IMG/VR virus record: IMGVR_UViG_3300037400_001903 | Coordinates: 13,212 to 77,211 of that record | Length of the DNA stretch: 64,000 nucleotides | DNA from: a virus | Taxonomy: Duplodnaviria > Caudoviricetes | Reading direction: 5' to 3' (one strand) | In this document: positions 1 to 64,000 of the stretch, in pieces | Position numbering within the stretch: the stretch's first letter is position 1 | How the letters are laid out: every line of letters starts with the position of its first letter | The notes under the pieces: model-generated | Databases searched by the model: none | The model's input: only the letters and a program-made list of their open reading frames with translations | What the model was told of the DNA's origin: nothing | Translations under genes and position numbers: made by a program

Positions 1-3000
1 GAATTCTTTTATACTAGAAGCTATTTCATCACCAAATGATTTTTGTATTGATGATATTGTCTTAGCTATAACAGCATCTTTAGCAACACCTAAAGCTGTC
101 TTTAGTCTAGCTCTAGTGTCTTTACTTAAATTAAACTGATTATAAGTAAACAATTCTGTAGCATCTTTAGTTTCTACATAACGCCCATCTAATAAATCTT
201 TAAATTTTTTAGAAGCGAAACCTGTTGCTGAATCTTTGTATGATAATATTTCATCAATTAAGAACTTAGTATCAAGAGCAAGTCTTCTTATAATTTCATC
301 TGATTGTCTTTCACCTATAGCATATTCTGAATAATAAAGGTCACCATCTTTAAAGTCACTAGCTTTAAGTGTTGGATACTTTGAAGCATCTTCTTTTTTG
401 ATAACTTTAATGTAAGAAGTTTTATCATCTAATTTAGCATCATTCATATATAAAGCTTTTGCTTTTAATTCATTATCATTTAAAGAATCACCATTACGTA
501 ATTTTTCAAGTAGTTTTGCTATTGTTACACCAGTACTATTCTCTATTTCTTTTATAACATTAAACTCATTAACTGGGTCATAAGTAGAATCATATAACAT
601 GTTTATTAAATCATCAGCTGCATCCCAAGTTTTATCAGTAGATTTCATTAAAGAATTACCATATTTTTGTAGAGATGCGTCTGGTTTAATTAGCATTACT
701 TTATCTGAGTCAAAGTCTCCACTATGATAAGCCATGAATATATCTGGAGCTAAGATAATATCGTTATAAGTATTATCAACTATTCTAACTCTATAAGTGT
801 GAACTATATTCTGACCTACTCCTGGAACTCTATATAGTGAAATATAAACATAATCTGTTGGGCCTAAGCCTAAAGATTCTTTATAAGATTCTATAGAAGC
901 TCCACCGAATAATTGTTCAAATCTATGTCTAGTTATGCCAATATCAGTAGACTTTAGTTGATACTGTGTGCCGTCTTCTAAAGTTATATTTCTTCCAGGG
1001 ATTATACCTGAAGCCATTACCCAATTTGTAGGAATATCTACAGATTCAGAGAATGTAGACATAGCATCATCTAATGCATCAAAGTAGAAGTTCTTTAGAA
1101 TTCTTGGACCTTTATACTCTATGACAAATTCATTAGTACCAGGCTTATACGCATTTTCGAAGTCACCTGTCTTTAATCCTGTCATTAAATCGAATAATAG
1201 ATTCTTTGTATCATCATCTATATTTTTTAATTCAGCAGCTTTGAAAATCTTATCATAAACTTTTGATACAACAAAAGATTGATAATCTTTTTCAAGTCTT
1301 CTCTTTTCTGATTCAAAGCTTTCCTTAGAAACAGAATCATCTATAAAGTTAATGAAGCTTGTCTCATCATAAGTATTAACAGGTTTCCTGTCTTTGTATT
1401 TAGTATTAAGTAGATATTCTATTTCGTTGATAGGCATCTTTAAGAAATCTTCTTGAGTGAAGTTATCATTCTCTTTTAGTTGCTGCTTCTCTTTTCTGAT
1501 TGAATTAATCATGTCATTCATTAACTCAACGCCTGTTTTAAACTTATCTTCTGTTAATTCAGTACCATCATTATTTATGAATAATAATACTTTATCTCTA
1601 ACTGCATTTAAGTTTGATGAGCCATCATCATTAACATGTAATAACCAATTTAAGAAATCAGATTGATATTCAAATATTAATTCATGTTCAAGATTGTAAT
1701 CTTTCTTATAAAGATATTGAATTTCATCTGAATTTATTACAGCGTTTCTCTGAGTTACTAATTCATTAAGAAGCTTATCAGTCATAGATGTACCATATTT
1801 AGAATATAATTCTCTATAATCTTTAGCATCTTTATCTAAAGCATCTAATTTCCAAATATCATCAAATGATTTTAATGAACCGTCTTCTTGCTTAATAGAT
1901 GTTAATAACTTAAACAATTCAGTTTTATCTATATCATTAGCATCAAGACTTTTAAGTAAGCTATCTATATCTTTATATAGTGAGGCTTTAATTTTCTCAA
2001 CATCTACCAAGTTATTCATTTCATATAAGAAATACTTGTAGGAGAAAATAGCATCATCCATAGCTAAGTGTGATGTAGATTCATCACCTAACTGTCTTCT
2101 TAAATTTGCTAGAGATACAGAAGCTTTATTAATATCTGCATTAGGTGTTATAACTTTTGCAATATCTTCTTGTGTATCAATATGTTCAACAGCATCAGCT
2201 AATTTTCCGATTGAACCAAATTGCTTTTCTATTTTCTTGATATCTGTAGCTCTAGAGTTATGTCCAAGAAGTACAAACTCTTTAAGACCTAATTGAGATA
2301 AAGCATGGCTAATAGCTTCATCTATAGCTTTTAGTACTTCAGTATTTGCATCAGAACTATTTATAGAGAAGATGTATTCATTATTATGTTTTGTTTTAGT
2401 CCTTGTATTATATTTTAAACTGTCTTCATAATTCCTGTAAGCTGAAGCTGCATCCTTATCTGTAGAAGCTAGAGTTTCATAACCAGCTATTTCACTATCA
2501 TCATATTTAATTAAGATTCTATATCTAAGAATATCTTCATCTTTAGTTACAGATAAATCTTTAGAACCTTTAGCTACTGCGAAAGATATCTCATAAATTT
2601 TATCCTCTAGATTTTTACCGAAATAATTTTCAAGGTCGAAATTTACTATAGCTTTACCATCTATAAGCTCAGCAACATTTATTGTTTTTGCTACACTACC
2701 ATCATCATTATGAAGGTCAATCATACCTTCTTGAAGAGAAGTTCTAGCGTAATTCTCTTGAAGTTTATTTAAGTAATCTTCATTTCCTAATAAGAAGAAT
2801 TGTAAATCTTTACCTCTATTACCTGATAATATTTTATATTGGATAATATTAGCAACTGCTTGTTTTCTTTCTTCTGGGTCAGATATATTTGAAACAACTC
2901 TTTTCAAATCTAAAGCATGTAATTCACCATCTTCAGAATCTAAATTATCAATAGCTTTAGTAACATTTATATCATCACTTAAATTATCTAAGGATTCTTT

Positions 3001-6000
3001 AAGAACATCAGTAATGCTATTCTTGAAATCGAGAATGCTTGATGGAACAGAACTCTCATTTATAAAGTAAGTGAAAGCATCTATAGTATCAGCAACCATT
3101 TTGTTTGCTTTCTTTTGAAGAGCATCATATTCTTTGCTAGTTAATGTACCTTTCTTTAAATCTATATGAGATAAAGCTTGGTCTTTCAAACTTAAGAAAT
3201 CTGCAGCAGAATGTAAATTCTCTACTGTCTCTAATGTAGAATGAAGCAATCTATCTACAGCGTAGTTTAAAGATTCAACCATAGCTTCTTTAGTAGCATC
3301 AGGCATATTAGCAAATGTTTTAGATACCTCATCCATTATTAGTGTTTTAGAATTCTGCATATATAATGTTCTGATTTCTGAACGAGTCATATATGAACCA
3401 AGTTGTTTAGCAACTATATCTGCAGCACTATCTGATATAACATCAAAGTCTAATTCATTGTTTCTTTCAAAATAATCTGCAATACAATTTCTGTAAATCA
3501 TATTTCTTAAATAAGAAACATTACCAGACTTTTTATCTAGAGACATTATCTTTATATTCTCACCATAAGAAGAAGCATTTAAAGACATGACATTCTTAGA
3601 GGCATTAAATAAGAAAGCCTTCTTGTAATTTAATTTCTCATCTAATATACCTTTTAAGAATAATTGACGACCTAATGATATAGCTTCTCTACGACCATAG
3701 ATATTATCACCAACATTATCTATATGCCATACATCATTCTCATCTTGATAAGCGATAGTATATCTATTATATGAAGAAGACATATCTGTACCTGTAGTAT
3801 TGAAATAAATCTTCAAAGCTAATTCCATAGCTGTCTTTGAATCTATATCTACAAGCGAGTTATCTTTTAATATAGTTCCTGGTATAGATTTAGCTAAAGA
3901 AGCAATACTTGTAAGCATCTCGCCTAATGCTAGTTTATTTTCCATGTTAGCTACATACACAGAACCTGGATGGTCAACAGTTGGTGTAGTATAAATATTT
4001 AACATTTCTGATAATAATTTAGAGGTTTCACCATTTAATGTTGCAGCAGAAAGTTTCTTGAAGAAAGTATCTTGTTCTTTCTTATACTTAAGTCTTTCAC
4101 TTCTAAATAATATTTCATTAGCGAACTCTTCCATAGCATCATTCTTAATAAATGCTTGGCCTGCAGCATTGATTTGTGTAGTTTCTGTTCCTCTAGAATA
4201 AGTAACTCTTTGAGCAGAATAATCACGAACAAGGTCATTTATTGAGCCTTTAATATTAGTTAAATCATTCATTTGGAAAGGGTTAAACATAACTTTTTTA
4301 TCATGCATAACATATAAGCTACCACTAAATTCTTTACCATTTATATCCCAAACTATTTTAATAGAGTTTGCTGTCTCTACATATATGGTTTTTATTGTTG
4401 CAGTACCATTGTTTAAACTTACTAATAGCTTTAATAAACTTTCATCAGGTCTAGATATTGGTGTAATTAATATTTTATCAGGTAGTTTCGTACCAGTATA
4501 GTGCTCAAAAGAATCACCACAATAATCTACTATATCTTTATCAGCTATTTTTAAATCATCTAATGTTATATAAGAATATTCCTTTAAGCCTTTAGTAGAA
4601 ACATTAATAGCATTAATTGCATCTTTAGACACTACATAATTTTCTTTTGTTATATCTTTAAAGCTATTATTTTCATACTTATCAATTAAAGATAACTTCT
4701 CTTTTAATTGAGGTGTTACCATTCCAAGCTTTTCTAATGCATCAAATTGTTCTCTAGTAAGAACTCTTATATCATCAATACTAATGAAGGCTTTACCTGT
4801 AGATGAATCATATCTAATCATAGAAGCAATATCTGCATAAGGATTATCTTTTTGTAAAATGAATATGTCATCCCTAGAGTTATAAGTTGCAGGTGTAAGC
4901 ATCTTTAATAGACCAACTATTTTCTTAACTGTTTCTGCATTATAACCAGAATCTAAAGCAATCTTAGTATAGTCAAGTTTATCAACTATAGCCTTGCCAT
5001 CATAATCAATACCAAAGTTTCTGTATTCACCCATGTTTTTCTCAACAGCCTCAGCTATTTTATTTAATTGGTCTTTATCAAATACTATATCTATTTCTTC
5101 TTTAGTGAATCCTCTTGAGGCTAAAGCATCTATAGTCCTTTGGTTCTCTGATTTTAAATAAGACTTTATAATACTCTCAAGATTTTTTGTTATATCCTCT
5201 TCAGATGAATAACCTTTAATATTTAAAGAAGTATTACTAATGAAAGATTTGAAATCTTCTATAGTATCAAATCTATCAAAGTTCTGACCTTTAAGGAAAT
5301 CTAAGAAGTTTGCACCACCAGCACTTAGTCCTTCAACTTTAATAGTATCAAAATTATAAGTTTGTTCTGGTAGCTGAGCAATTTCTAATTCATTAGGTAA
5401 TACAAACATACTTCTTAAATTTATATTACCATTCTTATCAGAGAAATTTTTAATTATATAAGGTAATGTCCAATTATCTGCTTTAACATTTGTTATTACA
5501 ACCTTATGCATTTTACCAGGTAAATCTTCATTAATGAATTCATATAATGAAGAAGTCTTTTTTGTGAAGTTTTTATATTCCTCATCTGACATTGTGACTG
5601 AGTATAATGAAGTATCACTCTCAGTTTTAACATAAGCATTAGCTGCTTTTATTAAATATAATAATGTTATAGCATTACCAAATGCACCATCATCATTCAT
5701 GTCAGAGAATAATTGTTTATAAGAATAACTATTAAAATATTTTCTACTAGTTTCATTATCTATCTTAGATGCAGCTTTACCTAACTTTAACATACAAGTT
5801 ATAATTTCTTTAGCAGCATCTAAAGATATAGCATCTTTAGTTAAAGTAATACTAAACATTTTATTAATAGCATCTAAGTTTAAAGAATCAATATCAGCAT
5901 CAGATACTAATACACCATATCTATCCTTAACAGCAAGTTTAACATCTAGCTTCTCTTTATTATTTAAAAAGACTAGAGAGTTATCATCTGTAATAATTCT

Positions 6001-9000
6001 TGAAAGTTGCATTAGTTTATTATAATTTTCTAGAGTTAAATTAAATTCTAAACCTCTTGAAGAATCTGATGTGAAACTAATTCCAGGTTTATCTAAACTT
6101 CTACCTGATTCTAACATAGAATTTACTTCTACTTCAGAATAACCTATAGAATACATCATGTTCTTAAAATCATTTAACTCAGCTGTATTGTTTCTATCAA
6201 ATGTTAGAACACTTGTTTCATTATCTGTTTGCAATCTACATAAAGCTCTAAGAGTATCTATGTTTCTAGCATTGCCTAATTTCTTTTCTAGGTTAGCTAT
6301 TATAGTTTTACTACCAACAGATAATGCTTCTTTAGAACTTTCAACCTCTAATTCACGGACTAAATTATGAAATTCTTTTGTTTCTAATTGAGATAAGTTA
6401 ACAATTATTAAATCTTTTTTGTTATAACGAACAGTATCTTTTAAAAGCTTGCCGTATGTAATTAAAGAATTAATTAGTTCATCCTTAAGTAGATTAGCAT
6501 CTATATCTTCTGAACGTAAAGCTAAGAAGGTATCAACGAAATCAGTTATTTCCTTTTCGTTTGTTAAATAATCGTCTAAGTCTAGATTTCTTAGAGTTTG
6601 GCCCAAAGATGTTTGTAAAGGATTTTCTTTTACTAGCTCCAACTGACCTTCTGTAAAAGCTATCAAGCCCTCAAGTCCACTGAAGAAATCATTTCCAACT
6701 AATTTGTCTTTAATCAATAACTGTTGAACTTCTTTATCTTCTAATACTTTCTTGATAGCACTGTCGAGATTTTTAAGGTCAGTTGAAGAAACGTCATTGC
6801 TATCGCCAGATTTTTTAGCAGCTTGAAGTTTTCCAGAAAGTTCTTTGATTTCACCAGTAGTTTTATAATACTCTAAGTATTTCTTTGTATTAGATACAGC
6901 TTCGTCATTTCCTGTTGTGTCTATCTCATCATAAGAAATTCCTAGCTTATCAAATATATTTATAAGTTGTATTCTACTTATTGCATCTATTTTAGAAGAA
7001 GCAAGTGTACATAAATATGTAGCAATTAATTTTCTAGCTCCTTCTTTATATTCTGCAGAATCTAAGAAATGAGTGTTCTCACTGTTATTGAAAGCAGCAA
7101 CACCATTTTCTATATTAGCTTTGATTGTTTCAAAATCTTTTAAATAAGCCTTAGCAGTTTTACCTTGACAAATTTGAAGATTATTTCTTACGAATATATC
7201 TATTAATAAGTCACAACCAGATTTAATCTTGTCTGCTTCTTTAGTCATGTTTAAGCAGAATAAAGCTCTCAATGCTGTAGCTATTGAGTCTGCTTGTTTT
7301 AATTGACCAAAGATTGTATTTTCAAAACAGCCAACTTGTACATATATAGTTTGCACTTTACCTGTTTTATCTAGATACTGCACTTCATTGAATAATCCTG
7401 CAATAGCTAAAGCTCTCATAGCATTATCAAAATTAGGGTTTAACATATCTTGTAAGTAATCATTATGATAAGCCTCATTCATTTTGAAAACATTGGAATC
7501 ATTTAATAAAGTTCTTGCAGCTGCTTCATTAGGTTCAATACCTAAGATTTCTCCAGCAACTTTTTGGAAGTCTTTGTTTATAACTAAGTCTTCATATTCT
7601 GGAACCAATTTACCGTTAGAATCATTAGCTATATGGTCTATTATTACATACTTATCAAAAGAGTCTGAGAACTCTGAACTATTAACATTATTATAATCAT
7701 CAGGTCTAGCTTCTGAATAGAAGTTCATCTCTTTAAGAATAGACTCATCTAGTGATGCTTTCAATCCTGCCATACTTAGTACATCATTTAACTGTTGATG
7801 TAAAGAAATTTTACCACCCTTCTTATCATCAACTGTTTTAATATGAATATGTTTTTGATAAGAAGCATCATCAAAGTTTTCGCCCACAGATTTAAAAGTA
7901 TTGTTGATAGCATCATATTGTTCTTTAGTCAAAGTAAGAACTTTATCTGGGGTATCTAATTTAATACCGACAGAACTTAATACAGATTTAATTCTTTCGT
8001 TTGACATAACAAAGTCTTTATCTATTGTATAAGTAGTTATAGTTGTATTAGTTCCTTGGAATTCTTTAGCATTAGATTCAAACTCATTCTTAGCTCTTTC
8101 GTAAGCTTGTCTAATACTAAACTCACCTTTTAATACAGAGATATTAGTATTATAAAGAGTGTTGTACATCTTTTGATACATCATTAAATCATAAGAATTT
8201 CTTGCTATAATTTTTTCCACAGCTGATTCTTTGATATTAGCTAAAACTATAGCTCTGATACCACCAGCAGATTTTTCGTCTTTAGTTAATCTAGATAAAG
8301 TTTTTTCATCTATTCCTAATACATCAGTAGAAACATCTGTTGATACTTCACATAGGAATGTTAAAGCTTTTATTGTAGCAGAAATTTCTGATTCACCTTT
8401 ATCTCCAACACGAAGAGCCATAGCTGGTTCTATAATATTAGTTAATATTTTTTGAGCAGCTTCTGGATTCTTCTCAACCATAGAAGCATAACGCCCTCTT
8501 ATTGTATTAATAGCTGTATCATAAGTTTTACTTAAGTTATCTACAGATGTAATTGCTGCTCTAATATATTCGTCATCATCTAGGTGAGGGCCAATTAACT
8601 TACCTTCATCAGTTCTTCCGAAGAACTTGAATCCCATATCTTGCTTAGCAATATATAAGTTTGTAAGAATAAATTGTGGGTTTAAAGTTATATTCTTCAT
8701 GTTCTCCCAGAAGTTACCATCTTTACTAGATAATGTAGCAGTAGTAGTTTGAGTTACAATATTTTCTATTATATCTGCAACTGTATCAATAGATTTAGTG
8801 TAAACTGATTTACCTATACTTCTTAAAGATTCAACACCAATTTGGTTTACAAAATTATTTAAAGTTTCATTAGATACTTTGCTACTTAAATCACTAATCT
8901 TATCTTGAATAGCTTTTTCATAAGCACCTCTTTGTCTAAAGAAAGATGTAACACCACTATCTCCAACAGCTCTTAGTGCAAATGATGTAAGAGTATTAAT

Positions 9001-10728
9001 ACCTATATTAGCTAAACCTCTACCAATAATCTCGCCTTCTGATAATTTTTCATCCTCACTAAGCATTTGATTTTGTATTGAAAGTTTAGTCATTGTTGAG
9101 ACACCATCACGTAATGCAAGTGTAGCAGCTGTTACAAATCTATTAGCCATAGCATGTTCAGCAAGCTTAGGTACAATAGAAGTAACGCTACCTCCTCTTA
9201 ATCCTGAGTAGGTACGAGTAGCAAATGCTGCACCTTTTAATACTGCTGTTCCAGCTTGAGCAAATCCTTTAGAAACACCACTTGCCATATTTGCAGTAGC
9301 ATTTGCAGCTGTTTTAGCTGCATTATTTATAGCTCCAGTTAATCCTGCAGAAGCAATCATACCAACGATTGTACCTGTAGCATTAAGTATTCCTCTAGCC
9401 CAGTCGTCACCTTCGCCCCATTGGAATCCTTGGAAGTCTTTTGTATTAACACCACCAAAAAGAATGTTGTTATTTTTAAAAGCATTCCAATCTAACATTA
9501 TATCATCATTACCACACCAGTGTCCTACTAATCCTACAACTTGTGCACCGAAATCAAATAGGCTTGTGAATACAGAGAAGAATGAACCAAGGAAAGAATC
9601 AACAGCTTCTTGGAAAGCACCGTTACCTAGCCAACCATGAGTTGTTACTCTATCAACAACTTTGTTTCCATCCTTATCTGTTTCATAATAAATCTTACAT
9701 GTATTGTTACCAGTACCTGATGAACCTTCAGCTGCATAAAGCTTACCATCAGTACTATAGTAATAATCGTAAGTACCATCATTATCTATATCAATGAATG
9801 GGTTAAACATATTTATGTCAACGAATCCACCTCTATATAATTTAATAAATTGTTCTTCTGATTCAAAGTAACTTGAGATTGCTGCGAACTGGTCAGCAAA
9901 TAGAGTCTTAATATCTTCAGCAGTTACTTCTCCACCTGAAGCCCATACTACTGCATTCTCTTTTAGTCTATTTAAAGAAGCAGCTTCGTACCAAGATTCA
10001 GCTTGAAATTTTTCTTCAGCCATAGAAAGAACATCAGACAAGAATGTTGATGAGTTTAAAGGATTTGAATAATCACCTTTCTTAGCTTTGTTATACCAAT
10101 ATAAAGAAGAATCAAAGTCATAGCCTTGAGCTTTAAGAATATCTTTACCATAAGCTTTGTATAAGAAATCAGCATATCCAATGTTACCTGCTTTATATTC
10201 AGCATGTAACTTTTTTACTTTCTCTTCAGCTAGTAAAAGCTTTGCTGTTGTTTCAAAACCTTTTGGAACGAAACCTGTTTTATTATAGTACTCTGTAAAA
10301 GATTCTCTATCAGATAAACCACAAGCTCTCTTTAAATCAGTATACTTTGTAGTACCTAATGAGTCCCTATATAAAGCTTCAACTGAATCATCCAATGGTT
10401 CTCCAGTAGGAACGTAAGATTCTACAGAACCTTCAGGTGCATAGGTTGTACCTTTATCTCCACCTAATATAGTTGAAATATCTGAAGAAGAATATTCATC
10501 TAGGTTAGGTCGTATGACTCCTGTACTTGCATTTAAAAAACCATCTTGCTGTGCCTTTTGCTCGTTGTCATCCAACTTAATGTCGAACTTATTTGAGCCA
10601 GTACTAGGAGATGGCGTTAAAAGAGTATCGTCAATTTCTTTATTAGAACCTGCGATATCGTCATTAACATTTTGAGTTAATTCATTAAAAATATTATTGT
10701 TCTTATAATCTGTGTTTTGTCCTTGCAT
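1..10728 (-). CDS. Giant (>=3576 aa, 3'-partial) putative virion-ejected polyvalent protein with DEDDh exonuclease and two-barrel RNA polymerase (beta-prime-like) catalytic domain
   Basis: ATG at 10728 after AGAGAGGGG RBS and a SigA promoter. I read the frame codon by codon and found no stop to position 1. N-terminal Gly/Ala-rich hydrophobic segments (about 8950-9550); exonuclease motifs FDLE/GHN..D/HLAMDD (2053-2640); LYRVP...YHSGDFDSDKV (700-835). Confidence 0.9.
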   Translation of the reverse strand, partial: MQGQNTDYKNNNIFNELTQNVNDDIAGSNKEIDDTLLTPSPSTGSNKFDIKLDDNEQKAQQDGFLNASTGVIRPNLDEYSSSDISTILGGDKGTTYAPEGSVESYVPTGEPLDDSVEALYRDSLGTTKYTDLKRACGLSDRESFTEYYNKTGFVPKGFETTAKLLLAEEKVKKLHAEYKAGNIGYADFLYKAYGKDILKAQGYDFDSSLYWYNKAKKGDYSNPLNSSTFLSDVLSMAEEKFQAESWYEAASLNRLKENAVVWASGGEVTAEDIKTLFADQFAAISSYFESEEQFIKLYRGGFVDINMFNPFIDIDNDGTYDYYYSTDGKLYAAEGSSGTGNNTCKIYYETDKDGNKVVDRVTTHGWLGNGAFQEAVDSFLGSFFSVFTSLFDFGAQVVGLVGHWCGNDDIMLDWNAFKNNNILFGGVNTKDFQGFQWGEGDDWARGILNATGTIVGMIASAGLTGAINNAAKTAANATANMASGVSKGFAQAGTAVLKGAAFATRTYSGLRGGSVTSIVPKLAEHAMANRFVTAATLALRDGVSTMTKLSIQNQMLSEDEKLSEGEIIGRGLANIGINTLTSFALRAVGDSGVTSFFRQRGAYEKAIQDKISDLSSKVSNETLNNFVNQIGVESLRSIGKSVYTKSIDTVADIIENIVTQTTTATLSSKDGNFWENMKNITLNPQFILTNLYIAKQDMGFKFFGRTDEGKLIGPHLDDDEYIRAAITSVDNLSKTYDTAINTIRGRYASMVEKNPEAAQKILTNIIEPAMALRVGDKGESEISATIKALTFLCEVSTDVSTDVLGIDEKTLSRLTKDEKSAGGIRAIVLANIKESAVEKIIARNSYDLMMYQKMYNTLYNTNISVLKGEFSIRQAYERAKNEFESNAKEFQGTNTTITTYTIDKDFVMSNERIKSVLSSVGIKLDTPDKVLTLTKEQYDAINNTFKSVGENFDDASYQKHIHIKTVDDKKGGKISLHQQLNDVLSMAGLKASLDESILKEMNFYSEARPDDYNNVNSSEFSDSFDKYVIIDHIANDSNGKLVPEYEDLVINKDFQKVAGEILGIEPNEAAARTLLNDSNVFKMNEAYHNDYLQDMLNPNFDNAMRALAIAGLFNEVQYLDKTGKVQTIYVQVGCFENTIFGQLKQADSIATALRALFCLNMTKEADKIKSGCDLLIDIFVRNNLQICQGKTAKAYLKDFETIKANIENGVAAFNNSENTHFLDSAEYKEGARKLIATYLCTLASSKIDAISRIQLINIFDKLGISYDEIDTTGNDEAVSNTKKYLEYYKTTGEIKELSGKLQAAKKSGDSNDVSSTDLKNLDSAIKKVLEDKEVQQLLIKDKLVGNDFFSGLEGLIAFTEGQLELVKENPLQTSLGQTLRNLDLDDYLTNEKEITDFVDTFLALRSEDIDANLLKDELINSLITYGKLLKDTVRYNKKDLIIVNLSQLETKEFHNLVRELEVESSKEALSVGSKTIIANLEKKLGNARNIDTLRALCRLQTDNETSVLTFDRNNTAELNDFKNMMYSIGYSEVEVNSMLESGRSLDKPGISFTSDSSRGLEFNLTLENYNKLMQLSRIITDDNSLVFLNNKEKLDVKLAVKDRYGVLVSDADIDSLNLDAINKMFSITLTKDAISLDAAKEIITCMLKLGKAASKIDNETSRKYFNSYSYKQLFSDMNDDGAFGNAITLLYLIKAANAYVKTESDTSLYSVTMSDEEYKNFTKKTSSLYEFINEDLPGKMHKVVITNVKADNWTLPYIIKNFSDKNGNINLRSMFVLPNELEIAQLPEQTYNFDTIKVEGLSAGGANFLDFLKGQNFDRFDTIEDFKSFISNTSLNIKGYSSEEDITKNLESIIKSYLKSENQRTIDALASRGFTKEEIDIVFDKDQLNKIAEAVEKNMGEYRNFGIDYDGKAIVDKLDYTKIALDSGYNAETVKKIVGLLKMLTPATYNSRDDIFILQKDNPYADIASMIRYDSSTGKAFISIDDIRVLTREQFDALEKLGMVTPQLKEKLSLIDKYENNSFKDITKENYVVSKDAINAINVSTKGLKEYSYITLDDLKIADKDIVDYCGDSFEHYTGTKLPDKILITPISRPDESLLKLLVSLNNGTATIKTIYVETANSIKIVWDINGKEFSGSLYVMHDKKVMFNPFQMNDLTNIKGSINDLVRDYSAQRVTYSRGTETTQINAAGQAFIKNDAMEEFANEILFRSERLKYKKEQDTFFKKLSAATLNGETSKLLSEMLNIYTTPTVDHPGSVYVANMENKLALGEMLTSIASLAKSIPGTILKDNSLVDIDSKTAMELALKIYFNTTGTDMSSSYNRYTIAYQDENDVWHIDNVGDNIYGRREAISLGRQLFLKGILDEKLNYKKAFLFNASKNVMSLNASSYGENIKIMSLDKKSGNVSYLRNMIYRNCIADYFERNNELDFDVISDSAADIVAKQLGSYMTRSEIRTLYMQNSKTLIMDEVSKTFANMPDATKEAMVESLNYAVDRLLHSTLETVENLHSAADFLSLKDQALSHIDLKKGTLTSKEYDALQKKANKMVADTIDAFTYFINESSVPSSILDFKNSITDVLKESLDNLSDDINVTKAIDNLDSEDGELHALDLKRVVSNISDPEERKQAVANIIQYKILSGNRGKDLQFFLLGNEDYLNKLQENYARTSLQEGMIDLHNDDGSVAKTINVAELIDGKAIVNFDLENYFGKNLEDKIYEISFAVAKGSKDLSVTKDEDILRYRILIKYDDSEIAGYETLASTDKDAASAYRNYEDSLKYNTRTKTKHNNEYIFSINSSDANTEVLKAIDEAISHALSQLGLKEFVLLGHNSRATDIKKIEKQFGSIGKLADAVEHIDTQEDIAKVITPNADINKASVSLANLRRQLGDESTSHLAMDDAIFSYKYFLYEMNNLVDVEKIKASLYKDIDSLLKSLDANDIDKTELFKLLTSIKQEDGSLKSFDDIWKLDALDKDAKDYRELYSKYGTSMTDKLLNELVTQRNAVINSDEIQYLYKKDYNLEHELIFEYQSDFLNWLLHVNDDGSSNLNAVRDKVLLFINNDGTELTEDKFKTGVELMNDMINSIRKEKQQLKENDNFTQEDFLKMPINEIEYLLNTKYKDRKPVNTYDETSFINFIDDSVSKESFESEKRRLEKDYQSFVVSKVYDKIFKAAELKNIDDDTKNLLFDLMTGLKTGDFENAYKPGTNEFVIEYKGPRILKNFYFDALDDAMSTFSESVDIPTNWVMASGIIPGRNITLEDGTQYQLKSTDIGITRHRFEQLFGGASIESYKESLGLGPTDYVYISLYRVPGVGQNIVHTYRVRIVDNTYNDIILAPDIFMAYHSGDFDSDKVMLIKPDASLQKYGNSLMKSTDKTWDAADDLINMLYDSTYDPVNEFNVIKEIENSTGVTIAKLLEKLRNGDSLNDNELKAKALYMNDAKLDDKTSYIKVIKKEDASKYPTLKASDFKDGDLYYSEYAIGERQSDEIIRRLALDTKFLIDEILSYKDSATGFASKKFKDLLDGRYVETKDATELFTYNQFNLSKDTRARLKTALGVAKDAVIAKTISSIQKSFGDEIASSIKEF

Positions 10729-10771
10729 TTTTGTAGACCCCTCTCTATTTTATATTCTGGATAAAACATTA

Positions 10772-10809
10772 TCTATGATAATTATATCATAGAGAAAAAA
10801 AGATGACAA
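10772..10809 (-). promoter_or_regulatory. SigA-type promoter of the giant gene with an overlapping palindrome
   Basis: Minus strand TTGTCA-N17-TATAAT with TGn extension; inverted repeat TCTATGAT-N6-ATCATAGA (10772-10793) covers the -10. Confidence 0.75.
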
Positions 10810-10826
10810 CCATATAGCTGCCATTC
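10794..10826 (-). terminator. Intrinsic terminator after the tRNA
   Basis: Minus strand ATGGCAGC-TATATG-GTTGTCAT followed by CTTTTTTT. Confidence 0.7.
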
Positions 10827-10860
10827 TTTTTTGTAATATCATAACAAGAGGTAAAATATT

Positions 10861-10935
10861 TGGTTGGAGAGGATGGATTTGAACCATCGACCTCCTGGGT
10901 ATGAGCCAAGCGAGCTACCACTGCTCTACTCTCCA
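10861..10935 (-). tRNA. tRNA-Met(CAT), initiator-like, CCA encoded
   Basis: TGGAGAG TA GAGC AGTGGTA GCTC G CTTGG CTCATAC CCAGG AGGTC GATGG TTCAAAT CCATC CTCTCCA ACCA folds as a cloverleaf; A11:U24 pair and D/T arms resemble tRNA-fMet. Confidence 0.93.
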
Positions 10936-10940
10936 ACTAT

Positions 10941-10968
10941 ATTATACATTACTCTCTGGCTTTTTCAA
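10941..10968 (-). promoter_or_regulatory. Promoter immediately upstream of the tRNA
   Basis: TTGAAA-N16-TATAAT ending 5 nt before the tRNA 5' end. Confidence 0.55.
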
Positions 10969-11292
10969 TAGCTTACTTATGCTTTCTGCTTCTTCAGGTG
11001 AGCAATCATATAGCAAGTAACTAATAATTTTAACATATACACTGAATGTTAAAAGATGGAAAATAAATTCAGGTGATTTACCTTCAAGCTTCTCTTTAGT
11101 AAAAGGAGTCTTAGTTTCTGGTTTATCGAACTCTTCCTCAAAACCTTTAACTGCTTCAGTTACTAAAGCTGCAACCTTAGCGTAGCTAACTGATTTATCT
11201 TTTTGAGCTAATAAAAACTCTAGCATCCTAATTGACATGTCTTTAGGATTCTTAATAATATCCTCAGTTGTTTCTTTCATCTCTTTACTCAT
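10942..11292 (-). CDS. Hypothetical protein
   Basis: 116 aa ORF, last gene of the leftward operon. Confidence 0.7.
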   Translation of the reverse strand: MSKEMKETTEDIIKNPKDMSIRMLEFLLAQKDKSVSYAKVAALVTEAVKGFEEEFDKPETKTPFTKEKLEGKSPEFIFHLLTFSVYVKIISYLLYDCSPEEAESISKLLKKPESNV

Positions 11293-11293
11293 A

Positions 11294-11566
11294 CTAATTT
11301 ACCTCTACCCAGTCTTCAGCTAAGCAATCATTGATTGAAGGAACCCACATACTATGAGAACCATTTACCATTTTGATTTGTAAATAGGGTTCGCATCTAA
11401 ACAAGTCCCCTTCTTTCAAGCCCCATGCTTCAGCAGATTGTTTATTACAAGGTATTCCATTAGGATAGCCTTTTTGATAAACAACAAACATGCCTTTGCC
11501 ATTCCAACCTACCCTAGCAACTCTCTTGCCTTTCTTTAATAATTCTAGTGCTTCCCCAAAATTCAT
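11294..11566 (-). CDS. tad2: DUF2829 / Tad2-family anti-Thoeris sponge protein
   Basis: MNFGEALELLKKGKRVARVGWNGKGMF...WVPSINDCLAEDW matches the DUF2829 signature. Confidence 0.8.
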   Translation of the reverse strand: MNFGEALELLKKGKRVARVGWNGKGMFVVYQKGYPNGIPCNKQSAEAWGLKEGDLFRCEPYLQIKMVNGSHSMWVPSINDCLAEDWVEVN

Positions 11567-11862
11567 ACTAATTTACCTATTTCCTTTCCTATTTTTTCGT
11601 ATATGTCTATCATGACTCTTAGTATTACACCATGAGAAGGGTGTGTGTATAAAACTATAGAATCAGTTAAACCTTTATTGAATCTTCTTACACCAAGATT
11701 AAATTTCTTAATTAAAGTTTTAACATCCTCAGTTTCTGTAATTTCATTTTCTAAAATCTCAATAAGAGTTTCATCGAGTTCTAGCTTATCATCAATCTCG
11801 ATTGTCTCTTCAGATTTTATAATTGGGTTTAATAATATTTTTGTTATTTTAATTTGTAGCAT
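11563..11862 (-). CDS. Hypothetical protein
   Basis: 99 aa ORF overlapping its neighbours in the operon. Confidence 0.65.
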   Translation of the reverse strand: MLQIKITKILLNPIIKSEETIEIDDKLELDETLIEILENEITETEDVKTLIKKFNLGVRRFNKGLTDSIVLYTHPSHGVILRVMIDIYEKIGKEIGKLV

Positions 11863-12385
11863 TTTTAATATAATCCTCTGGCTTTCCTTCTAAATGTATA
11901 ATGTACACTGCTTGTGTATCTTTCTTTCTAACTTCAAAATAATCTATCCAACCCTTAGCTAACCACTTATCTCTTGTAGAATATAAATGGTCTAAGCCTA
12001 TACCGAACTCATAAGTTTTATGACCAGCTTTATCCATCCACTTATCATAGTAGCTATAATCATATAAAGATAAGTTGAATGCCTCAGCATCTGTAAGGTC
12101 GTTCTTACCTGTAGCACTTACAGTAGTTAACTTCATATAGTCTACATATAATGGGTCAGGTTCTGTATGTATACAGACAGCCATTACCCAAGGTAAATTA
12201 ATTTTATCTTTGATAATAGTTTCTGCTAGATACTGCTTATACTCTTCAAGCTTATCGTTCAGATTCTTCTTGATAAATTTAAGCTCATAGGAATTCTCAT
12301 CAATCTCTACCCTTTCATTGTCATAACCTACAAGATTTAATTTTTTGAAGTCTTGTTCTGAAATCTCTGTAATATAATTTCTCAT
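11849..12385 (-). CDS. Hypothetical protein
   Basis: 178 aa ORF, translationally coupled to neighbours. Confidence 0.7.
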   Translation of the reverse strand: MRNYITEISEQDFKKLNLVGYDNERVEIDENSYELKFIKKNLNDKLEEYKQYLAETIIKDKINLPWVMAVCIHTEPDPLYVDYMKLTTVSATGKNDLTDAEAFNLSLYDYSYYDKWMDKAGHKTYEFGIGLDHLYSTRDKWLAKGWIDYFEVRKKDTQAVYIIHLEGKPEDYIKNATN

Positions 12386-12633
12386 TATCTCTCATCTCCT
12401 ATACTCTTTTTGATTTCATCTAACTCTTCTTGTGTTAGTAATTTATACTCAATCATGAGTCGCATAACGTACTCATAACCTTGAGACTTACCTTTTAGCT
12501 CAGCTACTTTATCTGATAATGAGGATACTTGTTTATAGCCCTCAATATTTTCAGCTAAGCTTGCATACTTATTTTTACAATAGGCCCAACTAGTAACAAG
12601 TGATTTGGCAAACTCTTTTATATTATAATCCAT
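12385..12633 (-). CDS. Hypothetical protein
   Basis: ORF; start moved to the ATG after the AAGGGG RBS. Confidence 0.65.
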   Translation of the reverse strand: MDYNIKEFAKSLVTSWAYCKNKYASLAENIEGYKQVSSLSDKVAELKGKSQGYEYVMRLMIEYKLLTQEELDEIKKSIGDER

Positions 12634-13147
12634 TTCTACCAAACCCCTTATTATTCTCAAAAGCATCTAAGTTACCCTTGTCATATTTCTTATAGAATCT
12701 TAGAATAAATTTTTCTCCAAATGCATTACCGTTCTTACATGTAACTGGAGTATTGTTCTGCCAGTAGTCAACTATTAACTCTGTAGGATTATCCTTATAT
12801 ACAGGGAAAGCCTCGGCCCATCTTCTATATATAGTGTTCTTACCTACACCAAATTGTTGAACAATCTTTGTAACACTCTTGAATTTAATAGGTGAGAACA
12901 TATCAGTTAAAACTGGGTAAGCAATTATCAAAGGCTCATGTATGTCTGGAACACATGTTACCTTATAGGCATTGCCTTTTGTTGTAGTTATGTACCAGTT
13001 CTTATTCTCCTCACCATCAGCTATCATGTGAAGCTTATACATTGTGATACCTGTAGCTTGATTACATTCACGCATACCTTTATATATCTTTGTCTCAAGT
13101 GTTGATATATCAACTACTTCAAAATATCTATTAGTTAATCTATACAA
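12623..13147 (-). CDS. Hypothetical protein with possible NUMOD1/HTH-like DNA-binding segments
   Basis: GGAGG RBS; segments IYKGMRECNQATGI and FKSVTKIVQQFGVGKNTIYRR resemble small HTH modules. Confidence 0.5.
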   Translation of the reverse strand: MYRLTNRYFEVVDISTLETKIYKGMRECNQATGITMYKLHMIADGEENKNWYITTTKGNAYKVTCVPDIHEPLIIAYPVLTDMFSPIKFKSVTKIVQQFGVGKNTIYRRWAEAFPVYKDNPTELIVDYWQNNTPVTCKNGNAFGEKFILRFYKKYDKGNLDAFENNKGFGRNGL

Positions 13148-13152
13148 TATTA

Positions 13153-13233
13153 TTACCTCCCTCTAAATATAATCTCTATAATAGAGACTACAGCTATACT
13201 AACTATTAATATTATTGCAACTACATCAGTCAT
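13153..13233 (-). CDS. 26 aa single-pass membrane peptide (not in the ORF track)
   Basis: MTDVVAIILIVSIAVVSIIEIIFRGR; ATG overlaps the upstream stop (ATGACTGA) and fills the gap in the operon. Confidence 0.55.
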   Translation of the reverse strand: MTDVVAIILIVSIAVVSIIEIIFRGR

Positions 13234-13426
13234 TATTATCACTATCCTTTAACTTAATTAGCTTATCTCTTAAATTTTCGTACCATTCAAGATTTTCGTA
13301 AACCCCTAATAGCTTACAGTTTTCTTCTGATACACTATAAGTCATTTCTTCACAATCTCCAATATGGTCATTACAGTAATCAATTAAGAAATCTAACTCT
13401 TCATCTGTAAAATAATCATTCACCAT
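13226..13426 (-). CDS. Hypothetical protein
   Basis: 66 aa ORF with GAGGAGG RBS. Confidence 0.7.
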   Translation of the reverse strand: MVNDYFTDEELDFLIDYCNDHIGDCEEMTYSVSEENCKLLGVYENLEWYENLRDKLIKLKDSDNND

Positions 13427-13895
13427 TGATTACCTCCTCTACTGGAAACCATTCATCAGTGTTTAAATCACAGATGCACCATTCACCATCTACAAATGCT
13501 AGATAAGTTTCTTTATGGAATACTCCGTCCCTATCTTTAAAGCCATTCATTAGTATTTCTTTTAACCTAGCATTTTCCTTTTCCTGTTCTTGTGCTTTGA
13601 TTAATGCTTGTTCGATTATTTCAATTTCTTTTTCACGACTTTCATAATGGTCTATATATTGTAATTCGCTTACTCTTTCCAAGCACTCCATTGCTTTACT
13701 AGGCTCTACTTGTTCACTATTTTTAAAAGTCATATAGTTATCAATAATATCAGTATTTTTGCCTTTTTCTATTTGTTCTAACTTTATTAATGCTTGCTTT
13801 AATAAGTTGTAATCGTGTAGTTGATAACCTAATGCGTAGTCATCATCATTACATCTATATAATCTATCTAATGCTTCTAAATATTCTTTACTCAT
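13416..13895 (-). CDS. Hypothetical protein (paralog of 42664-43089)
   Basis: 159 aa; shares MSxEYxEAxxR and P..A.E.L...IKAQE.EK segments with the later gene. Confidence 0.7.
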   Translation of the reverse strand: MSKEYLEALDRLYRCNDDDYALGYQLHDYNLLKQALIKLEQIEKGKNTDIIDNYMTFKNSEQVEPSKAMECLERVSELQYIDHYESREKEIEIIEQALIKAQEQEKENARLKEILMNGFKDRDGVFHKETYLAFVDGEWCICDLNTDEWFPVEEVINGE

Positions 13896-14082
13896 CTTCT
13901 TCTACCTCTTCAAATATATGTTCATCATTCATTTTGAGTATATTATATAATGTATCATTAGTGTCAATTATTTTAGCGTCTTTTATATCTGGACTATATA
14001 CATTCCCATCAAAATCACTTGTTTCATAATACATTTTTTGTTTTTTCTTATTATCAATACGATATACAATTACTTTACTCAT
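13888..14082 (-). CDS. Hypothetical protein
   Basis: Small coupled ORF with GGAGG-like RBS. Confidence 0.65.
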   Translation of the reverse strand: MSKVIVYRIDNKKKQKMYYETSDFDGNVYSPDIKDAKIIDTNDTLYNILKMNDEHIFEEVEEDE

Positions 14083-14308
14083 TTTCAAGTTCCTCCTTTG
14101 TTAATATCTCAAACTTATGGCACCAAATATATGGAAAATCAATTTTATATTCTCTTAAAAGTTTATCTCCTAGCTCTTCATTATGGTTAGCATAAGCATT
14201 AAAGATTTCAATGTATCTTTCATCTTCTTCTAATACTCCGGTATAATTTGTGGTTAACTTTTCAAATGTAATTTTAAAGCCTAAATCTAAAAATTCTTGT
14301 AATAACAT
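14075..14308 (-). CDS. Hypothetical protein
   Basis: 77 aa ORF with AGGAG RBS. Confidence 0.65.
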   Translation of the reverse strand: MLLQEFLDLGFKITFEKLTTNYTGVLEEDERYIEIFNAYANHNEELGDKLLREYKIDFPYIWCHKFEILTKEELENE

Positions 14309-14309
14309 A

Positions 14310-14891
14310 TTATATCATCTCCTTTAAAACAACTTTTCTGACCTCAATAGTTTTATCGCCATTTAAGATTTTACACATCCATTGTGGTTGAATTGAGATT
14401 AAAACCTTTTTTATCAACTGCATATTATATGTTCCACTAAAACCTAATTCACTTATTAAATCATAAGCATACATCATATTTTGTGGTGCTTTATCAATGG
14501 TTTTCCAATTATTTATATCATTATATATACCATCAAATTTATAATAATCACTTAATTCTTTTGACTTATCAAATATGTGTAAGTTCTTGATGTGGATTGC
14601 ATAACCATCTTTACCACCTAAATAATCAGCCAATTCACAATAAGATAAACAACTATATTTCAAAATTTCTTTTTCTCTTAATGTATTAGTAATATAATCT
14701 TCATCTAAATATAAACTTTTAGTTAATCTTATTTCTTCAACTTCAAAATCACATTCAGCAACTATTTTGCCATTTAAGTGCCATTCTTGTATTCCATCAC
14801 TTATAACACAACTAGGATAAACACTTCCATCATTTCCTTGTGTAATATAAGGCTTTGCTTTAGTGCAATATAATAATAGTTTCTTTTTCAT
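14310..14891 (-). CDS. Circularly permuted ASCH (PUA-like) domain protein
   Basis: The usual ASCH N-terminal motif (VLISIQPQWMCKILNGDKTIEVRK) is at the C terminus; LLYCTK, GKIVAE, SCLS and GYAIHI motifs come first. Confidence 0.7.
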   Translation of the reverse strand: MKKKLLLYCTKAKPYITQGNDGSVYPSCVISDGIQEWHLNGKIVAECDFEVEEIRLTKSLYLDEDYITNTLREKEILKYSCLSYCELADYLGGKDGYAIHIKNLHIFDKSKELSDYYKFDGIYNDINNWKTIDKAPQNMMYAYDLISELGFSGTYNMQLIKKVLISIQPQWMCKILNGDKTIEVRKVVLKEMI

Positions 14892-14892
14892 A

Positions 14893-15153
14893 CTACTCAC
14901 TCTTGTCCTTTTCGTCTTCATCTTCAAACTCAACCTCTACCCCTCGCACTGTAACAGATTTCACAGGAACAGGCGGAAGCTCTTTGAGTAGCCCTTCAAT
15001 TAAATCCTTGTTCCAACCATTAAATGTCTTACCATTTATTACTACAAAGTTATTATAGTACTCTATAGTATGTGGCCCCTTTAGAAGTTCCTCCACTTCT
15101 ATAGTTTGTCTTGCCCTATTAGTGATATAGGAACTTGAAAATATATCTTGCAT
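14893..15153 (-). CDS. Hypothetical protein, first gene of the leftward operon
   Basis: ATG after GGAGGTAAAC. Confidence 0.7.
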   Translation of the reverse strand: MQDIFSSSYITNRARQTIEVEELLKGPHTIEYYNNFVVINGKTFNGWNKDLIEGLLKELPPVPVKSVTVRGVEVEFEDEDEKDKSE

Positions 15154-15169
15154 GTTTACCTCCATAATC

Positions 15170-15188
15170 CCTGGGCGTTTACCCCAGG
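15170..15188 (-). promoter_or_regulatory. GTAAACG-loop hairpin, copy 1
   Basis: Minus strand CCTGGG-GTAAACG-CCCAGG in the leader of the leftward operon. Confidence 0.7.
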
Positions 15189-15202
15189 CTCATTGTACTT
15201 AT

Positions 15203-15247
15203 ATTATAGCACGAGGAATGACAAATGTCAAGGGGAATGACAAATGT
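15203..15247 (-). promoter_or_regulatory. Consensus SigA promoter of the leftward operon with a 14 bp direct repeat over the -35
   Basis: TTGACA(15226-15231)-N17-TATAAT(15203-15208); GGAATGACAAATGT at 15215-15228 and 15234-15247. Confidence 0.85.
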
Positions 15248-15530
15248 TTTTGAGAAAGTTGTCTAGGGGTGAATTGGAATTTTCCAAAAATTCTGTGGGG
15301 CGTGCTAAAATTATATTATGTTGATGTTGTTTCCCAATTTAATATTATATTATGTTGGGTGTTGATGTTTAATTAGGGGGTGTCCCTCAACCTAAAGAGA
15401 GACAAACCCAAAATATATTCAACAACTAAACAACTCAATAAGAATATATTTTACTAAGACTAAGGTATTATATATTTTTGTTAAGATATAAAACTCATAG
15501 ACATTTAGTCTATTTAATCTCATAGATATT

Positions 15531-15815
15531 TTATCACCACCTCTCCGTAATTGATTTGCGAGAAGCCATAGTGGCGTTTGAACGTGTCAATGAATGAACG
15601 GAAGATTAAGACTTGCTCGAGCAGTGATGTGACGTAAGAAAGATTCCCTGAGCACAGGAGAACATTCGCATGTCCAGAACCGTATCGAGATGCCCCTGGT
15701 TGTTTGCTAGTGAGCTGATGGTCAAGAGGTAGCCTTGAATCAAACACGTTACCTACTGGTGGTGATAACTTTCTGTCCGCGATGGACGGACACTTGGGAT
15801 TCCCAAGCTTAAGTC
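15531..15815. ncRNA. Candidate structured non-coding RNA 1
   Basis: GC-enriched intergenic block closed by an 11 bp stem (15531-15541 / 15758-15768) with several internal hairpins; no credible ORF. Confidence 0.5.
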
Positions 15816-15852
15816 ATAGAAGCTTAGTCCCTTAGAGGAGAAAGGAAATAAT

Positions 15853-16182
15853 ATGACAAAGAATGAATTTGTTTTAACTTTAACTATAGCTATTGGTGAG
15901 GCATTTGCACGTCACGTAGCTGCTGCAGCTAAGACTCCTGAAGGTAAGAAGCCAGCTTATGTTCGCCCTGTAAAGATGAAGAATTATTTTTCAGATGAAG
16001 ATGCTCCAAGCTGTCTTGACTATGTACCTGACGAAGACTTCATATCAGTACGTTATTATGATGGAAATTATGTTATTACTTTTTTCGCTACTAACGGATT
16101 CGATTTTACTATTAAACACAGTGACTATTGGTTATGTGTTAATAAGTTTACTGAATATTTCTTAGCTATCTATAAAGCCTAG
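15853..16182 (+). CDS. Hypothetical protein, stand-alone gene in the control region
   Basis: 109 aa; GAGGAGAAAGGA RBS; codon style like the other genes. Confidence 0.75.
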   Translation: MTKNEFVLTLTIAIGEAFARHVAAAAKTPEGKKPAYVRPVKMKNYFSDEDAPSCLDYVPDEDFISVRYYDGNYVITFFATNGFDFTIKHSDYWLCVNKFTEYFLAIYKA

Positions 16183-16183
16183 T

Positions 16184-16202
16184 GACGAGCGTTTACCTCG
16201 TC
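16184..16202 (-). promoter_or_regulatory. GTAAACG-loop hairpin, copy 2
   Basis: Minus strand GACGAG-GTAAACG-CTCGTC. Confidence 0.7.
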
Positions 16203-16211
16203 TGAAAATGT

Positions 16212-16710
16212 GGAACCCTAGTGTTACAAAATTGGTATAAGCTAGGTTCCATTTTAAAAGTCATCAGAAATGACAAATGTCTCTCATGATGACAAAATAA
16301 AAACGGACCCTGGTGTTTTAAAATCAGTTAAGCTAGGTTCCTTTTGCACTTTTTCTGGCAAAAATGAGCTTGCACTCTTATTAGTCGAGTGCTAAAATAT
16401 ATTCTCACGTTGTTTTACTTCGGTTTGAGTGTGTGTTTTGTGTCGAGTGTGTTAGCATTTTGGTAAAAATACACCCTATCAAGCCTATGAAAACGACTGA
16501 AAATATATTGAAAACTCGTTTTTATATAAAAAAGTACCATTTGGAACCTAGCTTGTTCGAAATTGGAACGCTCAGGTCCGTTTTAAAAAAACTTTTTCTG
16601 TATATACATTTGTTCCCTAGACCTTTAAAACAATAGGGTATCATTTATTCTACAGGAAAAGTTTTTTGGATTCGGACCCTACTGCTTTAATTTTAAAACA
16701 ATAAGGTCCC
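16212..16710. repeat. Four 38-39 bp imperfect palindromic units (GGAACC/CGGACC ... GGTTCC/GGTCCS)
   Basis: Units at 16212-16250, 16304-16341, 16543-16580 (inverted) and 16673-16710; AAGCTAGGTTCC is exact in three. Confidence 0.75.
16369..16398 (+). promoter_or_regulatory. CIRCE (HrcA operator) overlapping a rightward SigA promoter
   Basis: CTTGCACTC-N9-GAGTGCTAA versus consensus TTAGCACTC-N9-GAGTGCTAA; TTGCAC-N17-TAAAAT with TGn extension. Confidence 0.8.
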
Positions 16711-16717
16711 CTATAAA

Positions 16718-16736
16718 GCTGGCGTAAACGGCCAGC
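16718..16736 (+). promoter_or_regulatory. GTAAACG-loop hairpin, copy 3
   Basis: Plus strand GCTGGC-GTAAACG-GCCAGC upstream of the rightward operon. Confidence 0.7.
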
Positions 16737-16749
16737 AATTAGAATGTTT

Positions 16750-17140
16750 TTTATTTAATATTCAACCAATAGGAACGATTGAAATATATCGCTCCTATCA
16801 TTGAGTATTAAATTACTCACTGCTAGTACAGGTTAAGAGCTTGCTAAGCAATTAAGGAGGTGATGGCTTTGTCCTCATCAGAAGTTCAAGGTGCAGTCGT
16901 AGACTGTAGTTCAAACACTTTATGCCTTTTGGTAGGCATTCTATCAGGAGGCTAGACATTCTGGTAAGTGTTTGAGGAATCTTCAACTCGGTGCATACCG
17001 TTTTGTGTTGAAGATATTTGATTGTTGATTACTTTTTTGTTGGTTCGATTGTATTAGAGCAGCAAACAGATGAAGCTGATAGTCTCTTGCTGCTTAGGTC
17101 TGGTATTCTTTCCTTGCTAAAGAATATCTCAGCACATTCT
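16750..17140 (+). ncRNA. Candidate structured non-coding RNA / leader 2
   Basis: Series of stems: 16892-16908, 16911-16920/16966-16975, 16979-16987/17007-17015, 17058-17065/17087-17094; no long ORF. Confidence 0.45.
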
Positions 17141-17178
17141 CTTAAATAAAATATATAGAAAAGGTAAGGTAAAATAAA

Positions 17179-17442
17179 ATGAAAAACAATAAGAGAAACG
17201 TAGTGAATTTTTTAGGAACAACTAACACTTATAAAGGAGAGCAAGTAGGCTCTATGGCTTATTATGCTAAGAAGGCTGAGGAAAGAAATGAAGCACGTAG
17301 CTTTCAAGAATTTTTCAGTAATAATTATTCTTCAAAGGTTATTAAGACTGATGAAGATATTGAAGAAGCAGCAGTTAATGCTCTTCAAGGTTCAGACTTT
17401 GAGTCTGAGTATTTAGAATATTTATTAGGAGGTAAGAGATAA
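17179..17442 (+). CDS. Hypothetical protein, first gene of the rightward operon
   Basis: 87 aa ORF with AAGGT RBS. Confidence 0.75.
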   Translation: MKNNKRNVVNFLGTTNTYKGEQVGSMAYYAKKAEERNEARSFQEFFSNNYSSKVIKTDEDIEEAAVNALQGSDFESEYLEYLLGGKR

Positions 17443-17816
17443 TGCCTATATTTTATACTAAGGATTTAACTATTAATGAGTTAAAGAAAGAAAAGAATTT
17501 AACTCTAAAAGAGTTAGAAAAAATAGTTGGTGTTGATTATACTATTTTATCTAAAATTTCTAACGGCTATCAGCCTTTAACAGAAGATATTATAGAAAAG
17601 TTTAGATATGCTTTTCCTGATATCTGCATAGTTGCTAAGTCTAAGAAAGAAATCATCGCTGAGTTAGAAGCCGAGAATGCTTATTTAAGAAATAGGGTTG
17701 CTATATTAGAAGAAGCAATCTCTGTTGCTTATGGAAAAGCTTTTCCTGCTGGATATGAACAAGATTTAGACCACGAACGTTCATGGGGCCCTGACCCTAG
17801 AAAGGAGGAAGATTAA
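17442..17816 (+). CDS. XRE/Cro-C1 helix-turn-helix regulator with C-terminal coiled coil
   Basis: LKKEKNLTLKELEKIVGVDYTILSKISNG; ELEAENAYLRNRVAILE. Confidence 0.8.
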   Translation: MPIFYTKDLTINELKKEKNLTLKELEKIVGVDYTILSKISNGYQPLTEDIIEKFRYAFPDICIVAKSKKEIIAELEAENAYLRNRVAILEEAISVAYGKAFPAGYEQDLDHERSWGPDPRKEED

Positions 17817-17817
17817 T

Positions 17818-18126
17818 ATGCCTATTACAGATATTTCTTCTATTGATTTAGAAAAAGAGATAGATAATTTCACTAAAGAGTTAGTGAGATTTACTGTTAC
17901 TATGCTTCATTTTTTCAAACCTGAAGAGTTCTTTGATGTATTAACTGATAAGTTATACTCATATTTATCATGTGTTGAAGATATGTATAAAGTTAATATC
18001 ATCAATGAACTCAACAAGTTTTATATAGCTGAACATCATCCTGAGATGTTTGAAGCTATATCTAAAAAGCTTGAGAAATTGTCTGAAGATGAAGACGAAG
18101 AAACTTATTATAAGGAGGAACAATAA
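17818..18126 (+). CDS. Hypothetical protein
   Basis: 102 aa with AAGGAGG RBS. Confidence 0.7.
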   Translation: MPITDISSIDLEKEIDNFTKELVRFTVTMLHFFKPEEFFDVLTDKLYSYLSCVEDMYKVNIINELNKFYIAEHHPEMFEAISKKLEKLSEDEDEETYYKEEQ

Positions 18127-18127
18127 T

Positions 18128-18574
18128 ATGAAACTTTTAATTGATTGGAGATTTAATTCTCAAGGTCAAGCTTATACTGCTTGCTGCATTCTAGACAAAT
18201 TTGAGACTGATGAGTTCTTTACTTATCAGGATTACTTACATTTATTTCCTACAGGAAACATTGTAGGTATTTGCGATTCTAAAGGTAGGCTTATACCTAA
18301 TAGATATGGTATAGACCTATCTAAATATTCTGATTCTTTACAACTTAATTCTTTATGCTCTACTTGTAAGCATAAAGATAATTGTAAGAATCATAAGAAT
18401 ATTATAGGCGACTGCCCTGTTAGACAGTTCGCTGCTAAAGCTTTATCCGCATCTGATTTTATAAAGGATGCTTATTATAAAGCTTTAGATGAGCTTGTAT
18501 CACTAGCTGATACATATTTCAAAGCTGCCATTTTATTTGACCCTGTAAAGAATATCTTGAAAGGAGGTGAATAG
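18128..18574 (+). CDS. Hypothetical protein with a Cys cluster
   Basis: CSTCKHKDNC...DCP; start moved to the ATG after AAGGAGG. Confidence 0.65.
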   Translation: MKLLIDWRFNSQGQAYTACCILDKFETDEFFTYQDYLHLFPTGNIVGICDSKGRLIPNRYGIDLSKYSDSLQLNSLCSTCKHKDNCKNHKNIIGDCPVRQFAAKALSASDFIKDAYYKALDELVSLADTYFKAAILFDPVKNILKGGE

Positions 18575-18575
18575 A

Positions 18576-18845
18576 ATGATGTATAATTATTTTATGTTAA
18601 TTGCTGAATTGATTTCTTTTTCTGAAGAGGAGGTTGTTGTATCTTATACACATCCTTCTCCTAATAGTGATGGTGTAAGAGAGACAACTGAGATAGCTGT
18701 TATCTCTTCACCTTTATTTTTTGAAATGTTACAGGAAATTCCTGTACATTCACTTATATCTATTAGAGGAAGAATTAGTGTTGACCTTTTAGGTAACACT
18801 ATTCTTGTTGCTGAAAGAATACTTGCAATGAAAGGAGGTGAATAA
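18576..18845 (+). CDS. Small OB-fold / SSB-like protein
   Basis: LISIRGRISVD...ILVAERI resembles the C-terminal strands of short SSB-type OB folds. Confidence 0.45.
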   Translation: MMYNYFMLIAELISFSEEEVVVSYTHPSPNSDGVRETTEIAVISSPLFFEMLQEIPVHSLISIRGRISVDLLGNTILVAERILAMKGGE

Positions 18846-18846
18846 T

Positions 18847-19371
18847 ATGGCTAAGGTTGACAAATCTTGTGCAAGACTTACTAAAGTTCTTGCTGAAAAA
18901 TTTGGTAAGCTAATTCATGATGCACCTAATGAAGCTATCCGTGCTAAGCTTAGAAAGTGTAATGCTTTCGGTAAGCATGCAAAGGATGCTTTAGCTGGTG
19001 TAGAAATTCCTGAGCATGTTGCTCAGAGAATGTATGAATTAATCAACAAATGTATTAACGATTGGTCTGACCAATATGTTAATGCTTTTTATGATGCATT
19101 AATTCAAGAGGATGTCGAAGAGAAGCAGATGTCTTTAGAGTTAGAAACTTCTAATTCTGAAGAGACTGTTTCTGAAACAGAGACTCTTGAGTTAGTTGAT
19201 GATAATGGTGTTAAGCATACAGTTGTTGTGAGCAACAAACCTTATCATTATGTTGTCATAATGAGACCTGATGGGTCTTATTATCAGCAAGAAGTTGATG
19301 CTGATACTTTTGATTTGAAAGATTTTGAATCAAGATTATCTATTGGTTATGCTGTTATTCAATACGTTTAA
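18847..19371 (+). CDS. Hypothetical protein
   Basis: GGAGGTG RBS; 174 aa. Confidence 0.7.
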   Translation: MAKVDKSCARLTKVLAEKFGKLIHDAPNEAIRAKLRKCNAFGKHAKDALAGVEIPEHVAQRMYELINKCINDWSDQYVNAFYDALIQEDVEEKQMSLELETSNSEETVSETETLELVDDNGVKHTVVVSNKPYHYVVIMRPDGSYYQQEVDADTFDLKDFESRLSIGYAVIQYV

Positions 19372-19552
19372 TCGTATTTGAATATAAATTTAAGGTCATA
19401 AAATCTATGGTAGGTTGGGAAACCTTAGGGTCTAAGCGTAAAGACATTCCTTTCTTTATAGATAAAATGATTAAAGATTCCTTTGACCTTTTTTTATTTT
19501 TCTTCCTATAAAATTTGAAAGTATTATAGGAAAGATTTTTATGAGGTGTCGT

Positions 19553-20032
19553 ATGAAAAAGACTATCGTTGAAAAAAGTAAATTTGCTCAAGCTTTAAAG
19601 CTTGACGTTAACACAGCAACTCGTGAAGAGATGGCTGCTGCACTTCTTGTTCTTAATGATTTATCATTAAAAGTTCAAGCACAAATTAAAAAGGTTACTT
19701 ATACTCTTGAGATGGAGAATGCTCGTCTTCTTCAAACTAGTATGTTTGATGATGAAGAGTTTAGTAACGCTGTTAATACAGTCACATTCACTGAAGAGAC
19801 TACAACTATCTATCATGTAGATAGAGATGCTGTATTATCTGCAGCTGGTGTTAAGTCTGTGAAGTATGATGACTGCGTAGAATCTCGTGCTATTGTAAAG
19901 GCTGAAGAGATTATTAAGCGTCATAAAGCAGGTACTCTTGACCCTAAGTATGCATCTGCAATATCAACTAATGATATTCATCAGGTTGCTATGGCTTTCG
20001 GTGAAGAGTCAAAAGAAGAGGAAAGCAAATAG
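19553..20032 (+). CDS. Hypothetical coiled-coil protein (paralog of 21596-22081)
   Basis: GAGGTG RBS; C-terminal KAGTLDPKYASAIST. Confidence 0.7.
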   Translation: MKKTIVEKSKFAQALKLDVNTATREEMAAALLVLNDLSLKVQAQIKKVTYTLEMENARLLQTSMFDDEEFSNAVNTVTFTEETTTIYHVDRDAVLSAAGVKSVKYDDCVESRAIVKAEEIIKRHKAGTLDPKYASAISTNDIHQVAMAFGEESKEEESK

Positions 20033-20043
20033 GAGGTATAAAC

Positions 20044-21591
20044 ATGGAAAGATTTGCTAATATTAATGCTATGTTGGGAGTAGGTATGCTCCCTTTATTT
20101 GAACTAAAGTCTGGTAATAGATTATTAGTTCTTTGTGATAACTCTAAGGTTATCATTGAAGTTCCTATCGTAGAATCTGGTAAGAGTTTCTACGGTTATG
20201 TCAATACTAGTAATGAACAATTAGAGACAGCTATCTCTAATTTCATCACTGATAATTTTAAGTCTACATATCCTGATATGACTCGTAAGGTTACTATCAA
20301 GACTAAGCCTTATGCTTTTACTGCTGATGATTTTATTGTTACAGGTATTGCTAAACAATCTGTTGGTGGTTTACAAAAGTATACTTATTATGAGAAGCTT
20401 TTGGCACCAGAAGGATTTGATTTCTCTGCATTTAAGAAGTCAGTAGTTGTTTCTACTGCAAGAGATTATTCTGCTTGTCAATTAGATGAGGAAGCTCAGA
20501 TGGTTCTTAAAGATAACGCAGCAGTCTTCAGTTATTTTACACCTAATATAAATGACTGGGCTGACAATGTTAAGCTTGCTTATTATGCTGTTCAACAAGG
20601 CAAGGTTAATCTTGTTATCTTTAAGGGACCAGCTGGAACTGGTAAATCAATTCTTGCTAGAGAGTTTGCTTATCTAATGAAAGCTCCTCTATTATCTATG
20701 CAGTGTACTGATGGAACAACTGCTGATGATTTGATGGGTAAAGCTGTAGTTAATACTGACCCATCTGTTCCTGGTCAATTTACTTATGCACTTGGACCAG
20801 TTCTTAAGTGTAGAAATAAAGGTTGGCAACAACTTCTTGATGAAGGTAATATGTCACAAGCTAACTGTATCAATATCCTTAACCAGTTTGGTGATGATAC
20901 TAATATTATTGAATGGGATGGTAAGTCTTATACTTGTTCTCCTAACTTTGTATTGTATTTCACAATGAACTCTGGTTATGAAGGAACTAATTCATTAAAC
21001 GCTGCTTTAAAATCTAGAACTATTGTTGTAGATGTTCCTAGATTAACTAAGACAGAGTTTGCTGATAGACTTTTTACTTATGTAACTAATAAATTATCAG
21101 CTACATTAAGTAAGGATTTCTGTAAAGAGGTATTTTCTTTTACAGAATATATGCAAGAGACTGCTAAAAAGTTTGCAGAGAATGTAGAGTTCTGTATCAG
21201 AAATGGGCAAAAGTTATGTGCTTTAGTTTTAACTAAGGCTTGTAGTGAAAGTGAATTCACTGCTGCAGTTTATGAATCTTATGTAGATTTCTTATCTATG
21301 GATAATGATAACACTGACACTTTAAATATTTTAAAGCAGTCTGTTGAAATGAAAGACAAGATTAAGAAACTATATAATCTTTATGATTATAAGGTTGTTG
21401 AATCTGTTGATGAGTCTAAGTTATTCAGCTTTGATGATGTTCTATTTATTGATGATGAAGATTCATCTTCAAATACAACTACATCAGGTTTTACTTCTAA
21501 TGAATCATCTTCATTTGATGAGGACTTAGATGATTTAGATAATTTCTTGAATAGTGATGCCAAAGAAATAAATGAAAATGAGGAGGCTTAA
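20044..21591 (+). CDS. MoxR/CbbQ-type AAA+ ATPase
   Basis: Walker A GPAGTGKS, Walker B LLDE, FTMNSGYEG..LNAALKSR; acidic tail. Confidence 0.85.
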   Translation: MERFANINAMLGVGMLPLFELKSGNRLLVLCDNSKVIIEVPIVESGKSFYGYVNTSNEQLETAISNFITDNFKSTYPDMTRKVTIKTKPYAFTADDFIVTGIAKQSVGGLQKYTYYEKLLAPEGFDFSAFKKSVVVSTARDYSACQLDEEAQMVLKDNAAVFSYFTPNINDWADNVKLAYYAVQQGKVNLVIFKGPAGTGKSILAREFAYLMKAPLLSMQCTDGTTADDLMGKAVVNTDPSVPGQFTYALGPVLKCRNKGWQQLLDEGNMSQANCINILNQFGDDTNIIEWDGKSYTCSPNFVLYFTMNSGYEGTNSLNAALKSRTIVVDVPRLTKTEFADRLFTYVTNKLSATLSKDFCKEVFSFTEYMQETAKKFAENVEFCIRNGQKLCALVLTKACSESEFTAAVYESYVDFLSMDNDNTDTLNILKQSVEMKDKIKKLYNLYDYKVVESVDESKLFSFDDVLFIDDEDSSSNTTTSGFTSNESSSFDEDLDDLDNFLNSDAKEINENEEA

Positions 21592-21595
21592 TATT

Positions 21596-22081
21596 ATGGC
21601 AAAGAAAAATATTAATTATGAAGATGTAGCAGTAGAGGTTACTGCTATGTCTTCTAAAGACGCAATTATTTTATCAGGTAATGACAAGTCAACACCTGCA
21701 ACTTTATATGATACTGTTAGAGCTATGGCTGCTTTAGATAACACTATTAGTAATTGTAGTAAAGCTAAGGATTTATTACAAGAGACTCTTAATTCTTATA
21801 GTGAGTCTGATATTAAAGCATTATTCCCTCAGGGTTATGCTAGTATTAATGGTAAGATATATCAGATTAGACATAAAATTGAGAGTAAGATGGATTATAA
21901 TGTTGATACTTTAGCTAGTATGCCTGAAGCTAAACCTTATTTATCAGTTGTTCCTGCTTACAACAAGCTTGATAAAGCTGCTTATAATAAGGATTTACTT
22001 GCTGGCTCAGTTGATGCTAAAGTATCAGCAGCTATATCCATTACTACTCATGAATCTAATGAGTTAAAGGAGGTGAAATAA
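21596..22081 (+). CDS. Hypothetical protein (paralog of 19553-20032)
   Basis: C-terminal LAGSVDAKVSAAISI. Confidence 0.7.
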   Translation: MAKKNINYEDVAVEVTAMSSKDAIILSGNDKSTPATLYDTVRAMAALDNTISNCSKAKDLLQETLNSYSESDIKALFPQGYASINGKIYQIRHKIESKMDYNVDTLASMPEAKPYLSVVPAYNKLDKAAYNKDLLAGSVDAKVSAAISITTHESNELKEVK

Positions 22082-22083
22082 TT

Positions 22084-22449
22084 ATGGCTCTTAATTTTAA
22101 TTCTGTAGAGAATGCAGCTTACTATATGAAGTGTAGTCTAGAGAAGAAAGGTTATCAGGTTGAAGCTACATCTGCTCCTTCTTCTCTTTCTTCTGGTGCT
22201 AGCTCTGATTATAGAAAGTTTGTTTCTTTTTCTCAAAGAATTCTAGATGGTTCTGGAGTTCTTAAAGGTTATATAACTTATAGAGTAACTTTAACTACTT
22301 CTGTTAAACGTCCTAAGTTTAGTAGTTATGAGTTATTCGATGAAGTTTATAACTCTGTTCATAAGGTGCATCTTAAAGATTATCCTACTGCTGATGATTG
22401 CTTTAAAGATGTATACAATTATATACTTGACCATTATAAAATGGTATAA
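22084..22449 (+). CDS. Hypothetical protein
   Basis: 121 aa with AAGGAGGTG RBS. Confidence 0.7.
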   Translation: MALNFNSVENAAYYMKCSLEKKGYQVEATSAPSSLSSGASSDYRKFVSFSQRILDGSGVLKGYITYRVTLTTSVKRPKFSSYELFDEVYNSVHKVHLKDYPTADDCFKDVYNYILDHYKMV

Positions 22450-22465
22450 TTAAGGAGGTAGAATT

Positions 22466-24403
22466 ATGGCAACAGTATATGATTCTTTAAATTTTATTAG
22501 ATACATTTATTCATCTAAGTTATTACCTAGATTTAAAATGTTATCTAAAGGTATGTTAGTTAAAGGTGGCGTTTATTGTTCATCTAATGTTTTATTTAAT
22601 TTTACTAGACAGGCTGATTCTGCTTATTGTAGATTAGCATCTTCATCTACTAGTTCTATTCCTGTATTTAAGATTGTTTTAGGTGGTACTTTAATTCGAA
22701 ATGTTTGTGGTTTACCTTATAATACTTCTAATCGTTTGGTTTTAAAGAGTGCTGTTGATGATATTAAGATGTCAACTGTCGCTCTTTTCTTTCACGAAAT
22801 GGGTCATCTTTTGTATACAGATATGACTGATACTAGAATCCTTAACTATAAGGATAAAGATTATATTAATTTTATCCATAGTATTCATAATATTTTTGAG
22901 GATGTTTATCTTGAGAAGTTTGGTCTTCGTAGAGATTATCCTGTTACTCAAAAGTATTTTAAGTTTTTAACAGCTAGAGTTTTTATTTCTCAAGCTAAAT
23001 CTTATAGTGATGATGGTTCTTCTCAAAGTTTTATTAATTATATTTTATTGAAACTTCGTTGCCCTAAAACTTTAACAGCTAAGAATGCTGTGTTTGATTC
23101 TGTATCAAAAGATATTTTGCCTATGTTTTCTGATATCCTTCATGATGATGATGGTACTAGCAGAATAACTAAGCAGATAGCTTTAGCTGAATGGCTTATA
23201 GCTAATACTTCATTAGACTTTAAGACAGTTACTCCACCAGAAGAGGAACTTCCTACAGGTGTTGGTCCTGGTTCAGGTCCTGCTAAGCCTGGTAAACCTG
23301 AGACAGGAGCTGGTGGTGGCGTTGGTTCTAATGCTCAAAACGGTGCTGGTGACCCAACTAATCGTGGTGGAAATAGAGGTTCTGGTGACATTGAAGATAA
23401 TCCTACACCTGAAGAGCGTCCTGTTTTTAAATCATTAGATGAGATGGAGCAATCTCTAGAAGACGAAGACATTGTTCCAACTTATAATGAAGAGAATGAT
23501 ATTCGTGTTGATGATTTACAGGAGATTGATGATGCTTTCAATAGTGTTTTATCTATTGATGCTATTGGAAATCATGAGTGGGTTATTGCAAACAAGATGT
23601 TTGGCTTTGGACCTAATGTTAAAGAAGCTGTAGATAAAGCTATGCTTGATATGAATCCTATTGCTTTACAAGTTATTAAATCTCTTAAGTTATTTAAAGG
23701 TCAAATTAGACCTAGAAATACTGCTGGATTTAATTCTGGCAAGCTTCATATTCCTACAGCTATTAAGTCTGTATCATCTGGTTTGCCTACACCTTATCTT
23801 TTTCAAAGAAAGATAGCTCGTGGTCAAGCTGCTGATTTGGCTATTAGTATTCTATGTGATAATTCAGGCTCTATGTCTGGTAATAAATCACATGTATGTA
23901 CTAGAGCTATGTTAGCATTAGCACAAGCTTGTGATAATGTAGGTATACCTATTGAAGTTAATTGTTTTACTAATGGTTCTACTAACTATACTATTCAGAT
24001 GAAGTCTTTTGAAGATAAGTTTGCTGATTCCAAATATTATTTTGGTATTACTGATAGTGATATATGTTATCATTATACTTTTGATAGTGATATTCCTGTA
24101 TTCTGTAGTAATGAGGATGAAGTTAATTTATATAATGTTTGGAAAAGATTCCTTAAGAATAAACATAAAGATAAACTTATCTTTGTTATTTCTGATGGAC
24201 AAACTTGTGGTTCTTCATCTGATTTAAGAGGTCTTATTCAAGAGATAAAGCAATCTGGTGTAAAGATAATTGGTTTAGGTATTCAATCTAAAGCTGTTGC
24301 TTCATTGTATCCTGAATATAAATTATTTGATACTGAAAGTTCTTTACAAGGCTTACCAGATTATCTTCTTGAAACTCTTAACAGCTTAATAAGAAAAGAT
24401 TAA
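22466..24403 (+). CDS. VWA-domain protein (CobT-like MoxR partner) with N-terminal HExxH motif
   Basis: FFHEMGH...NIFED; Gly/Pro linker; MIDAS DNSGSM and ISDG. Confidence 0.85.
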   Translation: MATVYDSLNFIRYIYSSKLLPRFKMLSKGMLVKGGVYCSSNVLFNFTRQADSAYCRLASSSTSSIPVFKIVLGGTLIRNVCGLPYNTSNRLVLKSAVDDIKMSTVALFFHEMGHLLYTDMTDTRILNYKDKDYINFIHSIHNIFEDVYLEKFGLRRDYPVTQKYFKFLTARVFISQAKSYSDDGSSQSFINYILLKLRCPKTLTAKNAVFDSVSKDILPMFSDILHDDDGTSRITKQIALAEWLIANTSLDFKTVTPPEEELPTGVGPGSGPAKPGKPETGAGGGVGSNAQNGAGDPTNRGGNRGSGDIEDNPTPEERPVFKSLDEMEQSLEDEDIVPTYNEENDIRVDDLQEIDDAFNSVLSIDAIGNHEWVIANKMFGFGPNVKEAVDKAMLDMNPIALQVIKSLKLFKGQIRPRNTAGFNSGKLHIPTAIKSVSSGLPTPYLFQRKIARGQAADLAISILCDNSGSMSGNKSHVCTRAMLALAQACDNVGIPIEVNCFTNGSTNYTIQMKSFEDKFADSKYYFGITDSDICYHYTFDSDIPVFCSNEDEVNLYNVWKRFLKNKHKDKLIFVISDGQTCGSSSDLRGLIQEIKQSGVKIIGLGIQSKAVASLYPEYKLFDTESSLQGLPDYLLETLNSLIRKD

Positions 24404-24417
24404 TTGGAGGTATTGAT

Positions 24418-25698
24418 ATGAAATTATTTGAAGCTGCTAAATCTGTTAGTTTAACAGATATTTTTACTGAGATGTGTGGTGGAACTATTCCTAATCGTAG
24501 GAAGAATTCCCTTACATCTTGTCCTATTTGTGGAGCAGGGACTAACACTCCTTGCTTCGGCCTTTATGGCAAAACAAAAAACATTCTTGATAAATATAAA
24601 TGTTTCTCTTGTGGTGCACAAGGAGATTCTATATCTTTAGTAAAGAATGTTTATGGTTTAGTTGATGATGTTGAAGCTGCTAAAGAAATTTGCAGATATT
24701 TTAATGTTGAATATGAAGAGACTAAAGCCTCTGTTCATAATGATAAGTATGATAAGTATGTTAGAACTTATAATTATATTGCTAAACTTTTTAATGTTTT
24801 GTATCGTAGTGATTTTAATCCTGATAAAAATTATTTTGAGAACAGAGGTTTATCTACTGAACTTATTGATAAATATCAGTTAGGCTATTGTCCTAATATG
24901 CTTATCACTAAAGAGAATAAACATATCTCTTTACAAGATTTAATTCTTCGTATGGGTTTAACTGTTGAAGAAGGTCTTGTTAATTCTTATGGTGAATCTG
25001 TTTTCTCTGGTAGATACATCTTCCCTATTAGAAATTCTAAAGGTGATGTTATTGCTTTTAGTGGTAGAACTTTAGATGCTAATGCTCCTAAGTATGTTAA
25101 TACTTGTGAGACAGAGTTCTTTAAGAAGTCTTTTGCTTTATTCAATTATGATAGAGCTAAAGCTTATCCTACAGTCTATGTTGTTGAGGGTTATATGGAT
25201 GCCTTATCTTTAATTGAATCAGGAATACCTAATGTTGTTGCTGCTATGGGTACAGCTTTTACTGAAAGTCATATATCAGCACTTAAAGGTAAGCAGATTG
25301 TTCTTGCTCTTGACCATGATGGTGCTGGTATGACTCATATCTTTAATATCATAACTCAGTTTAGAGATATCTATTTTAAAGTTATGTATACTCCACAAGA
25401 GTATAAAGATTTTAATGAGATGCTTATGGCTAAGCAAGACATTAAATCTTATTTATCTAAGTATGAGTTAAAAGCTGGACCAGAGTTTGTCATAAGACTT
25501 CTTACACATACTCAGGATATGAGTAAGTTAGAATCTCGTTCAGATATTTGGAAGACTATCGCATCTTTGATAGGTTCTACTAACTATTCTTATCAAAAGA
25601 AGTATCCACTTAATACTTTATATACTCCTGTTGAGATAGATTATTTCTGGAAGATGTATTCTAAATTTATAAAAAGAAATAGAAAGGAGGTGAAATAG
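24418..25698 (+). CDS. dnaG: DnaG-type DNA primase
   Basis: N-terminal Zn finger (CPIC...CFSC), PKYVN, Toprim VVEGYMDAL and ALDHDGAG. Confidence 0.9.
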   Translation: MKLFEAAKSVSLTDIFTEMCGGTIPNRRKNSLTSCPICGAGTNTPCFGLYGKTKNILDKYKCFSCGAQGDSISLVKNVYGLVDDVEAAKEICRYFNVEYEETKASVHNDKYDKYVRTYNYIAKLFNVLYRSDFNPDKNYFENRGLSTELIDKYQLGYCPNMLITKENKHISLQDLILRMGLTVEEGLVNSYGESVFSGRYIFPIRNSKGDVIAFSGRTLDANAPKYVNTCETEFFKKSFALFNYDRAKAYPTVYVVEGYMDALSLIESGIPNVVAAMGTAFTESHISALKGKQIVLALDHDGAGMTHIFNIITQFRDIYFKVMYTPQEYKDFNEMLMAKQDIKSYLSKYELKAGPEFVIRLLTHTQDMSKLESRSDIWKTIASLIGSTNYSYQKKYPLNTLYTPVEIDYFWKMYSKFIKRNRKEVK

Positions 25699-25699
25699 T

Positions 25700-26239
25700 A
25701 TGGAGGATTTAAAGTCTAGGGATTTAATTAATGTTACTAACCATTGTTGTAATGGTGTTTGTAGTAATTGTGGTGAATGTTGTACTGATATAATACCTCT
25801 TACGAAGAACGAGGTAAAGAATATTCGTGCTTATATTAAGAAGCATAATATTAAAGAACGTGTTTATATGGATGATACTACCTTTGATTTTCGCTGTCCT
25901 TTTTATATTAAGGATAGTGATAAGCATTGTGCTATTTATCCTGTTCGACCTTTGATTTGTCAGAAGTTTAAATGTAATCAGGATAAGTCTGTTATAGCTT
26001 CTAATAAAGAATTGCTATCTATGAGGGCTGATTATAATAAATTTTATAATTGGTCTTATCATCATACTTTCATAAGTTTACATAATTTATTTTATAAAAA
26101 TTATGCTTATGAGATTCAATCTATTTATAGTCTTTGTCTTAATAACAAAGAGTTAATGCAAGATTTTTTAAATAAAGAATGTCTTAATAAATATTCTTTC
26201 ACTGATTTAGATATTGAATTTGAAGAGGAGGAAAAGTAA
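25700..26239 (+). CDS. YkgJ-family Cys-cluster protein
   Basis: CSNCGECC...CPF...CAIYPVRPLICQKF. Confidence 0.85.
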   Translation: MEDLKSRDLINVTNHCCNGVCSNCGECCTDIIPLTKNEVKNIRAYIKKHNIKERVYMDDTTFDFRCPFYIKDSDKHCAIYPVRPLICQKFKCNQDKSVIASNKELLSMRADYNKFYNWSYHHTFISLHNLFYKNYAYEIQSIYSLCLNNKELMQDFLNKECLNKYSFTDLDIEFEEEEK

Positions 26240-26241
26240 TC

Positions 26242-26469
26242 ATGTCTAAAGTTTCTATTGTAAAAATTTGTCCTGTTTGTGAAAAGGTTTCACAACTATC
26301 TGTCGATTCTGATAAATATAATCAGTATATGCAACGTAAAGATTTAATTCAAAATGTTTTTCCTGAACTTAATCCAGCTCAACGTGAGTTTATTATGACT
26401 GGTTATTGTTCTGATTGTCAACATATTATATTTGGAAGTAATTATACTATTGAGGAGGAGGAAAGATAA
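26242..26469 (+). CDS. Small zinc-finger protein
   Basis: CPVC ... CSDC. Confidence 0.7.
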   Translation: MSKVSIVKICPVCEKVSQLSVDSDKYNQYMQRKDLIQNVFPELNPAQREFIMTGYCSDCQHIIFGSNYTIEEEER

Positions 26470-26470
26470 T

Positions 26471-27079
26471 ATGCCTAACTATTGTGATAATGGATTGAAC
26501 ATTAAGTTCGAATCTTTAATTGATTTAAAACATTTTATTTTTATACATTTTAATAATAAGGAACTAGATTTTAATACTATAGTTCCTGAACCTAAAACCA
26601 TTGATGAGTGTCCTAGAAAATATTCTCTTTTATCTGAACAAGAGAAAAAAGATGCTCATATTGTTTCTTATGAAGATAGAGAATGGTTTAATTGGTATCT
26701 TTGGCATTGCGATTTCTGGGGTACAAAATGGAATTCTTGTTCCACAGATTATTATATTGATACTAAAACATTAACTTTATATGTTTCATTTACTACAGCA
26801 TGGTCTCCTGCTATACCTATTGTTCATAAGTTAATTGACATGTACCCATCTTGTGAGATTCATTTTACTTATTATGAATCTGGTATGTGTTTCGCTGGAT
26901 TTATAGATTATGAATCTGGTGGAATAATAGAGAATCAGTTATCTCCAGATGACGGTTTAGATTATTATCAGTTCTTATATGATAATGATTATGAATCAGA
27001 AGATACATTAACTGACCCAGATTGTTTTAATTTATCTGTTGTTGATGGCAAAGTTAAATATAGAAAGGAGGTGAAATAA
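26471..27079 (+). CDS. DUF1281/YubB-like ferredoxin-fold phage protein
   Basis: MPNYCDN, LDFNTIVP, WYLWHCDFWGTKWN, FTTAWSP. Confidence 0.8.
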   Translation: MPNYCDNGLNIKFESLIDLKHFIFIHFNNKELDFNTIVPEPKTIDECPRKYSLLSEQEKKDAHIVSYEDREWFNWYLWHCDFWGTKWNSCSTDYYIDTKTLTLYVSFTTAWSPAIPIVHKLIDMYPSCEIHFTYYESGMCFAGFIDYESGGIIENQLSPDDGLDYYQFLYDNDYESEDTLTDPDCFNLSVVDGKVKYRKEVK

Positions 27080-27080
27080 T

Positions 27081-27362
27081 ATGAGTATTCTATCTGATGT
27101 TAAACAAGAGAATTTTAATTCTGTTAAGGATTTCTTAGCAGCTAATCTTTTCTATCAACGTGTATATTATATACCTGTTGATTTGAAGAATAAGGATTGG
27201 GGTTGTTGCCCTGCTTATCCTTCTAATGAAGAGTTGTTAGAAAAGTTTGCTGATGATGAATGTGTTTATGAGATTTATATCGAGCCTGATTGTATCAAAA
27301 AGAGTTTAATTATTTACACTCGTAAAGCAATTAAACCTGGTATTTTATTTGAGGGGGCGTAG
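27081..27362 (+). CDS. Hypothetical protein
   Basis: 93 aa with AAGGAGGTG RBS. Confidence 0.7.
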   Translation: MSILSDVKQENFNSVKDFLAANLFYQRVYYIPVDLKNKDWGCCPAYPSNEELLEKFADDECVYEIYIEPDCIKKSLIIYTRKAIKPGILFEGA

Positions 27363-27363
27363 T

Positions 27364-27813
27364 ATGTTAAAAGAATTTTTAAAACCTTTTGATATTGTTT
27401 CAGCTCCTTATGTAGATTTGGAAGGTAATATTAAATCATTTTCTAATGGCAATCAACAGAAAGGTTTATTCATGGTTGTTGCTGTAGATAATGGTAATGT
27501 TATTGCTTGTAAAGTTACCTCTCAATCTACATTACATAATTCTCCTGATTTTACTTATACTCTACTTCAAGATTCTCATCAATTTTTGAGAGCCACATCT
27601 TATATTCAGTTGACTAAGCCTCATACATTGGGTGTTCCATCTTGTCAAAAGATTGGTGAGGTTGCCCTTTTCTGTAGAGCACATATAAAATCACAGCTTA
27701 AACTTTTGTTTGACACTATTGGTAATATTTTACAAGTTAATATTCCTGTGCAGAAGTATGTTAGTCCTAACATTATTCCACGTAGATTTGGTGGGGTAGT
27801 TATTAAGAAATAA
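27364..27813 (+). CDS. PemK/MazF-like fold protein, orphan
   Basis: FDIVSAPY...K.LFMVV...ACKVTSQ...SYIQLTKPHTL...IGEV pattern. Confidence 0.6.
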   Translation: MLKEFLKPFDIVSAPYVDLEGNIKSFSNGNQQKGLFMVVAVDNGNVIACKVTSQSTLHNSPDFTYTLLQDSHQFLRATSYIQLTKPHTLGVPSCQKIGEVALFCRAHIKSQLKLLFDTIGNILQVNIPVQKYVSPNIIPRRFGGVVIKK

Positions 27814-27827
27814 CTCGACTGTATAAA

Positions 27828-27858
27828 TAAAGAAGGCCTCCGTTTTGGAGACCTTTTT
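27828..27858. terminator. Bidirectional terminator between convergent operons
   Basis: AAGGCCTCC-GTTTT-GGAGACCTT with flanking A and T tracts. Confidence 0.7.
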
Positions 27859-27860
27859 GA

Positions 27861-29375
27861 TTATGCAGTTTGACTTATTAAGATATAAGCTTTTAAGTAG
27901 CTGCAAGCTATTGATTTAGCATTTCTAATTGCTGTATCAATGCTTGTGAAGCTATCAATTATTCCTTTCTCATATAAATTAACTATGCAATTATTTTGTA
28001 CGTCTAGCCCACATTCTAAATCTTCTAGTGTCATACGCTTTGGCTTCTTCAAGCCTGCATTACTGATGATTTTCAAACAAGGTTCTTGTAATGCTTTTAT
28101 AATGTGTTTGTATTTGCCTGATAAGGAAAGTAAATATAACGCTTTACCACCACCAGGAAGAATACCATCACGACAAGCACAACGAACTGCACCTATCGCA
28201 TCATCTAATTTTAAACGAATCGTAGTGAATTCAGTAATAGTCTGTGCAGCAATCTTAATCTTAGTTACACCTGCTGTTAGGTTTGCTAAACGTCTGTTGA
28301 TAACATCAGTTCTGATTATTCCTGTGTTGAATTCCTTGTCTTCAAGTTCCTTCTTGTAAGACTTAACTCTCTTCTCAACTTCTTTTGAATCAGAGCTGCA
28401 AAGTATTGTAGTCTTGTCTTGCTCAACAATAATCTTGTTAGCTGTTCCTGCATAAGCTAAACTGTAATCAGTTGTGCCTAGTGTAGGTGATTGAATCTTA
28501 CCGTTTGAACGAGCAGCAATGTCTAAGAATACTTCCTCTGGTTTAGAGTCGTTGATAAATACAATCATGAATCTTAATTTGTTTTGAATAAGATTATCTA
28601 GTAATATCTTTAAGCTTTCAGGACTGAAATCTTTTGATAAGAAGAATACTAATGGTTGATTTGGATTTTCAATCGAGTCAAATAATACTTTGATTCCGTT
28701 TCGTGTTAAGATTCCTTCAGCTAATAGGATTAGTCTAGCATTTTCTGCTTCCCATTTTCCCTCATCATTGCATAGTTGTTTCATTTCATCTGAGAAATAT
28801 CCTGAATCAATAACCATACCATCAACATGTTCGATAGAAGATTCAGCTGACTTACGGTCATGCTCAATAATAACATTCATGTTTGAACCTGCATACTTGT
28901 AAGCTTCAGCTACTAGTTCACCGATGGCAGGTATCTTAGTTGTTATATTAGCAACATTTCTTACCATGTCAGGTGAATCAATAGGCTTCTTCATAGTTTG
29001 TAAATCCTTTAGAGCTGCTTCAACCTCTTCATTTATCATGTCAGATGCTTCTTGTGGATGCTTTCCCTTCTTTATTAGGTCTAGCCCAGCTTTGTATAGC
29101 TCATTAGTTAATAAAACTGTTAGAGTTGTACCATCAAAAGCTCTCTTCTCTGTGTTGTTAGCAGCCTCAATAATAGATAATGCAACCATTCTTTCAAACT
29201 GGTCATCAAATTTCATGCATTCTTTCGCAACAGTAACACCATCGTCAGTTAGGAAAGGTCTAGAGAATTCATCCTGTAGAACTGCTAGCCTTCCCTTAGC
29301 TCCCATTGTAGGAGTAACGATGTCACTCATCTTTTGAAATGTTTCTTTTATTATCTTGATGTCTTTTGTCTTCAT
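27861..29375 (-). CDS. groEL: Phage-encoded GroEL-like chaperonin
   Basis: TMGAKG, TDDGVTVAKE, FDGTT, DDA..A...GILPGGG; start moved to MKTKDI after AAGGA; no GGM tail. Confidence 0.92.
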   Translation of the reverse strand: MKTKDIKIIKETFQKMSDIVTPTMGAKGRLAVLQDEFSRPFLTDDGVTVAKECMKFDDQFERMVALSIIEAANNTEKRAFDGTTLTVLLTNELYKAGLDLIKKGKHPQEASDMINEEVEAALKDLQTMKKPIDSPDMVRNVANITTKIPAIGELVAEAYKYAGSNMNVIIEHDRKSAESSIEHVDGMVIDSGYFSDEMKQLCNDEGKWEAENARLILLAEGILTRNGIKVLFDSIENPNQPLVFFLSKDFSPESLKILLDNLIQNKLRFMIVFINDSKPEEVFLDIAARSNGKIQSPTLGTTDYSLAYAGTANKIIVEQDKTTILCSSDSKEVEKRVKSYKKELEDKEFNTGIIRTDVINRRLANLTAGVTKIKIAAQTITEFTTIRLKLDDAIGAVRCACRDGILPGGGKALYLLSLSGKYKHIIKALQEPCLKIISNAGLKKPKRMTLEDLECGLDVQNNCIVNLYEKGIIDSFTSIDTAIRNAKSIACSYLKAYILISQTA

Positions 29376-29481
29376 AAATTCCTTTGTCTTCCTCTTCGTC
29401 ACTATTTATAGCAGCTACTATAGCAATGGCTATGATGATTCCTATGAATATCACACCCATTATTATGTATACTTTAGTCAA
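29323..29481 (-). CDS. Small single-pass membrane protein between groES and groEL (not in the ORF track)
   Basis: TTG start overlapping the groES stop (alternative ATG at 29460): YIIMGVIFIGIIIAIAIVAAIN then an acidic/charged tail; 3' end overlaps the groEL start. Confidence 0.55.
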   Translation of the reverse strand: MTKVYIIMGVIFIGIIIAIAIVAAINSDEEEDKGIYEDKRHQDNKRNISKDE

Positions 29482-29761
29482 TAGCCTCTGCGTCCTTTAC
29501 TAATACTAATATAATATCTTTAGCATTAACAGCGAATCCTTCGAATCCATCAAAGTTGATTGGCTGTGCTGCGAACATAGGATAGTAGATAATATTACCT
29601 ACCTTAAGACAATCCTTTCTGTTAGAGATAACAATCTCTCCACAGATGATGTCTTTCTTTCCTCTCTGTTCAGTTGCTGATACTACTAGTCCTGCTTTAG
29701 TAGTGACCTTTTCAGTTATCGGTCTGATAATTACATTTCCATTCAAACAATTATATTTCAT
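29474..29761 (-). CDS. groES: GroES-like co-chaperonin
   Basis: LNGNVIIRP...TTKAGLVV...GEIV...LKVGNIIYY...KDII; adjacent to groEL. Confidence 0.85.
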   Translation of the reverse strand: MKYNCLNGNVIIRPITEKVTTKAGLVVSATEQRGKKDIICGEIVISNRKDCLKVGNIIYYPMFAAQPINFDGFEGFAVNAKDIILVLVKDAEAID

Positions 29762-29773
29762 ATATCCTCCTTA

Positions 29774-31792
29774 TTATTTGTTTGCTTTCTTATATTCGCT
29801 TACGTAATCATAACCCATTATACTATTTATGATTGAGTATGCTGTTGAATCAGCAATAGCTGAATAATAATTTAATCCATTATCTTTTAGATATTGTTCA
29901 ACTATAGTGTTGTTACTTGTTGTAAACTTATACCAATATCCATCACTATACATATATAATGCTGACTTTCCTGCTCCAACATTCATGTTTACTACAGTAC
30001 CATCAGGTATTTTATTTTCTTGAGCAGCTTTCTGCATGCTATTTACCCAGATTGATTGAGAATCATTTTTCTCACCTGTTCCATTGAATTCACCGAATTC
30101 TTTTTCAGCAGCATTTCTAGATAAAGCTTTTGCATCTGTATCTAATTTTATCTCATAAGAGTTATTGTTTGAACTCTCTTTAATTTTATTTAATATATCA
30201 GATACTTTTGCTGAGTTATTTTCTATTCTAGTTTCTTCTTTAATTTTCTCATTGTTATAAGTTTCAGTAGGTGCTTGTTCCTTTAATAATCTGTCAGCAA
30301 AGTTAGCATCAAAAGCATTTAGATAAGCTGCTGCTTTCTTCTGGTCTTCCTCATTAGTTAACCCTTTAGCTATAGATTTCAAATCTTTTGTTGCTGAGTT
30401 AATTGCATCTGTAATTACATTAGTTAAATCAGTAGCATTAATATTCTTCTTTCCTGTAGTAGCATCAGTTACGGATGCAACATAGCTGTTAACTTTACTA
30501 CGAACTTCCCCTTCAATATAAGATTGAAGTTGAGCTCCTGCTTGGTCAGATGATAAAGCATACTCCATCTTTTCAGCTGGTGTCATGTTATCCCAGTTTC
30601 TAACTTTAACTGATGTACCGTCATAAGCAATGTTTCCATCACTGTCTAGCTCATAGAATTTATTATATGCTGATACATCTTCAGATGTTGATTCTAAAGC
30701 TGCATTATATCTAGTCCATAAATCCTGAGACCATTGCATCTCTAGAGATTGTTCAGTGCTCCATGCCTCAAGAGTTTTAATTCCTTCTTGAGAAATATTA
30801 TTTACACTGAACCAGTCGTTTATAGTTTTCTTTACTTGTTGAGCTCTTTCATCATCAGAGTTTTCAGCAAGCTTTGCTTCAGCAACTTTCATTTGGCCTA
30901 ACATATCTTTAACTTCAGCTGAGAAGTAAACACCTGTTACTTGAGCTTCATTGATTGCAGTTTGAACAGCCTGATTATAATATTCTTCAGCATACTGCAT
31001 CATGTTAGCATCATAGCTTAGACGAGCAGCTGCCATGGATGTGTCATATCCATACTTCTGTAGTTCCATAGCTCCATAAAGTTGAGCTTGGATAGATTGT
31101 TTCATGTATTCACGTTGACGCTCTTGGTCAAGTACATATCCACCTGTCCATCCTACCTTATCAGCAGTCTGGTTGTCTGTATATTTCTGCATGTCAGCTT
31201 GAGTTTGATATTGTGTAGCATTTTTCTCAAGCTCTTGACGTTGAGTAAGCATGTTTTGTTTTTGTTTCAAAGCTTCTTGCTGATAAGCATTCTCTGCTAG
31301 CTTACCAGCTTTCTCATCCCAGCTAAAGTTAGTTCCAAGAGCAGCTTGTGCTCCTGAACCACTGTTAGTTTTACCAGTTGAGTTAGGAGAATAAGTTTCT
31401 TTACCTGTGTTGTTCGCATTGTAATATCCAACATTATTAGCTGCACTATATTTTGATGTATCTATATTAGATGCTTTTGCATCTACATCATTCATACCTA
31501 ATATACCTGACTTGTTTCCTGAAGCAGGTTGTGCTGGTGTAGCTGGTTCTGGAGCAGCTTCATAATTACTACTTTCTCTTCTCTCATATTCTCCTAAATA
31601 ATCATTTATAGGATTTTGTGAAATTGGATTTTCACTTGTAGTATTATAATCTGGGTTTATACTTGTTTCACTTTTTCCTTGTGATGCAGCCCATGCAGAT
31701 TCAGGCATTCCAGGAGGTTTAGTTTTTACCTTTTTTACAGCATATTCAGGTATTAGAGGTATTGTTTCTGTAAATGGTGGTTTATAACTCAT
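29774..31792 (-). CDS. Putative internal virion / ejection protein
   Basis: 672 aa, low-complexity Pro/Asn N terminus and Gln/Ala-rich helical core, as in podoviral ejection proteins; no specific motif. Confidence 0.45.
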   Translation of the reverse strand: MSYKPPFTETIPLIPEYAVKKVKTKPPGMPESAWAASQGKSETSINPDYNTTSENPISQNPINDYLGEYERRESSNYEAAPEPATPAQPASGNKSGILGMNDVDAKASNIDTSKYSAANNVGYYNANNTGKETYSPNSTGKTNSGSGAQAALGTNFSWDEKAGKLAENAYQQEALKQKQNMLTQRQELEKNATQYQTQADMQKYTDNQTADKVGWTGGYVLDQERQREYMKQSIQAQLYGAMELQKYGYDTSMAAARLSYDANMMQYAEEYYNQAVQTAINEAQVTGVYFSAEVKDMLGQMKVAEAKLAENSDDERAQQVKKTINDWFSVNNISQEGIKTLEAWSTEQSLEMQWSQDLWTRYNAALESTSEDVSAYNKFYELDSDGNIAYDGTSVKVRNWDNMTPAEKMEYALSSDQAGAQLQSYIEGEVRSKVNSYVASVTDATTGKKNINATDLTNVITDAINSATKDLKSIAKGLTNEEDQKKAAAYLNAFDANFADRLLKEQAPTETYNNEKIKEETRIENNSAKVSDILNKIKESSNNNSYEIKLDTDAKALSRNAAEKEFGEFNGTGEKNDSQSIWVNSMQKAAQENKIPDGTVVNMNVGAGKSALYMYSDGYWYKFTTSNNTIVEQYLKDNGLNYYSAIADSTAYSIINSIMGYDYVSEYKKANK

Positions 31793-32598
31793 TATTGATT
31801 ACCTCCTAACATAGTTTCTAGTGGAGTTCCACCTGGAGCTATAGATTCTTGTGAACCAGGTAATGCTGTACCGATAGGAGAACCTCCAGCTATAGCTGCT
31901 GGTGGTGCTGCCTGAGGTTCCATTGGTTGACCTGGCATTCCAGTAGGATTCTGACGAACCATTGGTGAATTTTGGTCTAGCCCATACTTCTCTGCATCTG
32001 CAGGTGCAACTTGTGCTGCACTTGGGTCAGTAATTCTCTCAATGTTCTGTCTGTCTGTATCATTAAGCTGACTAAGGAATGATTCCTTAAGGTTAGCTTG
32101 GTTATGTTTCTCTTCAAATCTTTTTGTTATAGGATTATAACCTCTTTTAATAGCTTCAGCTATTGTCATTTCACCTTCTGGTGTCTGAACTTTGTATTCA
32201 TTTGGATGTTTGAGTAAATCATTTTTAAAACTTTTAGCATATTTATCTGATGCTTTAACAGTTCCTTTATCTAAATTTCTTTTAGCATCCTCATCTACTT
32301 CTTCATTAAGCTTAGGCTCATTACCTTTTGGCTCTTTCTTATCTGGTTCAAACATTCCTTCAGTGTTTTCTCCAGTCATTAACATGTCTTCTAAAGTTTT
32401 AGCATCAAGCTTTTTGTTACCTTTAGAGTCTTTCTTATCTGGTTTAGCTTTACTAATCTCATCCATTTTTTCTAATGGATTTTCCTCACCGTTGCCACCA
32501 TCTGGTGTAGCTTCAAGTGGATTAATTTGCTCTGCGTTTTCGGTTAAGCCTTGTTCACCTTGAGGTCCTTTACCTATTAAGTCTTCTAGTCCTGGCAT
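31792..32598 (-). CDS. Acidic low-complexity protein, possibly virion or scaffold-like
   Basis: AAAGGAG RBS; E/D/P/G-rich. Confidence 0.4.
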   Translation of the reverse strand: MPGLEDLIGKGPQGEQGLTENAEQINPLEATPDGGNGEENPLEKMDEISKAKPDKKDSKGNKKLDAKTLEDMLMTGENTEGMFEPDKKEPKGNEPKLNEEVDEDAKRNLDKGTVKASDKYAKSFKNDLLKHPNEYKVQTPEGEMTIAEAIKRGYNPITKRFEEKHNQANLKESFLSQLNDTDRQNIERITDPSAAQVAPADAEKYGLDQNSPMVRQNPTGMPGQPMEPQAAPPAAIAGGSPIGTALPGSQESIAPGGTPLETMLGGNQ

Positions 32599-32602
32599 AA
32601 TC

Positions 32603-32797
32603 CTATCTCCTTTCAATTATGTTTAATTCTTTGTCTATTACTCCAGCTTTTACAGCTCGATTCTTCATCCTAACATGTGTTGGATTAGACGAATCGTAGG
32701 TTCCAGTAATAATCAGATGTATTATTTGTTCACAACTTGTAGGCTTTTTCTTTTTCATGTGTTTTAAATTGTTGTTCAAATAATCATCTAGATTCAT
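32603..32797 (-). CDS. Hypothetical protein
   Basis: 64 aa, first gene after the leftward promoter; AAGGTG RBS. Confidence 0.6.
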   Translation of the reverse strand: MNLDDYLNNNLKHMKKKKPTSCEQIIHLIITGTYDSSNPTHVRMKNRAVKAGVIDKELNIIERR

Positions 32798-32815
32798 ACA
32801 ATCACCTTTTGTTTT

Positions 32816-32858
32816 ATTATAGCATAGACTTTATTTCTTTGCAATTATTTGCTATAAT
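32816..32858. promoter_or_regulatory. Divergent promoters
   Basis: Leftward TTGCAA-N17-TATAAT (32844-32816); rightward extended -10 TGCTATAAT (32850-32858). Confidence 0.7.
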
Positions 32859-32881
32859 TAGGGAAAGAAAGGTTTGATGGT

Positions 32882-33220
32882 ATGAAAAGGTTCCTCGGTC
32901 TTAACTTGTTGTTCTGGATTTTTATCTGGTACTATTGTAAATCAGGATTGAAGAGACTAGCCAAGAGACTCTTTAACTGGCAAACTGCAATTATATTTAT
33001 AATTGTATTTATTATTATGTCATCAGAAGTCTGGGTTCCTTATATCATTTACTTTGTTACAGATAGTGAATGGTGGTTAGGTATTGGCTCCACATGCTGG
33101 GCCTTCTGGGCTATGCCATTCACACCGTTTATTGAATTATGTATAGCTATTACGCTTGGAGTTGACAGTTTATGGAGGAGGATTTATGCCAAGATTAGAG
33201 GTAGACAAAGAGAGATTTAA
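32882..33220 (+). CDS. Small multi-pass membrane protein
   Basis: Trp-rich with 2-3 hydrophobic segments. Confidence 0.65.
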   Translation: MKRFLGLNLLFWIFIWYYCKSGLKRLAKRLFNWQTAIIFIIVFIIMSSEVWVPYIIYFVTDSEWWLGIGSTCWAFWAMPFTPFIELCIAITLGVDSLWRRIYAKIRGRQREI

Positions 33221-33560
33221 AAGTTTTTTAGCACAATTTATTGGTGACGCACCTTATCAGGTTGAGTTAGTTGATACCTTGTTTAGTCAGATGCCTATTC
33301 AGGTGAGAAATAATATGATTGAAGAGTACTATTATAAGTATATATTTAAAGGTGAGACTTATAAAGCTCAGCACATGGTATATCAAGCTGATATCCACAT
33401 GTTTCCTAACCTTGATGGATTAAAGAAGTTCTTAATTGATAGAAGTATGGGGACTATAGCTCCAGAGTTCTTTAATTCCTGTAAGCAAGCATTCTTCGAT
33501 AAGAAGATTCAGGAGCATGAGCCTATAGCTGGATACTATATAACTAAGGAGGTGTTATAA
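33186..33560 (+). CDS. Hypothetical protein
   Basis: GGAGGAGG RBS before ATG 33186. Confidence 0.7.
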   Translation: MPRLEVDKERFKSFLAQFIGDAPYQVELVDTLFSQMPIQVRNNMIEEYYYKYIFKGETYKAQHMVYQADIHMFPNLDGLKKFLIDRSMGTIAPEFFNSCKQAFFDKKIQEHEPIAGYYITKEVL

Positions 33561-34258
33561 TGGCTGATTCTTCTAGAGTATTTAAACCTATGATTCTTCA
33601 GACTAAGGAAGAATTACTTGCAGCTTTAAAAGCTGGACAATTAACTACATCCCACTACAATCTATTAGATGAGCAGCAAAAAATATTTGTTGAGTTAGTA
33701 TGTTTCGGTGGATACACTGCTGAGGAGGCGATGCGTGTTATCCTGCCAACGGCAAGAAATGCTGCAGCACTAGCTAATAGAATGCTAGCTAATAAAGATG
33801 TCGTCACTACGATGGATGAGTTAACTGTAGCTAAGACTACAAAGTTTAAAGCTGAGGTATCATCTGCCCGTGAGATGGCACTGGAGAAATTAAAATATAT
33901 TATGACTACTACAGATGATGATTCACTTGCTGCATCCTGTGCTAAGGTAATCCTTGATAAAGCTGGTGATGCTCTTAAGCAGGATAAAGATAAGGATGAA
34001 CCTGTTGGACAGGTATCATTTAATATTCAGGTTGAGAATGTTTATGCTCCTGGAACTAATCCTAAACAGGATGAGCCAGTAATTATAGAGCTTACACCTG
34101 AAGAGATAGACCCAACAATAGCAGAGACTAAAGAAATTAAAAAAGATTTAGACGCTGCTATTAAGAAACGTAAGGAGGAGTTGGGTCAGAATGAAGTTAA
34201 TCCTGAAACAGGTTTGCCTTATGTTCTACATTATGAAGGAGTTAATAATTATAAATAA
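33560..34258 (+). CDS. Putative terminase small subunit
   Basis: QQKIFVE...GYTAEEA...AAALANRMLANKDV HTH pattern plus an oligomerisation-like helix pair. Confidence 0.6.
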   Translation: MADSSRVFKPMILQTKEELLAALKAGQLTTSHYNLLDEQQKIFVELVCFGGYTAEEAMRVILPTARNAAALANRMLANKDVVTTMDELTVAKTTKFKAEVSSAREMALEKLKYIMTTTDDDSLAASCAKVILDKAGDALKQDKDKDEPVGQVSFNIQVENVYAPGTNPKQDEPVIIELTPEEIDPTIAETKEIKKDLDAAIKKRKEELGQNEVNPETGLPYVLHYEGVNNYK

Positions 34259-34259
34259 G

Positions 34260-34290
34260 AAAAAGAGTCCTATTACTAGGGCTCTTTCTC
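34260..34290. terminator. Bidirectional terminator
   Basis: AAAGAGTCCTA-TTAC-TAGGGCTCTTT between convergent genes. Confidence 0.75.
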
Positions 34291-34341
34291 TTTGGAGAGT
34301 AAACAAAAGCAAATAATTATTACACTTTTATTATATCTTAT

Positions 34342-36243
34342 TTATTCAGATAGTTCAACATTAAGTTCTTTCTTTATTTCTGCTTTAAAGTTTACTTGAC
34401 TCATTGGAGCACGGTTAACTTCAGCACAATATGCTTGATAGTTTGCGAATGCAACACCAAGTTTATATGTCTTAAGTTTAGCTATATCAGACTTAACCTT
34501 ATCTCTAAACCAAGATAATGGTCCTGAGTTATCTATTCTATATTGTTGTATCATTTCCTTTACACAATCAGGTAATGAGAATTCTTTAGTAGTATTTAAT
34601 ACATTGTATATAGCAAGGCATGCTTTATACGCTATGTAATCAATACTCTCTTGACTCATTAAACTGTTGTGGAAAGCTAGACCATCAACGTTTGTGACTT
34701 TACTTAAGTCAGCGTTGAATGGGATGATAGTAAATCTTCTATAGAAACCATCTGATGTATCAGGGGTTCTAGGTAATTTGTTACATGAGTACAACATTGT
34801 AGAGAATAACTTAGTAGTATAACTATCTTTATATTTTTGCTCCAGTTGTATGTCTTCATAAGCTGTTATTGATTTGAATAAATCAGATTCTTGAATAGGC
34901 TGTGATGATATATCACCAGCTAGTGATGCTAATTTATTTTTTAAACTTGCTGCTCTAAAGTTATTAGCTAAATCTTTGAATGATATAGCTGTATAGTTTT
35001 TACTTCCAAGCATAGTTTTAATTACATCTAAGAATGTTGACTTACCATTTCTACCAGCTCCGACTAATACGAATGCTTTTGCAAGTGCATTTGTTTTTAG
35101 CATTGTATAACCTATAACTTCATATAGTAATTGTTCAACATCTTTATCTCCACAAGTAGCAGTTGCAAAGAATTCATCAGCTGTACTACTATAAGCTGTT
35201 GGGTCATAGTTTGCTTCAATTTGTATTGACTCTAAGTGGTCTGGAGTCATTGGTTCTAACTTCATTGTAGCTAGATTTAGTATTCCATTTTTAAACACAA
35301 CTGTATATTCATTTTTATTAAACTCGACAGAGTCTTCATATAAATAATCCTTAATGTATTTCATTGTCTCTTCTTTTTGAAATGCTTTTAAGGATGGACA
35401 CATTCTTGTTATGTATCCTTTAATATAATCTTCATCATTTACGTATATATTCTTAGCATAATTATAGAAAAAGAGTTCTTTACTATCGGTATCACGTTTT
35501 ATATTGCAAGCTTGTACTACAAAGTCTCCTAATTTATAATGTAGGAATGAACTTTTATCAAAGAATTTTTCTAATACCTTATTTCGGTGTATAGCCATTA
35601 AATTATTTATTTCATCAGCAGTCAATGGTGATAAAGTTAATTGATTATTTATTATATTTAAGATTAACTTTTTCTCCGTGTCTGGTGTTGATATTAAATT
35701 CATAAGTTGTGCTGTCATTTGGCTTTGAACATCACCTGTTAGTGGTAATGTTAGCCCATCTTTGACAGTACTACTTATTATTCTTAAAGGCTTTAACCAA
35801 TAAGGTATTTGACTGATTGAATTCTCATACACAATACTAGGAAAGCTTGCTGATGTATTCATTTTATGGTGGAAAGGTAACAGAATGTTACTTCCCTTTT
35901 TGCTATATGTTATTGTATCAGCATTTATACCACATGCAAGTAAGTTATTAGTTGTGCAAGTATTTAAGGAACTCTTGCCTATTATTAAGTAGTAGCTCCC
36001 TTGCTCTAGAACTAATAGCTTTTCTTGTAGGTTTTGTATTGTATTAAAAATTAGTTTTTCTTCAGTCTTCAGCACGATATATCCTATAGAAATATTCCAA
36101 TAGATTTTGGTATTACTATCGAGCTTCATATAATTATTTACTTCAGAAAATTTTAATCTATTGTATATACCTGTTGCTGTTTCAACACTATAGCAAGGTT
36201 CATCAAGAGGATTTACCTCCTGGTTGAAGTCTTTGAATTTCAT
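34342..36243 (-). CDS. P4/D5-family SF3 helicase with degenerate N-terminal primase-polymerase domain
   Basis: GAGRNGKST, AGDI, MLYSCNKLP, GFYRR; LACGINAD remnant. Confidence 0.85.
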   Translation of the reverse strand: MKFKDFNQEVNPLDEPCYSVETATGIYNRLKFSEVNNYMKLDSNTKIYWNISIGYIVLKTEEKLIFNTIQNLQEKLLVLEQGSYYLIIGKSSLNTCTTNNLLACGINADTITYSKKGSNILLPFHHKMNTSASFPSIVYENSISQIPYWLKPLRIISSTVKDGLTLPLTGDVQSQMTAQLMNLISTPDTEKKLILNIINNQLTLSPLTADEINNLMAIHRNKVLEKFFDKSSFLHYKLGDFVVQACNIKRDTDSKELFFYNYAKNIYVNDEDYIKGYITRMCPSLKAFQKEETMKYIKDYLYEDSVEFNKNEYTVVFKNGILNLATMKLEPMTPDHLESIQIEANYDPTAYSSTADEFFATATCGDKDVEQLLYEVIGYTMLKTNALAKAFVLVGAGRNGKSTFLDVIKTMLGSKNYTAISFKDLANNFRAASLKNKLASLAGDISSQPIQESDLFKSITAYEDIQLEQKYKDSYTTKLFSTMLYSCNKLPRTPDTSDGFYRRFTIIPFNADLSKVTNVDGLAFHNSLMSQESIDYIAYKACLAIYNVLNTTKEFSLPDCVKEMIQQYRIDNSGPLSWFRDKVKSDIAKLKTYKLGVAFANYQAYCAEVNRAPMSQVNFKAEIKKELNVELSE

Positions 36244-36538
36244 ATAGTGTCTCCTCTATTTCCTCTAAAGAATATATGCCTTTAGCTATGCCTCCAGCGT
36301 TTTGTATTTGCCTTATTCTTAATTTTTGTAAGGCTGATAAAGTATTTCCATCTACTTTCAATTCAAATCCTATAAAGAATCCTCTATAACATACCAGTAT
36401 ATCAGGTGTTCCCTGATTTTGGTAAGCAGATACGTGGACTTTAACCACGTACCCACCTTTAGAGCGTATAAATTCTTCAGCATTTTTTTGAAAGTCAGAT
36501 TCTAATTCTTTATTCTTCCCATTCGCTGTCATCATCAC
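36203..36538 (-). CDS. VRR-NUC nuclease
   Basis: ESDFQ...GTPDILVCYRGFFIGFELK...LQ. Confidence 0.85.
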   Translation of the reverse strand: MMMTANGKNKELESDFQKNAEEFIRSKGGYVVKVHVSAYQNQGTPDILVCYRGFFIGFELKVDGNTLSALQKLRIRQIQNAGGIAKGIYSLEEIEETLYEIQRLQPGGKSS

Positions 36539-37109
36539 TCACGTATGAAGGAGTAGCTATTGGTTGAGGTTCTGGCTTTAGCTCTGGCTTTGGTTCTGGT
36601 GCTGGAGCTTTATTAGTTTGTGTAACTGTAGTTTCACCAGTATTCTTAGCATCAAATGGGAAATCATCACCTGCAAATTCTTCATTTGCATTAGGGAAAG
36701 TTACATCTAAATGAGCTTTGTCAATCTTTCTATATTTAAAGTCTTGACGCTTTTCACCATTTTGTTTTGTACCTATTGAGAAATCAATGATTAAAATTTT
36801 ATCTTTAATTAGACCCTCAATATCTATTGTTGCTGGCTCATTTTGGTTATAAGGTACACCACATACATTTCTTAGAGCTCTATATTTCCAAGAGAATGGA
36901 CTTGATGCCTCATAACTAATAGTGTCTTTTCTAGTTTGGTTCTTATGTGAACCACTTTTTAATCTAAAAGTGACGTCAAAGCTACCTGGTAGATATTCAT
37001 TAAGCTTTAAAGATTCAACTACTGCGACTACATCTTTTTCCTCGAAAGGTTCAAAGCTTATAGTATCATTAGAAGTATCCTGCTTACCTTGGTTAATCAT
37101 TACTGCCAT
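36510..37109 (-). CDS. Putative single-stranded DNA-binding protein (DUF669-like)
   Basis: Beta-rich core, acidic tail SDDDSEWEE, next to an AAA recombinase gene. Confidence 0.6.
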   Translation of the reverse strand: MAVMINQGKQDTSNDTISFEPFEEKDVVAVVESLKLNEYLPGSFDVTFRLKSGSHKNQTRKDTISYEASSPFSWKYRALRNVCGVPYNQNEPATIDIEGLIKDKILIIDFSIGTKQNGEKRQDFKYRKIDKAHLDVTFPNANEEFAGDDFPFDAKNTGETTVTQTNKAPAPEPKPELKPEPQPIATPSYVSDDDSEWEE

Positions 37110-37111
37110 GA

Positions 37112-37936
37112 TTATTTGTCCTCCTTTGCTTCTTGTTTACCTGATGCTATTGCATCTAGAATGTTTACTTTAAATTTTGAATAAGACATGTTAGATACCT
37201 TAAGAGGAATCTTCATTTCCTTTGGTTTACGTGTCTTAGATAAGTATGCTTGACATCCATCAATGTAAGTATAATACTTAGGTGTACGTTGAATCTTGTT
37301 ATCAGCATCAGTTGTTGTAACTTCTTCAATCTTTGTATACCATACGAAAGATGCTTTAGCACATAGACCATAAGCTGCTTTGTTCATTAAGCTTGGGATA
37401 ATCTTATTGTTACCTGGGTTCTCTTCATCAGATACTTCCTTTTGGTGACAAATTACTACCATCTTAGAGCCTGTTGTTAAATGGATATAACGACATGCGT
37501 TCCAAATTTCGTCATGCTCTTGAGATGCTAAGCCCCAAAGTTGTAAAGTCATTTGGTCTTTCTTTGCTGTTTCCATTAAATCTTTCTTTAATAGATATTC
37601 AAGCTGAGTTGCTGAGTCAATTACGATAGTTGAGTATGCAACTGGGATTTTCTTTCCAGTCTCATCAATAGTGTAACCATTGATTACATCCTTGAATACT
37701 TCATTGATTTCAGCGAAGCTTGTGATAGGCACTACTACAATATTCTCACGTTCAGCATAAGAAATTGAACCTGTACCTCCTTCTAATACGTCTAAGTATA
37801 GCATAGGCTTGTCCTTTGTCTTAGGGAAAGTAGATGCTAATACTGTTTTGCCTGAACCTTGAAGTCCATAGATAACATAAACTTCATCAGTAGGCATTTG
37901 ATTTACTGCTTTTGCTTTTGTTGTTAATACGCTCAT
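37112..37936 (-). CDS. AAA_24 / Sak4-like ATPase
   Basis: IYGLQGSGKT, LDVLEGG, IVIDS, ICH.KE. Confidence 0.8.
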   Translation of the reverse strand: MSVLTTKAKAVNQMPTDEVYVIYGLQGSGKTVLASTFPKTKDKPMLYLDVLEGGTGSISYAERENIVVVPITSFAEINEVFKDVINGYTIDETGKKIPVAYSTIVIDSATQLEYLLKKDLMETAKKDQMTLQLWGLASQEHDEIWNACRYIHLTTGSKMVVICHQKEVSDEENPGNNKIIPSLMNKAAYGLCAKASFVWYTKIEEVTTTDADNKIQRTPKYYTYIDGCQAYLSKTRKPKEMKIPLKVSNMSYSKFKVNILDAIASGKQEAKEDK

Positions 37937-37985
37937 AATTTTTTATCTCCTTTGTTATATATTTTTGGGATGAACGCATATCCCT

Positions 37986-38026
37986 TGTTCACTTTATATT
38001 ATACACTATAGTTTACATTTATGCAA
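37986..38026 (-). promoter_or_regulatory. Replication-module promoter A
   Basis: TTGCAT-N17-TATAAT; shares a 30 bp motif with the promoter at 43573. Confidence 0.75.
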
Positions 38027-38029
38027 TAG

Positions 38030-38977
38030 CTATTTTATATTTCCTGTGATTTTTTCTATAATTATTTCACGAGAAGCTTGGCTAGGTGATGACATATCTA
38101 ATCTGCACAGCTCTTTATATGCACAATAGTTACATAGAGGTCCTTTAATTCTATAAACTCTATCAGTATCCTTAGCACATTGATATGTTTTAAGTAACTC
38201 ATCAGCATTTGATGCAACTAATGAATCATCCAGTATCTGGACAGTTGTTCTTCTGAATAAAGGATGACCTCTTTCTTCTAGATATTGTAGGACAGGTTGA
38301 TATTCAGATTCTTTTTCTAGTCCCTGCTCTGATAGTGCATCATAATATGCTTCATAAGTAACCAAGTCTAAAGCTTCCTTACTTTTACTAGGCTTACCAT
38401 TATTAAGTAATGGTACTGGCTTAAGTTTAGCTAATCTTATTTCATCTATTTGTTTTGTTTGAACTTTTCTATTTAATATTTCTTCAGCGAAAGGGATATA
38501 TAATAGTAATTGTTCATTATATAGTACATCTTCATAAGTATACTTAAGCTTATTAACTGTGGTCTTCATATCTCTTATTCCAACTACACCGTTAGTTTCA
38601 TAAACAGCATCAATGAATCCTATTATAAAGTCATCCCCATCGAGTGGTTCTTGAAATTCTTGTTCACATAATAGATTATGTTCCATAGAATATTCTTTAG
38701 CCCAGTATTGAAAATACATTGACACACTATATTCTAGTTGGTCAGGTTCGTAAGGTAATTTACCTGACATGCATAGTTTTCTAAACTCATCTGTGACTGG
38801 TTTACAGTCCTCGCCTTTAATAGTTAGTTCTACACATTCATGAAACATTTTACCAGGGATTGTGAATTCATTCTCTGGCGTTTCAATACCCTCAATGTAA
38901 GCATACATGTGTTTACGAGGGCACTGCTTAAAAGTAGATAGTCTTGAATGACTATATCTATTTATATCTTTACTCAT
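38030..38977 (-). CDS. PD-(D/E)XK (RecB/Cas4-like) exonuclease
   Basis: SHSRL..F..CPR, GFIDAV, RDMKT, QL..Y, terminal C..C..C. Confidence 0.85.
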   Translation of the reverse strand: MSKDINRYSHSRLSTFKQCPRKHMYAYIEGIETPENEFTIPGKMFHECVELTIKGEDCKPVTDEFRKLCMSGKLPYEPDQLEYSVSMYFQYWAKEYSMEHNLLCEQEFQEPLDGDDFIIGFIDAVYETNGVVGIRDMKTTVNKLKYTYEDVLYNEQLLLYIPFAEEILNRKVQTKQIDEIRLAKLKPVPLLNNGKPSKSKEALDLVTYEAYYDALSEQGLEKESEYQPVLQYLEERGHPLFRRTTVQILDDSLVASNADELLKTYQCAKDTDRVYRIKGPLCNYCAYKELCRLDMSSPSQASREIIIEKITGNIK

Positions 38978-40943
38978 TTGATTCCTCTTTCTTTTTGTAC
39001 TCTTCTATATCTACACCTTTTCCTAATGGTCCTATCTCTACATCTACAACGATAGGAAAATCAGGTTCTTTAGTTATGATTTGTTGTGCTAATTTAGGAT
39101 GCTCCATTATAGATTTAATTCTTTTAATGTAATCATAGAAGTGCTCATTCTTACGCACTAATCCTATTATAGAATCATGAACTGTAGCTCCTATCCTAAT
39201 GTTTCCTTTAAGTATAGGGTCACTCATTACTTCTACTAGACCACTGATAACATAATCAGAACCTGCTGATTGTACTGGGAAATTTATTGCAGGTCTAACC
39301 CAGTCTTCTTTAGTCCAAGGTATTGCTAGTATGTCTTGATGTATTACATACTCTCTTCTCATTATAGAAGTTATTGTTCCGTTCTCATCCAAGCAGCTTC
39401 TTACCCAATCATAATAATCATTTAGTTCAGGATAAAGTTCAAAGAAATGGTAACGGATTTTTATAGCTTCATCTAATGAAACATCTACTCCGTAAGATAC
39501 CTTTGCATATTCTACGAATGATTTGGCTTGCATGCCATACAAGAATCCAAAGTTGGCTGCTTTGGCCTGTGTTCTTTCAGCCTTAGTTATTTGGTCAACT
39601 GGTTTACCAGTAACAATAGATGCCATTTTATAGTGTAGGTCTTCACCTATACGATAAGAATCTTTTATGTTCTTAACATTAGCTACAAGGCCTGCGAATC
39701 TAAGCTCTAGCTGAGAGTAATCTAAGCATACCATTTCCCATTCATCACTGTTAGTTTGAAATAAACTCTTCAAATCTTTATTTCTAGGGATTTGTTGTAG
39801 GTTTACATCAGAAGATGATGTTCTTCCAGTAACAGTACCATCCAAATAGAATGTTGAATGTAAGTAATACTTACCATCCTTATGCAATAAAGCTTCTGTT
39901 TGCCATGACTCAAAGAATTCTAATGCTTTCTTATACATTCTATATTCTAATATTAAATTTATTATAGGATGTTTATCTCTTATATTTATTAACACGTCAC
40001 TTCCAGTTGATGGGTTACCTTTTTTAGTGTAACCTGTTATTGGTAGTTCTAGTGTTTCGTATAAAATTTTAGTTAAAGCATCAGCTGAATTTATATTTAT
40101 AACTTCAGATAGTTTAGGTATGTATGTATGCTCATAATAATATTTAGAGCCACGTTTAAATGGGTACTTTGATTTTAATATCTCATTGTTTAGATGAGAA
40201 ATCTCGTAGCTTTCTTCAGGCGTACAATATATTTTTTCTGTAATAGGTTCTATTTTACAATCAAGAGAATCTAATATTTTATTTATCTCTGCTAATAGTT
40301 CAGCTTGTTTCATAGCATACTTGCTTTTAGTTTCTTCAAGCTTTTCCATATTGATTGGTAAACCATTACATTCAATATATTTGTAAGCATTTATACCCTT
40401 TAATATTAGTTTATATGTTGTTAATTTATTCTTAGGAAAATTCTTTTTATACCATTGGTATAATTGATAACAGTATTTAACATCACAGAATAAATATGGT
40501 GCTACAACATCTTTGTCATGAGATGTTTTGTCTTTCAATCCTACATCCCAGTCTTCAACACCAAGTATTCTTTGAGCAGCTTTCTTTAATGTTGTCCAGC
40601 CTTTATATGCTGGGTCATAATACTTGTTGCCTTGTCTACTTTTCTTAAGCTCATCCACTGTAGAGTTAAGATAAGTTAATACTTGTGTATCATGTGACAC
40701 TTCGATGTCTAGCCCATAGCTATATAGAAGTCTAGCTGTATCAAACTTACCATTATGTAATACAAACTTAGCATTTTTAGATTGAAGCCATGTAATGAAG
40801 CGAATCATTTCATCAGCTTCTTCAGGCAGTTTGTATATTTTATATAGTTCTTTTCCTTTTTTATTAACTGTATATAAGCCTACGAAATTTATGTTAGTGT
40901 TGAGACTCAGATTGTCTGTCTCTATGTCCAGCGAGATAAGCAT
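38970..40943 (-). CDS. polA: Family A DNA polymerase with 3'-5' exonuclease
   Basis: LDIET, HNGKFD, DYSQLELR, KAANFGFLYG, VHDS. Confidence 0.95.
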   Translation of the reverse strand: MLISLDIETDNLSLNTNINFVGLYTVNKKGKELYKIYKLPEEADEMIRFITWLQSKNAKFVLHNGKFDTARLLYSYGLDIEVSHDTQVLTYLNSTVDELKKSRQGNKYYDPAYKGWTTLKKAAQRILGVEDWDVGLKDKTSHDKDVVAPYLFCDVKYCYQLYQWYKKNFPKNKLTTYKLILKGINAYKYIECNGLPINMEKLEETKSKYAMKQAELLAEINKILDSLDCKIEPITEKIYCTPEESYEISHLNNEILKSKYPFKRGSKYYYEHTYIPKLSEVININSADALTKILYETLELPITGYTKKGNPSTGSDVLINIRDKHPIINLILEYRMYKKALEFFESWQTEALLHKDGKYYLHSTFYLDGTVTGRTSSSDVNLQQIPRNKDLKSLFQTNSDEWEMVCLDYSQLELRFAGLVANVKNIKDSYRIGEDLHYKMASIVTGKPVDQITKAERTQAKAANFGFLYGMQAKSFVEYAKVSYGVDVSLDEAIKIRYHFFELYPELNDYYDWVRSCLDENGTITSIMRREYVIHQDILAIPWTKEDWVRPAINFPVQSAGSDYVISGLVEVMSDPILKGNIRIGATVHDSIIGLVRKNEHFYDYIKRIKSIMEHPKLAQQIITKEPDFPIVVDVEIGPLGKGVDIEEYKKKEESNE

Positions 40944-41139
40944 TTATAACATCCTCCGTAGGCAATTCTAATAACTTTGATAAAGCTTCTAATGTTTGAA
41001 CACCTGGATTAGCTATTTCAAAATTTAATAGTTTATATACATGTGTTCTACTCATTGGTAAGTTTTGATAGTTCTTATCAACAAAGTTATTGATTGTTCC
41101 AAATTTAGTTTTAATTGTTTCTACTATTATATTAGACAT
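40894..41139 (-). CDS. XRE-like helix-turn-helix protein
   Basis: MSRTHVYKLLN..ANPGVQTLEALSKLL. Confidence 0.7.
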   Translation of the reverse strand: MSNIIVETIKTKFGTINNFVDKNYQNLPMSRTHVYKLLNFEIANPGVQTLEALSKLLELPTEDVINAYLAGHRDRQSESQH

Positions 41140-41150
41140 TTTATTTCTCC

Positions 41151-42680
41151 TTATTCATCTAGATAATTTTGAAATACCTTGTCTGTAAAGCTCTTCTTTC
41201 TTTTTAATGTTTGATATATACGTTCTTCTACAGTATCTTCACATAGTAAGTAGTAATAGTAACAATCTTTTAATTGGCCTATTCTTCTTATACGTGATTT
41301 GCATTGATGAAATACTATATAAGATTCTGGTAATGAATAAAAAATAATATTGTTTGTGTTTGTTAAGTCTAGTCCTGCGTTACCACTACGACATTGAATG
41401 ACTAGATATATTTCATGGTAATACTTAAACCTTTCTATAAGAATAGTTGATTTCTTAGTATTACATTTACCATTAACTACTACATATTTTTTTCCTTCGT
41501 CTTTAAGCACTTGCTCTATCTGATTTAAAGAAGAAGTAAATTCATAATATATGATAGCTTTAGGTAAAGTTTGAATAAGCTCTCTGAACTTATCAATCTT
41601 AGGTGAGGTTACTTCTAAATAACCTTTTGTATATTTATCATCCTGAGTTGTAAGAATTCCTGTACAGATTTCTCTAAGTCTAATTCTAAGTACTCCTTTA
41701 TTGTCTGCTACACAATAAGTTCCACACTTAGAATCTTCAACAACTCGGTCTTTCTTAAGAGTATCGTACCACTCTGTTGGGTGTGGACACTTTACTATTA
41801 TATTATTTTCTTTAGTTAAGTCAACCACATCCTCAGTCTTTTTTCCCCAAGTGTAACAGTTTATTATAGCTGTTAACTCCTCAGAAAATTCTGGTTTCTC
41901 TTTATTTGGTTGAAAGTAATCATTAAATTCAAAGTATCTTTCTAGTGTATGTGTTTTTCCTGGCATCACTCTTATATCTAGGATAGCTAGCTGAGCTAGA
42001 ATATCATGCCTAGATTTGTCTTGTGGTGTTCCAGTGAATAAATACACATACTCACAATTCTCTGCGATTTTACGGCAGTTTTCATTGATATTACTAGAGT
42101 AGTTCTTAGTTCTATGAGACTCATCTAGTATAAGAGCTTGATATTTTTTGCTAGTATATTTATTTAAGCTCTCGTAATTGGTTACTTCGTAAGTATTTCC
42201 AGGTATATATTTATCAAGTTCAGCTTTATACTGTCCAATAACTTTTTGAGGTGTTACAATCAAACAGCTCTCAGGTCTCTTACTTAATAGCCAAGTGATT
42301 GCTATAAGTGTTTTACCTGTTCCAGTTCCTAAGAAAAATCCATACTTGTTGTACTGCATCATTTTATGTACTGCTACATCCTGATGTTCTTTTAATGTTA
42401 TACCTTCAGGTATTACAAGCTTACATTTTTCTCTTCGTTGTTCTTCTATAGGCGGATTTTGTTTGAAAGTTCTTATCTCCTCATAAAGTTCTTGAGATAT
42501 ATCTACATCACCTCTTCTTATTATAGGTAGTATATCTCTTCTAAAGTATTGCTTAGTTATTGCATTTAAAAGAAAGAATGATATTGGTTCACCTCTAGCG
42601 TTGTAGCTATGTGTTAGCCAACCATAATCTTTAAAATCTTGCAAATAAATAAACCCATTTAATTTATAGATTTTTTTCAT
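41151..42680 (-). CDS. SNF2-like superfamily 2 helicase
   Basis: GTGTGKT, LILDESH, TGTP, GNAGLDL, RIRRIGQ. Confidence 0.9.
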   Translation of the reverse strand: MKKIYKLNGFIYLQDFKDYGWLTHSYNARGEPISFFLLNAITKQYFRRDILPIIRRGDVDISQELYEEIRTFKQNPPIEEQRREKCKLVIPEGITLKEHQDVAVHKMMQYNKYGFFLGTGTGKTLIAITWLLSKRPESCLIVTPQKVIGQYKAELDKYIPGNTYEVTNYESLNKYTSKKYQALILDESHRTKNYSSNINENCRKIAENCEYVYLFTGTPQDKSRHDILAQLAILDIRVMPGKTHTLERYFEFNDYFQPNKEKPEFSEELTAIINCYTWGKKTEDVVDLTKENNIIVKCPHPTEWYDTLKKDRVVEDSKCGTYCVADNKGVLRIRLREICTGILTTQDDKYTKGYLEVTSPKIDKFRELIQTLPKAIIYYEFTSSLNQIEQVLKDEGKKYVVVNGKCNTKKSTILIERFKYYHEIYLVIQCRSGNAGLDLTNTNNIIFYSLPESYIVFHQCKSRIRRIGQLKDCYYYYLLCEDTVEERIYQTLKRKKSFTDKVFQNYLDE

Positions 42681-43089
42681 TATAATACCTCTTTACTATA
42701 TCAGATTCTTCCTGTGTAAGTTGTTCATCTGTTGATACTAAATCATTATAGTCATGTAAATTCAATGTTATTATTGCCTCAATCATTACTTTCTTTTTAA
42801 ATATAATCTCAAGTGCCTTCTCATTTTCTTGTGCTTTTAAGATGTAATCTCTGATTATGTCTATTTTTATTAAATCAAATTCAGAACAAAAGGATTTGTT
42901 TTCTTCTAGTTCTTTTAAATATTCTAGTGCTTCATTAGGTTTTGTACCCTCTATGAAGTCTAAGCGTTCTAATGCATCATCCACTAATTTACAATCATCT
43001 TCAAAGCATAAGCAATCATAAGGGCTATCATTATCATATTCAGTATGTAGAGCAATTCTGTTAAAGGCTTCTATATATTCATTACTCAT
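42664..43089 (-). CDS. Hypothetical protein (paralog of 13416-13895)
   Basis: MSNEYIEAFNR...PNEALEYLKEL...LKAQENEK. Confidence 0.7.
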   Translation of the reverse strand: MSNEYIEAFNRIALHTEYDNDSPYDCLCFEDDCKLVDDALERLDFIEGTKPNEALEYLKELEENKSFCSEFDLIKIDIIRDYILKAQENEKALEIIFKKKVMIEAIITLNLHDYNDLVSTDEQLTQEESDIVKRYYNEKNL

Positions 43090-43561
43090 AACCAAATACC
43101 TCAGCTATTTCACCCATACATCCTGCACTATCAAGCTCAATATTATTCATATATTTTGTAACAATCTTAGATATAGCATCTAGTTTAGCTGCATTTTCTG
43201 CAAGACGTATAATAGGTTCATTCTCTACTTTTAAATAAAGTTCTAATAATTCTATAGCTTCTTTAATTTCTTTGTAAAATTTTAAAGCTTCACGTGTTTC
43301 ATTTAGTTTTATTAAAACACGTGGACTCTTTTCCTCTAAGTTTTCTAATATAGATAGTGTATCAAGATTTCTATCTATCATTTCATTAAGATATTTTTTT
43401 GTTTCTTCACTAATTATTATTTTATTAGTTCTAATTTTATTGTGTAACATAATATATTTTCCTTTCTCAAATTTAAACTCCATTAACTTTTGTTGCTTAA
43501 GAGTTGGTTGTAAAGAGTATTCAAGTCCTTGAATCTCATGAGGTATGTTTTTATCATCCAT
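43082..43561 (-). CDS. Hypothetical coiled-coil protein
   Basis: AGGAGG RBS before ATG 43561. Confidence 0.7.
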   Translation of the reverse strand: MDDKNIPHEIQGLEYSLQPTLKQQKLMEFKFEKGKYIMLHNKIRTNKIIISEETKKYLNEMIDRNLDTLSILENLEEKSPRVLIKLNETREALKFYKEIKEAIELLELYLKVENEPIIRLAENAAKLDAISKIVTKYMNNIELDSAGCMGEIAEVFGYE

Positions 43562-43572
43562 CTTTTTCCTCC

Positions 43573-43613
43573 TGTTCACTATTGATTATACACTATAGTT
43601 TATATGATGTCAA
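43573..43613 (-). promoter_or_regulatory. Replication-module promoter B
   Basis: TTGACA-N17-TATAAT with the shared motif. Confidence 0.8.
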
Positions 43614-43646
43614 CAAAAAAGAGCTAATAATTTAGCCCTTTCTTTT
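43614..43646 (-). terminator. Terminator ending the structural/tail transcript
   Basis: GGGCTAA-ATTA-TTAGCTC followed by TTTTTT. Confidence 0.7.
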
Positions 43647-43999
43647 TTAATCTTTAAATGTCATATAATATTTGAATGCTTTTCCTTTAGGAGCATCTTT
43701 ATCTTCTAAGAATTTCTTAGCAAGTCTAACATAAGATGATGTATCATTAGTTACTGCTCCATAGTAATCTGAATAAATCATATTCATTACATAGTTCCAA
43801 TCATACTCATTGAAGTATTCAAACATTATGCCATTTGCTTTTGCAACAGATGTTGTTTGCTCTACTATGCCTAGGATAAATATTGACGAGTTGCTTTAAT
43901 GTTTTATCTAGTTCAGTTTCAAAGTCTTCTTTTAATTCTGCTGCACGGATATTTTCATCATGTGTTTTAATTATCTCTGATTTAGTTAGTTTGTTTCTC
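43647..43999 (-). pseudogene. Split locus: 61 aa ORF plus an out-of-frame C-terminal fragment of a conserved small phage protein
   Basis: ATG 43999 ORF ends at 43819; another frame encodes EQTTSVAKANGIMFEYFNEYDWNYVMNMIYSDY...FLEDKDAPKGKAFKYY to the stop at 43647. Confidence 0.45.
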
Positions 44000-44956
44000 C
44001 CCATGGACTCCTCCTTGTTTGTTATAATTTTTTGTAAATTCTTCATAATCCTTAAAGACACTCATTGCACCACATAAAGAACAACCTTTATGACAGTAGC
44101 TTGGATATTTATTTAATCTAAAAGCTTCTAATGGTTCAGCATTTTTACATCCCTTCATACCATCAACAAATCCTATATGATAATCATAATCAACTCTAAA
44201 GTAATCATAATCAAGAGTGCATAAGTATCCTCTTAACGGGATTGTTTTATAGTCTCCATATTTTTTTACTAATCCTCTTAATGATTTACAATATTCAGTA
44301 TGGTCATCATAAGATATTTTATATTCGTCTTTTTTGTTTTCACTGGTCTCCACAATTAGCCCAGAAATATCGGTTTCGTTACAATCAGCGTCTATAAGAT
44401 ATATTATATTATTTTCTTCACATCGTTTTATAAGTTCATTAACTTGCTCTAGATTATTTCTTGTTGAAACCATCTCGACTTTAAATAAAAAATGGTCATT
44501 AAAATTTAATTTTTTTATCTTTTCAAAAAAATTATCTAGAGTTGTGAACTCATAATGGAACGAAGCTACTATTGATAATTCTATATTATGCTTAGTGCAT
44601 ACATCTATTAAATCGTTGTAATATTCTGCTGACTTACTAAGATTACTTATAAAAGATATACGCTTTAAATTGTTTGGGATTTCGTTATATAATCTTTCTA
44701 TTATATCTTCCAGATTAAATAACGAAACCTCACCACCAATTAATTCTATTTTTGTATCAACATTTTTCTCCCTTATTATTTTGGCAAGTTTTGGTATTGT
44801 GTTGATAACTGTTTGCTCGTCTCTTTTATAATTTTCAATATTGTCTCTTTTGTTTTTTCTCAAACAATATGAGCAGTTATAATTACAACAGTTTGTTATT
44901 CTCCATTTAACAGTTAATGGAAATTCATTAAGATTTACTATACTGTTAAAATCCAT
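43982..44956 (-). CDS. Radical SAM protein B
   Basis: CNYNCSYC, IGGE, SNLS, SFHYEF, C-terminal Cys cluster. Confidence 0.9.
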   Translation of the reverse strand: MDFNSIVNLNEFPLTVKWRITNCCNYNCSYCLRKNKRDNIENYKRDEQTVINTIPKLAKIIREKNVDTKIELIGGEVSLFNLEDIIERLYNEIPNNLKRISFISNLSKSAEYYNDLIDVCTKHNIELSIVASFHYEFTTLDNFFEKIKKLNFNDHFLFKVEMVSTRNNLEQVNELIKRCEENNIIYLIDADCNETDISGLIVETSENKKDEYKISYDDHTEYCKSLRGLVKKYGDYKTIPLRGYLCTLDYDYFRVDYDYHIGFVDGMKGCKNAEPLEAFRLNKYPSYCHKGCSLCGAMSVFKDYEEFTKNYNKQGGVHGEKQTN

Positions 44957-44964
44957 AAATTCTC

Positions 44965-45921
44965 CTATATTATTTCGTTTATATCTTTACTTAAACTTAT
45001 TTGGCCACATAAAGTGCATTCCTTATGTAGGCATTTCTTAGGCTTATCGATTGGATGAAAGTCCTTTATGTTATGGAACTCCTTGCATTCATCTAAACAG
45101 CCTCTACCTTGGTGTTCATTAACCTCGATATAAACGTAATTATAATCTCTAGTGCAATAATAATCAAGTGAATGAAAACTCATTTTTGTATAATTGTATG
45201 AAGAGGTTATAAACTCATTTCTTGTCATAAATAATTTTTTAGAACCATCTTCATAAGTTATCTTGTATCTTGGCTTTTTAGTTGAACTACTTTGAGCAAT
45301 TAATTTATCTCTAATTTCAATAGGAGCTGTTAGGTCTCTTTCAATAAAATAAGAATAACCATTCTTCTCACATATTTCTATTAGTTTTTTAATATCATCT
45401 TGATTATTGACTCTAGATACACATTCTATTCTTATACCTTTTTGATTTGTAGGTGATTTAATCTTAGAGAACTTTTCGATAAAGTCCTCTAAAGATACAA
45501 ATTCACTATGCCAACTACAAGTAATGCCTATCTCGGAATTATACTGATAACATAACTCGGTTAAGTCATTGTAGTATTCAGAAGACTGTGACATATTAGT
45601 TGTGATATTAATTCGTTTTAATTTATCACCACATTGTTTGTATAATGTCTCAAGTAATAAGTGTAGGTTCATTAACGAAACCTCACCACCAATTAAATCT
45701 AATTTAACATTACCAGGTAACTCGTTGATTATTCTTGCTATCTCTGGTAATGTTTCGTAGATTATATTAAAGTCTAACTTGATTGGTTCATCCCTAAACA
45801 TTAAACAAGTGTATATCTTTCTAACACAATATGAACAATTATAATTACAGCAATCTGTTAATCTCCATTTGATTGTTGACTTACACATACCATTTCGACT
45901 TATTATCGTTTTTATATCCAT
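44965..45921 (-). CDS. Radical SAM protein A (tandem paralog)
   Basis: CNYNCSYC, IGGE, TTNMS, SWHSEF, C-terminal Cys cluster. Confidence 0.9.
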   Translation of the reverse strand: MDIKTIISRNGMCKSTIKWRLTDCCNYNCSYCVRKIYTCLMFRDEPIKLDFNIIYETLPEIARIINELPGNVKLDLIGGEVSLMNLHLLLETLYKQCGDKLKRINITTNMSQSSEYYNDLTELCYQYNSEIGITCSWHSEFVSLEDFIEKFSKIKSPTNQKGIRIECVSRVNNQDDIKKLIEICEKNGYSYFIERDLTAPIEIRDKLIAQSSSTKKPRYKITYEDGSKKLFMTRNEFITSSYNYTKMSFHSLDYYCTRDYNYVYIEVNEHQGRGCLDECKEFHNIKDFHPIDKPKKCLHKECTLCGQISLSKDINEII

Positions 45922-45934
45922 AAATACTCCTTAA

Positions 45935-47365
45935 TTAAAATGTTTTTACATAACTATAACTTGAACCTCTGCCGGTATAATACCAAGTTATTTGACTTAC
46001 GGTATCACTTGACTTATTAATATTCATAGTAATACTATCACTAATACTATTAGGACTGACTGTCACATTAATGTCACTTACTTTATCACCCTTACTTACT
46101 ATTTGTGTTATTGTTATACTATATGGGCTGTCGTTTTTAAAGTATACTTTTCTAGTCCAAATACTAGTGCTCGAATAATGGTCTACGTATATATTAGGAT
46201 TATTATCAAATGAGGCTGTTACAGAAACAGATACATTTCCAGTAACAGTGTAACTTGATGTATAACTATCCATTTTATAATAACTGTCTGCACTTGCTGA
46301 TACAGTTAATGTATCTCCATAATAAATTGTTGCACCGTTTGAGACTGGACCAGTTATGTTTCCATTTGGCGATGAACCTCTATATACGTTGACCGAAGAT
46401 ACACCAGTTCCTTTTGATACTGACAATTTATATGATTTAACCGTTCTTTGAACTTTCCATTCTTTTGGTGACTCACTACCGTCACCAAATGTAACCGTTC
46501 CTTCGCCTGAATAATTAAAGCCAGTTTGTTTACTATAAATTGTTAACTTAACTACATCATCATATCCTGAATAAACAAGTTGGTCAGCATTATAAGGAAG
46601 TTCTAGTGTTTTATTGTTTGCTGATGTATTTTTTAATATAAGTTTGCCTTCGGAACTAGTTAAATATGAATTAATATAAGCACATTGAGAGTCAACTGAT
46701 GAAGCAGTAAAACTATAATCTCCTGTTATAGTTTTATTTGAACAATATACATATCTATAGCCTGTTCCAGAACCTATCCAGTTTGATAAAGTTGTTGAGT
46801 CTGTTGCACCACTATAACTTGTTATAATTCTATCATCTGCTTGAAAACCTTGGTTTTCGCAAGTGGAAGAGTGATAGTTATAAATCAATCTTGAATAGTA
46901 TGTAAAGTTTATTTTTAAAGAGCCTGAGAAATTGATAGTTCCAAACTGATTATTTCCACTTATAGATTTATAATTTCCACCATAAAATTGAACATTTCCG
47001 TTTGTATGAGTGTTACCGTCATTATAAGTGAATGTATAATATTTAATAGGCGTTACAGTATAAGACTTATTTTCAGTTGCGGTTCCTGTATAAGTTATAA
47101 CTTTAGGCTTACTATTTCCATCTACTTCAACATAAGTTGTTGTTGATGATGGTATTTCTTCAGGCAATAAATAATAACCGTTATCAGCAGTAATAGTAAT
47201 AGTAAATGTAGAACCATTATCATACTCACCAGCCCCAGTTACTGTAGCGTTAGTAGCCGTAACACTAATCGTTACACCACCTTTCCAGATAGTTGTTCCA
47301 TTTACACTAATTTGTTTTACTTCACCTTCAGGTATTTGTATAGATTTAACTTGTGAAAAATTCAT
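45935..47365 (-). CDS. Beta-rich tail-associated protein with InlB-B-repeat-like modules
   Basis: Thr/Ser/Tyr/Gly-rich; TITADNGYY and TLTVSASADSYY repeats; follows the long fibre gene. Confidence 0.55.
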   Translation of the reverse strand: MNFSQVKSIQIPEGEVKQISVNGTTIWKGGVTISVTATNATVTGAGEYDNGSTFTITITADNGYYLLPEEIPSSTTTYVEVDGNSKPKVITYTGTATENKSYTVTPIKYYTFTYNDGNTHTNGNVQFYGGNYKSISGNNQFGTINFSGSLKINFTYYSRLIYNYHSSTCENQGFQADDRIITSYSGATDSTTLSNWIGSGTGYRYVYCSNKTITGDYSFTASSVDSQCAYINSYLTSSEGKLILKNTSANNKTLELPYNADQLVYSGYDDVVKLTIYSKQTGFNYSGEGTVTFGDGSESPKEWKVQRTVKSYKLSVSKGTGVSSVNVYRGSSPNGNITGPVSNGATIYYGDTLTVSASADSYYKMDSYTSSYTVTGNVSVSVTASFDNNPNIYVDHYSSTSIWTRKVYFKNDSPYSITITQIVSKGDKVSDINVTVSPNSISDSITMNINKSSDTVSQITWYYTGRGSSYSYVKTF

Positions 47366-47377
47366 ATAATCAACTCC

Positions 47378-50300
47378 TTAAGATTTAACAAATACTGTTT
47401 TTGTGACCACAGTTCCATCTGCCATTGTAAATGTCCAAGTCTCAGAACTTAACTCTTCAACCCAAACATCCATTGTATGGAAATAAGCTTCAAAAGTTGT
47501 ATCCCATTTAATATATAATTGAGCATATATAACTCTTCTAGTTGCACCTAAATTATTAAATGAAGTAATACTAGATTGTGTAGGAAACTCCTCTGATTTA
47601 TAAACAACTCCACTACTATTATCTACAGGAAATCCACTAGCAGAGACTGGTGTTAATAAAACACTTATACCCTTAAAACTAAGTTCTAATTTTGTTTTAT
47701 ATAACTGGTCGTTTGTTCCTGACTCAAAAAAGTCACTAGGTAATCCCATATTAATATCAGAATAATTGTGTTTCTGATTAGGCACCATTGTCGTAGGGTC
47801 TAAATCCTTAAATACATCACACGTTCCAAATACTGGAGTTTCAATACTAAGATTACCACTATCTAAAATAGATTGATTATTTATAGATTTAATGTTAGTT
47901 CCTGAAACTAAGTTAGGTTGTTTAGTATTTAATAACTCATCTATCTTATCTTTACTATATGAAGTTGTCGTAAAGTGTGTTATAGTATATGTTTTATCTA
48001 CCTTATTAATATTAACAACATAAAAATCAGCGTATGTTTGTCCTGCTAGTTGTGGAAAAGATGTAGGGTCATACTCTGCAGCGTTTCCAATAGACACAAA
48101 AGTCAAAGGTGAATTGCCTCCTGCAATTACATTTAAACTCCTATATTTATAACAATAGGTGTAAACATTATTACTATAATAATTAACAATACAATAATCT
48201 TTTTGTGCTTCTGCAAACTGTGCATCAGTTAATGTTCCACTAAAATTTGATAGTTCAATATACCCAATGTTTGCTTTATCAAATTTGCCATTCCAATTAG
48301 TTTTATCTGCTGCTGTTACAAATTTATGTGTAGTAGATGTATCATCAATATCATCAGCATTTAGTGTAACTACACCTGTTTTAGAGTTAACACTTGATAC
48401 AGCATCTGCTGGATGCTCAAGTGGTTTCCAGTTTGAAAGTGTAGATGCAGGAGTACCAGCTAATATATATGTTTTAGATTCATCTGTTCTTATACATATA
48501 TCACCAATTTCAGCAGTTAATGCAAGCATCGCAACCTCTGATGCTGCAGTAAATTTATCATTAACTGCTACAGCTGGTAATACTGATGTATCTAATTTAC
48601 CATTAACATCTAGAATAGGTACGTTACCTGATGATGTTCCTGTGTTACATGCAGCAGCTGTACCTAATGTAGGTTTATTTTGAATGAATGCATCAGAGGA
48701 TGAATTCTTTTCATTCCAATTAGCCTTTACATTTACTTGTGCACCTGCTTCAATACCAGATAGTTTTGTTTTTTCTTCTGTAGTATAAGCAGCAGTTGTT
48801 TCATCTAGTATGTTTTTATTACTATGATTATGTCTATCTAATGTGTTAGCATCTACTTTATCTCTATATGTTCCAGAGAAGTCATATTCTGATAAACCTT
48901 TACCTGTAACTTTATCTACTTTTTCATCAAGTGCTTTATATATTCCATTAGATGTAACAGGATTAGCTGAATCTTTTATAGGTTTTGGGTCAAATGTAAG
49001 ATTGTTTTGTTTTTTTGCTAGTTCTGTATAGACAGCACCTGATTCAACTAAAGAAGTATTTCCACTAGTTACACTAGCTGTTGAATTCTTTACTGCTGCT
49101 GTGCCTAAACCTAGATTTGCTCTAGCATTTCCTTGATTATCTAAACCTAAGTTTTGATTAGCATCATAAGATACTGCATGAATTTGTGCAGTTGTTACTT
49201 CATGTGGGTTATTCTTATTTGCTTTATGATTATTAATATCTGTCTGTGCTGCAGATGCTGCAGATGTATTAGCTTCAACGTGAGCTATTAAAGAAGCATA
49301 CTCAGAATTAGGAGACTCTTTAATATAATTTATAATTTCTGCTAGCGTATCTAGTGTTGAATCTAAAGATGTGTCAGAATCAATACCTAGTGTTGTATTA
49401 ACAACTGTTCTCCATTGTTCGATTGATGCAGTATATGTATTAACTGCATTAGATACAGCAGTATTTACATCAGCTGTAGTTGATTGTTCATAAGCTGCAA
49501 GGCTTTCTGCAATAGCATTGTCTTTAGCTAGTTTATATGCAGATAAATCAGAATCAATAGCAGCGTCTTTAGCATTCCATAGAGCAAGTAATGAGTCCCA
49601 GTACCCTGAAACAGTATTTGCATAAGTTGTATTTACCTTAGTATCCCAAGCTGTGTGGTCTAAAGCTCTTTGTGCCTCAGCATTTTGTCTAGCTGTTTCA
49701 TTAGCTTGACGTTGGTTCTCATTATAAACTCTTGAACCAGATGCAGGTACTGATACAGTATAACCTATACCACCATATTCTGCTGTATTTCTAGCTGCTT
49801 CATTAGATTCTCTTGTAGTTTCATTAGATTGTCTGGTAGTTTCATTAGCTTGGCGAGTGTTCTCTTGAGCCATACGTGTACCTGATGCAGGATTAGCTTT
49901 AGTTCCACCAGTGCTCTTACCATATTCACCATCAATAGCCTCATTAACATCCTCAAGAATACTCTGCTCAAGTAGTGTTTTAGTTATTGAACCAGTTTTA
50001 ATAGCTGCAGATATTGTTCTTTCATGTGTAACATTATCAGCTTGGCTTATTGTTATACTAATAGTTGCAGTATCTTGTGGATTATAAACATCTACTAGAT
50101 TAACCACAGGGATTCTAATTTCAGTTCCTTCTTTAAGTGTTAAAACAATTTCTTTGTTTGTAGAATCATAATAGTTTTTACCAGTACCAGTATCTAATAA
50201 GTACTCTGATGGTAAATCTATTGTTCCTAGAACTGTGTAGACATCATTAGCTTTATCTGTATAATGAACTAATTTGGCTACACCAGTTGTACTATTATAT

Positions 50301-51193
50301 TTTAAATCTAGGTTATCTAGAATAGCTTGTCTTGCATTAGAGTTGGCTGTATCACTAGTAGTAAGCTCAGTTTTAGTAGCATAAGTTGTAGTTATAACAT
50401 TACCTGATGCATCAGCTGTAGCTTTTTTAGCTGTATCTGTTTTAGATGTTTCGAGTAATGCCTCAAGTTGTGCTATTGTTGCAAATGTAGTGTCCACATA
50501 AGCTCTCTCATTAACGATATCTCCTCTAGTTGCAGGAGCTGTATCATTATTTGTCCAAGTATTTCTAGCAGGTCTTTCATTAATATCAATAACTGCATTA
50601 CTTATAACCATTTTATTATTCTTTTTAGATAAGTAATCCTTTAACCAATTTAAAATATCTAAATATAAAGCTGTAGTAACTATTGTATGAGTCTGCAGTT
50701 TACCTTCTTCAACATCATCAACAGTCTTTATGAATTTAGTTACAGAACCAGATTTATGGAAAACATAACCAATACATTGTTCTGCATCAGTATGTACTTC
50801 TATTGTAAAACTATCAGGACCAAATTTTATTTTTGTTCTGTGATTAGGAGACTCAATAAGTTCAGTTATAGCGCCATTAAGTAAGTTTAATGTGTCATTC
50901 ATTTGCTGTGTTCCACTACCATCACCCATAGGTAACTTTTTAGAATCTTCTGTCTTAGTGGCATAAGTCTCTGTTATTATATTTCCATCAGCATCTGCAG
51001 TTGCTTTTTTAACTGTATCATTAGCTTCCTCCATTAAATTCTCATGGAAAGTATCAAATGCTTCTTTATCTGTATTGATTTGGTCAAAAGCATCTTCTAT
51101 TCCTTCTTCGATTTTATTAAGTTTTGATGCAGATATTTCTGTTTCCTCATCTACCCAAACTGTTTTTATATATGGGTTAGCTCTTTTACTCAT
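47378..51193 (-). CDS. Long mosaic tail fibre protein
   Basis: Anchor-like N terminus, coiled-coil RQxNExxR repeats, fibre modules GKGLSEYDF, KTKLSGIEAGAQVNV, DDIDDTSTTHKFVT. Confidence 0.8.
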   Translation of the reverse strand: MSKRANPYIKTVWVDEETEISASKLNKIEEGIEDAFDQINTDKEAFDTFHENLMEEANDTVKKATADADGNIITETYATKTEDSKKLPMGDGSGTQQMNDTLNLLNGAITELIESPNHRTKIKFGPDSFTIEVHTDAEQCIGYVFHKSGSVTKFIKTVDDVEEGKLQTHTIVTTALYLDILNWLKDYLSKKNNKMVISNAVIDINERPARNTWTNNDTAPATRGDIVNERAYVDTTFATIAQLEALLETSKTDTAKKATADASGNVITTTYATKTELTTSDTANSNARQAILDNLDLKYNSTTGVAKLVHYTDKANDVYTVLGTIDLPSEYLLDTGTGKNYYDSTNKEIVLTLKEGTEIRIPVVNLVDVYNPQDTATISITISQADNVTHERTISAAIKTGSITKTLLEQSILEDVNEAIDGEYGKSTGGTKANPASGTRMAQENTRQANETTRQSNETTRESNEAARNTAEYGGIGYTVSVPASGSRVYNENQRQANETARQNAEAQRALDHTAWDTKVNTTYANTVSGYWDSLLALWNAKDAAIDSDLSAYKLAKDNAIAESLAAYEQSTTADVNTAVSNAVNTYTASIEQWRTVVNTTLGIDSDTSLDSTLDTLAEIINYIKESPNSEYASLIAHVEANTSAASAAQTDINNHKANKNNPHEVTTAQIHAVSYDANQNLGLDNQGNARANLGLGTAAVKNSTASVTSGNTSLVESGAVYTELAKKQNNLTFDPKPIKDSANPVTSNGIYKALDEKVDKVTGKGLSEYDFSGTYRDKVDANTLDRHNHSNKNILDETTAAYTTEEKTKLSGIEAGAQVNVKANWNEKNSSSDAFIQNKPTLGTAAACNTGTSSGNVPILDVNGKLDTSVLPAVAVNDKFTAASEVAMLALTAEIGDICIRTDESKTYILAGTPASTLSNWKPLEHPADAVSSVNSKTGVVTLNADDIDDTSTTHKFVTAADKTNWNGKFDKANIGYIELSNFSGTLTDAQFAEAQKDYCIVNYYSNNVYTYCYKYRSLNVIAGGNSPLTFVSIGNAAEYDPTSFPQLAGQTYADFYVVNINKVDKTYTITHFTTTSYSKDKIDELLNTKQPNLVSGTNIKSINNQSILDSGNLSIETPVFGTCDVFKDLDPTTMVPNQKHNYSDINMGLPSDFFESGTNDQLYKTKLELSFKGISVLLTPVSASGFPVDNSSGVVYKSEEFPTQSSITSFNNLGATRRVIYAQLYIKWDTTFEAYFHTMDVWVEELSSETWTFTMADGTVVTKTVFVKS

Positions 51194-52454
51194 TATTTTG
51201 TCCTCCTACTAGTTCATCATAATTAAATGGTCTTAAATCACTGTGAAGTTTAAGCTTCGGTGAGCAGACTATAGTTTTATTAGGCCTGATGCCTATTGTT
51301 TTAGTGTAAGCTTCAGATTTGTATGTGGCATTTATACCATACAATATCCTTTCTGTATCAATTCTAGGATTTGTGTCATCCTGTAGGATGATTACGTTTG
51401 AATCCTCATCTGTTTTTTGACTTAATGTTATGTTATCTCTATTAACTGTGAACATTACAAAGTCAAAGTCTGTATCTGATAAGAATGTATCTATATGTAG
51501 TAAACATTTATAGAATGTATATTCCTCATCCTGTTCTGTATTAGGATTGAAGAGTCTCTTAGTATATTTTATTCTATCAAAGTGTGCATATATAGGTGTA
51601 GAGAAATTTATTTTAACAGCTAGATTGTTAGGATTACTAACAACTGTAGCCTCTTTCTTAACAACTATTTGCCTAATCTTTTTTATACCTTTATTTGTCT
51701 TGATATAACCATAAGCACGCTTAATAAATGGTTTGTATATGTAAGTAATAGATTTAAGTATCTCACCTTTAAGATTTGTTATATAGAGTTCAACAAGTAT
51801 TGGTTTATTATATTCATAACCTGATGTAGATTCTAATAACATTTTTTCTTTAGTTGTAGATTCAATCTGTTCCAAAATATTTCCAGTGCTTATTGATTTA
51901 ATTATCGCAACAGTTTTTAAATTTGAATTGTTATAATTAAAGTCTGACTCTGTCTTATAAGCATAAGTAAAATCAATGTATAATTTATTTAAAGATATAT
52001 TACCACTTGTTGTTGGTTTATTATAGATAACAAGATTTTTTATATCAGGTAACTCTACTGGTTCAGATACTAAATCTAAAGTATCACTTGACCATAGAGC
52101 TCTTGTATATAAATCTTCAACATTTGCTAGAATAAGATAACATTTTCTATACCACCTATCTTTTTGCATAGGCGATTTATTATCATTTGTTATGTCTATT
52201 GTTATTCTTGTCTCTTTATAACCATTAACATTAACATTTAATAGATTTGTTTCATAAGCATTTATGCTATCAATCCAATAAGCTGTGTTATCTATTAAAT
52301 ATTTTTCTTCACTATTAACATCATATAAATAAAACCTTACACCTGTTGGTTTATCAGTCGTTGCACTTGCAAAAAAGAGACAAGTAATTGTTGCTGTAGA
52401 ACCAACAACAGATATGTCAGTTATTTTGCAATCAGTATTTGTCCCTTTAATCAT
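51186..52454 (-). CDS. Putative tail/baseplate protein
   Basis: 422 aa, beta-rich, within the tail operon. Confidence 0.5.
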   Translation of the reverse strand: MIKGTNTDCKITDISVVGSTATITCLFFASATTDKPTGVRFYLYDVNSEEKYLIDNTAYWIDSINAYETNLLNVNVNGYKETRITIDITNDNKSPMQKDRWYRKCYLILANVEDLYTRALWSSDTLDLVSEPVELPDIKNLVIYNKPTTSGNISLNKLYIDFTYAYKTESDFNYNNSNLKTVAIIKSISTGNILEQIESTTKEKMLLESTSGYEYNKPILVELYITNLKGEILKSITYIYKPFIKRAYGYIKTNKGIKKIRQIVVKKEATVVSNPNNLAVKINFSTPIYAHFDRIKYTKRLFNPNTEQDEEYTFYKCLLHIDTFLSDTDFDFVMFTVNRDNITLSQKTDEDSNVIILQDDTNPRIDTERILYGINATYKSEAYTKTIGIRPNKTIVCSPKLKLHSDLRPFNYDELVGGQNNE

Positions 52455-52456
52455 TG

Positions 52457-53083
52457 TTATTCATCCTCCACCTGTACGTAAATAGTTCCATTAGGTTTAG
52501 TTGCTAATGCCTCTTCAGGGTCTGCAGTACCGTAGCTTATCTTATCTTTAAGTTTATCAACTCTTTCAATTATATTTGATAAGTCACCAACAGTTGCTAG
52601 TCTGACTGAAGTTAAAGAGTTCTCACCTACTGTAGGTATGTCTAAGAACTTAGCATTAGTAGCTGTTAAGTTTGAGATTTGAATTGAATTGTATGATGGT
52701 GAGTTTACTAATATAACTGTATTTGTATTACCTTTAGCGAATCTAAATGTACACATTCTGTAAGCAATTATATCACCAACATCTGCTGGTCTAGTATTAC
52801 CATCATTTGTTTCTATTATAATATCAAATTTTAAATCTTGATAAGTAGGAGTGTCATCCAAAGAGCTTGTTGGAACTTTAATAACAAGCTTATTTCTACC
52901 TGCAATACTTGATTGTGTTGGCACAAAGAATATTAAACAATCAGATGGTAGGAAAGAAAATTTATAAATTAAATTAAACTCTCTTAAATGCTCATCTGTT
53001 GTTGGTGTATAAGATGCTTGTGTATATACCTTAGGAAAATAAGGCAGCATTTCCAATAATAAGTCTTCAATAGGTTTATCCAT
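52457..53083 (-). CDS. Putative tail-associated protein
   Basis: C-terminal ISYGTADP...PNGTIYVQ motif typical of phage fibre/baseplate ends. Confidence 0.5.
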   Translation of the reverse strand: MDKPIEDLLLEMLPYFPKVYTQASYTPTTDEHLREFNLIYKFSFLPSDCLIFFVPTQSSIAGRNKLVIKVPTSSLDDTPTYQDLKFDIIIETNDGNTRPADVGDIIAYRMCTFRFAKGNTNTVILVNSPSYNSIQISNLTATNAKFLDIPTVGENSLTSVRLATVGDLSNIIERVDKLKDKISYGTADPEEALATKPNGTIYVQVEDE

Positions 53084-54038
53084 TTTGTGTCACTCCTTCT
53101 GGTAATAATTTTATTTCAGTTTGTTTAGCTGCTTCCTGTTTAACCCATTTATCATATTCCATTAAAACACCTTTTCTAAATCTTGCATCATGAAGAGTTA
53201 TCTTATTAGCATGCTTTTTAGCATACATAGTTGAACTCCACATATTGATGACAAGAGTGAAACATTTAATGGCTAATGACATGAATGCAGCTTTGTTAAA
53301 TACTATAGCATCGAATAAGATACTTGATAAAATAAATGTAAAGCCAAATGATAAGAATAATTTAGGTACTCTATATCTAATTATTTGAGCATTCTCATGT
53401 TTCTCAACAAATTCATTTGGTCCTGCATCTTCATCTTCTGAATAATACTCAGATAATAAAGTGCTTATTGTAACTCTATCATACTTGACAGGCTCTGTGT
53501 CAATGATTCTTTCAATCAATTCCTCATCAAGTTGTTCTTCATACATCTTTCTTTTTCTACAATATTCACTGTTTTCTTTTTGTTCTTCAGTGCCTTTGTT
53601 CCAAAGATGCATTTCCTCTTCTTTATATCTTAACTTTTTAATTTGGAAGAAGAATAAATTTATAGTTATATAATCTAGCTTAGCTAGCTTTAGCCCAACC
53701 AAGAATTTATATTGAGCTATCTTTCTTTTCTTATTGAATACTGCTAAGAACTTTAAGATTATGGATGGTATATTAGTTTCGCCAGCAGCAAAATTATCTA
53801 TGTATTCTATGCATGTCTTATATTCAGCATTGTTTTCTTTAAACCAATCTAGATATAAATAGACTGAGCCCAATGTAACGAATATAATTGCAGCATCTGT
53901 TATTAATTGTTCAATATAGAAGTAGCCATCCTTAAGCATTTCCCATCCTATATTAGCAGTGAATAATGTAGCACCACCTACTAATAAGAAAGACAATAAG
54001 AACATAGCTACTATTTGTAATCTTTCAATTATCTTCAT
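53076..54038 (-). CDS. Multi-pass membrane protein
   Basis: Two N-terminal and two C-terminal hydrophobic helices around a soluble domain. Confidence 0.7.
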   Translation of the reverse strand: MKIIERLQIVAMFLLSFLLVGGATLFTANIGWEMLKDGYFYIEQLITDAAIIFVTLGSVYLYLDWFKENNAEYKTCIEYIDNFAAGETNIPSIILKFLAVFNKKRKIAQYKFLVGLKLAKLDYITINLFFFQIKKLRYKEEEMHLWNKGTEEQKENSEYCRKRKMYEEQLDEELIERIIDTEPVKYDRVTISTLLSEYYSEDEDAGPNEFVEKHENAQIIRYRVPKLFLSFGFTFILSSILFDAIVFNKAAFMSLAIKCFTLVINMWSSTMYAKKHANKITLHDARFRKGVLMEYDKWVKQEAAKQTEIKLLPEGVTQNG

Positions 54039-54041
54039 AAA

Positions 54042-54611
54042 TTATTTTCCCATCTCTTCTTTAATTATTTCTCTTATGTCTTCTAGTTGTTCAGCATTAG
54101 TTTCTCTAGTTTCTTGCTTTCTTAACTCTCTCTTGATTAAGAAGTCATACTTCTTCTCAATAGGTAGAATTACAACGTAACCTAATACTTGACATACAGA
54201 TGTTAAGCATAGACATAATAAAAATTTTTGAAGTGTTTTTAATAAAGCATCCATTTCTTCTTTGGCTAGTTTAAACCAATTAGGTAATTTCATAGCTAGT
54301 ATAACACATAATACTATAATGATTATTGACCAAATATTTTTACCTATACCAAGTAAGATATATTTTAGATTACTATACTCCCAAGAATTTACCCAATTCT
54401 TAAGTTCTTCTTTAAATCTTCTACATAATACATAGGCAACTATTATAAATATAATAGATATTTTAACGATTGTTTTTGTTTTCATAAACTGATAATTACA
54501 ACCCCAAATAACGCATGGTATTACTAGGGTTGTAAGAAAAAATAGTATTCTATACATCAGTCTAAATCTTTTTTCTTTTTTAATATTGGCTTTTGTATAA
54601 GTAGCTGCCAT
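54042..54611 (-). CDS. Four-helix membrane protein
   Basis: Four hydrophobic segments and a charged C terminus. Confidence 0.7.
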   Translation of the reverse strand: MAATYTKANIKKEKRFRLMYRILFFLTTLVIPCVIWGCNYQFMKTKTIVKISIIFIIVAYVLCRRFKEELKNWVNSWEYSNLKYILLGIGKNIWSIIIIVLCVILAMKLPNWFKLAKEEMDALLKTLQKFLLCLCLTSVCQVLGYVVILPIEKKYDFLIKRELRKQETRETNAEQLEDIREIIKEEMGK

Positions 54612-54622
54612 AATAGCACCTC

Positions 54623-55120
54623 CTATACTGTTAATTTATCAATAGCATTCTGTGCAGTTTCACTAGCTATATTAAGAACTTCATTTATGTTCTCAGTTTT
54701 TTCTTTAAGTTCTTGTTTAATTGTACCTAAATCAGTGTTAGTACCCTCTTCAATCTTTTCAACTAATTTAATTACAGGCTTAGCTAAATCAAGCTCACCT
54801 TGTTCTTTTAATTGATTAGATAAAGTAACAAGTTCCTTCTTTGTATCAGAAGAGATTGTATTTGAACTTAAGTAGGCAGTAACTACAATGTCTCCTAATG
54901 TAGCACATGCTTGTCTAAGTTTCTTGTTGTCTTCTGTTAATTTACTTACAGATTTTTCAGTAGCAGTAAGTTCTCTATTTGCATTAATAAGTTTCTTAGT
55001 TGCTCTCCATTCTGTGAAAGTCTTAACTACTGCGAATATACCTACGCATATAGTGAAAACTTTATCTAAGGTAATACTTCCACCGAATACTACATCAATA
55101 AAATCTTTTAAGTTATCCAT
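54623..55120 (-). CDS. Single-pass membrane coiled-coil protein (holin-like candidate)
   Basis: VFTICVGIFAVV then coiled coil. Confidence 0.5.
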   Translation of the reverse strand: MDNLKDFIDVVFGGSITLDKVFTICVGIFAVVKTFTEWRATKKLINANRELTATEKSVSKLTEDNKKLRQACATLGDIVVTAYLSSNTISSDTKKELVTLSNQLKEQGELDLAKPVIKLVEKIEEGTNTDLGTIKQELKEKTENINEVLNIASETAQNAIDKLTV

Positions 55121-55131
55121 TGTTCTGCCTC

Positions 55132-55884
55132 CTAAATTATTCCATCATTAAGGTGTCTTTGAAGTTGTAATTTAATATCAGATACTTCATCTTGCAAGTC
55201 TTTTAATATATCACCTTGAGTTTTAAGTGAACTATTCAAAGCCCTTACTGCATCAGAAATGTCAGATATTACTTCTGAAACATACTTCATTTGATTATAT
55301 TTTATCATAGAAGCATCTAAATTGATAGAACTATTTATAGCTTTTTGTCCGTTAACTTCTTTAACTACATCAACGAAAGGATATACAGCTACGAAATTAC
55401 CGTTGTCATCAATAGCTTGTAACATCATTCCTTTCTTTATGTAATCTTTATTTAAGATTGTTGGTGACTCTATCACATGACTTTTAACTAAATGATTTAA
55501 TATAGATTCTAATGAAGTAATCTTTTTATAAAGTTGCTTGATTGAATCAGACTGTGTCTTCTTTAAATCGAATGTTATTTTCTCAAGATTAAAATTAAAC
55601 TTAATAAGATTTGTTTCTTGAGTGTTGTCACTATCAACTAATATTAATTTGAATGTAGAATCTATAAGATATTGCTTAACATCTTCTGTTAATGATAACT
55701 TAGATGTATAAATATTATCTTTAGAATTCACAAATTCAATAACTATTGATGAACCATTAGTTAATAATAATTCTCCAAACACCAATGTAGTTGGAGCTAC
55801 ATCAGTGTCTAGATAAATTATTTGATTTGCTGAGGTGATTGAATCACCAAGATATTTTAATAAATTATTTTTATATTCTAGCAT
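55132..55884 (-). CDS. Putative tail/baseplate protein
   Basis: Beta-rich N terminus plus coiled coil; GAGGTG RBS. Confidence 0.5.
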   Translation of the reverse strand: MLEYKNNLLKYLGDSITSANQIIYLDTDVAPTTLVFGELLLTNGSSIVIEFVNSKDNIYTSKLSLTEDVKQYLIDSTFKLILVDSDNTQETNLIKFNFNLEKITFDLKKTQSDSIKQLYKKITSLESILNHLVKSHVIESPTILNKDYIKKGMMLQAIDDNGNFVAVYPFVDVVKEVNGQKAINSSINLDASMIKYNQMKYVSEVISDISDAVRALNSSLKTQGDILKDLQDEVSDIKLQLQRHLNDGII

Positions 55885-55896
55885 TTTAATCACCTC

Positions 55897-56496
55897 TTAT
55901 TCTAATATTAAAAGTGTTACACTACTTGCATCATAATATAATTTTGTTGGTTGAATAATAATATTTTCTGCATTAGTATCGAAGGCTAATATTTTATGAC
56001 AATCTAATATTAAAGTATTAGAATCAATTTTAGCTTTTATATCTATTGATACAGCTGTTGTATTAGTATTTTTTTGTGATGCATAAGTTGACCCAAACAC
56101 TTGACTTACAGTTACAGAAGTATTATTAATAGGTACTGAATAAAATAGTTCTGTATGAGTATCATTTTGAAAATATAATCTTAGTGTGCCATTTATAAAT
56201 AGAGGCACATAAGTATATTCAGGCAAATCTAAAGATATTTTTAAAATATCAGCAGTATAGTATTTATTACCATTTAATGCATTACCAGTCTCCCAAACTT
56301 TTATTTTTTTAGATGCTTGAGACAACGGTAATGAAAATGACTTTAGAGTTTTTAAATTATTAGCTATATTAGATTCTATATTATCTTGAATATTATCAGA
56401 AGATATATATGTATAATCATTTTGGTTTGCTTTAGAACAACCAATTAATAGAAATAATAAAGCTATAGTAATTATAGATAAAAGTATTTTTTTCAT
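55897..56496 (-). CDS. Lipoprotein carrying a copy of the collagen fibre C-terminal domain
   Basis: GGAGG RBS, MKKILLSIITIALLFLLIG-C lipobox; WETGN.LNG, PL..NG.LR.YFQN and ILAFDTNAE are shared with the upstream fibre tip. Confidence 0.85.
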   Translation of the reverse strand: MKKILLSIITIALLFLLIGCSKANQNDYTYISSDNIQDNIESNIANNLKTLKSFSLPLSQASKKIKVWETGNALNGNKYYTADILKISLDLPEYTYVPLFINGTLRLYFQNDTHTELFYSVPINNTSVTVSQVFGSTYASQKNTNTTAVSIDIKAKIDSNTLILDCHKILAFDTNAENIIIQPTKLYYDASSVTLLILE

Positions 56497-56509
56497 AAGC
56501 CCTCCTATT

Positions 56510-59500
56510 TTAATTTGGTAATAAAAATGTGATATAACTAGGGTCAAAATATATACTTGATACAGGTATTTGTGTATCTTCTGCATTAGTATCAAAAGCA
56601 AGTATGTCGCCACAATTCATTGTTAATGTACCATTTACATAGCTAGCTGATATATTTATAGATACTGAGAAAGTATTAACACTACCATACGGATTATTTG
56701 TTGAAGATAATGTTTGACTTAATGTTACAGAATGCGAAGCTGGTCCAGATGGTATACAATAAGCAATTCTGGCACAAACCTCATTTTGAAAATAAACTCT
56801 TAACATACCATTTACATATAAAGGAACTCCTGCATCTCTTTCAGAAGATGAACCACCGAAAGAAGTTGTTGATTTTGAAGATGCAGTATAACACTTGTAC
56901 CCATTTAATGAATTACCAGTTTCCCAAGCACTAGAAGCACTACTTATTCCATATACAGCATAACTTTTTATTGTTAACTTAGATAAGCCAGGGTCACCCT
57001 TAGGGCCTTGTGAACCTGGGTCACCTTTATCACCCTTATCACCCTTATCACCTTTATCACCTTTGGCTCCATTAGTACCATTAGTACCGTTTGTTCCTGG
57101 GTCACCTTTAGCACCTTTAATGTTACACTCTTCTGTCCAAGATGTCCCACCTTGGCATCTGTAAATTTTATAAGAGTTAGTATCTAAATACATATCGTTT
57201 CTATTTGCCGAAACTCTTGTATCAGGATTACCTTGACCAGTCTGCCATGTATTACCATCAGCACCATTTTGCCCATGCTCTATTTCAAATGCTTGAGCTT
57301 GTGATGTTCCATCATCAAATAATAAATTATAAACATTCTTAGTATCATCTGATTCTGTTAAATTTTTTTCTACTCTTAAGATACTTTTACCTGGAGTTCC
57401 ATCTTGACCTCTAGCAAGAATATCTGTTTTAGCATCATTTATATACCAATAACCATCTACACCTATTGTTACATCATCTTTAGCTTTAACACCAGTTGAT
57501 GTTGAGCCTATATACCATTCGCCAGACTCTTGGTCGATATGTGGTGTAGTACCATCAGAACCAGGAGCTCCTTGTATATTGTAAAGTTTTAATTGATATG
57601 TGTCATCTTGTCCTGTAACAGGGTCAAGAATACCATACATAGTTTGACTGTTACTATCTGGCTCAACTAATACTTGTGGAGCAAGTGAAGGTGCTGGACC
57701 TGTTTCTCCTGTTTCACCTTTAGGACCTCTTAATCCACCAAATGTAAATGTAAATTTTTTATTTGTATTTGTACCACTTGCAACAACAGTAGCTGTTGGA
57801 TTATTATCTGCTATTGTAGTATCATAAGAACACGCTGGAGTATCAAAGCCTGCTGCAGTTCCTGTAGGTCCTTTAAATAAATTTGTGTTTACAAGATTCG
57901 CCCAAGAGTCTGCATTTGTTACATCTGAAGCATCGCTTTCAGCCCAGGCATATTGTATAAATCCAGTTGTGCTGTTATATCTTAAGAAAACTTTATCTCC
58001 TTTAGGACCACGAATTTGAGCACCAGTTGTAAATTGGTCGTTACCACTTGTTGCTACTCTTATACAAATTTCACCATTAGCATTTATATAAGCATCACCA
58101 ACTTCTGTTGCTTCGCTCTGATTTGTTTTTATTTTAACAGATGTTCCAGCAGGACCTTGTGGGCCAGTTGGACCTTGTGGACCGATAGGACCTTGAGGTA
58201 ATGTAAATGTCTGTGTAGTTGCATCACTAAATACAATTAACAACTCTGTCTCACCAGTAAGAAGATATGAAGGTCTAATTTCTACAATAGATTTGCCAAC
58301 ATCACCACGGTCACCCTTATCTCCTTTTGGACCTTGAGGGCCCTGTGAACCTGTATCTCCTTTAGGACCTTTTATGTCACCAATGTATTTGAATATACAG
58401 CCTTCTGTTCTTTTTTCTATACATGTAACAACTTTACCTGTATCACCGATTAAATAACAATAGCCTACTTCTGCTGAAGACATAACTTGTAAACCATTAG
58501 GGTCATTATATAAAATACCAGTATTGTTAGCAGCTATAGCCCACATACCAGATAAGCCTGTGTAAAGAGTACCACGTATAACACCTGATTCACCAGTGTC
58601 ACCTTTAGGTCCTCTTGCTCCATCTTCTCCTGGCTCTCCCTTTTCACCACGTAATGTTGTGTTTTTTAATGGAGCTAGGTCAAAAGTATATGTGTTTTTA
58701 TTATCTAATACATGACCATCAGTTGAATTAAACTCAGCCTGTATAGGTTCATTTGTGTCTGAGTATTTTAATAGTATTGTAGGTACAGGTCCTGGTTCAC
58801 CTTTCTCTCCTTTTGGCCCAGTAATTTTAGCTTCTTGATTTGTTGATGGAATCTCTTCTGAGAATGTAAGATAAAGGCCATCTTCTTTTTGAACTACTTT
58901 AGGATAGTATGTAATACCTTGTGCTTGATACCAAGTATAAGGTCTAGCATTTATAGTAGCTTGGTCTTCATCATCATAATAAACTTTAATACCAAAGAAT
59001 CTTTTATTTGCATTAGCATCAGTAACCATATTCTTTCCTTGAAGATTATCAGCAAATGCAAATGTAAGTCTAGGCGTTTTACCAGATACACCGTTGTTTC
59101 CTTGAATTCCTTGTGGACCTCTTTGACCTACTGCACCAGTTTCGCCTTTAACTCCAGGCACTCCCTGAGGACCTTGAATTCCTTGAGGACCTCTAGCTTG
59201 TTCTTTAGTATGATAGATTATTTTATCATTAGTAATAATTCCCCAGTAGTAACCAGATACACCTGTGAATGTATGCATCTCTTCAGTGTCTCTACCAGGT
59301 GTTTCATCTGTCCAATAATAAGATTCACCATTAGTTAAATAGCTAATAGTTACAGAAGATGCTGATGAGATTATAGGTTGGTTGCCAACTGTATCATTAA
59401 CAAACTCACCTCTAAGTTGTAGATATGTTTGAAGCATCTCAGGTAGTTCTGGCAATGCTTCTAGAGCAGATGTGTACTTTTCTTCAAGTTGACCTACTCT

Positions 59501-59644
59501 TGCATCAAACTCAGAGATTTTATTTGTAGATTCGCTCTTATCAAGTTCAGCTTGTCTGTGCTCATCACGTAAAGCTGTGAGCTCATCAATTAATTCATTT
59601 AATATCTCACTTGTTATTTCTTGACCATGTCTTAATTTTTTCAT
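56510..59644 (-). CDS. Collagen-like tail fibre / receptor-binding protein
   Basis: Multiple interrupted Gly-X-Y runs (GPQGPKGDKGD) and a globular C-terminal domain. Confidence 0.85.
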   Translation of the reverse strand: MKKLRHGQEITSEILNELIDELTALRDEHRQAELDKSESTNKISEFDARVGQLEEKYTSALEALPELPEMLQTYLQLRGEFVNDTVGNQPIISSASSVTISYLTNGESYYWTDETPGRDTEEMHTFTGVSGYYWGIITNDKIIYHTKEQARGPQGIQGPQGVPGVKGETGAVGQRGPQGIQGNNGVSGKTPRLTFAFADNLQGKNMVTDANANKRFFGIKVYYDDEDQATINARPYTWYQAQGITYYPKVVQKEDGLYLTFSEEIPSTNQEAKITGPKGEKGEPGPVPTILLKYSDTNEPIQAEFNSTDGHVLDNKNTYTFDLAPLKNTTLRGEKGEPGEDGARGPKGDTGESGVIRGTLYTGLSGMWAIAANNTGILYNDPNGLQVMSSAEVGYCYLIGDTGKVVTCIEKRTEGCIFKYIGDIKGPKGDTGSQGPQGPKGDKGDRGDVGKSIVEIRPSYLLTGETELLIVFSDATTQTFTLPQGPIGPQGPTGPQGPAGTSVKIKTNQSEATEVGDAYINANGEICIRVATSGNDQFTTGAQIRGPKGDKVFLRYNSTTGFIQYAWAESDASDVTNADSWANLVNTNLFKGPTGTAAGFDTPACSYDTTIADNNPTATVVASGTNTNKKFTFTFGGLRGPKGETGETGPAPSLAPQVLVEPDSNSQTMYGILDPVTGQDDTYQLKLYNIQGAPGSDGTTPHIDQESGEWYIGSTSTGVKAKDDVTIGVDGYWYINDAKTDILARGQDGTPGKSILRVEKNLTESDDTKNVYNLLFDDGTSQAQAFEIEHGQNGADGNTWQTGQGNPDTRVSANRNDMYLDTNSYKIYRCQGGTSWTEECNIKGAKGDPGTNGTNGTNGAKGDKGDKGDKGDKGDPGSQGPKGDPGLSKLTIKSYAVYGISSASSAWETGNSLNGYKCYTASSKSTTSFGGSSSERDAGVPLYVNGMLRVYFQNEVCARIAYCIPSGPASHSVTLSQTLSSTNNPYGSVNTFSVSINISASYVNGTLTMNCGDILAFDTNAEDTQIPVSSIYFDPSYITFLLPN

Positions 59645-59645
59645 T

Positions 59646-62558
59646 TTAATTAACCTCCTCTGGTCTGATTATATTTGTATAGAAATTATATGGGTCACTA
59701 TCTGGAATGTCTATTGCCTCATAATTATAAGTTATACTCGAGAAAGAGAAACGTCCTTTATTCTCAGCTGTTATTGTTGACTCTGCAAGTAGACAAGGAA
59801 ACTTATTAACTACTGTAAATAATTTAGTATCTTGTATTGTTGAATCCAATCTTATATTTTCCTTAGATACTTTGTCCCCTTCTTTAAATATACGTAAATC
59901 ATTTATACTAAACAATTTATTTTTACTATTGTATATAATATGCCCAGCTTCATTTCTAGTAACTAGATTAAAATCAACTTTAGAATGCTGATTTCTATGA
60001 TAATAAACTAGGATGCTAGATATTATTTTATATATCTTAGCGTATTCTAGTTCTTCACCTTTTAATTTTATAGTACATGGAACTACCTCATCCAAATCTT
60101 CATAGGTATCTTCATTGAAGCTTACTAATATATTATTATATAAGAATAAACTCTTACCTTTAAAGTAGATTACATTCTCTGAATTAAAGTATTTTGATTC
60201 ATCCCTTAACCACGGCATAGTAGTTGTTCCATCTTCTAATTGATTAGACATATTGAAATACATTTTAATTCTTATAGCTGGTCGTTCTTGTACTAAATTA
60301 TTACTATTATCAATAGAGAATTTCTCTTTCCATAATAAAGCGTAGTAATCATTAGTTACTTCTGATATACAGCTATTATCATCCCAAGGTATTTCTACAT
60401 CTGAATTCTTATTAAGAACTCTAGTATTACATTGTGTAACTTTAATTACATCATTAGATAAATCTGATGCATTAATATAATAAAGCTTTTTGAAATATTT
60501 AAAGATTAAGATATTATCACATACTTGTATTGTATCAGCATTATCTGATGAAACTGTAGAATTAATTGTACGTCTTTGGTATGGTGAGTAGTAACCAGAT
60601 TGGTCATCATAATCATCACCATTTCCTGATACGATATGGATACTTCCACCAACATTATCTGCATTAGCGAAACAAATAATATTACCTTGGAAAGGTATAG
60701 CTTTTATTAAAGCTTCATTCTTTGTTGTCTTAAATGATAAGCAACCCCTATCTGTAACATAACCAGGATTGTTTAATATAGTTTTGAACCATTTACCTGT
60801 ATTATAATTGTCACCATAATAAAGAAGCTTATTACCATCTACTAATATCTTTGTACAAGATTGAACTATATTAAAGTCATCACTTATAGTTAGGTCTTTC
60901 CACAATACACTAGTAGCTTGACCAAAATATTCACCATCAACTTTATCTATTTTATAATCATAGATTGTTGTATATTTTTCTACGCCATCATTAGCATCTG
61001 TATAAGCATAATTGACTTCCTCATAATCTAAATAAGGTTCCCATAAAGTTGTAGAATCTTTCATAAGAGAAAATATATTATTGGTATAAGCAGAAGCATC
61101 ATGTCCACTTACGCATCTATAAACTATATTATTATAAAGTGTTAAATCACCTGCAGAAAATACGCTTTTATTAGCAAGATTCCATTCAGGTACAACTACA
61201 TTAGGTGTCTCAAATGACCTAGCAAATGTAACACGGTATTGAACAGTATCAGCATCTGTTACTTCTATAGATGTATAAGAAGTTTGTGATGATAATCCAA
61301 TAGTCCTTTGATAATTAGGGTCTTGTATTTTAAATGACACAATAGTGTACCAAACATCATTAATACATTTTTCCCATCTAAACCAATAGTTCCTTATATT
61401 GTCACCAACCTGTATATTAAATATAGGTTCTAATAAATAAGTACCAAATAGAGTTTTTCTAATAACTATTCTACCTATTGATGTTGTTACTGTATCTTCT
61501 TGAGAACCTACAGCTAATTCAGGATAAGGACTCATATAATTATAACCTATGTTTGTTATCTCTGAGTTGTTACAGATATGAGGTTCTAGTACATTAGCAA
61601 CTAATTTATTATACTCGACAGATATTGTTATGATTCTTGTACCAGTCATAACATATAGTTTATTGTTAAATGTAGCAGCTTCAATCTTTCTAGAATTCTG
61701 GAATGTTAATGTACTGAAGAAAGAATAATTTGTATTAAAAGAAGAACTCTTTAAAAATAAGGATGTATCTTCTAAGGAACTATATCTGTTATAATGATTA
61801 TCTATACATTTATATAACTTGTTGTTGTATGAAACAACTGTGTCAACTTCCCATCTTGCTATTTTAGTAATCTCCCAGTTAATTGGTGTTCCTTCATAAG
61901 AATCTATTTCTTCCCAGTATTCTTCATTTGTTGGTAGGATTATTGTTTTCTCAAAAGGAACTAAACATACATACTTTACTGTGTATAATCCTTCAATCTC
62001 CTCAAAATAATCACCACGTTCAATCATTCCTGATAAGACTGTATCCCAAGCGTCTCTTTTATTTAATAGAAGTTCAGCCCCAGTGATATCATTCTTTATA
62101 TAGTCTTGAATGAAACCATCATGTTTATCTGGAACTATATCTGTTTTTTGAAGTGTAGTTAATCCTTCGAATACATTTGTCTCATTATATTTTTTAATTG
62201 AGTAGTCTGTTAATTTATAAATATTAAGACGAGATAATTTAATTGTAGTGTTCTCGTTGAAGACAGATTGGTAAAGCTTACCATCAGCAGCAATTATGAT
62301 GTAAGTTATTCTATATGTAAATAAGAAAATACCCTGTATATTTTTAATGTCTTCATCACATGTAATTTTACAAATCTCTTTAGCACCTTTACGTTTAACT
62401 AAAGCACCAGATAAAAATGTCATATTAACACAATCACGCATCTCATTCTTTAATAGATGCTCGTTACTTGGGTCAGTGTTAATACCTCCAGTAAAATCAT
62501 TATATGTTGCAGGTTCATTATAAGTATAAACAGGATAATCTTTATATTTAGTAGGCAT
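59646..62558 (-). CDS. Podoviral tail tube/nozzle (P22 gp10 / T7 gp12-like) protein
   Basis: DFTGGINT...NEMRDCVN...GALVKRKG N-terminal pattern; about 970 aa after a gp11-like adaptor gene. Confidence 0.7.
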   Translation of the reverse strand: MPTKYKDYPVYTYNEPATYNDFTGGINTDPSNEHLLKNEMRDCVNMTFLSGALVKRKGAKEICKITCDEDIKNIQGIFLFTYRITYIIIAADGKLYQSVFNENTTIKLSRLNIYKLTDYSIKKYNETNVFEGLTTLQKTDIVPDKHDGFIQDYIKNDITGAELLLNKRDAWDTVLSGMIERGDYFEEIEGLYTVKYVCLVPFEKTIILPTNEEYWEEIDSYEGTPINWEITKIARWEVDTVVSYNNKLYKCIDNHYNRYSSLEDTSLFLKSSSFNTNYSFFSTLTFQNSRKIEAATFNNKLYVMTGTRIITISVEYNKLVANVLEPHICNNSEITNIGYNYMSPYPELAVGSQEDTVTTSIGRIVIRKTLFGTYLLEPIFNIQVGDNIRNYWFRWEKCINDVWYTIVSFKIQDPNYQRTIGLSSQTSYTSIEVTDADTVQYRVTFARSFETPNVVVPEWNLANKSVFSAGDLTLYNNIVYRCVSGHDASAYTNNIFSLMKDSTTLWEPYLDYEEVNYAYTDANDGVEKYTTIYDYKIDKVDGEYFGQATSVLWKDLTISDDFNIVQSCTKILVDGNKLLYYGDNYNTGKWFKTILNNPGYVTDRGCLSFKTTKNEALIKAIPFQGNIICFANADNVGGSIHIVSGNGDDYDDQSGYYSPYQRRTINSTVSSDNADTIQVCDNILIFKYFKKLYYINASDLSNDVIKVTQCNTRVLNKNSDVEIPWDDNSCISEVTNDYYALLWKEKFSIDNSNNLVQERPAIRIKMYFNMSNQLEDGTTTMPWLRDESKYFNSENVIYFKGKSLFLYNNILVSFNEDTYEDLDEVVPCTIKLKGEELEYAKIYKIISSILVYYHRNQHSKVDFNLVTRNEAGHIIYNSKNKLFSINDLRIFKEGDKVSKENIRLDSTIQDTKLFTVVNKFPCLLAESTITAENKGRFSFSSITYNYEAIDIPDSDPYNFYTNIIRPEEVN

Positions 62559-62559
62559 A

Positions 62560-63258
62560 CTAATCATCCTCCTCTATCTTAATAACTGCATCTTCTTCAT
62601 TGAATTCATCTTCATAAGATAATTCATGAACAATATCTTCTACATAATACTTGTAATTAGATAGAGCTAGGTTAATCTTATCAGAATCTTTAAGCACTCT
62701 AGCTGTATAGAAATAAGCTGCATAAAGTACTAAGGCATCCTCAAACTCTGGTCGTATGTCTAATTCTATGCTCTTAAGTTGGTCAGAATCATTTGGGTCT
62801 AAAGGCATTTCAGGAGCATAAAGCTTTTGATAATAACCAAAAGAAAGTTCCTGAAGATTTAAACCAAATGTAGTGTTCCATTCAATATATAACTTATCAT
62901 TTAGAATATAATAAACTGCTTCCCAATCATCAACCTTACTCCTGAATTTACCGTTTTTAAATAAGCATTGGATACGTTTATCTGTTAATGGTACACGAGT
63001 TGCTACTGTTGCATTATCAGTTAAATATAATCTAAGATAATTTATTTTTCTAATATCTTTAGGAAGGTCAAGGCACATCCAATTTAAGTCTTGCTCAACA
63101 TTTTCAAAATCAGATAAATGTAATTCCTTAAATAATTTATAACCACGGCTTGTTAAGTCTGCCATGCAGTTAGAAATACAAGCTCTTAAAGATGGAAGGT
63201 CAATAACATCTAACCCAGTTGTTCCTATTATTCTTAAGTATAAATCGTATAGTGTCAT
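62560..63258 (-). CDS. Head-tail adaptor (tail tubular protein A-like)
   Basis: MTLYDLYLRI start, FEDALVLYAAY helix near the C terminus; position between capsid and nozzle genes. Confidence 0.6.
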   Translation of the reverse strand: MTLYDLYLRIIGTTGLDVIDLPSLRACISNCMADLTSRGYKLFKELHLSDFENVEQDLNWMCLDLPKDIRKINYLRLYLTDNATVATRVPLTDKRIQCLFKNGKFRSKVDDWEAVYYILNDKLYIEWNTTFGLNLQELSFGYYQKLYAPEMPLDPNDSDQLKSIELDIRPEFEDALVLYAAYFYTARVLKDSDKINLALSNYKYYVEDIVHELSYEDEFNEEDAVIKIEEDD

Positions 63259-63635
63259 TGCTTTGTACCCATAACCCTTTCTATAGTTTTTAATTGTTGG
63301 TCAAGTTCATATCTTCTTTTATTGTTTCCCCAATGTTCTCTCCAGTTTTCATTAGCTTCTCTCTCACTTAGTATATCATCAAGATTTTTAGAGAAATCTT
63401 GGACTTGACATTCTATAATTGTATTTTCATTTAAGTTTTCTAAAAATATAGTTGTGTTATATGAATCACCTGATAAATAATAGGCCTCCATTGTATGTAT
63501 CTCATAAGCTTGTTGAACATTATTAAATACTACAAAAGCATTCCCATTTGTTTTCTTTAAAAATCTATCACAAATATTATTTATATTGCATTTTTTAAGA
63601 TGAGGATTAACCCTCAATATATCTATATAATTCAT
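63255..63635 (-). CDS. Hypothetical protein downstream of the capsid gene
   Basis: GAGGTG RBS, coupled to the adaptor gene. Confidence 0.65.
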   Translation of the reverse strand: MNYIDILRVNPHLKKCNINNICDRFLKKTNGNAFVVFNNVQQAYEIHTMEAYYLSGDSYNTTIFLENLNENTIIECQVQDFSKNLDDILSEREANENWREHWGNNKRRYELDQQLKTIERVMGTKQ

Positions 63636-63663
63636 AATACACCTCATTTGTTTTTATTATAAC

Positions 63664-63695
63664 AAAAAAGGACTGCTCTTTCAAGCAAGTCCTTA
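63664..63695 (-). terminator. Terminator after the major capsid gene
   Basis: AAGGACTTGCT-TGAA-AGAGCAGTCCTT followed by TTTT. Confidence 0.7.
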
Positions 63696-63705
63696 TTGTT
63701 AATTA

Positions 63706-64000
63706 TTATTCTTGAGGGAACTTAACTCCATCTGCTACGCCAGTGATTTGAACTGAAGTTGCACCATCAGCGATACCCTTAGGTAAACCATTGTTTTGGT
63801 AGCTGAAGAATGTACCAGGTTCAGTAACCTTACAATGCTTAAGAACTGCATGGCATCTCCAAGCATCAATATACATATCAGCATACTTATTCATGATACC
63901 TTCATACATTTCTGTACCAGGTCTACGTTGTAATACACCGTTAACTTCTCCTGAAGTAATCCAAGTAAAGTCACGTCCTACAAGTTCACCAATCTTAGTT
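63706..64000 (-). CDS. Major capsid protein, C-terminal part (5'-partial)
   Basis: Frame open to the window edge: FTWITSGEVNGVLQRRPGTEMYEGIMNKYADM resembles HK97-fold podoviral capsid C termini; followed by a terminator and head-tail genes. Confidence 0.65.
   Translation of the reverse strand, partial: TKIGELVGRDFTWITSGEVNGVLQRRPGTEMYEGIMNKYADMYIDAWRCHAVLKHCKVTEPGTFFSYQNNGLPKGIADGATSVQITGVADGVKFPQE

Follow-up and report, generated by a model that had tools for sequence, protein, structure and literature searches.

The window analysed here is the whole stretch of 64,000 nucleotides and corresponds to G000:C1:13212-77211 of a virus record of 77,211 bases. It raises the question of whether a very long reading frame on its minus strand encodes a divergent two-barrel RNA polymerase (RNAP), as was proposed in an earlier note made from the letters of the window. 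Single-chain two-barrel enzymes are central to ideas on the origin of the cellular RNA polymerases and of the RNAi polymerases, and to our knowledge they are few: YonO, crAss gp66, P23-45 gp64/gp96 and the QDE-1 types. On balance, and by a narrow judgement, we favour the view that the protein (called the giant in the following) is a single-chain two-barrel RNA polymerase of a new and very rare lineage, fused to a DEDDh exonuclease and probably virion-borne. The features located in the window are listed in Table 1.

Table 1. Features of the giant within the window, with residue numbers of the full-length protein where available.
Feature	Residues (aa)	Window position	Strand	Basis or remark
Giant ORF, N-terminal 3,576 codons		1..10728	-	full gene G000:C1:6327-23939 = window -6884 to 10728
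DEDDh (RNase T / DnaQ-like) 3'-5' exonuclease domain	~2690-2900	2029..2661	-	Pfam PF00929 and invariant residues
Candidate beta'-like (Asp) double-psi barrel	3235-3350	679..1026	-	hhalign against gp66, beta' and gp96
R-V-P, within invariant YRVPGVGQN	3300-3302	823..831	-	aligned with gp66-family YRIPNQG and beta' NRAPTLH
D-F-D-S-D, candidate Mg-binding triad	3338-3342	703..717	-	DFDGD in distant ortholog
LMKSTDK		631..651	-	pairs with beta' LMMSTNN, just past catalytic loop
Candidate region-F / bridge-helix segment	3472-3511	196..315	-	by-eye likeness; includes invariant DSATGFASKK
Candidate trigger-loop segment	3526-3557	58..153	-	aligned with gp66 trigger-loop region

From the ATG at position 10728 to base 1 of the window the minus strand is open over 3,576 codons without a stop, and translation bore out the frame that the earlier note had described. 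In the whole record (G000:C1) the frame runs on to a stop at C1:6327. The recovery of the full ORF, which had been proposed as a check, gave a length of 5,870 aa in place of the earlier lower bound of at least 3,576 aa. The gene measures 17.6 kb and its predicted product 660 kDa. Among 5.8 billion clustered proteins and 1.84 billion representatives that were searched we found only two full-length relatives, namely P0004 with 5,917 aa and 87% identity to the giant and P0005 with 5,771 aa and 43-49% identity. Word-index searches returned both of them together with P0006, a C-terminal fragment from a further lineage of the family. P0005 was also the sole match when aa 3180-4100 were compared with the 1.84 billion representatives using phmmer, and its contig was the sole match of the JGI metagenome scan. 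On this contig (77,952 bp) the giant is followed by a 526-aa ORF of TerL size and a 643-aa ORF of portal size, which is the same synteny. Scans of IMG/VR for homologs of the giant and a tblastn search of 50,697 phage records returned none. Equally long orthologs in two independent assemblies show that the ORF does not result from an error of assembly. It is real and conserved, and its family is extremely rare.

The contig ends with a repeat of its first 149 nt (148 of 149 positions identical), and the genome is therefore circular and complete with 77,062 bp; the capsid gene straddles the contig junction. The giant is the first gene of a leftward operon in the order giant, TerL, portal and capsid, followed by tail fibre genes. 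Elsewhere the genome carries genes for a family A DNA polymerase, primases, a helicase, an exonuclease, a GroEL-like protein and radical SAM proteins as well as a separate tail protein of 1,271 aa. We set aside the possibility that the giant is the tape measure protein because of the position of its gene and the presence of this separate tail protein. The earlier note had assigned the locus to a non-crAss phage, and this agrees with a TerL that is less than 30% identical to that of any phage in GenBank and with a PHROG comparison in which the giant had no match. One sequencing run, of a bovine gut metagenome, contains the whole stretch, and the contig may have come from this run; it is the sole evidence on the habitat of the phage. 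Goat and bovine gut runs with a small share of the stretch were left out as evidence on the habitat, and no RNA run was among those listed for it.

Translation of window positions 1-1200 on the minus strand reproduced exactly the R-x-P, the DFDSD and the peptide quoted in the earlier note. Residue shuffles of the giant, an Asp-rich protein, contain a pentapeptide of the form [DN][FYW]DxD in 46% of cases, so that by itself the motif proves nothing. An RxP that is followed 25-45 residues on by DFDxD was encountered in 0.8% of the shuffles. The three proteins of the family share S3240-G, R3300-VPGVGQN, D3338, D3340, D3342 and K3343 without exception, and the roughly 200 residues around the motif form a local conservation peak with 50-60% identity. 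The earlier note had treated a lack of DxDxD conservation in homologs as an argument against its proposal; we found all three aspartates of the triad unchanged in the giant, P0004 and P0005. It had also described DFDSD as unusual, and here our result differs. The fourth residue of the motif is Ser in two of the proteins and Gly in P0005 (DFDGD), and since this 43%-identical ortholog carries DFDGD the Ser is a detail of the lineage and not a trait of the family. At the level of sequence the giant family thus has both elements expected of an Asp barrel, the DxDxD and the RxP strand that precedes it.

To relate this region to known enzymes we compared the giant with three unrelated references. 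The whole 5,756-column profile of the family gave a single match to full-length E. coli RpoC (aa 3323-3388 with RpoC 446-520, E 0.041), which spans NADFDGD and LMMSTNN and shows 35% identity over 65 columns. Sub-profiles of the giant reached E-values of 0.005-0.012 against a beta' profile of 80 species, with 1 of 150 column shuffles scoring as high. Against the single sequence of phi14:2 gp66 hhalign aligned aa 3235-3419 with gp66 1257-1438 over 173 columns (E 0.0053), pairing YRVPGVGQN with YRIPNQGQS and DFDSDK with DFDIDK. The E-value for a 68-sequence profile of the gp66 family was 0.0014, and the score of 34.5 compares to 16.5 ± 3.2 (maximum 27.3) for column shuffles, none of which reached it (0 of 192). 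When all 5,870 residues were scanned with the gp66-family profile we obtained one clear match at aa 3299-3349. For P23-45 gp96 the top alignment fell on the DFDGD of gp96 (E 0.046). In each of the three references (beta', gp66, gp96) the best local alignment is thus located on the reference's own catalytic DxDxD barrel, and the profile similarity at the catalytic loop is weak but consistent. A similarity confined to the neighbourhood of DxDxD has been described for divergent viral RNAPs (bioRxiv 10.1101/2022.12.01.518664) and the same pattern is seen here.

Other searches gave less. HMMER with a home-made profile of the proteobacterial beta' barrel placed its best domains at the DFDxD region with E-values of only 0.014-0.095. 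The HHalign probabilities were low (1-17%) because the giant family consists of three sequences. Among the language-model neighbours of aa 3215-3560 is a cluster with PF05183 (eukaryotic two-barrel RdRP) at a score of 0.83, which we regard as a weak lead. PF00623 and PF00562, the Pfam models of the two bacterial subunits, gave no candidate in the phage genome, a Pfam search of the giant returned nothing besides the exonuclease domain, and searches of the PDB sequences with the giant (phmmer and a two-sequence profile) returned noise only. The complete genome contains no other RNAP candidate, and none of its other ORFs with 150 aa or more bears a DxDxD.

The double-psi barrel pattern of beta' that the earlier note had recognised is thus reflected in the profile alignments with three RNAPs, which centre on DxDxD; the structure predictions were of low confidence. 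AlphaFold2 was run with alignments of 2-3 sequences and produced a pLDDT of 41.7 for aa 3180-4100 and of 48.9 for aa 3225-3420. The comparison of predicted fragments by Foldseek had been suggested as a check; a Foldseek search of the PDB and a wide VIA-align search with both models found no meaningful match. As both models are of low confidence, we treat the barrel fold as putative. In the predicted secondary structure aa 3294-3347 run as strand, strand, strand, helix, loop and strand, and by eye this order may correspond, if weakly, to the segments of the E. coli beta' sequence round NADFDGD.

In known enzymes the catalytic barrel is accompanied by further elements, and candidate counterparts of two of them were located downstream of the triad. 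The putative bridge-helix segment gave an hhalign E-value of 0.49 against region F of beta'. To the eye, its invariant DSATGFASKK (aa 3499-3508) is similar to the bridge-helix core of gp66, GKSGVGITAN, and also to NSGYLTRRL of beta', which is a lead only. The distance from the triad to DSATGFASKK is about 160 aa compared to 182 aa in gp66, for which we took the coordinates of the bridge helix from bioRxiv 10.1101/2020.03.07.982082. Within the putative trigger-loop segment aa 3535-3557 were aligned with gp66 1598-1621, the trigger-loop region (hhalign E 0.084). A colinear global alignment of aa 3215-3560 with gp66-family positions 1230-1645 scored 16.1, compared to 3.3 ± 2.4 for shuffles (z 5.4); none of the 155 shuffles reached this value. 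The alignment extends from the Asp barrel as far as the trigger loop and retains the trigger-loop segment.

A two-barrel enzyme also needs a beta-like barrel with two lysines. The earlier note had not located this partner and suggested that it might lie beyond the window. A candidate is indeed encoded there, and it was missed in the first reading because of its location: an invariant GNK-x9-KG (GNK-x9-KGT) at aa 3847-3861 (C1:12357-12401), 510 aa downstream, which recalls the GDK-x7-KG (GDK-x7-KGV) of beta. The suggestion thus gained an invariant pair of lysines in cis (K3849 and K3859), but support from profiles did not follow. The pattern occurs in 2.1% of shuffles of the giant. In scans of the region against beta and gp66 DPBB-B profiles the scores were at noise level. 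The ACSSR segment (aa 3757-3802) aligned with beta 841-886 at an E-value of 0.028; shuffles scored as high in 4 of 150 cases and the match took only rank 3 in a scan of the whole protein. The language-model neighbours of aa 3690-3900 are target-recognition domains of methyltransferases (score 0.93), with few features shared. Upstream of the Asp barrel, aa 2900-3240 showed no similarity to a profile of the gp66 DPBB-B and connector, and 26 of 80 shuffles scored as high. All described single-chain enzymes have the order Lys barrel, connector, Asp barrel (bioRxiv 10.1101/2022.12.01.518664; 10.1101/2020.03.07.982082), so that an order of Asp before Lys would be new. Possibly the giant has a second barrel of this kind, with two invariant lysines and placed after the Asp barrel.

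The part of the protein that precedes the barrel candidate contains the exonuclease domain. PF00929 (RNase_T) matched with an E-value of 2.2e-4 and 22.3 bits, which is just below the curated cut-off of 24 bits. The three proteins of the family agree at D2698, E2700, H2823, N2824, D2829, H2887 and D2892, and the domain combines the D-x-E of ExoI, the D of ExoII and the H-x4-D of ExoIII with the match to the family model. The giant also has conserved hydrophobic segments close to both of its ends, near aa 383-480 and at aa 5426-5444.

How far the giant resembles known systems can be judged best from gp66 of the crAss-like phage phi14:2 (PDB 6VR4). Like the giant, gp66 is a very large phage protein with a DFDxD Asp barrel. 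Its family is the best profile match of the region (YRxP..GQ and DFDxDK[MV] are aligned), and the distances to the segments that resemble a bridge helix and a trigger loop are comparable. Both proteins tolerate a residue other than Gly at the fourth position of the motif, a property described for gp66 in bioRxiv 10.1101/2020.03.07.982082. The residue itself differs, being Ile in gp66 and S/G in the giant family: DFDID is present in 66 of 67 gp66 relatives, compared to DFDSD or DFDGD here. With 2,180 aa gp66 is much shorter than the giant, and the similarity is limited to ~170-330 residues, i.e. the catalytic module. The exonuclease is fused in the giant, unlike in gp66, and the DPBB-B and connector of gp66 were not detected upstream. 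The phage has no match to PHROGs of Crassvirales and its TerL is not crAss-like. Judged from these sequence comparisons, the giant is outside the crAss gp66 family. The positions of the putative core and of the gene place it outside the gp96-type family of tape-measure-fused RNAPs. The Thermus phage protein P23-45 gp96 is a giant polypeptide too, and its 5,002 aa combine a minimal two-barrel RNAP with non-polymerase parts (bioRxiv 10.1101/2022.12.01.518664). The polymerase occupies the N-terminus of gp96 (aa 1-1,200) and the gene belongs to the tail module, which follows the head genes, whereas the core of the giant would be central (aa 3235-3870 of 5,870) and its gene is located directly upstream of those for TerL, portal and capsid. 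Bacterial beta' and beta are two subunits, while the giant is a single chain in which the order would be beta'-like and then beta-like. In how it would work, the giant most resembles the gp66 and gp96 families without belonging to them.

A similar way of life is known from an enzyme of different ancestry. N4 gp50 is a giant polymerase that is packed in the capsid, injected and reads the early genes from hairpin promoters; it is a T7-like single-subunit (right-hand) polymerase and its fold is unrelated to that of the two-barrel enzymes. N4 has a podovirus-size genome of ~70 kb and the lifestyle that we propose for the giant is the same as that of gp50. Pfam searches detected no T7-like right-hand polymerase domain in the giant.

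We envisage the giant as a multidomain protein, the centre of which (aa ~2690-3870) would consist of the DEDDh exonuclease and then the core of a single-chain RNA polymerase of the two-barrel type that has diverged strongly. This core would start with an Asp barrel carrying DFD[S/G]D, continue with the bridge-helix-like and trigger-loop-like segments (aa 3472-3557) and may add a Lys barrel at aa ~3730-3870, in which case the order of the barrels would be opposite to that of every described single-chain enzyme. We infer polymerase activity, packaging and injection as follows: the giant would be packed into the head, enter the cell with the DNA and transcribe those phage genes that are read first, without recourse to the host polymerase. 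The fused exonuclease might process the ends of nucleic acids or edit transcripts. The analogy to virion cargo such as N4 gp50, gp66 and gp96 is drawn from the position at the head of the operon and the hydrophobic segments near both ends.

There are several possible alternatives to this reading. The likeness could be due to chance or convergence, in which case the giant would be a purely structural or ejection protein of an internal-head, channel-forming or tape-measure-like kind without polymerase ancestry and its acidic loop would bind metal structurally. The frequency of the pentapeptide in shuffles, the E-values, which are all only between 1e-3 and 5e-2, the lack of matches to family models and the terminal hydrophobic segments, which resemble those of ejection and tape-measure proteins, are all in line with this explanation. 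We nevertheless consider it unlikely: three independent references each align on their own catalytic loop, no shuffle reached the observed score in either control (0/192 and 0/155), and the conservation peak and the invariant motifs coincide with the aligned region. A structural role also fits poorly with a gene that precedes TerL and is not in the tail module.

Another possibility is that the giant does descend from a two-barrel enzyme but no longer polymerises, with the Asp barrel alone kept as a nucleic-acid-binding or scaffold module beside an active exonuclease. That profiles detect no second barrel and that the fourth motif position varies (S/G) are both in line with such a protein. Against it, the three aspartates, the RxP strand and both candidate lysines are unchanged at 43% identity, which is typical of catalytic selection, and gp66 itself tolerates a fourth residue other than Gly (bioRxiv 10.1101/2020.03.07.982082), so that we see this as quite unlikely. 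An active two-barrel polymerase might also act without being delivered, either as an intracellular late or middle RNAP or as a proofreading polymerase whose product is edited by the fused DEDDh exonuclease. An exonuclease that immediately precedes the core on the same polypeptide would suit such an enzyme, yet we give it a slim chance only: a DNA polymerase of family A, a primase and a helicase are already encoded by the phage, as is an exonuclease separate from the giant, and a 17.6 kb gene that heads the packaging and head operon and encodes terminal hydrophobic segments fits virion cargo better.

Should the giant be a virion-borne two-barrel polymerase as we propose, it would add a further lineage outside Crassvirales, from ruminant gut samples, fused to an exonuclease and perhaps with permuted barrels, and would widen the picture of the single-chain RNAPs. 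It would also mean that the injection of a phage's own two-barrel transcriptase evolved repeatedly, and would provide a natural test of whether the order of the barrels matters. Current tools almost miss the family, with only three full-length sequences in ~6 billion proteins and no model match; similar enzymes may therefore hide in other giant phage ORFs.

A last observation concerns possible start sites for such an enzyme. In a divergent intergenic hub (window 15100-17200) we found three GC-rich hairpins, at window positions 15170-15188, 16184-16202 and 16718-16736, each with a perfect stem of 6 bp and the same 7-nt loop GTAAACG. By analogy to N4 they are candidate promoters of the giant polymerase. 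The most far-reaching version of our proposal is a third independent lineage of phage-delivered two-barrel RNAPs, permuted to Asp-then-Lys and joined to a DEDDh exonuclease in a 660-kDa injected protein that possibly reads the GTAAACG-loop hairpins as promoters; we hold it to be conceivable but doubtful. Two of the three hairpins face left and one faces right.

The first 149 nt of the record (G000:C1:1-149) recur at its end, at 77063-77211 (window 63852-64000), with 148 of 149 positions identical. Because of this terminal repeat we conclude that IMGVR_UViG_3300037400_001903, despite being labelled as linear and 71% complete, is circular and complete, with a length of 77,062 bp. The contigs of its relatives measure 77,952 and 78,398 bp, and the cut that turned the circular genome into a linear record interrupts the major capsid gene.

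The 5,870-aa minus-strand ORF that carries the candidate β′-like double-psi barrel with the DFDSD motif also contains an intact DEDDh exonuclease domain (window 2029-2661, minus strand; Pfam RNase_T, E 2.2e-4), located ∼330 aa upstream of the barrel in the same polypeptide. To our knowledge, no fusion of a DEDDh exonuclease to a two-barrel polymerase has been described. The only strongly variable stretch of this ORF spans aa 2010-2170 (window about 4200-4700, minus strand) and is flanked by conserved sequence. When contrasted with the 5,771-aa ortholog, 57-78% of the columns in this stretch contain gaps. The stretch may represent an exchangeable insert, or else a surface module.

The three hairpins listed below all fall within the divergent intergenic hub between the leftward and rightward genes, two of them towards the leftward operon and one towards the rightward. 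Their stems differ and the 7-nt loop is identical in all three cases. A phage polymerase might use them as promoters or terminators.

Features located in the window
Feature	Window position	Strand	Details
Hairpin, loop GTAAACG	15170-15188	-	perfect 6-bp GC-rich stem, 7-nt loop
Hairpin, loop GTAAACG	16184-16202	-	perfect 6-bp GC-rich stem, 7-nt loop
Hairpin, loop GTAAACG	16718-16736	+	perfect 6-bp GC-rich stem, 7-nt loop
Early gene pair, AAA ATPase and CobT-like protein	20044-24403	+	PHROGs 249 and 17276
GroEL-like chaperonin with 95-aa ORF upstream	27861-29761	-	chaperonin: Pfam Cpn60_TCP1, E 7.6e-35
Two neighbouring radical SAM domain proteins	43982-45921	-	324 and 318 aa
Collagen-repeat tail fibre and adjoining CBM_5_12 protein	56510-62567	-	1,044 and 973 aa

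The phage early AAA ATPase resembles CobS/MoxR-type ATPases. Directly upstream of the GroEL-like gene, also on the minus strand, lies a 95-aa ORF that likely encodes GroES. The radical SAM pair is placed between the tail genes and the replication genes, and the protein beside the tail fibre carries a carbohydrate-binding module (CBM_5_12).

What the first reader, a model, noticed from the sequence alone, without database searches (positions are those of the whole stretch)
2000..2660. Intact DEDDh (DnaQ-like) exonuclease fused into the same giant protein
Seen: ExoI AIVNFDLENYFGKNLEDKIYEISF (D2698, E2700), ExoII VLLGHNSRATD (H2823, D2829), HIDTQEDIAK and ExoIII SHLAMDDA (H2887, D2892), about 330 aa upstream of the RNAP barrel. 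Established: these are the DEDDh catalytic motifs of epsilon/RNase T-type 3'-5' exonucleases. Inference: an ejected exonuclease-RNAP fusion, an architecture I do not recognise from characterised virion RNAPs. It could proofread or trim transcripts, process genome ends, or destroy defence oligonucleotides on entry.
Basis: partly seen in the sequence, partly recalled or inferred. Interest (0 to 1): 0.82.

Follow-up and report, generated by a model that had tools for sequence, protein, structure and literature searches.

The report
Exonuclease domain inside giant phage polymerase protein
A 5,870-residue protein of an uncultured rumen phage carries a very diverged but apparently intact 3'-5' exonuclease domain about 330 residues ahead of an RNA-polymerase catalytic barrel, a combination I found in no paper and whose job is still open.

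Summary
On the minus strand, window 1999-2661 encodes aa 2690-2910 of a 5,870-aa ORF.

Evidence for a DEDDh (DnaQ/RNase T-type) domain:
- Pfam RNase_T is the top hit for this domain and, independently, for its 42%-identical ortholog. Both give E 2e-4, just under the curated cut-off.
- A profile-profile comparison with ten known DEDDh enzymes gives 78% probability (P 2e-5), with every catalytic residue in register.
- This stretch is the only outlier among 48 windows of the protein.
- Protein-language-model neighbours are DnaQ-like clusters.

The five catalytic residues are invariant in all three known homologs. Strain variants show purifying selection (27 of 40 changes synonymous, p 5e-7). AlphaFold models were poor (pLDDT 45 and 52), so the fold is suggested but not shown.

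All three homologs also carry the DFD(S/G)D polymerase barrel in the same ORF. The gene lies just upstream of terminase and portal. Packaging, ejection and function are inferred; I favour action in cis on 3' ends at the start of infection.

My literature searches found no description of this fusion. This scan has noted similar exonuclease-polymerase fusions in at least eight other phage genomes, in unrelated proteins.

The parts
1..10728 (-). Window part (aa 1-3576) of a 5,870-aa ORF. The gene continues past the window start to base 6327 of the source record.
   Evidence: Intact ORFs of 5,917 and 5,771 aa exist in two other assemblies.
1999..2661 (-). DEDDh (DnaQ/RNase T-like) exonuclease domain, aa 2690-2910
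   Evidence: Pfam RNase_T E 2e-4. hhalign probability 78%, P 1.9e-5. Sole outlier of 48 windows. Language-model neighbours are DnaQ-like.
2626..2649 (-). ExoI motif IVNFDLEN (D2698, E2700)
   Evidence: Aligns with D12/E14 of E. coli epsilon. Invariant in 3 homologs.
2581..2601 (-). Strand 2 motif KIYEISF
   Evidence: Aligns with KIIEIGA of epsilon. K, I, Y, E, I and F are invariant.
2329..2523 (-). Family-specific insertion of about 65 aa between strand 3 and helix A. Its start (YRILIKYDD..GY.TLAS.TD) is the best-conserved part of the domain.
   Evidence: Alignments. It has no counterpart in the DEDDh profile. The models predict two helices plus a hairpin here.
2230..2274 (-). ExoII motif VLLGHNSRATDIKKI (H2823, N2824, D2829)
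   Evidence: In register with HNAxFD of the profile, with one extra residue. H, N and D are invariant.
2155..2187 (-). Strand 5 motif EHIDTQEDIAK (I2850, D2851, T2852)
   Evidence: Aligned with the idTl motif of the profile. Invariant.
2026..2073 (-). ExoIII motif SHLAMDDAIFSYKYFL (H2887, D2892)
   Evidence: Aligned with H162/D167 of epsilon. H, A, D, D and A are invariant.
682..843 (-). RNA polymerase beta-prime-like aspartate barrel (RVP...AYHSGDFDSDK...P), aa 3296-3349
   Evidence: In-register hhalign match to E. coli RpoC 446-520, P 0.006, the best of 48 windows. The DFD(S/G)D motif is present in all three homologs.

Best explanation
Shown or strongly supported: aa 2690-2910 of the giant protein are a highly diverged DEDDh-type (DnaQ / RNase T superfamily) domain. 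It has a complete two-metal catalytic set (D2698, E2700, D2829, D2892, general base H2887) and is kept under purifying selection. In every known homolog it is covalently joined to a two-barrel-type RNA polymerase aspartate barrel about 330 aa downstream.

Inferred: the protein is packaged in the virion and ejected into the host like the giant polymerase proteins of crAss-like, N4-like and P23-45 phages. The domain would then be an active Mg-dependent 3'-5' exonuclease. Only a few copies would enter the cell, so it would act in cis on 3' ends handled by its own polymerase rather than on bulk host nucleic acid.

The variant I favour (about one chance in three) is that it trims the 3'-ended strand of the entering phage DNA. 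That would expose or clean single-stranded template for a polymerase that, like phi14:2 gp66, works on single-stranded DNA.
For: Identity:
- Pfam RNase_T is the best hit in two 42%-identical orthologs.
- hhalign against 10 known DEDDh enzymes gives 78% probability, P 1.9e-5, with ExoII, DT and ExoIII in register; ExoI and strand 2 are in register separately.
- The domain is the only outlier among 48 windows of the protein.
- With my own DEDDh HMM, the eight best of about 170 windows are all this region in the three proteins.
- Language-model neighbours are RNase_T, DEDDh_C and Rv2179c clusters.
- The best structural matches of the weak models are polymerase exonuclease domains, QIP, exonuclease I and RNase T.

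Intactness:
- All five catalytic residues and the flanking motif residues are invariant.
- 27 of 40 strain variants are synonymous against 29% expected (p 5e-7), and none touches a catalytic residue.

Fusion and context:
- The DFD(S/G)D barrel lies in the same ORF in all three homologs.
- It aligns in register with RpoC.
- Terminase and portal lie directly downstream, and this order is conserved on the second contig.
- Hydrophobic segments sit near both ends of the protein.

Single-strand preference of gp66, and fusion of its virion neighbours into one polyprotein in some phages: preprint 10.1101/2020.03.07.982082.
Against: - Both Pfam scores are below the curated cut-off (22.4 and 22.2 against 24 bits). 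The hit vanishes when 600-aa slices or the whole protein are scanned.
- An exhaustive phmmer search of 1.8 billion representatives finds no ordinary exonuclease at E <= 0.001.
- HMMER against PDB sequences finds nothing.
- AlphaFold models have pLDDT 45 and 52, and no structural match is significant on its own.
- The family has only three members, so conservation of the motif residues is a weak test.
- Virion packaging, ejection and activity are untested.
- A 3'-5' resection leaves the 5'-ended strand single-stranded, which a polymerase would read towards the DNA end. That fits only outward-pointing early genes, and the genome ends are unknown because the record is about 71% complete.
Confidence: 0.55

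Rival explanations
1. Transcript editing. The domain removes RNA 3' ends, either misincorporated or extruded from a backtracked complex. It would serve this single-chain polymerase as Gre/TFIIS-stimulated cleavage serves cellular polymerases, or as nsp14 ExoN serves the coronavirus polymerase.
For: From established knowledge: DEDD exonucleases joined to or bound by polymerases usually edit the growing 3' end (PolC, Pol III epsilon, family A/B polymerases, nsp14). The domain lies close to the catalytic barrel in the chain. The nearest weak matches include RNA-acting members: RNase T, oligoribonuclease/REXO2 and QIP.
Against: Two-barrel polymerases cleave RNA in their own active site (established knowledge). 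Fidelity should matter little for a handful of early transcripts. Nothing in the sequence tells RNA from DNA specificity. The position of the domain relative to the polymerase channels is unknown, because the second barrel could not be located.
Confidence: 0.2
2. Action on host or defence nucleic acids. The ejected exonuclease would destroy linear signalling oligonucleotides, primers, tRNA 3' ends or defence-system ssDNA before any phage gene is expressed.
For: It would be delivered before phage gene expression, if it is ejected. Language-model neighbours include viral clusters named oligoribonuclease. Small-molecule substrates could be cleared by a few enzyme copies.
Against: DEDDh enzymes need a free 3'-OH, so cyclic signals are not substrates (established knowledge). 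Very few copies would enter the cell, and they would be tethered within a 5,870-aa protein. In this lineage (only three members known) the domain has not been seen without the polymerase barrel.
Confidence: 0.12
3. Not a working exonuclease. The domain would be a structural remnant of a DnaQ-like fold, or the motif match would be fortuitous in an Asp/Asn-rich protein.
For: The Pfam score is sub-threshold, there is no significant hit to any single known exonuclease, and no confident fold was obtained. The canonical TTG of ExoI and FD of ExoII are changed, and the usual substrate-binding segment after strand 3 is replaced by an insertion.
Against: The strict motif pattern occurs in 0 of 2,000 shuffles. 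Two orthologs independently hit the same Pfam family. All catalytic residues are invariant at 42-45% overall identity. The region is under purifying selection.
Confidence: 0.1

Closest known systems
DEDDh exonucleases: E. coli Pol III epsilon (DnaQ), RNase T, oligoribonuclease; Pfam RNase_T PF00929
   Same: The order and register of ExoI (DxE), strand 2 (K-I-x-E-I), ExoII (HN..D), strand 5 (DT), the S-L..L helix and ExoIII (H-x-A-x-x-D-A) all match. The H-x4-D form defines the 'h' subclass.
   Different: About 15-20% identity and below the Pfam cut-off. ExoI reads DLEN[YF] instead of DxETTG, and ExoII has one to three extra residues before the Asp. A conserved insertion of about 65 aa replaces the usual segment after strand 3. 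The domain is embedded in the middle of a 5,870-aa protein.
crAss-like phage virion RNA polymerase (phi14:2 gp66, PDB 6VR4) and the fused 'huge polyprotein' versions in some crAss-like phages
   Same: A giant, fast-evolving protein with a DFDxD barrel, encoded beside the structural genes. The phage's replication gene set (DnaG primase, SNF2 helicase, PolA, PD-(D/E)XK nuclease, AAA ATPase) resembles that of crAss-like phages (PMC7886860; preprint 10.1101/2020.03.07.982082).
   Different: No sequence match to gp66 or to any PHROG family. The terminase is nearest to non-crAss podoviruses, at under 30% identity. No nuclease or exonuclease is mentioned in the papers read.
Thermus phage P23-45 gp96, tape-measure-fused virion two-barrel RNA polymerase (PMC10770324)
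   Same: A two-barrel polymerase forms one module of a ~5,000-aa virion protein thought to span the envelope and to couple DNA entry with early transcription.
   Different: In gp96 the polymerase is at the N-terminus of a tail tape measure. Here it is in the middle of a protein encoded upstream of terminase and portal. No exonuclease is reported for gp96.
Polymerase-linked DEDD exonucleases (PolC, family A/B DNA polymerases, coronavirus nsp14 ExoN), from established knowledge
   Same: A 3'-5' exonuclease is physically coupled to a nucleic-acid polymerase. The best structural matches of the weak model are exonuclease domains of family B polymerases (Z 6.3).
   Different: Those partners are DNA polymerases or an RNA-dependent RNA polymerase. 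No DNA-dependent two-barrel RNA polymerase with a fused exonuclease turned up in my literature searches.
Exonuclease-polymerase fusions noted earlier by this scan in tail modules of jumbo phages (unpublished AI notes)
   Same: An intact DEDDh domain and a two-barrel polymerase core sit in one giant virion-module protein.
   Different: Those proteins are 2,259-3,115 aa and sit at the tape-measure position. None was detectable as a relative of this domain in the exhaustive phmmer search, assuming the library holds them. I did not check them.

Membership tests
DEDDh exonuclease superfamily (DnaQ-like; Pfam RNase_T PF00929) | ExoI motif with Asp and Glu (D-x-E) on strand 1 | tested here: met
   D2698-L-E2700 aligns with D12/E14 of E. 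coli epsilon and is invariant in 3 homologs.
DEDDh exonuclease superfamily (DnaQ-like; Pfam RNase_T PF00929) | ExoII Asp after strand 4 (HN..D) | tested here: met
   H2823-N-S-R-A-T-D2829 aligns with HNAAFD103 of epsilon with one extra residue. H, N and D are invariant.
DEDDh exonuclease superfamily (DnaQ-like; Pfam RNase_T PF00929) | ExoIII H-x4-D (general base His plus fourth acidic residue) | tested here: met
   H2887-L-A-M-D-D2892-A aligns with H162...D167-A of epsilon and is invariant.
DEDDh exonuclease superfamily (DnaQ-like; Pfam RNase_T PF00929) | Significant match to the family profile | tested here: inconclusive
   It is the best Pfam family, at E 2e-4, in two orthologs, but 22.4 and 22.2 bits fall under the 24-bit cut-off and the hit is lost in longer slices. 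hhalign gives 59-78% probability, P 2e-5 to 9e-5.
DEDDh exonuclease superfamily (DnaQ-like; Pfam RNase_T PF00929) | DnaQ-like alpha/beta fold (five-stranded sheet, RNase H-like) | tested here: inconclusive
   The models have pLDDT 45 and 52. The order of secondary-structure elements fits the fold. The best matches are DEDD exonuclease domains, but at Foldseek E 0.01-0.03 and VIA Z 6.3.
DEDDh exonuclease superfamily (DnaQ-like; Pfam RNase_T PF00929) | Metal-dependent 3'-5' exonuclease activity | not testable with these tools
   Needs a biochemical assay.
Virion-packaged two-barrel RNA polymerase (crAss-like gp66 type) | Beta-prime-like barrel with DxDxD metal loop | tested here: met
   DFDSD at aa 3338-3342, preceded by R-V-P...H. 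In register with RpoC 446-520 (35% identity over 65 columns, P 0.006, the best of 48 windows). Present in all homologs.
Virion-packaged two-barrel RNA polymerase (crAss-like gp66 type) | Second (beta-like, lysine) barrel in the same chain | tested here: inconclusive
   No window of the protein stands out against E. coli RpoB. An earlier follow-up of this scan did not settle the barrel order either.
Virion-packaged two-barrel RNA polymerase (crAss-like gp66 type) | Detectable homology to gp66 or to crAss-like polymerase families | tested here: inconclusive
   No hit in PDB sequences, PHROGs or GenBank phages. These polymerases are known to be extremely divergent (PMC7886860).
Virion-packaged two-barrel RNA polymerase (crAss-like gp66 type) | Presence in the virion and delivery into the host | not testable with these tools
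   Only context is available: the gene is adjacent to terminase and portal, and the protein has terminal hydrophobic segments.

The most novel reading that the evidence does not exclude
A 3'-5' exonuclease is a functionally required partner of injected two-barrel RNA polymerases. It would have been acquired independently in this rumen-phage lineage and in the tail-module fusions of jumbo phages noted elsewhere in this scan. It would either give a DNA-dependent RNA polymerase its first known dedicated exonucleolytic editing or backtrack-rescue module, or resect the entering genome end to create the single-stranded template these polymerases prefer.
Probability: 0.25. Interest if true: 0.85.

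Novelty: new variant of a known kind. Interest (0 to 1): 0.6.

Why it matters
Virion-carried RNA polymerases let phages start transcription without host enzymes. How they engage the incoming DNA is poorly understood: gp66 works only on single-stranded DNA in vitro. An exonuclease built into the same polypeptide offers a concrete, testable handle on that step, whether template preparation, transcript editing or early counter-defence. It would also add a new partner to the short list of polymerase-coupled exonucleases. The domain is small and has clear catalytic residues to mutate, so the question can be answered at the bench even though the phage is uncultured.

Tried and rejected
Searches that found no further relatives:
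- Word-index protein searches for proteins of 157-503 aa and 504-2,000 aa found nothing. At 1,966-6,258 aa only P0002 came up.
- The exhaustive phmmer search returned only P0003.
- GenBank phages by tblastn with the exonuclease or the barrel region: no match.
- IMG/VR scans: none.
- GTDB genome contigs: none.
- JGI metagenome contigs: only the P0003 contig.

Family and structure-database searches:
- NCBIfam and PHROGs gave nothing relevant for the domain.
- Pfam and PHROGs on 600-aa slices of the whole protein found no domain anywhere, not even RNase_T. So the Pfam hit depends on cutting the domain out.
- A six-frame search of the phage record with PF00929 gave no match.
- HMMER against PDB sequences, with the single sequence and with a 2-sequence profile, gave only chance hits.

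Structure prediction:
- Two AlphaFold runs with 3-sequence alignments gave pLDDT 45 and 52.
- I did not add distant DEDDh sequences to the alignment, because that would have made the fold test circular.

Other attempts:
- Locating the second polymerase barrel with RpoB failed.
- Looking for a published exonuclease-polymerase fusion among GenBank phages through RpoC similarity led only to ordinary phage polymerase genes, for example Salmonella phage Arash gp206. I dropped this line.
- No RNA holder was listed among the sequencing runs.
- Pieces of run X3 laid on the stretch were short and under 90% alike, and most continued into unrelated sequence. I treated them as spurious; X3 supports only one listed substitution, which X2 and X4 also show.

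Full report
**What is there**

The window is bases 13212-77211 of a 77,211-base IMG/VR virus record, classed as linear and about 71% complete. A minus-strand ORF starts at window base 10728 and runs off the window start. In the full record it is 5,870 aa.

The finding's coordinates (2000-2660) correspond to aa 2690-2910.
- IVNFDLEN: D2698, E2700
- VLLGHNSRATD: H2823, D2829
- EHIDTQEDIAK
- SHLAMDDA: H2887, D2892
- DFDSD at aa 3338-3342

The bare five-residue spacing pattern is not rare in this Asp-rich protein: it appears in 61 of 2,000 shuffles. The fuller pattern, with the DT and H.A..DA motifs, appears in none, and it occurs once in the real protein.

**Is it a DEDDh exonuclease domain?**

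The domain cut out as aa 2657-2943 has Pfam RNase_T (PF00929) as its best family, at E 2e-4 and 22.4 bits, just under the 24-bit cut-off.

Only two homologs exist in the protein collections searched. P0002 is 5,917 aa and 92% identical in this domain. P0003 is 5,771 aa and 42% identical. I recovered the DNA of P0003 on JGI contig Ga0247611_10000524. Its domain independently gives RNase_T as best family, at E 2e-4 and 22.2 bits.

I built a reference alignment of ten annotated DEDDh enzymes: E. coli dnaQ and rnt plus eight phage exonucleases. Against it:
- hhalign of the three-sequence domain alignment gives 78% probability, P 1.9e-5. HN..D, DT, S-L..L and H-x-A-x-x-D-A are all in register with epsilon D103, H162 and D167 (59% with the built-in tool).
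- The ExoI and strand-2 segment aligns in register separately (D2698/E2700 with D12/E14; KIYEI with KIIEI; P 0.025).
- Among 48 overlapping windows across the whole giant protein, this is the only outlier, with score 41 against at most 23 elsewhere.
- With an HMM of the reference set, the eight best of about 170 windows from the three giant proteins are all this region.

Language-model neighbours of both orthologs are clusters carrying RNase_T, DEDDh_C or Rv2179c-like domains.

**Limits of the identification**

- The Pfam hit disappears when 600-aa slices or the whole protein are scanned, and in a six-frame search of the record.
- No individual exonuclease reaches E 0.001 in the exhaustive search.
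- HMMER against PDB sequences finds nothing.
- With only three sequences, AlphaFold gave pLDDT 45 and 52.

The predicted order of elements fits the DnaQ fold: strand with ExoI, strand 2, strand 3, helix, strand ending at HN, helix starting at D2829, and a long ExoIII helix.

The best structural matches of the weak models are a PolC exonuclease domain, RNase T, QIP and REXO2 by Foldseek (E 0.01-0.03). The VIA aligner ranks exonuclease domains of family B polymerases first (Z 6.3), followed by QIP and exonuclease I. None of these is significant alone. I therefore rate the fold as suggested, not shown, and the family assignment at about 85%.

**Is it intact and maintained?**

D2698, E2700, D2829, H2887 and D2892, together with N2824, D2851, T2852, A2889 and A2893, are invariant in the three proteins. 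Overall identity in the domain is 45% to P0003.

Contigs from goat and bovine gut runs carry strain variants of this stretch. Of 40 listed substitutions, 27 are synonymous against 29% expected (p 5e-7). None touches a catalytic codon.

**How it departs from the canonical family**

- ExoI reads DLEN[YF] rather than DxETTG.
- ExoII has one to three extra residues before the Asp.
- A roughly 65-aa insertion follows strand 3. Its start is the most conserved part of the domain, and it replaces the usual substrate-contacting segment.

**The fusion and its setting**

All three proteins have DFD(S/G)D about 640 aa after ExoI. The surrounding segment aligns in register with E. coli RpoC 446-520, including the M-x-S-T motif after the metal loop. 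It is the best of 48 windows, at P 0.006. This agrees with an earlier follow-up of this scan. I could not locate the second barrel, so "upstream of the polymerase" is true only relative to the aspartate barrel.

The rest of the giant protein matches no Pfam or PHROG family. Terminase and an SU10-type portal follow directly downstream. The same order holds on the second contig, where the terminase is 79% identical while the giant protein is only 49% identical. Strongly hydrophobic segments lie at aa 383-401 and 5423-5444.

The replication genes recall crAss-like phages: DnaG primase, SNF2 helicase, D5-like helicase, PolA with its own DEDDy exonuclease, a PD-(D/E)XK nuclease and an AAA_24 ATPase (PMC7886860). 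The terminase, however, is nearest to unrelated podoviruses, at under 30% identity. The habitat is the ruminant gut.

**How it probably works**

Shown: a DEDDh-type catalytic set, conserved and selected, sits in one chain with a polymerase barrel.

Inferred: the protein is packaged and ejected. This rests on analogy with gp66 of phi14:2, whose virion neighbours are fused into one polyprotein in some phages (preprint 10.1101/2020.03.07.982082), and with P23-45 gp96 (PMC10770324).

A few tethered copies per infection argue for action in cis rather than on bulk host nucleic acid. Because gp66 transcribes single-stranded but not double-stranded DNA in vitro, I favour trimming of the entering DNA's 3'-ended strand to expose or clean template, at about one chance in three. 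One caveat is geometric: resection of that polarity suits only early genes that point outward. The rivals are transcript 3'-end editing or backtrack rescue (about 0.2), attack on linear oligonucleotides or other host or defence nucleic acids (about 0.12), and an inactive or fortuitous domain (about 0.1).

**Novelty**

I found no paper that describes an exonuclease on a virion RNA polymerase.

This scan's own notes list at least eight other genomes where a DEDDh domain is fused to a two-barrel polymerase in tail-module proteins of jumbo phages. Those notes are unchecked here. Their proteins are far shorter, at 2,259-3,115 aa, and were not picked up as relatives of this domain.

If the notes hold, the present case would be a second, independent lineage with the same pairing. 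That would raise the odds that the two activities are functionally coupled. I class it as a new variant of a known kind: giant virion polymerase proteins, here with an added exonuclease module.

Noticed in passing
window 4219-4671 (-), aa 2020-2170 of the giant protein: Variable cassette. This stretch is absent from P0003 and replaced by unrelated sequence in P0002, while the flanks are well conserved. It has no Pfam hit.
   Followed up: partly
window 9526-9582 (-) (aa 383-401); aa 5423-5444 lies outside the window (L003:1608-1673): These are the only two strongly hydrophobic segments in 5,870 aa, one near each end. That would be compatible with a membrane-inserting ejected protein.
   Followed up: no
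L002:4747-6327 (-) and L014:19573-20805 (+): The terminase next to the giant gene is 79% identical between the two phages, while the giant protein is only 49% identical. The giant protein therefore evolves much faster than its neighbour.
   Followed up: partly
window 43982-44956 and 44965-45921 (-): Two adjacent genes with sub-threshold Radical_SAM matches (26.8 and 24.0 bits, cut-off 29.5), upstream of the SNF2 helicase. Their role is unknown.
   Followed up: no
window 27861-29402 (-): A phage-encoded Cpn60/GroEL-type chaperonin (Pfam E 8e-35).
   Followed up: no
window 20044-21591 (+) and 22466-24403 (+): A MoxR-like AAA_5 ATPase followed, after a 169-aa ORF, by a CobT-like VWA protein, in the rightward block.
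   Followed up: no
window 37112-40943 (-): PolA with its own DEDDy exonuclease domain, a PD-(D/E)XK nuclease and an AAA_24 ATPase lie in a row. The phage therefore has a separate proofreading exonuclease for replication.
   Followed up: partly
window 1900-2760 (-): Method note. The RNase_T match (22 bits) is reported only when the domain is cut out. It is not reported for 600-aa slices, the whole protein or the six-frame genome search. Weak domains in giant proteins are therefore easily missed.
   Followed up: yes

Follow-up and report, generated by a model that had tools for sequence, protein, structure and literature searches.

An inverted repeat of the CIRCE type overlaps a candidate promoter in a phage genome

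The window analysed here, that is the whole stretch of 64,000 nt, belongs to a 77,211-bp IMG/VR record of an uncultured phage, which is about 71% complete and has a G+C content of about 31%. Two + strand ORFs (15853-16182 and 17179-17442) border a 1-kb gap without long ORFs, and this gap holds a 27-bp inverted repeat of the CIRCE type, a candidate operator for the heat-shock repressor HrcA (Table 1). The element is made of the left arm CTTGCACTC (16369-16377), the spacer TTATTAGTC (16378-16386) and the right arm GAGTGCTAA (16387-16395), and it is followed by AAT (16396-16398). When compared to the CIRCE consensus TTAGCACTC-N9-GAGTGCTAA, it agrees at 16/18 arm positions with a spacer of exactly 9 nt; the two mismatches, at positions 1 and 3, are both in the left arm (cTTGCACTC), and the right arm is perfect. 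A search of the window with up to 3 mismatches and one of the entire 77,211-bp record with up to 4 gave no second CIRCE. The composition-aware chance expectation for a site with up to 2 mismatches in the 77,211-bp record is 0.0011, a value to be read against the roughly 250,000 windows scanned, among which chance sites at 2 mismatches are expected somewhere. A CIRCE with a perfect right arm had been reported on this phage DNA in an earlier, sequence-only reading, and the match at 16/18 positions, the exact 9-nt spacer and the uniqueness of the site in the record confirmed it. The way in which the element is conserved and its identity to promoters of bacterial chaperone genes, both described below, make a chance origin unlikely.

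Table 1. Features of the phage locus and of its chaperonin unit (positions in the window).
Feature	Position	Strand	Remarks
Conserved non-coding module	16207-16736	+	Operator-promoter, quasi-palindromic repeats and 17-bp inverted repeat; about 77% nucleotide identity to G001 and L061
CIRCE-type inverted repeat, candidate HrcA operator	16369-16395	none	Arms and 9-nt spacer; arms invariant and spacer variable in three phages
-35 hexamer TTGCAC	16370-16375	+	Made by the variant left arm; layout of other phage promoters; invariant in relatives
TG-extended -10, TGC TAAAAT	16390-16398	+	TG and TAA are part of the right arm; TGC TAAATT in relatives
5' stem-loop of the predicted transcript	16403-16495	+	Folding and covariation; start predicted near 16405
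Quasi-palindrome followed by GTTTT	16543-16588	+	Possible terminator or attenuator ending an RNA of about 185 nt; weak, absent from terminator-scan calls
GC-rich hairpin GCTGGC-GTAAACG-GCCAGC	16718-16736	+	End of the module; identical in three phages
Gene cluster	17179-27813	+	HTH protein, AAA_5 ATPase, VWA protein, primase, others
groEL	27861-29402	-	Pfam Cpn60, 7.6e-35
groES	29474-29761	-	Pfam Cpn10, 2.2e-5
Promoter of the groES/groEL-containing unit, TTGCAA-17-TGC TATAAT	32816-32844	-	Separate unit; without CIRCE

The variant left arm would supply the -35 hexamer TTGCAC, and the right arm would supply the TG and the first bases of the -10 (TAAAAT, 16393-16398), the two hexamers being separated by a 17-nt spacer that ends in TGC. 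Since the arms provide these bases, a bound HrcA dimer would cover the stretch from -35 to -10 and exclude RNA polymerase. The two left-arm deviations from CIRCE (TTG for TAG) turn TTAGCA into the -35-like TTGCAC, and because TTGCAC matches TTGACA at only 3/6 positions the promoter was not listed by a generic promoter scan. The superposition of CIRCE on a promoter had also been proposed earlier; the overlap of TTGCAC and of the -10 with the arms stands, whereas the notation N17-TGCTAAAAT used to describe it is loose, TGC lying inside the 17 nt. A promoter reading on the reverse strand was rejected, TTAGCA having no -10 partner there.

A census of the pattern TTGnnn-N14-TGn-TAnnnT gave seven matches in the window. 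The layout of the 16370 promoter is shared by four clear host-type promoters of the phage, all on the - strand in non-coding gaps (at 63684, 32844, 15231 and 10809), in which a -35 of TTGAAA, TTGCAA, TTGACA or TTGTCA is followed by TGn TATAAT. Among the five TG-extended promoters in non-coding DNA, the one that overlaps CIRCE is alone on the + strand, and the only other + strand match within the 17179-27813 span, at 25548, is inside the primase ORF. Being the sole non-coding match on the + strand, the CIRCE promoter is thus the one recognisable host-type promoter ahead of the gene cluster.

The arms of the element are invariant in related phages while the spacer varies

An exact-pattern scan of IMG/VR for TTGCACTC-N9-GAGTGCTAA returned 13 loci, one of which is in a 76,295-bp record (G001); its nucleotide identity to this phage is 70-77%, and the two are syntenic. 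Metagenome contigs yielded a third phage (L061) via a 21-nt block just upstream of CIRCE, a flanking sequence that imposes no selection for CIRCE itself. Across these three phages, two of which are close to each other, the arms TTGCACTC and GAGTGCTAA are invariant at 17/17 bases, while the spacers (TTATTAGTC, TAACTAGAC and TACACTGAC) are invariant at 3/9 and variable at 6/9 positions, and the remaining module is invariant at 72% of its positions (Fisher tests, p = 0.0004 for arms versus spacer and p = 0.005 for arms versus the rest of the module). In the comparison of G001 with L061, 41/553 aligned columns differ, yet four consecutive spacer bases (16380-16383) are among the differences, which points to a local multi-base change or to an unusually fast turnover of the spacer.

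The ORF upstream of the module displays only 57% protein identity, and G001 lacks counterparts of the first genes downstream, including that of an HTH_3 protein (17442-17816). In their place G001 carries a pentapeptide-repeat gene (L030 10581-11450, - strand), to which the small ORFs of this phage are unrelated; the start of the + strand cluster is a slot prone to swaps. When two more conserved blocks of the module were compared with IMG/VR, G001 was the only match; neither 15000-19000 nor the module had a nucleotide match in GenBank phages, and searches for related loci with the 109-aa neighbour and the AAA_5 proteins returned no relatives. Alignment of the AAA_5 protein yielded distant ATPases only; its closest homologues, all from Logan/ENA, range from P0002 at 83% down to P0006 at 59%.

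The candidate promoter is aimed at a conserved structured RNA

Folding of the region 16403-16495 gave -24.4 kcal/mol (z -3.1) for the + strand when compared to -9.1 kcal/mol (z +1.1) for the - strand, and folding of 16403-16740 gave -95 (z -6.5) and -79 kcal/mol (z -3.2), respectively. The structure begins directly after the predicted start. Across the three phages no pair of the central stem is broken, and the stem displays 3 compensatory pairs along with numerous GU/GC switches. No Rfam family matched within 15100-17300, and a 67-aa ORF (16433-16636) was rejected as coding, the relatives having a 1-nt gap inside it. The comparative evidence upheld the direction given earlier to the promoter, namely a conserved CIRCE-type operator fused to a putative sigma-A-type promoter and aimed at the structured RNA and the operon.

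The first gene after the module in G001 encodes a 289-aa pentapeptide-repeat protein; its start lies some 405 nt downstream of the -10 and some 55 nt downstream of the hairpin with the GTAAACG loop, and when compared to G001 this phage has an extra 440 nt before ORF 17179. The counterpart of the hairpin lies approximately at L030 11512-11530 (- strand). Since the phage encodes a giant RNA-polymerase-like protein, the hairpin at 16718-16736 may be a promoter for the phage polymerase, which would give the cluster two inputs. The module also contains a 17-bp perfect inverted repeat (16585-16602 and 16655-16672, AAAAAACTTTTTCTGTA and TACAGGAAAAGTTTTTT) around one of the quasi-palindromic repeats. 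Both of its arms fall in blocks that show 100% identity between the three phages, and it may form a helix in the RNA or act as a signal in the DNA, for instance an origin.

The same composite precedes chaperone genes in bacteria

The exact 20-base composite TTGCACTC-N9-GAGTGCTAAAAT of the phage site was found at 24 loci in a bacterial collection of 185,579 species with one genome each, when compared to about one chance match estimated from the size of the collection. These loci belong to Oscillospiraceae, Lactobacillaceae, Patescibacteria, Chloroflexota and one actinobacterium, and the ORFs that follow the composite encode chaperones in nearly all cases, as judged by their first residues. Pfam assigned all of the 10 downstream genes submitted to it (10/10) to chaperones, with two GroES, two DnaJ, four Clp ATPases and two Hsp90. 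The genes found after the composite are htpG and clp in Oscillospiraceae, clp in Weissella and other Lactobacillaceae, and groES, dnaJ and clp in Patescibacteria and Chloroflexota. Concomitantly, hrcA was present in 5/5 genomes tested among those with the composite.

In the Bacillota and Patescibacteria cases the composite operator sits between the -35 and -10 positions. In Chloroflexota, a separate TTGACA promoter is found downstream of the composite, so that the AAAT tail is not always a -10. In four loci from Gracilibacteria, Patescibacteria and Saccharibacteria (L034, L035, L043 and L045), only 6-8 nt separate TAAAAT from the start codon of dnaJ or of a clp ATPase gene; were TAAAAT the -10, the heat-shock mRNAs of these loci would be leaderless. 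All 20 specified bases are identical between the bacterial composite promoters and the phage site; the bacterial promoters drive chaperone genes 5-125 nt downstream, whereas the phage copy is followed by a structured RNA of about 340 nt and then by non-chaperone genes.

A host protein as the predicted binder of the element

No hrcA gene was found in the record of this phage or in G001, and the binder would therefore have to be a host protein. The neighbouring HTH_3 protein was considered as a conserved binder and rejected, since it is absent from G001, where the site persists. AGGAGG-type ribosome-binding sites precede 33/43 ORFs and TGA is used as a stop codon; the ribosome-binding signals and the predicted promoter signals (TTGaca/TGnTATAAT) fit Bacillota-like hosts and speak against Bacteroidota. 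Sampling of one candidate phylum, to which an Oscillospiraceae genome with the composite belongs, showed hrcA in 151/151 genomes; the gene was absent from the control genomes of E. coli, Deinococcus and Bacteroides thetaiotaomicron.

The DNA polymerase and GroEL have protein matches of about 30% to phages of many different hosts, and so neither gives a host call. Pfam searches with 39 further ORFs revealed no lysin or other host marker; one of these ORFs has a Tad2-like Thoeris anti-defence domain (PF11195, 1.4e-25) and another has a DUF1281_C/Api92-like match. Nothing in the sequence features examined points to Bacillus subtilis as the host, and neither the nucleotide search of GenBank phages nor the protein matches of the DNA polymerase and GroEL revealed a cultured relative.

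A predicted HrcA-controlled switch for the gene cluster

From the sequence and position of the element, its conservation pattern, the composite found before bacterial chaperone genes and the strand-specific RNA structure, we infer HrcA binding, a start site, repression and read-through into the operon. On this basis we favour, with some reserve, the reading that the 27-bp element is a working operator for the host HrcA, located inside the core of a promoter for the host RNA polymerase and tying the phage cluster to folding stress. The gene cluster would then probably be switched by the protein-folding stress of the host. The promoter would start the conserved structured RNA of about 340 nt, and read-through from this RNA would express the + strand cluster of accessory and replication genes.

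It is established that GroEL/GroES keeps HrcA active and that unfolded proteins or heat release HrcA, a circuit known as the GroE titration model (PMC8533110). Applied to the phage, free host GroEL/GroES would keep HrcA active and the promoter held down, while occupation of the chaperonin or a rise in temperature would release HrcA and let the promoter fire. A possible trigger would be late infection, with structural proteins loading the chaperonins; besides, replicated phage DNA would compete with the host operators for HrcA. Repression in healthy cells would appear to come at a cost to the phage, unless the operon has a second promoter as well.

The closest known systems are the CIRCE/HrcA class I operons of Bacillus subtilis and many other bacteria (groESL and hrcA-grpE-dnaK-dnaJ). 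The phage site is like them in the 9-bp arms and the exact 9-nt spacer, as well as in combining conserved arms with a free spacer; the sigma-A-type promoter on which they lie is predicted for the phage site, and the GroE-HrcA titration circuit that governs them would also be expected for the phage site (PMC8533110, PMC3842655). In contrast to these operons, the phage site is on a phage genome, no gene for the repressor accompanies it, and its left arm, with TTG for TAG, doubles as a -35. No chaperone gene was found among the ORFs of the + strand cluster 17179-27813, so the genes that follow the site are not the chaperones by which a class I heat-shock regulon is defined.

CIRCE elements in other phages and the question of HrcA titration

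A perfect canonical CIRCE occurs at no fewer than 113 loci in IMG/VR, and many of the perfect sites among the matches listed precede groES, hsp20, htpG or hrcA. In L012, CIRCE is followed by a 68-aa ORF and, about 1.3 kb further on, by a Cpn60-like gene. Perfect CIRCE elements are also present in viral contigs of 5-7 kb (L081 4982-5008 and likewise L067, L075, L094, L106, L116, L119 and L133). In contigs of the L081 type, CIRCE is located between divergent genes, one hsp20-like and the other for rolling-circle replication (Pfam REP_ORF2-G2P, 1.8e-17), and the start of the replication gene is 12 nt from CIRCE.

A Cpn60 gene was found in none of five large phage records with a perfect CIRCE, two of which are complete genomes with terminal repeats. 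G006 (L069 11790-12156; 167,250 bp, complete, terminal repeats) displays a promoter, CIRCE, a ribosome-binding site and a 105-aa ORF, and has no Cpn60; G007 (L123 4885-5243) has two CIRCE sites among TGTGAAAAAATTCACAA repeats, again with no Cpn60. In G008 (L137 7037-7100; 171,958 bp, complete, no Cpn60) two perfect CIRCE sites lie 37 nt apart. G006, G007 and G008 are all complete or nearly complete genomes. G004, a 41.9-kb fragment with no Cpn60 gene, carries four tandem CIRCE with a 49-nt period (17792-17965; L115 5424-5548), three perfect and one with 1 mismatch, most of them followed by a small palindrome GTTAGA-N4-TCTAAC, and a TTGATT...TATAAT promoter comes after the array. From its layout, the G004 array looks like a multi-operator or an HrcA sponge.

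Such rows of CIRCE with no gene to control, as the four sites in G004 and the two in G008, lend weight to the idea that the phage site is a decoy: at hundreds of genome copies, phage sites would soak up HrcA and derepress the host groESL and dnaK, which would provide chaperones for assembly, the promoter overlap being secondary. Here, there is one site per genome and no array, the phage already brings its own GroES/GroEL, and the site falls precisely between the -35 and the -10 of the promoter ahead of a conserved RNA and an operon. With only one copy, and that copy in such a promoter position, a pure decoy role becomes less likely in this phage, and we consider it unlikely, keeping the operator for host HrcA as the preferred reading; the decoy and sensor roles can be compatible.

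The phage chaperonin and a possible feedback on HrcA

The groES/groEL genes reported at 27861-29761 in the sequence-only reading are borne out by Pfam matches to Cpn60 and Cpn10, and the CIRCE-type site is about 11 kb from groEL. G001 retains GroEL at 81% and GroES at 69% protein identity. A feedback loop had been put forward earlier, and in the form considered here phage GroEL/GroES, made from its own constitutive promoter, would mature the host HrcA, which would in turn shut the CIRCE promoter and thereby impose a chaperonin-timed switch-off on the + strand cluster. In agreement with this, CIRCE and groES/groEL are both conserved in G001, the groES/groEL unit has a strong promoter free of CIRCE, GroE enhances HrcA binding in several bacteria (PMC8533110), and for Campylobacter phages it has been suggested that a co-chaperonin encoded by the phage may alter how HrcA is tuned (PMC4534711).

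Against the loop, the GroEL of this phage shares no more than about 30% identity with the GroEL proteins of the phage collection searched, and HrcA would be a putative client of it. The expected co-occurrence of CIRCE and groEL across phages failed to appear: both were found together only in the close relative G001, 0/5 CIRCE-bearing large phages have Cpn60, and CIRCE is missing from G002, the single record that encodes a distantly related GroEL (27% identity). The co-presence of the two in this phage lineage makes a GroEL/GroES loop possible there, and as an account of the element it is improbable. A wider version, in which the host HrcA is a clock wound by the phage, is speculative and unlikely: the phage's own chaperonin would raise HrcA activity and shut the CIRCE promoter after an early burst, a flood of capsid proteins titrating the chaperonins would reopen it, and reading or draining HrcA would be common in large phages. 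The reading of the element as an operator that senses the state of the host chaperonin, through the host HrcA, is the one that we retain.

Possible promoter constraint, other binders and host-derived origins

A large part of either arm also serves as -35 or extended -10, and part of the conservation could therefore come from promoter constraint alone. The element might then be only a promoter, or the operator of another phage or host protein, as suggested by the other palindromes of which the module is full, with its CIRCE likeness coincidental. The five arm bases that are outside the promoter elements (TC after the -35 and GAG before the TG) are nevertheless invariant (about p = 0.03, hand calculation) while 6/9 bases between them vary, and the 20-base composite is identical to bacterial chaperone promoters. 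Besides, the site is in single copy, unlike typical phage repressor operators, and the adjacent HTH gene is not kept in G001. We thus hold a fortuitous likeness to be quite unlikely, and an HrcA operator fused to the promoter remains the preferred reading. That the element is the core of an attachment site in a host CIRCE, or a relic of a captured host groESL promoter, could be thought of in a phage that carries groES/groEL and is very improbable, with no tyrosine or serine recombinase found in 77 kb (the record being 71% complete), a gene set that looks lytic and includes its own DNA polymerase, primases and helicase, a distance of 11 kb between the site and groEL, and arms that a relic would not keep while its spacer drifts.

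Host regulators on phage promoters

The borrowing of a host stress repressor as a sensor is known from LexA operators on phage promoters, as in CTXphi, in the tum gene of coliphage 186 and in the Bacillus phage GIL01. The phage described here would be like them in using a host stress repressor as its own sensor; they differ in that DNA damage is sensed instead of protein-folding stress, and in that they are mostly temperate. In the lytic Bacillus phages phi29 and Nf, Spo0A boxes are present on early promoters and origins, and binding was shown by footprinting (PMC2731898). We regard this as the closest parallel of its kind: in phi29 and Nf, and by prediction from the DNA in our case, a virulent-type phage carries on its promoters the binding sites of a global regulator of the host, and its programme follows host physiology; the difference is that the sporulation phosphorelay is read there and folding stress here, with binding predicted. 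Full-text literature searches found no paper on CIRCE in a phage promoter.

If the proposed reading is true, protein-folding stress would join DNA damage, read through LexA, and sporulation, read through Spo0A, as host states sensed by phages, and one 27-bp site, one promoter and one repressor would make a simple and testable case of it. The element would also be a natural, compact stress-responsive promoter for Gram-positive hosts. It would help to explain why a perfect CIRCE is present in many large phage genomes without chaperone genes, and its occurrence on many unrelated large phages would imply that reading or draining the heat-shock repressor of the host is a common and so far undescribed phage strategy.

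What the first reader, a model, noticed from the sequence alone, without database searches (positions are those of the whole stretch)
55897..56960. Membrane-anchored copy of the phage's own receptor-binding tip: a candidate receptor-masking lipoprotein
Seen: the 199 aa gene right after the collagen fibre has a lipobox (LIG-C20), and its body is a paralog of the fibre C-terminal about 140 aa (WETGNALNG/WETGNSLNG; VPLFINGTLRLYFQN/VPLYVNGMLRVYFQN; ILAFDTNAEN/ILAFDTNAED), with similarity still visible in the DNA. Established: T5-like phages encode receptor-blocking lipoproteins beside the RBP gene, but those are not RBP copies. Inference: superinfection exclusion or progeny protection by displaying a duplicated tip domain that occupies the receptor. 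I do not know this design to have been described.
Basis: partly seen in the sequence, partly recalled or inferred. Interest (0 to 1): 0.82.

Follow-up and report, generated by a model that had tools for sequence, protein, structure and literature searches.

The report
Membrane-anchored copy of phage fibre tip
A rumen phage carries, right after its collagen-like tail-fibre gene, a gene for an exported membrane lipoprotein whose body is a copy of that fibre's own tip. A related phage with a different tip has its own matching lipoprotein, which suggests a so far undescribed way for a phage to occupy its own receptor.

Summary
Gene 55897-56496 (-) encodes a 199-aa protein with the only lipobox on the 77-kb contig (L17-I18-G19-C20). 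Its residues 50-197 are 41% identical (E 6e-28) to the last 155 residues of the 1044-aa collagen-like fibre encoded 13 nt upstream.

No other homologue of this domain exists among 1.84 billion representative proteins. A relative of the phage (L005 and three variants) has an unrelated fibre tip followed, 14 nt later, by a 161-aa lipoprotein that is 50% identical (E 1e-33) to that tip.

Tip and lipoprotein are exchanged as one cassette: L005 and L003 are 95% and 91% identical on either side of it. The lipoprotein body is under purifying selection (dN/dS 0.14-0.20). The lipobox is kept despite substitutions. About eight other tip types in the lineage have no such gene.

Export rules out a chaperone role. 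Occupation of the phage's own receptor (exclusion, or protection of progeny) is the best reading, but it is untested. The host and its envelope type are unknown.

I found no paper describing this design. Unchecked notes of this scan report similar designs on other DNA (Spiroplasma and Firmicutes prophages, a high-GC myovirus).

The parts
56510..59644 (-). Collagen-like tail-fibre gene (1044 aa, P0002). The N-terminal ~250 aa are shared with relatives; the distal part varies.
   Evidence: Pfam Collagen E 9e-18 in 5 stretches. PHROG tail-fibre families. N-terminus conserved with L003/L005 fibres.
56513..56974 (-). Fibre tip domain (residues 891-1044), directly after the last collagen stretch. 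It is the source of the duplicated module.
   Evidence: BLASTP 41% over 155 aa, E 6e-28. Alignment A1. Only two copies in the genome.
56497..56509 (-). 13-nt spacer between the fibre stop and the lipoprotein start, holding the Shine-Dalgarno AGGAGG (56501-56506). No terminator between the genes; the two genes are in different frames.
   Evidence: No terminator-like site between the genes, and promoter-like sites are not enriched.
55897..56496 (-). Lipoprotein gene (199 aa, P0001).
   Evidence: Only lipobox ORF on the contig. One hydrophobic segment at residues 3-21.
56437..56496 (-). Signal peptide with lipobox: MKK, hydrophobic core, L17-I18-G19-C20.
   Evidence: The equivalent lipobox in four type-B orthologues varies (LVSC, LTSC, LASC, LAGC) but stays within the consensus.
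56350..56436 (-). Polar N/S/D/Q-rich linker (residues 21-49), without similarity to the fibre.
   Evidence: The modelled domain begins at residue ~50.
55900..56349 (-). Lipoprotein body (residues 50-199): copy of the fibre tip, modelled as a 10-strand all-beta domain.
   Evidence: AlphaFold2 pLDDT 80, pTM 0.75. Best structural matches are C-terminal domains of phage receptor-binding proteins and tailspikes, Z 5.5-7.0.
55132..55893 (-). Conserved 253-aa gene. In most relatives it follows the fibre directly, so it marks the right edge of the variable cassette.

Best explanation
The 199-aa gene encodes an exported, lipid-anchored protein. Its signal peptide ends in a lipobox, a ~30-residue polar tether follows, and the rest is a beta-sandwich domain derived by duplication from the distal (specificity) domain of the phage's own collagen-like tail fibre. 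It is most likely co-transcribed with the fibre late in infection.

I propose that the domain, displayed on the outer face of the cytoplasmic membrane, binds the same envelope ligand as the fibre tip. This would occupy the receptor on the infected cell and on its debris or vesicles. Fewer incoming phages of the same specificity would adsorb, and fewer new virions would be lost on dead cell material. This is the job T5 Llp does, but done by direct competition with a copy of the binding domain, as in retroviral Env receptor interference.

Because tip and lipoprotein travel as one cassette, a change of tip brings its matching blocker.

Shown here: the paralogy, the lipobox, the second independent pair, the cassette linkage and the purifying selection. 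Inferred: lipidation, receptor binding and the effect on adsorption.
For: 1. Paralogy of 41% over 155 aa, E 6e-28. The lipobox is unique on the contig, and there is a strong SD 13 nt after the fibre stop.
2. A second pair exists with an unrelated domain. L005 lipoprotein P0004 residues 40-161 match its fibre P0003 residues 426-546 at 50%, E 1e-33. P0004 and P0001 bodies are unrelated, E 1.7.
3. All four type-B variants, plus three further contigs known only from gene tables, keep fibre then lipoprotein with a 14-nt gap in the four sequenced variants.
4. Cassette: L005 and L003 are 94.7% identical up to the collagen/tip junction and 90.5% identical from the end of the lipoprotein gene, with no similarity in between.
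5. Selection: the lipoprotein body has dN/dS 0.14-0.20, and the lipobox Cys is invariant while positions -3 to -1 change within the consensus.
6. The tip is the specificity-like part. It has the highest dN/dS in the fibre (0.37-0.69 against 0.16-0.29), about ten tip types sit on a conserved N-terminus, and the fold is closest to C-terminal domains of phage K/phi812 receptor-binding protein and of tailspikes (Z 6-7).
7. Direction of the duplication: the type-B lipoprotein linker keeps a decayed remnant of the last collagen repeats (QKGDKGETGSDA in the fibre, QKVNSYDTTSDA in the lipoprotein).
8. Lipobox ORFs occur in none of the loci of relatives whose fibre lacks a matching copy.
9. Precedent for receptor-targeting lipoproteins next to the receptor-binding-protein gene: T5 Llp (PMC9586334).
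Against: - No experiment exists. Lipidation and binding are inferred.
- The paralogues are only 41-57% identical. Within type B the lipoprotein is more conserved than the tip and is no closer to its own genome's tip than to other genomes' tips. It therefore does not track the tip's fine-scale changes and may have drifted to another ligand.
- About eight of ten tip types in the lineage have no such gene, so it is an accessory.
- It lies in the late structural operon with no convincing promoter of its own. That fits protection of progeny better than early exclusion.
- The host is unknown. In a thick-walled monoderm a domain tethered ~30 residues from the membrane may not reach a wall-surface receptor.
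- The fold match is only Z 6-7, which the tool calls middling.
Confidence: 0.5

Rival explanations
1. The lipoprotein keeps the tip's binding specificity but uses it for something other than blocking adsorption. Examples: tethering or organising an envelope polymer to help lysis or virion release, marking the infected cell, or clumping cells.
For: The same facts as for the main reading: matched pairs, cassette linkage and purifying selection. It lies in the late operon, directly upstream of three conserved membrane proteins of unknown role.
Against: The protein has no second domain and no enzymatic motif. The membrane-protein genes are present in all relatives whether or not the lipoprotein is there, so they do not depend on it.
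Confidence: 0.2
2. After the duplication the domain took on a new function. It is a stable exported scaffold that now binds a different target, for example the receptor of competing phages or a host-surface or gut ligand, and is linked to the tip only by history and position.
For: dN between paralogues is high (0.36-0.50, dN/dS 0.6-1.0) while dS is similar to that between orthologues, suggesting fast change after duplication. The lipoprotein then evolves more slowly than the tip. Type-B lipoproteins carry a conserved CVCG motif that the tips lack.
Against: Two unrelated tip types each carry their own copy, and the tip-plus-lipoprotein block moves as a unit. If the target had nothing to do with the tip, a single lipoprotein type would be expected to serve any tip.
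Confidence: 0.17
3. It is a fibre assembly factor (chaperone), or a spare tip cassette for host-range switching by recombination or read-through.
For: The position immediately after the fibre gene is where tail-fibre chaperones usually lie. Presence depends on the tip type.
Against: A signal peptide with a conserved lipobox puts the domain outside the cytoplasm, away from fibre assembly. There is no match to chaperone families. The gene has its own SD and ATG, and the two pairs sit in different frames relative to their fibres. DNA identity is too low for homologous exchange. The N-terminal signal and linker are conserved among orthologues.
Confidence: 0.05
4. It is a non-functional leftover of a duplication or recombination event at a variable junction.
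For: The junction is a hot spot. One relative (L028) carries an unrelated 202-aa cytoplasmic gene there.
Against: dN/dS is 0.14-0.20 across four variants with intact frames. The SD and lipobox are conserved. The design recurs with an unrelated domain.
Confidence: 0.03

Closest known systems
T5 Llp and the Cor lipoproteins of T1/phi80-like phages (superinfection-exclusion lipoproteins; FhuA-Llp structure, PMC9586334)
   Same: A phage-encoded lipoprotein next to the receptor-binding-protein gene. The proposed role is to inactivate the phage's own receptor.
   Different: Llp and Cor are small proteins unrelated to the receptor-binding protein. They sit in the periplasm of a diderm host and act allosterically on a TonB-dependent transporter. 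Here the body is a copy of the fibre tip, which implies direct competition. There is no sequence match to any known family, the gene sits in a late operon, and the SD usage points to a Bacillota-like host.
Retroviral Env-mediated receptor interference (for example endogenous env genes such as Fv4; from my own knowledge; the general topic is reviewed in PMC6361761, listed but not read)
   Same: The infected cell makes a membrane-bound copy of the virus's own receptor-binding module, which occupies the receptor.
   Different: That is a eukaryotic system using the same gene product as the virion. Here a separate duplicated gene has a lipid anchor. Function is untested.
Ltp of Streptococcus thermophilus phage TP-J34 (Gram-positive superinfection-exclusion lipoprotein; from my own knowledge)
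   Same: A phage lipoprotein anchored on the outer face of the cytoplasmic membrane of a low-GC host, acting at entry.
   Different: Ltp is prophage-expressed, helical, blocks DNA injection, and is not derived from a fibre.
C-terminal domains of phage K gp144 / phi812 receptor-binding protein and of Acinetobacter and Klebsiella tailspikes (PDB 5m9f, 9euf, 5w5p, 7xy1)
   Same: Best structural matches of the modelled domain. All are distal beta-sandwich domains of phage adsorption proteins.
   Different: Z is only 5.9-7.0 at 5-10% identity, so this may be a common beta-sandwich arrangement. None of these is known as a separate lipoprotein.

Membership tests
Bacterial lipoprotein (SPase II substrate, lipobox) | Positively charged n-region, 7-22-residue hydrophobic core, then [LVI][ASTVI][GAS]C within the first ~35 residues | tested here: met
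   MKK, 14 hydrophobic residues, L-I-G-C20. The type-B orthologues have LVSC, LTSC, LASC or LAGC with an invariant Cys.
Bacterial lipoprotein (SPase II substrate, lipobox) | Actual diacylglycerol modification and cleavage by signal peptidase II | not testable with these tools
   Needs globomycin or palmitate labelling in the host.
Llp / Cor superinfection-exclusion lipoproteins | Sequence membership in the Llp/Cor families | tested here: not met
   No Pfam, PHROG, NCBIfam or PADLOC match above noise. The body is instead homologous to the fibre tip.
Llp / Cor superinfection-exclusion lipoproteins | Blocks adsorption of the cognate phage by binding its receptor | not testable with these tools
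   Requires host, phage and adsorption assays.
Tail-fibre assembly chaperones (Tfa, gp38-type and similar) | Cytoplasmic protein encoded after the fibre gene, with a match to chaperone families | tested here: not met
   The export signal places the domain outside the cytoplasm. No family match.
Collagen-like phage tail fibre (for the upstream gene) | Gly-X-Y triple-helix repeats, conserved N-terminal attachment region and variable C-terminal globular tip, inside a tail module | tested here: met
   Pfam Collagen E 9e-18. PHROG tail-fibre families. N-terminus conserved and tips swapped among relatives.
Diversity-generating retroelement target proteins (Mtd-like tips, DGR lipoproteins) | Reverse transcriptase plus template and variable repeats that differ at adenines | tested here: not met
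   No RVT_1 in the 77-kb contig or in the 76-kb relative; both records are incomplete. Differences between the two copies are spread over all bases.

The most novel reading that the evidence does not exclude
Phages of this lineage build receptor blockers by duplicating whichever fibre tip they carry and hanging the copy on the host membrane by a lipid anchor. Tip and blocker then move between genomes as one cassette, so a host-range switch automatically brings its matching self-exclusion or progeny-protection factor. This would be a bacterial-virus counterpart of retroviral Env receptor interference. Together with similar, unchecked cases noted elsewhere in this scan, it could be a general and undescribed class of exclusion proteins.
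Probability: 0.45. Interest if true: 0.85.

Novelty: new variant of a known kind. Interest (0 to 1): 0.72.

Why it matters
If the reading holds, the binding module of a phage is reused as its own receptor blocker. That is a simple, evolvable route to superinfection exclusion or progeny protection that needs no new fold, and it has not been described for phages as far as my searches show.

Such pairs would be practical markers. A lipoprotein that copies a fibre domain identifies that domain as the receptor-binding part in uncultured phages. The soluble body could serve as a probe for the unknown receptor and host.

The cassette linkage also bears on how host-range modules spread in gut viromes.

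Tried and rejected
- Homologue searches for the type-A domain found only the query itself: word-index search, full HMMER against 1.84 billion representatives with profile A1, tblastn against 50,697 phage records, IMG/VR pattern scan, PDB sequence search.
- The ESM Atlas gave only low-score leads.
- Foldseek against PDB found nothing at E<=0.001. BFVD matches were weak, TM <=0.43.
- The AlphaFold2 model of the type-B lipoprotein was poor (pLDDT 56), so I did not search with it.
- Sequencing runs: no RNA holder was listed. Contigs from four other ruminant-gut runs gave only fragments.
- Host identification failed. GroEL and the 973-aa protein found no relatives in 185,579 species genomes.
- Six peptidoglycan-hydrolase Pfam families were not found in the two 76-77-kb records, both of which are incomplete.
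- A further IMG/VR scan with the fibre N-terminus found only the same relative.
- DGR idea: no reverse transcriptase.
- Read-through or frameshift fusion with the fibre is rejected, because the frames differ between the two pairs.
- Literature searches found no description of a lipoprotein copied from a receptor-binding-protein tip. A keyword search cannot prove absence.
Full report
**Setting.** The window is bases 13212-77211 of a 77,211-bp IMG/VR virus record, estimated 71% complete, from a bovine gut metagenome.
- GC is about 30%.
- It encodes DNA polymerase, primase, helicase and GroEL, and a 5,870-aa protein.
- SD-like motifs precede 61 of 65 crude gene calls, 26 of them the full AGGAGG. 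This points to a Bacillota-like host rather than Bacteroidota.
- I could not identify the host.

**The observation.**
- The fibre gene is 56510-59644 (-), 1044 aa, with five Pfam Collagen stretches and PHROG tail-fibre matches.
- Thirteen bases after its stop, and just downstream of AGGAGG, an ATG at 56496 opens a 199-aa frame.
- The product starts MKK, followed by 14 hydrophobic residues and L-I-G-C20. A lipobox pattern run over all ORFs of the contig finds only this one.
- Residues 50-197 align with fibre residues 891-1042 at 41% identity over 155 positions, E 6e-28 (alignment). Similarity is still visible in the DNA.
- A profile of the two copies finds exactly these two places in the genome.

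**The domain.**
- The profile has no other match among 1.84 billion representative proteins, nor in the phage, IMG/VR or PDB sequence searches.
- AlphaFold2 on the two-sequence alignment gives a confident 10-strand all-beta domain (pLDDT 80, pTM 0.75).
- Foldseek finds nothing clear in the PDB.
- The exhaustive VIA-align search ranks these first: the C-terminal domain of a phi812 baseplate chain (Z 7.0), the C-terminal domains of phage K gp144 (Z 6.6), and the C-terminal domains of Acinetobacter and Klebsiella tailspikes and fibres (Z 5.5-6.1).
- These Z values are middling. The concentration of distal domains of phage adsorption proteins at the top of the list is still consistent with a tip or head domain.

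**Relatives and the key result.** I found related phages using the conserved 973-aa protein encoded upstream of the fibre. I found more using the conserved ~250-aa protein downstream.
- All keep the order: 232-aa gene, ~976-aa gene, fibre, ~250-aa gene, 165-aa, ~190-aa and ~315-aa membrane proteins, and so on.
- The fibres share an N-terminal ~250 residues and then diverge into about ten unrelated C-terminal tip types.
- In L005 (72% identity in the 976-aa protein) the 546-aa fibre is followed, 14 nt later and after AAGGAGG, by a 161-aa ORF starting MKKLILKTIGAITIALMSLTTLVSC.
- Its residues 40-161 are 50% identical to the last 121 residues of its own fibre, E 1e-33.
- The L005 lipoprotein body has no similarity to the window's lipoprotein body (E 1.7).
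- So two unrelated tip domains each have a lipoprotein copy of themselves in the same genomic slot.

**The type-B lipoprotein is maintained.** It has three further variants, 80-88% identical.
- In every contig it follows a fibre with the type-B tip, with a 14-nt gap wherever DNA was available.
- The lipobox changes (LVSC, LTSC, LASC, LAGC) but never leaves the consensus, and the Cys is invariant.
- Lipoproteins and tips form separate groups: lipoprotein-lipoprotein 80-92% identity, tip-tip 67-88%, tip-lipoprotein 45-57%. This indicates one duplication before these variants split, with no gene conversion since.

| Region (type-B variants) | dN/dS (Nei-Gojobori) |
|---|---|
| Lipoprotein body | 0.14-0.20 |
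| Lipoprotein signal + linker | 0.31-0.69 |
| Fibre tip | 0.37-0.69 |
| Fibre N-terminus | 0.16-0.25 |
| Fibre middle | 0.18-0.29 |

- The lipoprotein is thus a selected gene, and the tip is the fastest-changing part of the fibre.
- The type-B linker still shows a decayed remnant of the fibre's last collagen repeats. The copy therefore went from fibre to lipoprotein.

**Cassette.** L005 and L003 are 94.7% identical over 14.2 kb up to L005:14211, which is the collagen/tip junction. They are 90.5% identical from L005:15075, the end of the lipoprotein gene. There is no similarity in between.
- L003 has a third tip type and no lipoprotein. Its fibre stop is 11 nt from the 250-aa gene, and no second copy of its tip exists in its 76-kb record.
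- Tip and lipoprotein are therefore gained or lost together.

**Survey of the junction between the fibre and the ~250-aa gene.**

| Tip type | Loci | Gene between fibre and ~250-aa gene |
|---|---|---|
| Type A | window | Matching lipoprotein |
| Type B | L005, L017, L020, L021 | Matching lipoprotein |
| Type C | L003, L025, L029 | None |
| Seven unique tips | L006, L013, L026, L027, L030, L031, L032 | None |
| Unique tip | L028 | Unrelated 202-aa protein without signal peptide |

- Lipobox ORFs occur in none of the loci without a pair.
- The lipoprotein is therefore an accessory, tip-linked gene, not a core part of fibre assembly.

**Mechanism.**
- The signal peptide and lipobox put the domain on the outer face of the cytoplasmic membrane, so it cannot meet the fibre during cytoplasmic assembly. 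That removes the chaperone reading.
- A silent spare-tip cassette does not fit either: the gene has its own SD and ATG, a conserved signal peptide, and a frame relative to the fibre that differs between the two pairs.
- The protein has no second domain and no match in Pfam, PHROGs, NCBIfam or PADLOC. Binding is the only activity its architecture suggests.
- The simplest target is what the parent domain binds. I therefore favour occupation of the phage's own receptor on the infected cell and its remains.
- The gene appears co-transcribed with the fibre: there is no terminator between them and no convincing promoter of its own, while a near-consensus promoter-like site lies just upstream of the fibre gene at 59685-59713. 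Protection of progeny from adsorbing to debris is thus at least as likely as classical exclusion.
- T5 Llp is the functional precedent, but it is a small, unrelated, periplasmic protein that acts allosterically (PMC9586334). In logic the closer analogue is retroviral Env receptor interference (my own knowledge).

**Caveats.**
- Nothing here shows lipidation, binding or a phenotype.
- The paralogues have diverged to 41-57% identity, and the lipoprotein does not follow the tip's fine-scale evolution. A shift to another ligand is possible.
- The host envelope is unknown. No match to six peptidoglycan-hydrolase families was found in two 76-77-kb records, but both records are incomplete, so this settles nothing.
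- The complex predictor was closed, so I could not test whether the body trimerises like a fibre tip.

**Novelty.** Six full-text searches found no paper describing a phage lipoprotein derived from its own receptor-binding tip.
- Unchecked notes of this scan report comparable designs on other DNA: membrane-tethered tail-tip copies in a Firmicutes prophage, Spiroplasma prophages and a high-GC myovirus. I did not test these, and they are not independent evidence.
- I file this as a new variant of a known kind, namely phage receptor-directed exclusion lipoproteins. The novel features are that the blocker is a copy of the binding module and that it is inherited with it as one cassette.

Noticed in passing
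window 53076-55893 (-): The fibre/lipoprotein is followed by four genes that are conserved in order in the relatives surveyed: a 253-aa protein with no predicted TM segment, a 165-aa protein with one N-terminal TM segment, a 189-aa protein with four TM segments and a 320-aa protein with three. They sit in the middle of the tail module and match no family in Pfam or NCBIfam. Their role (lysis, injection, envelope) is unknown.
   Followed up: partly
L028:5400-6008: In one distant relative the slot between the fibre and the ~250-aa gene holds an unrelated 202-aa protein without a signal peptide (P0022; by eye it has a G-S...D-x-D nucleotidyltransferase-like motif, but no NCBIfam or PADLOC match; not scanned against Pfam). 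This junction is therefore a hot spot for accessory genes.
   Followed up: partly
whole contig G000 and relative G001: No match to Amidase_2, Amidase_3, GH25, CHAP, Peptidase_M23 or NlpC/P60 in either 76-77-kb record (71-76% complete). Either the lysin lies in the missing part or is divergent, or the host lacks a wall. The host is unidentified.
   Followed up: partly
whole contig: 61 of 65 crude gene calls are preceded by an SD-like motif, 26 of them the full AGGAGG. This phage also encodes a 5,870-aa protein (genome 6327-23939, -) that earlier notes of the scan relate to crAss-like virion RNA polymerases. That would make it a phage with a crAss-like giant protein on a host that uses SD sequences, so apparently not Bacteroidota.
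   Followed up: partly
window 47378-51193 (-) versus L003:19332-22508: The window has a second long fibre-like protein (1271 aa). In the 72% relative the corresponding region holds several shorter genes (353, 120, 152 and 428 aa). This is a second variable adsorption module in the lineage.
   Followed up: no
L005:14596-15081 and orthologues (P0004-P0007): All type-B lipoproteins carry a conserved C-V-C-G motif in addition to the Cys they share with the tips (DSC). The fibre tips lack this motif. It may be a disulfide adaptation of the exported copy.
   Followed up: no
window 52000-63000: Short contigs identical to the window occur in a second bovine-gut study; one spans the fibre/lipoprotein junction at 56456-56622. 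Fragments at about 90-98% identity occur in a goat-gut run and two unlabelled runs. A 23-kb contig of a relative (about 83% identical) covers the 973-aa gene.
   Followed up: partly
window 43982-45921 (-): Two tandem ~320-aa proteins with weak Radical_SAM matches lie directly after the tail genes. An earlier first-stage note of the scan also saw them.
   Followed up: no
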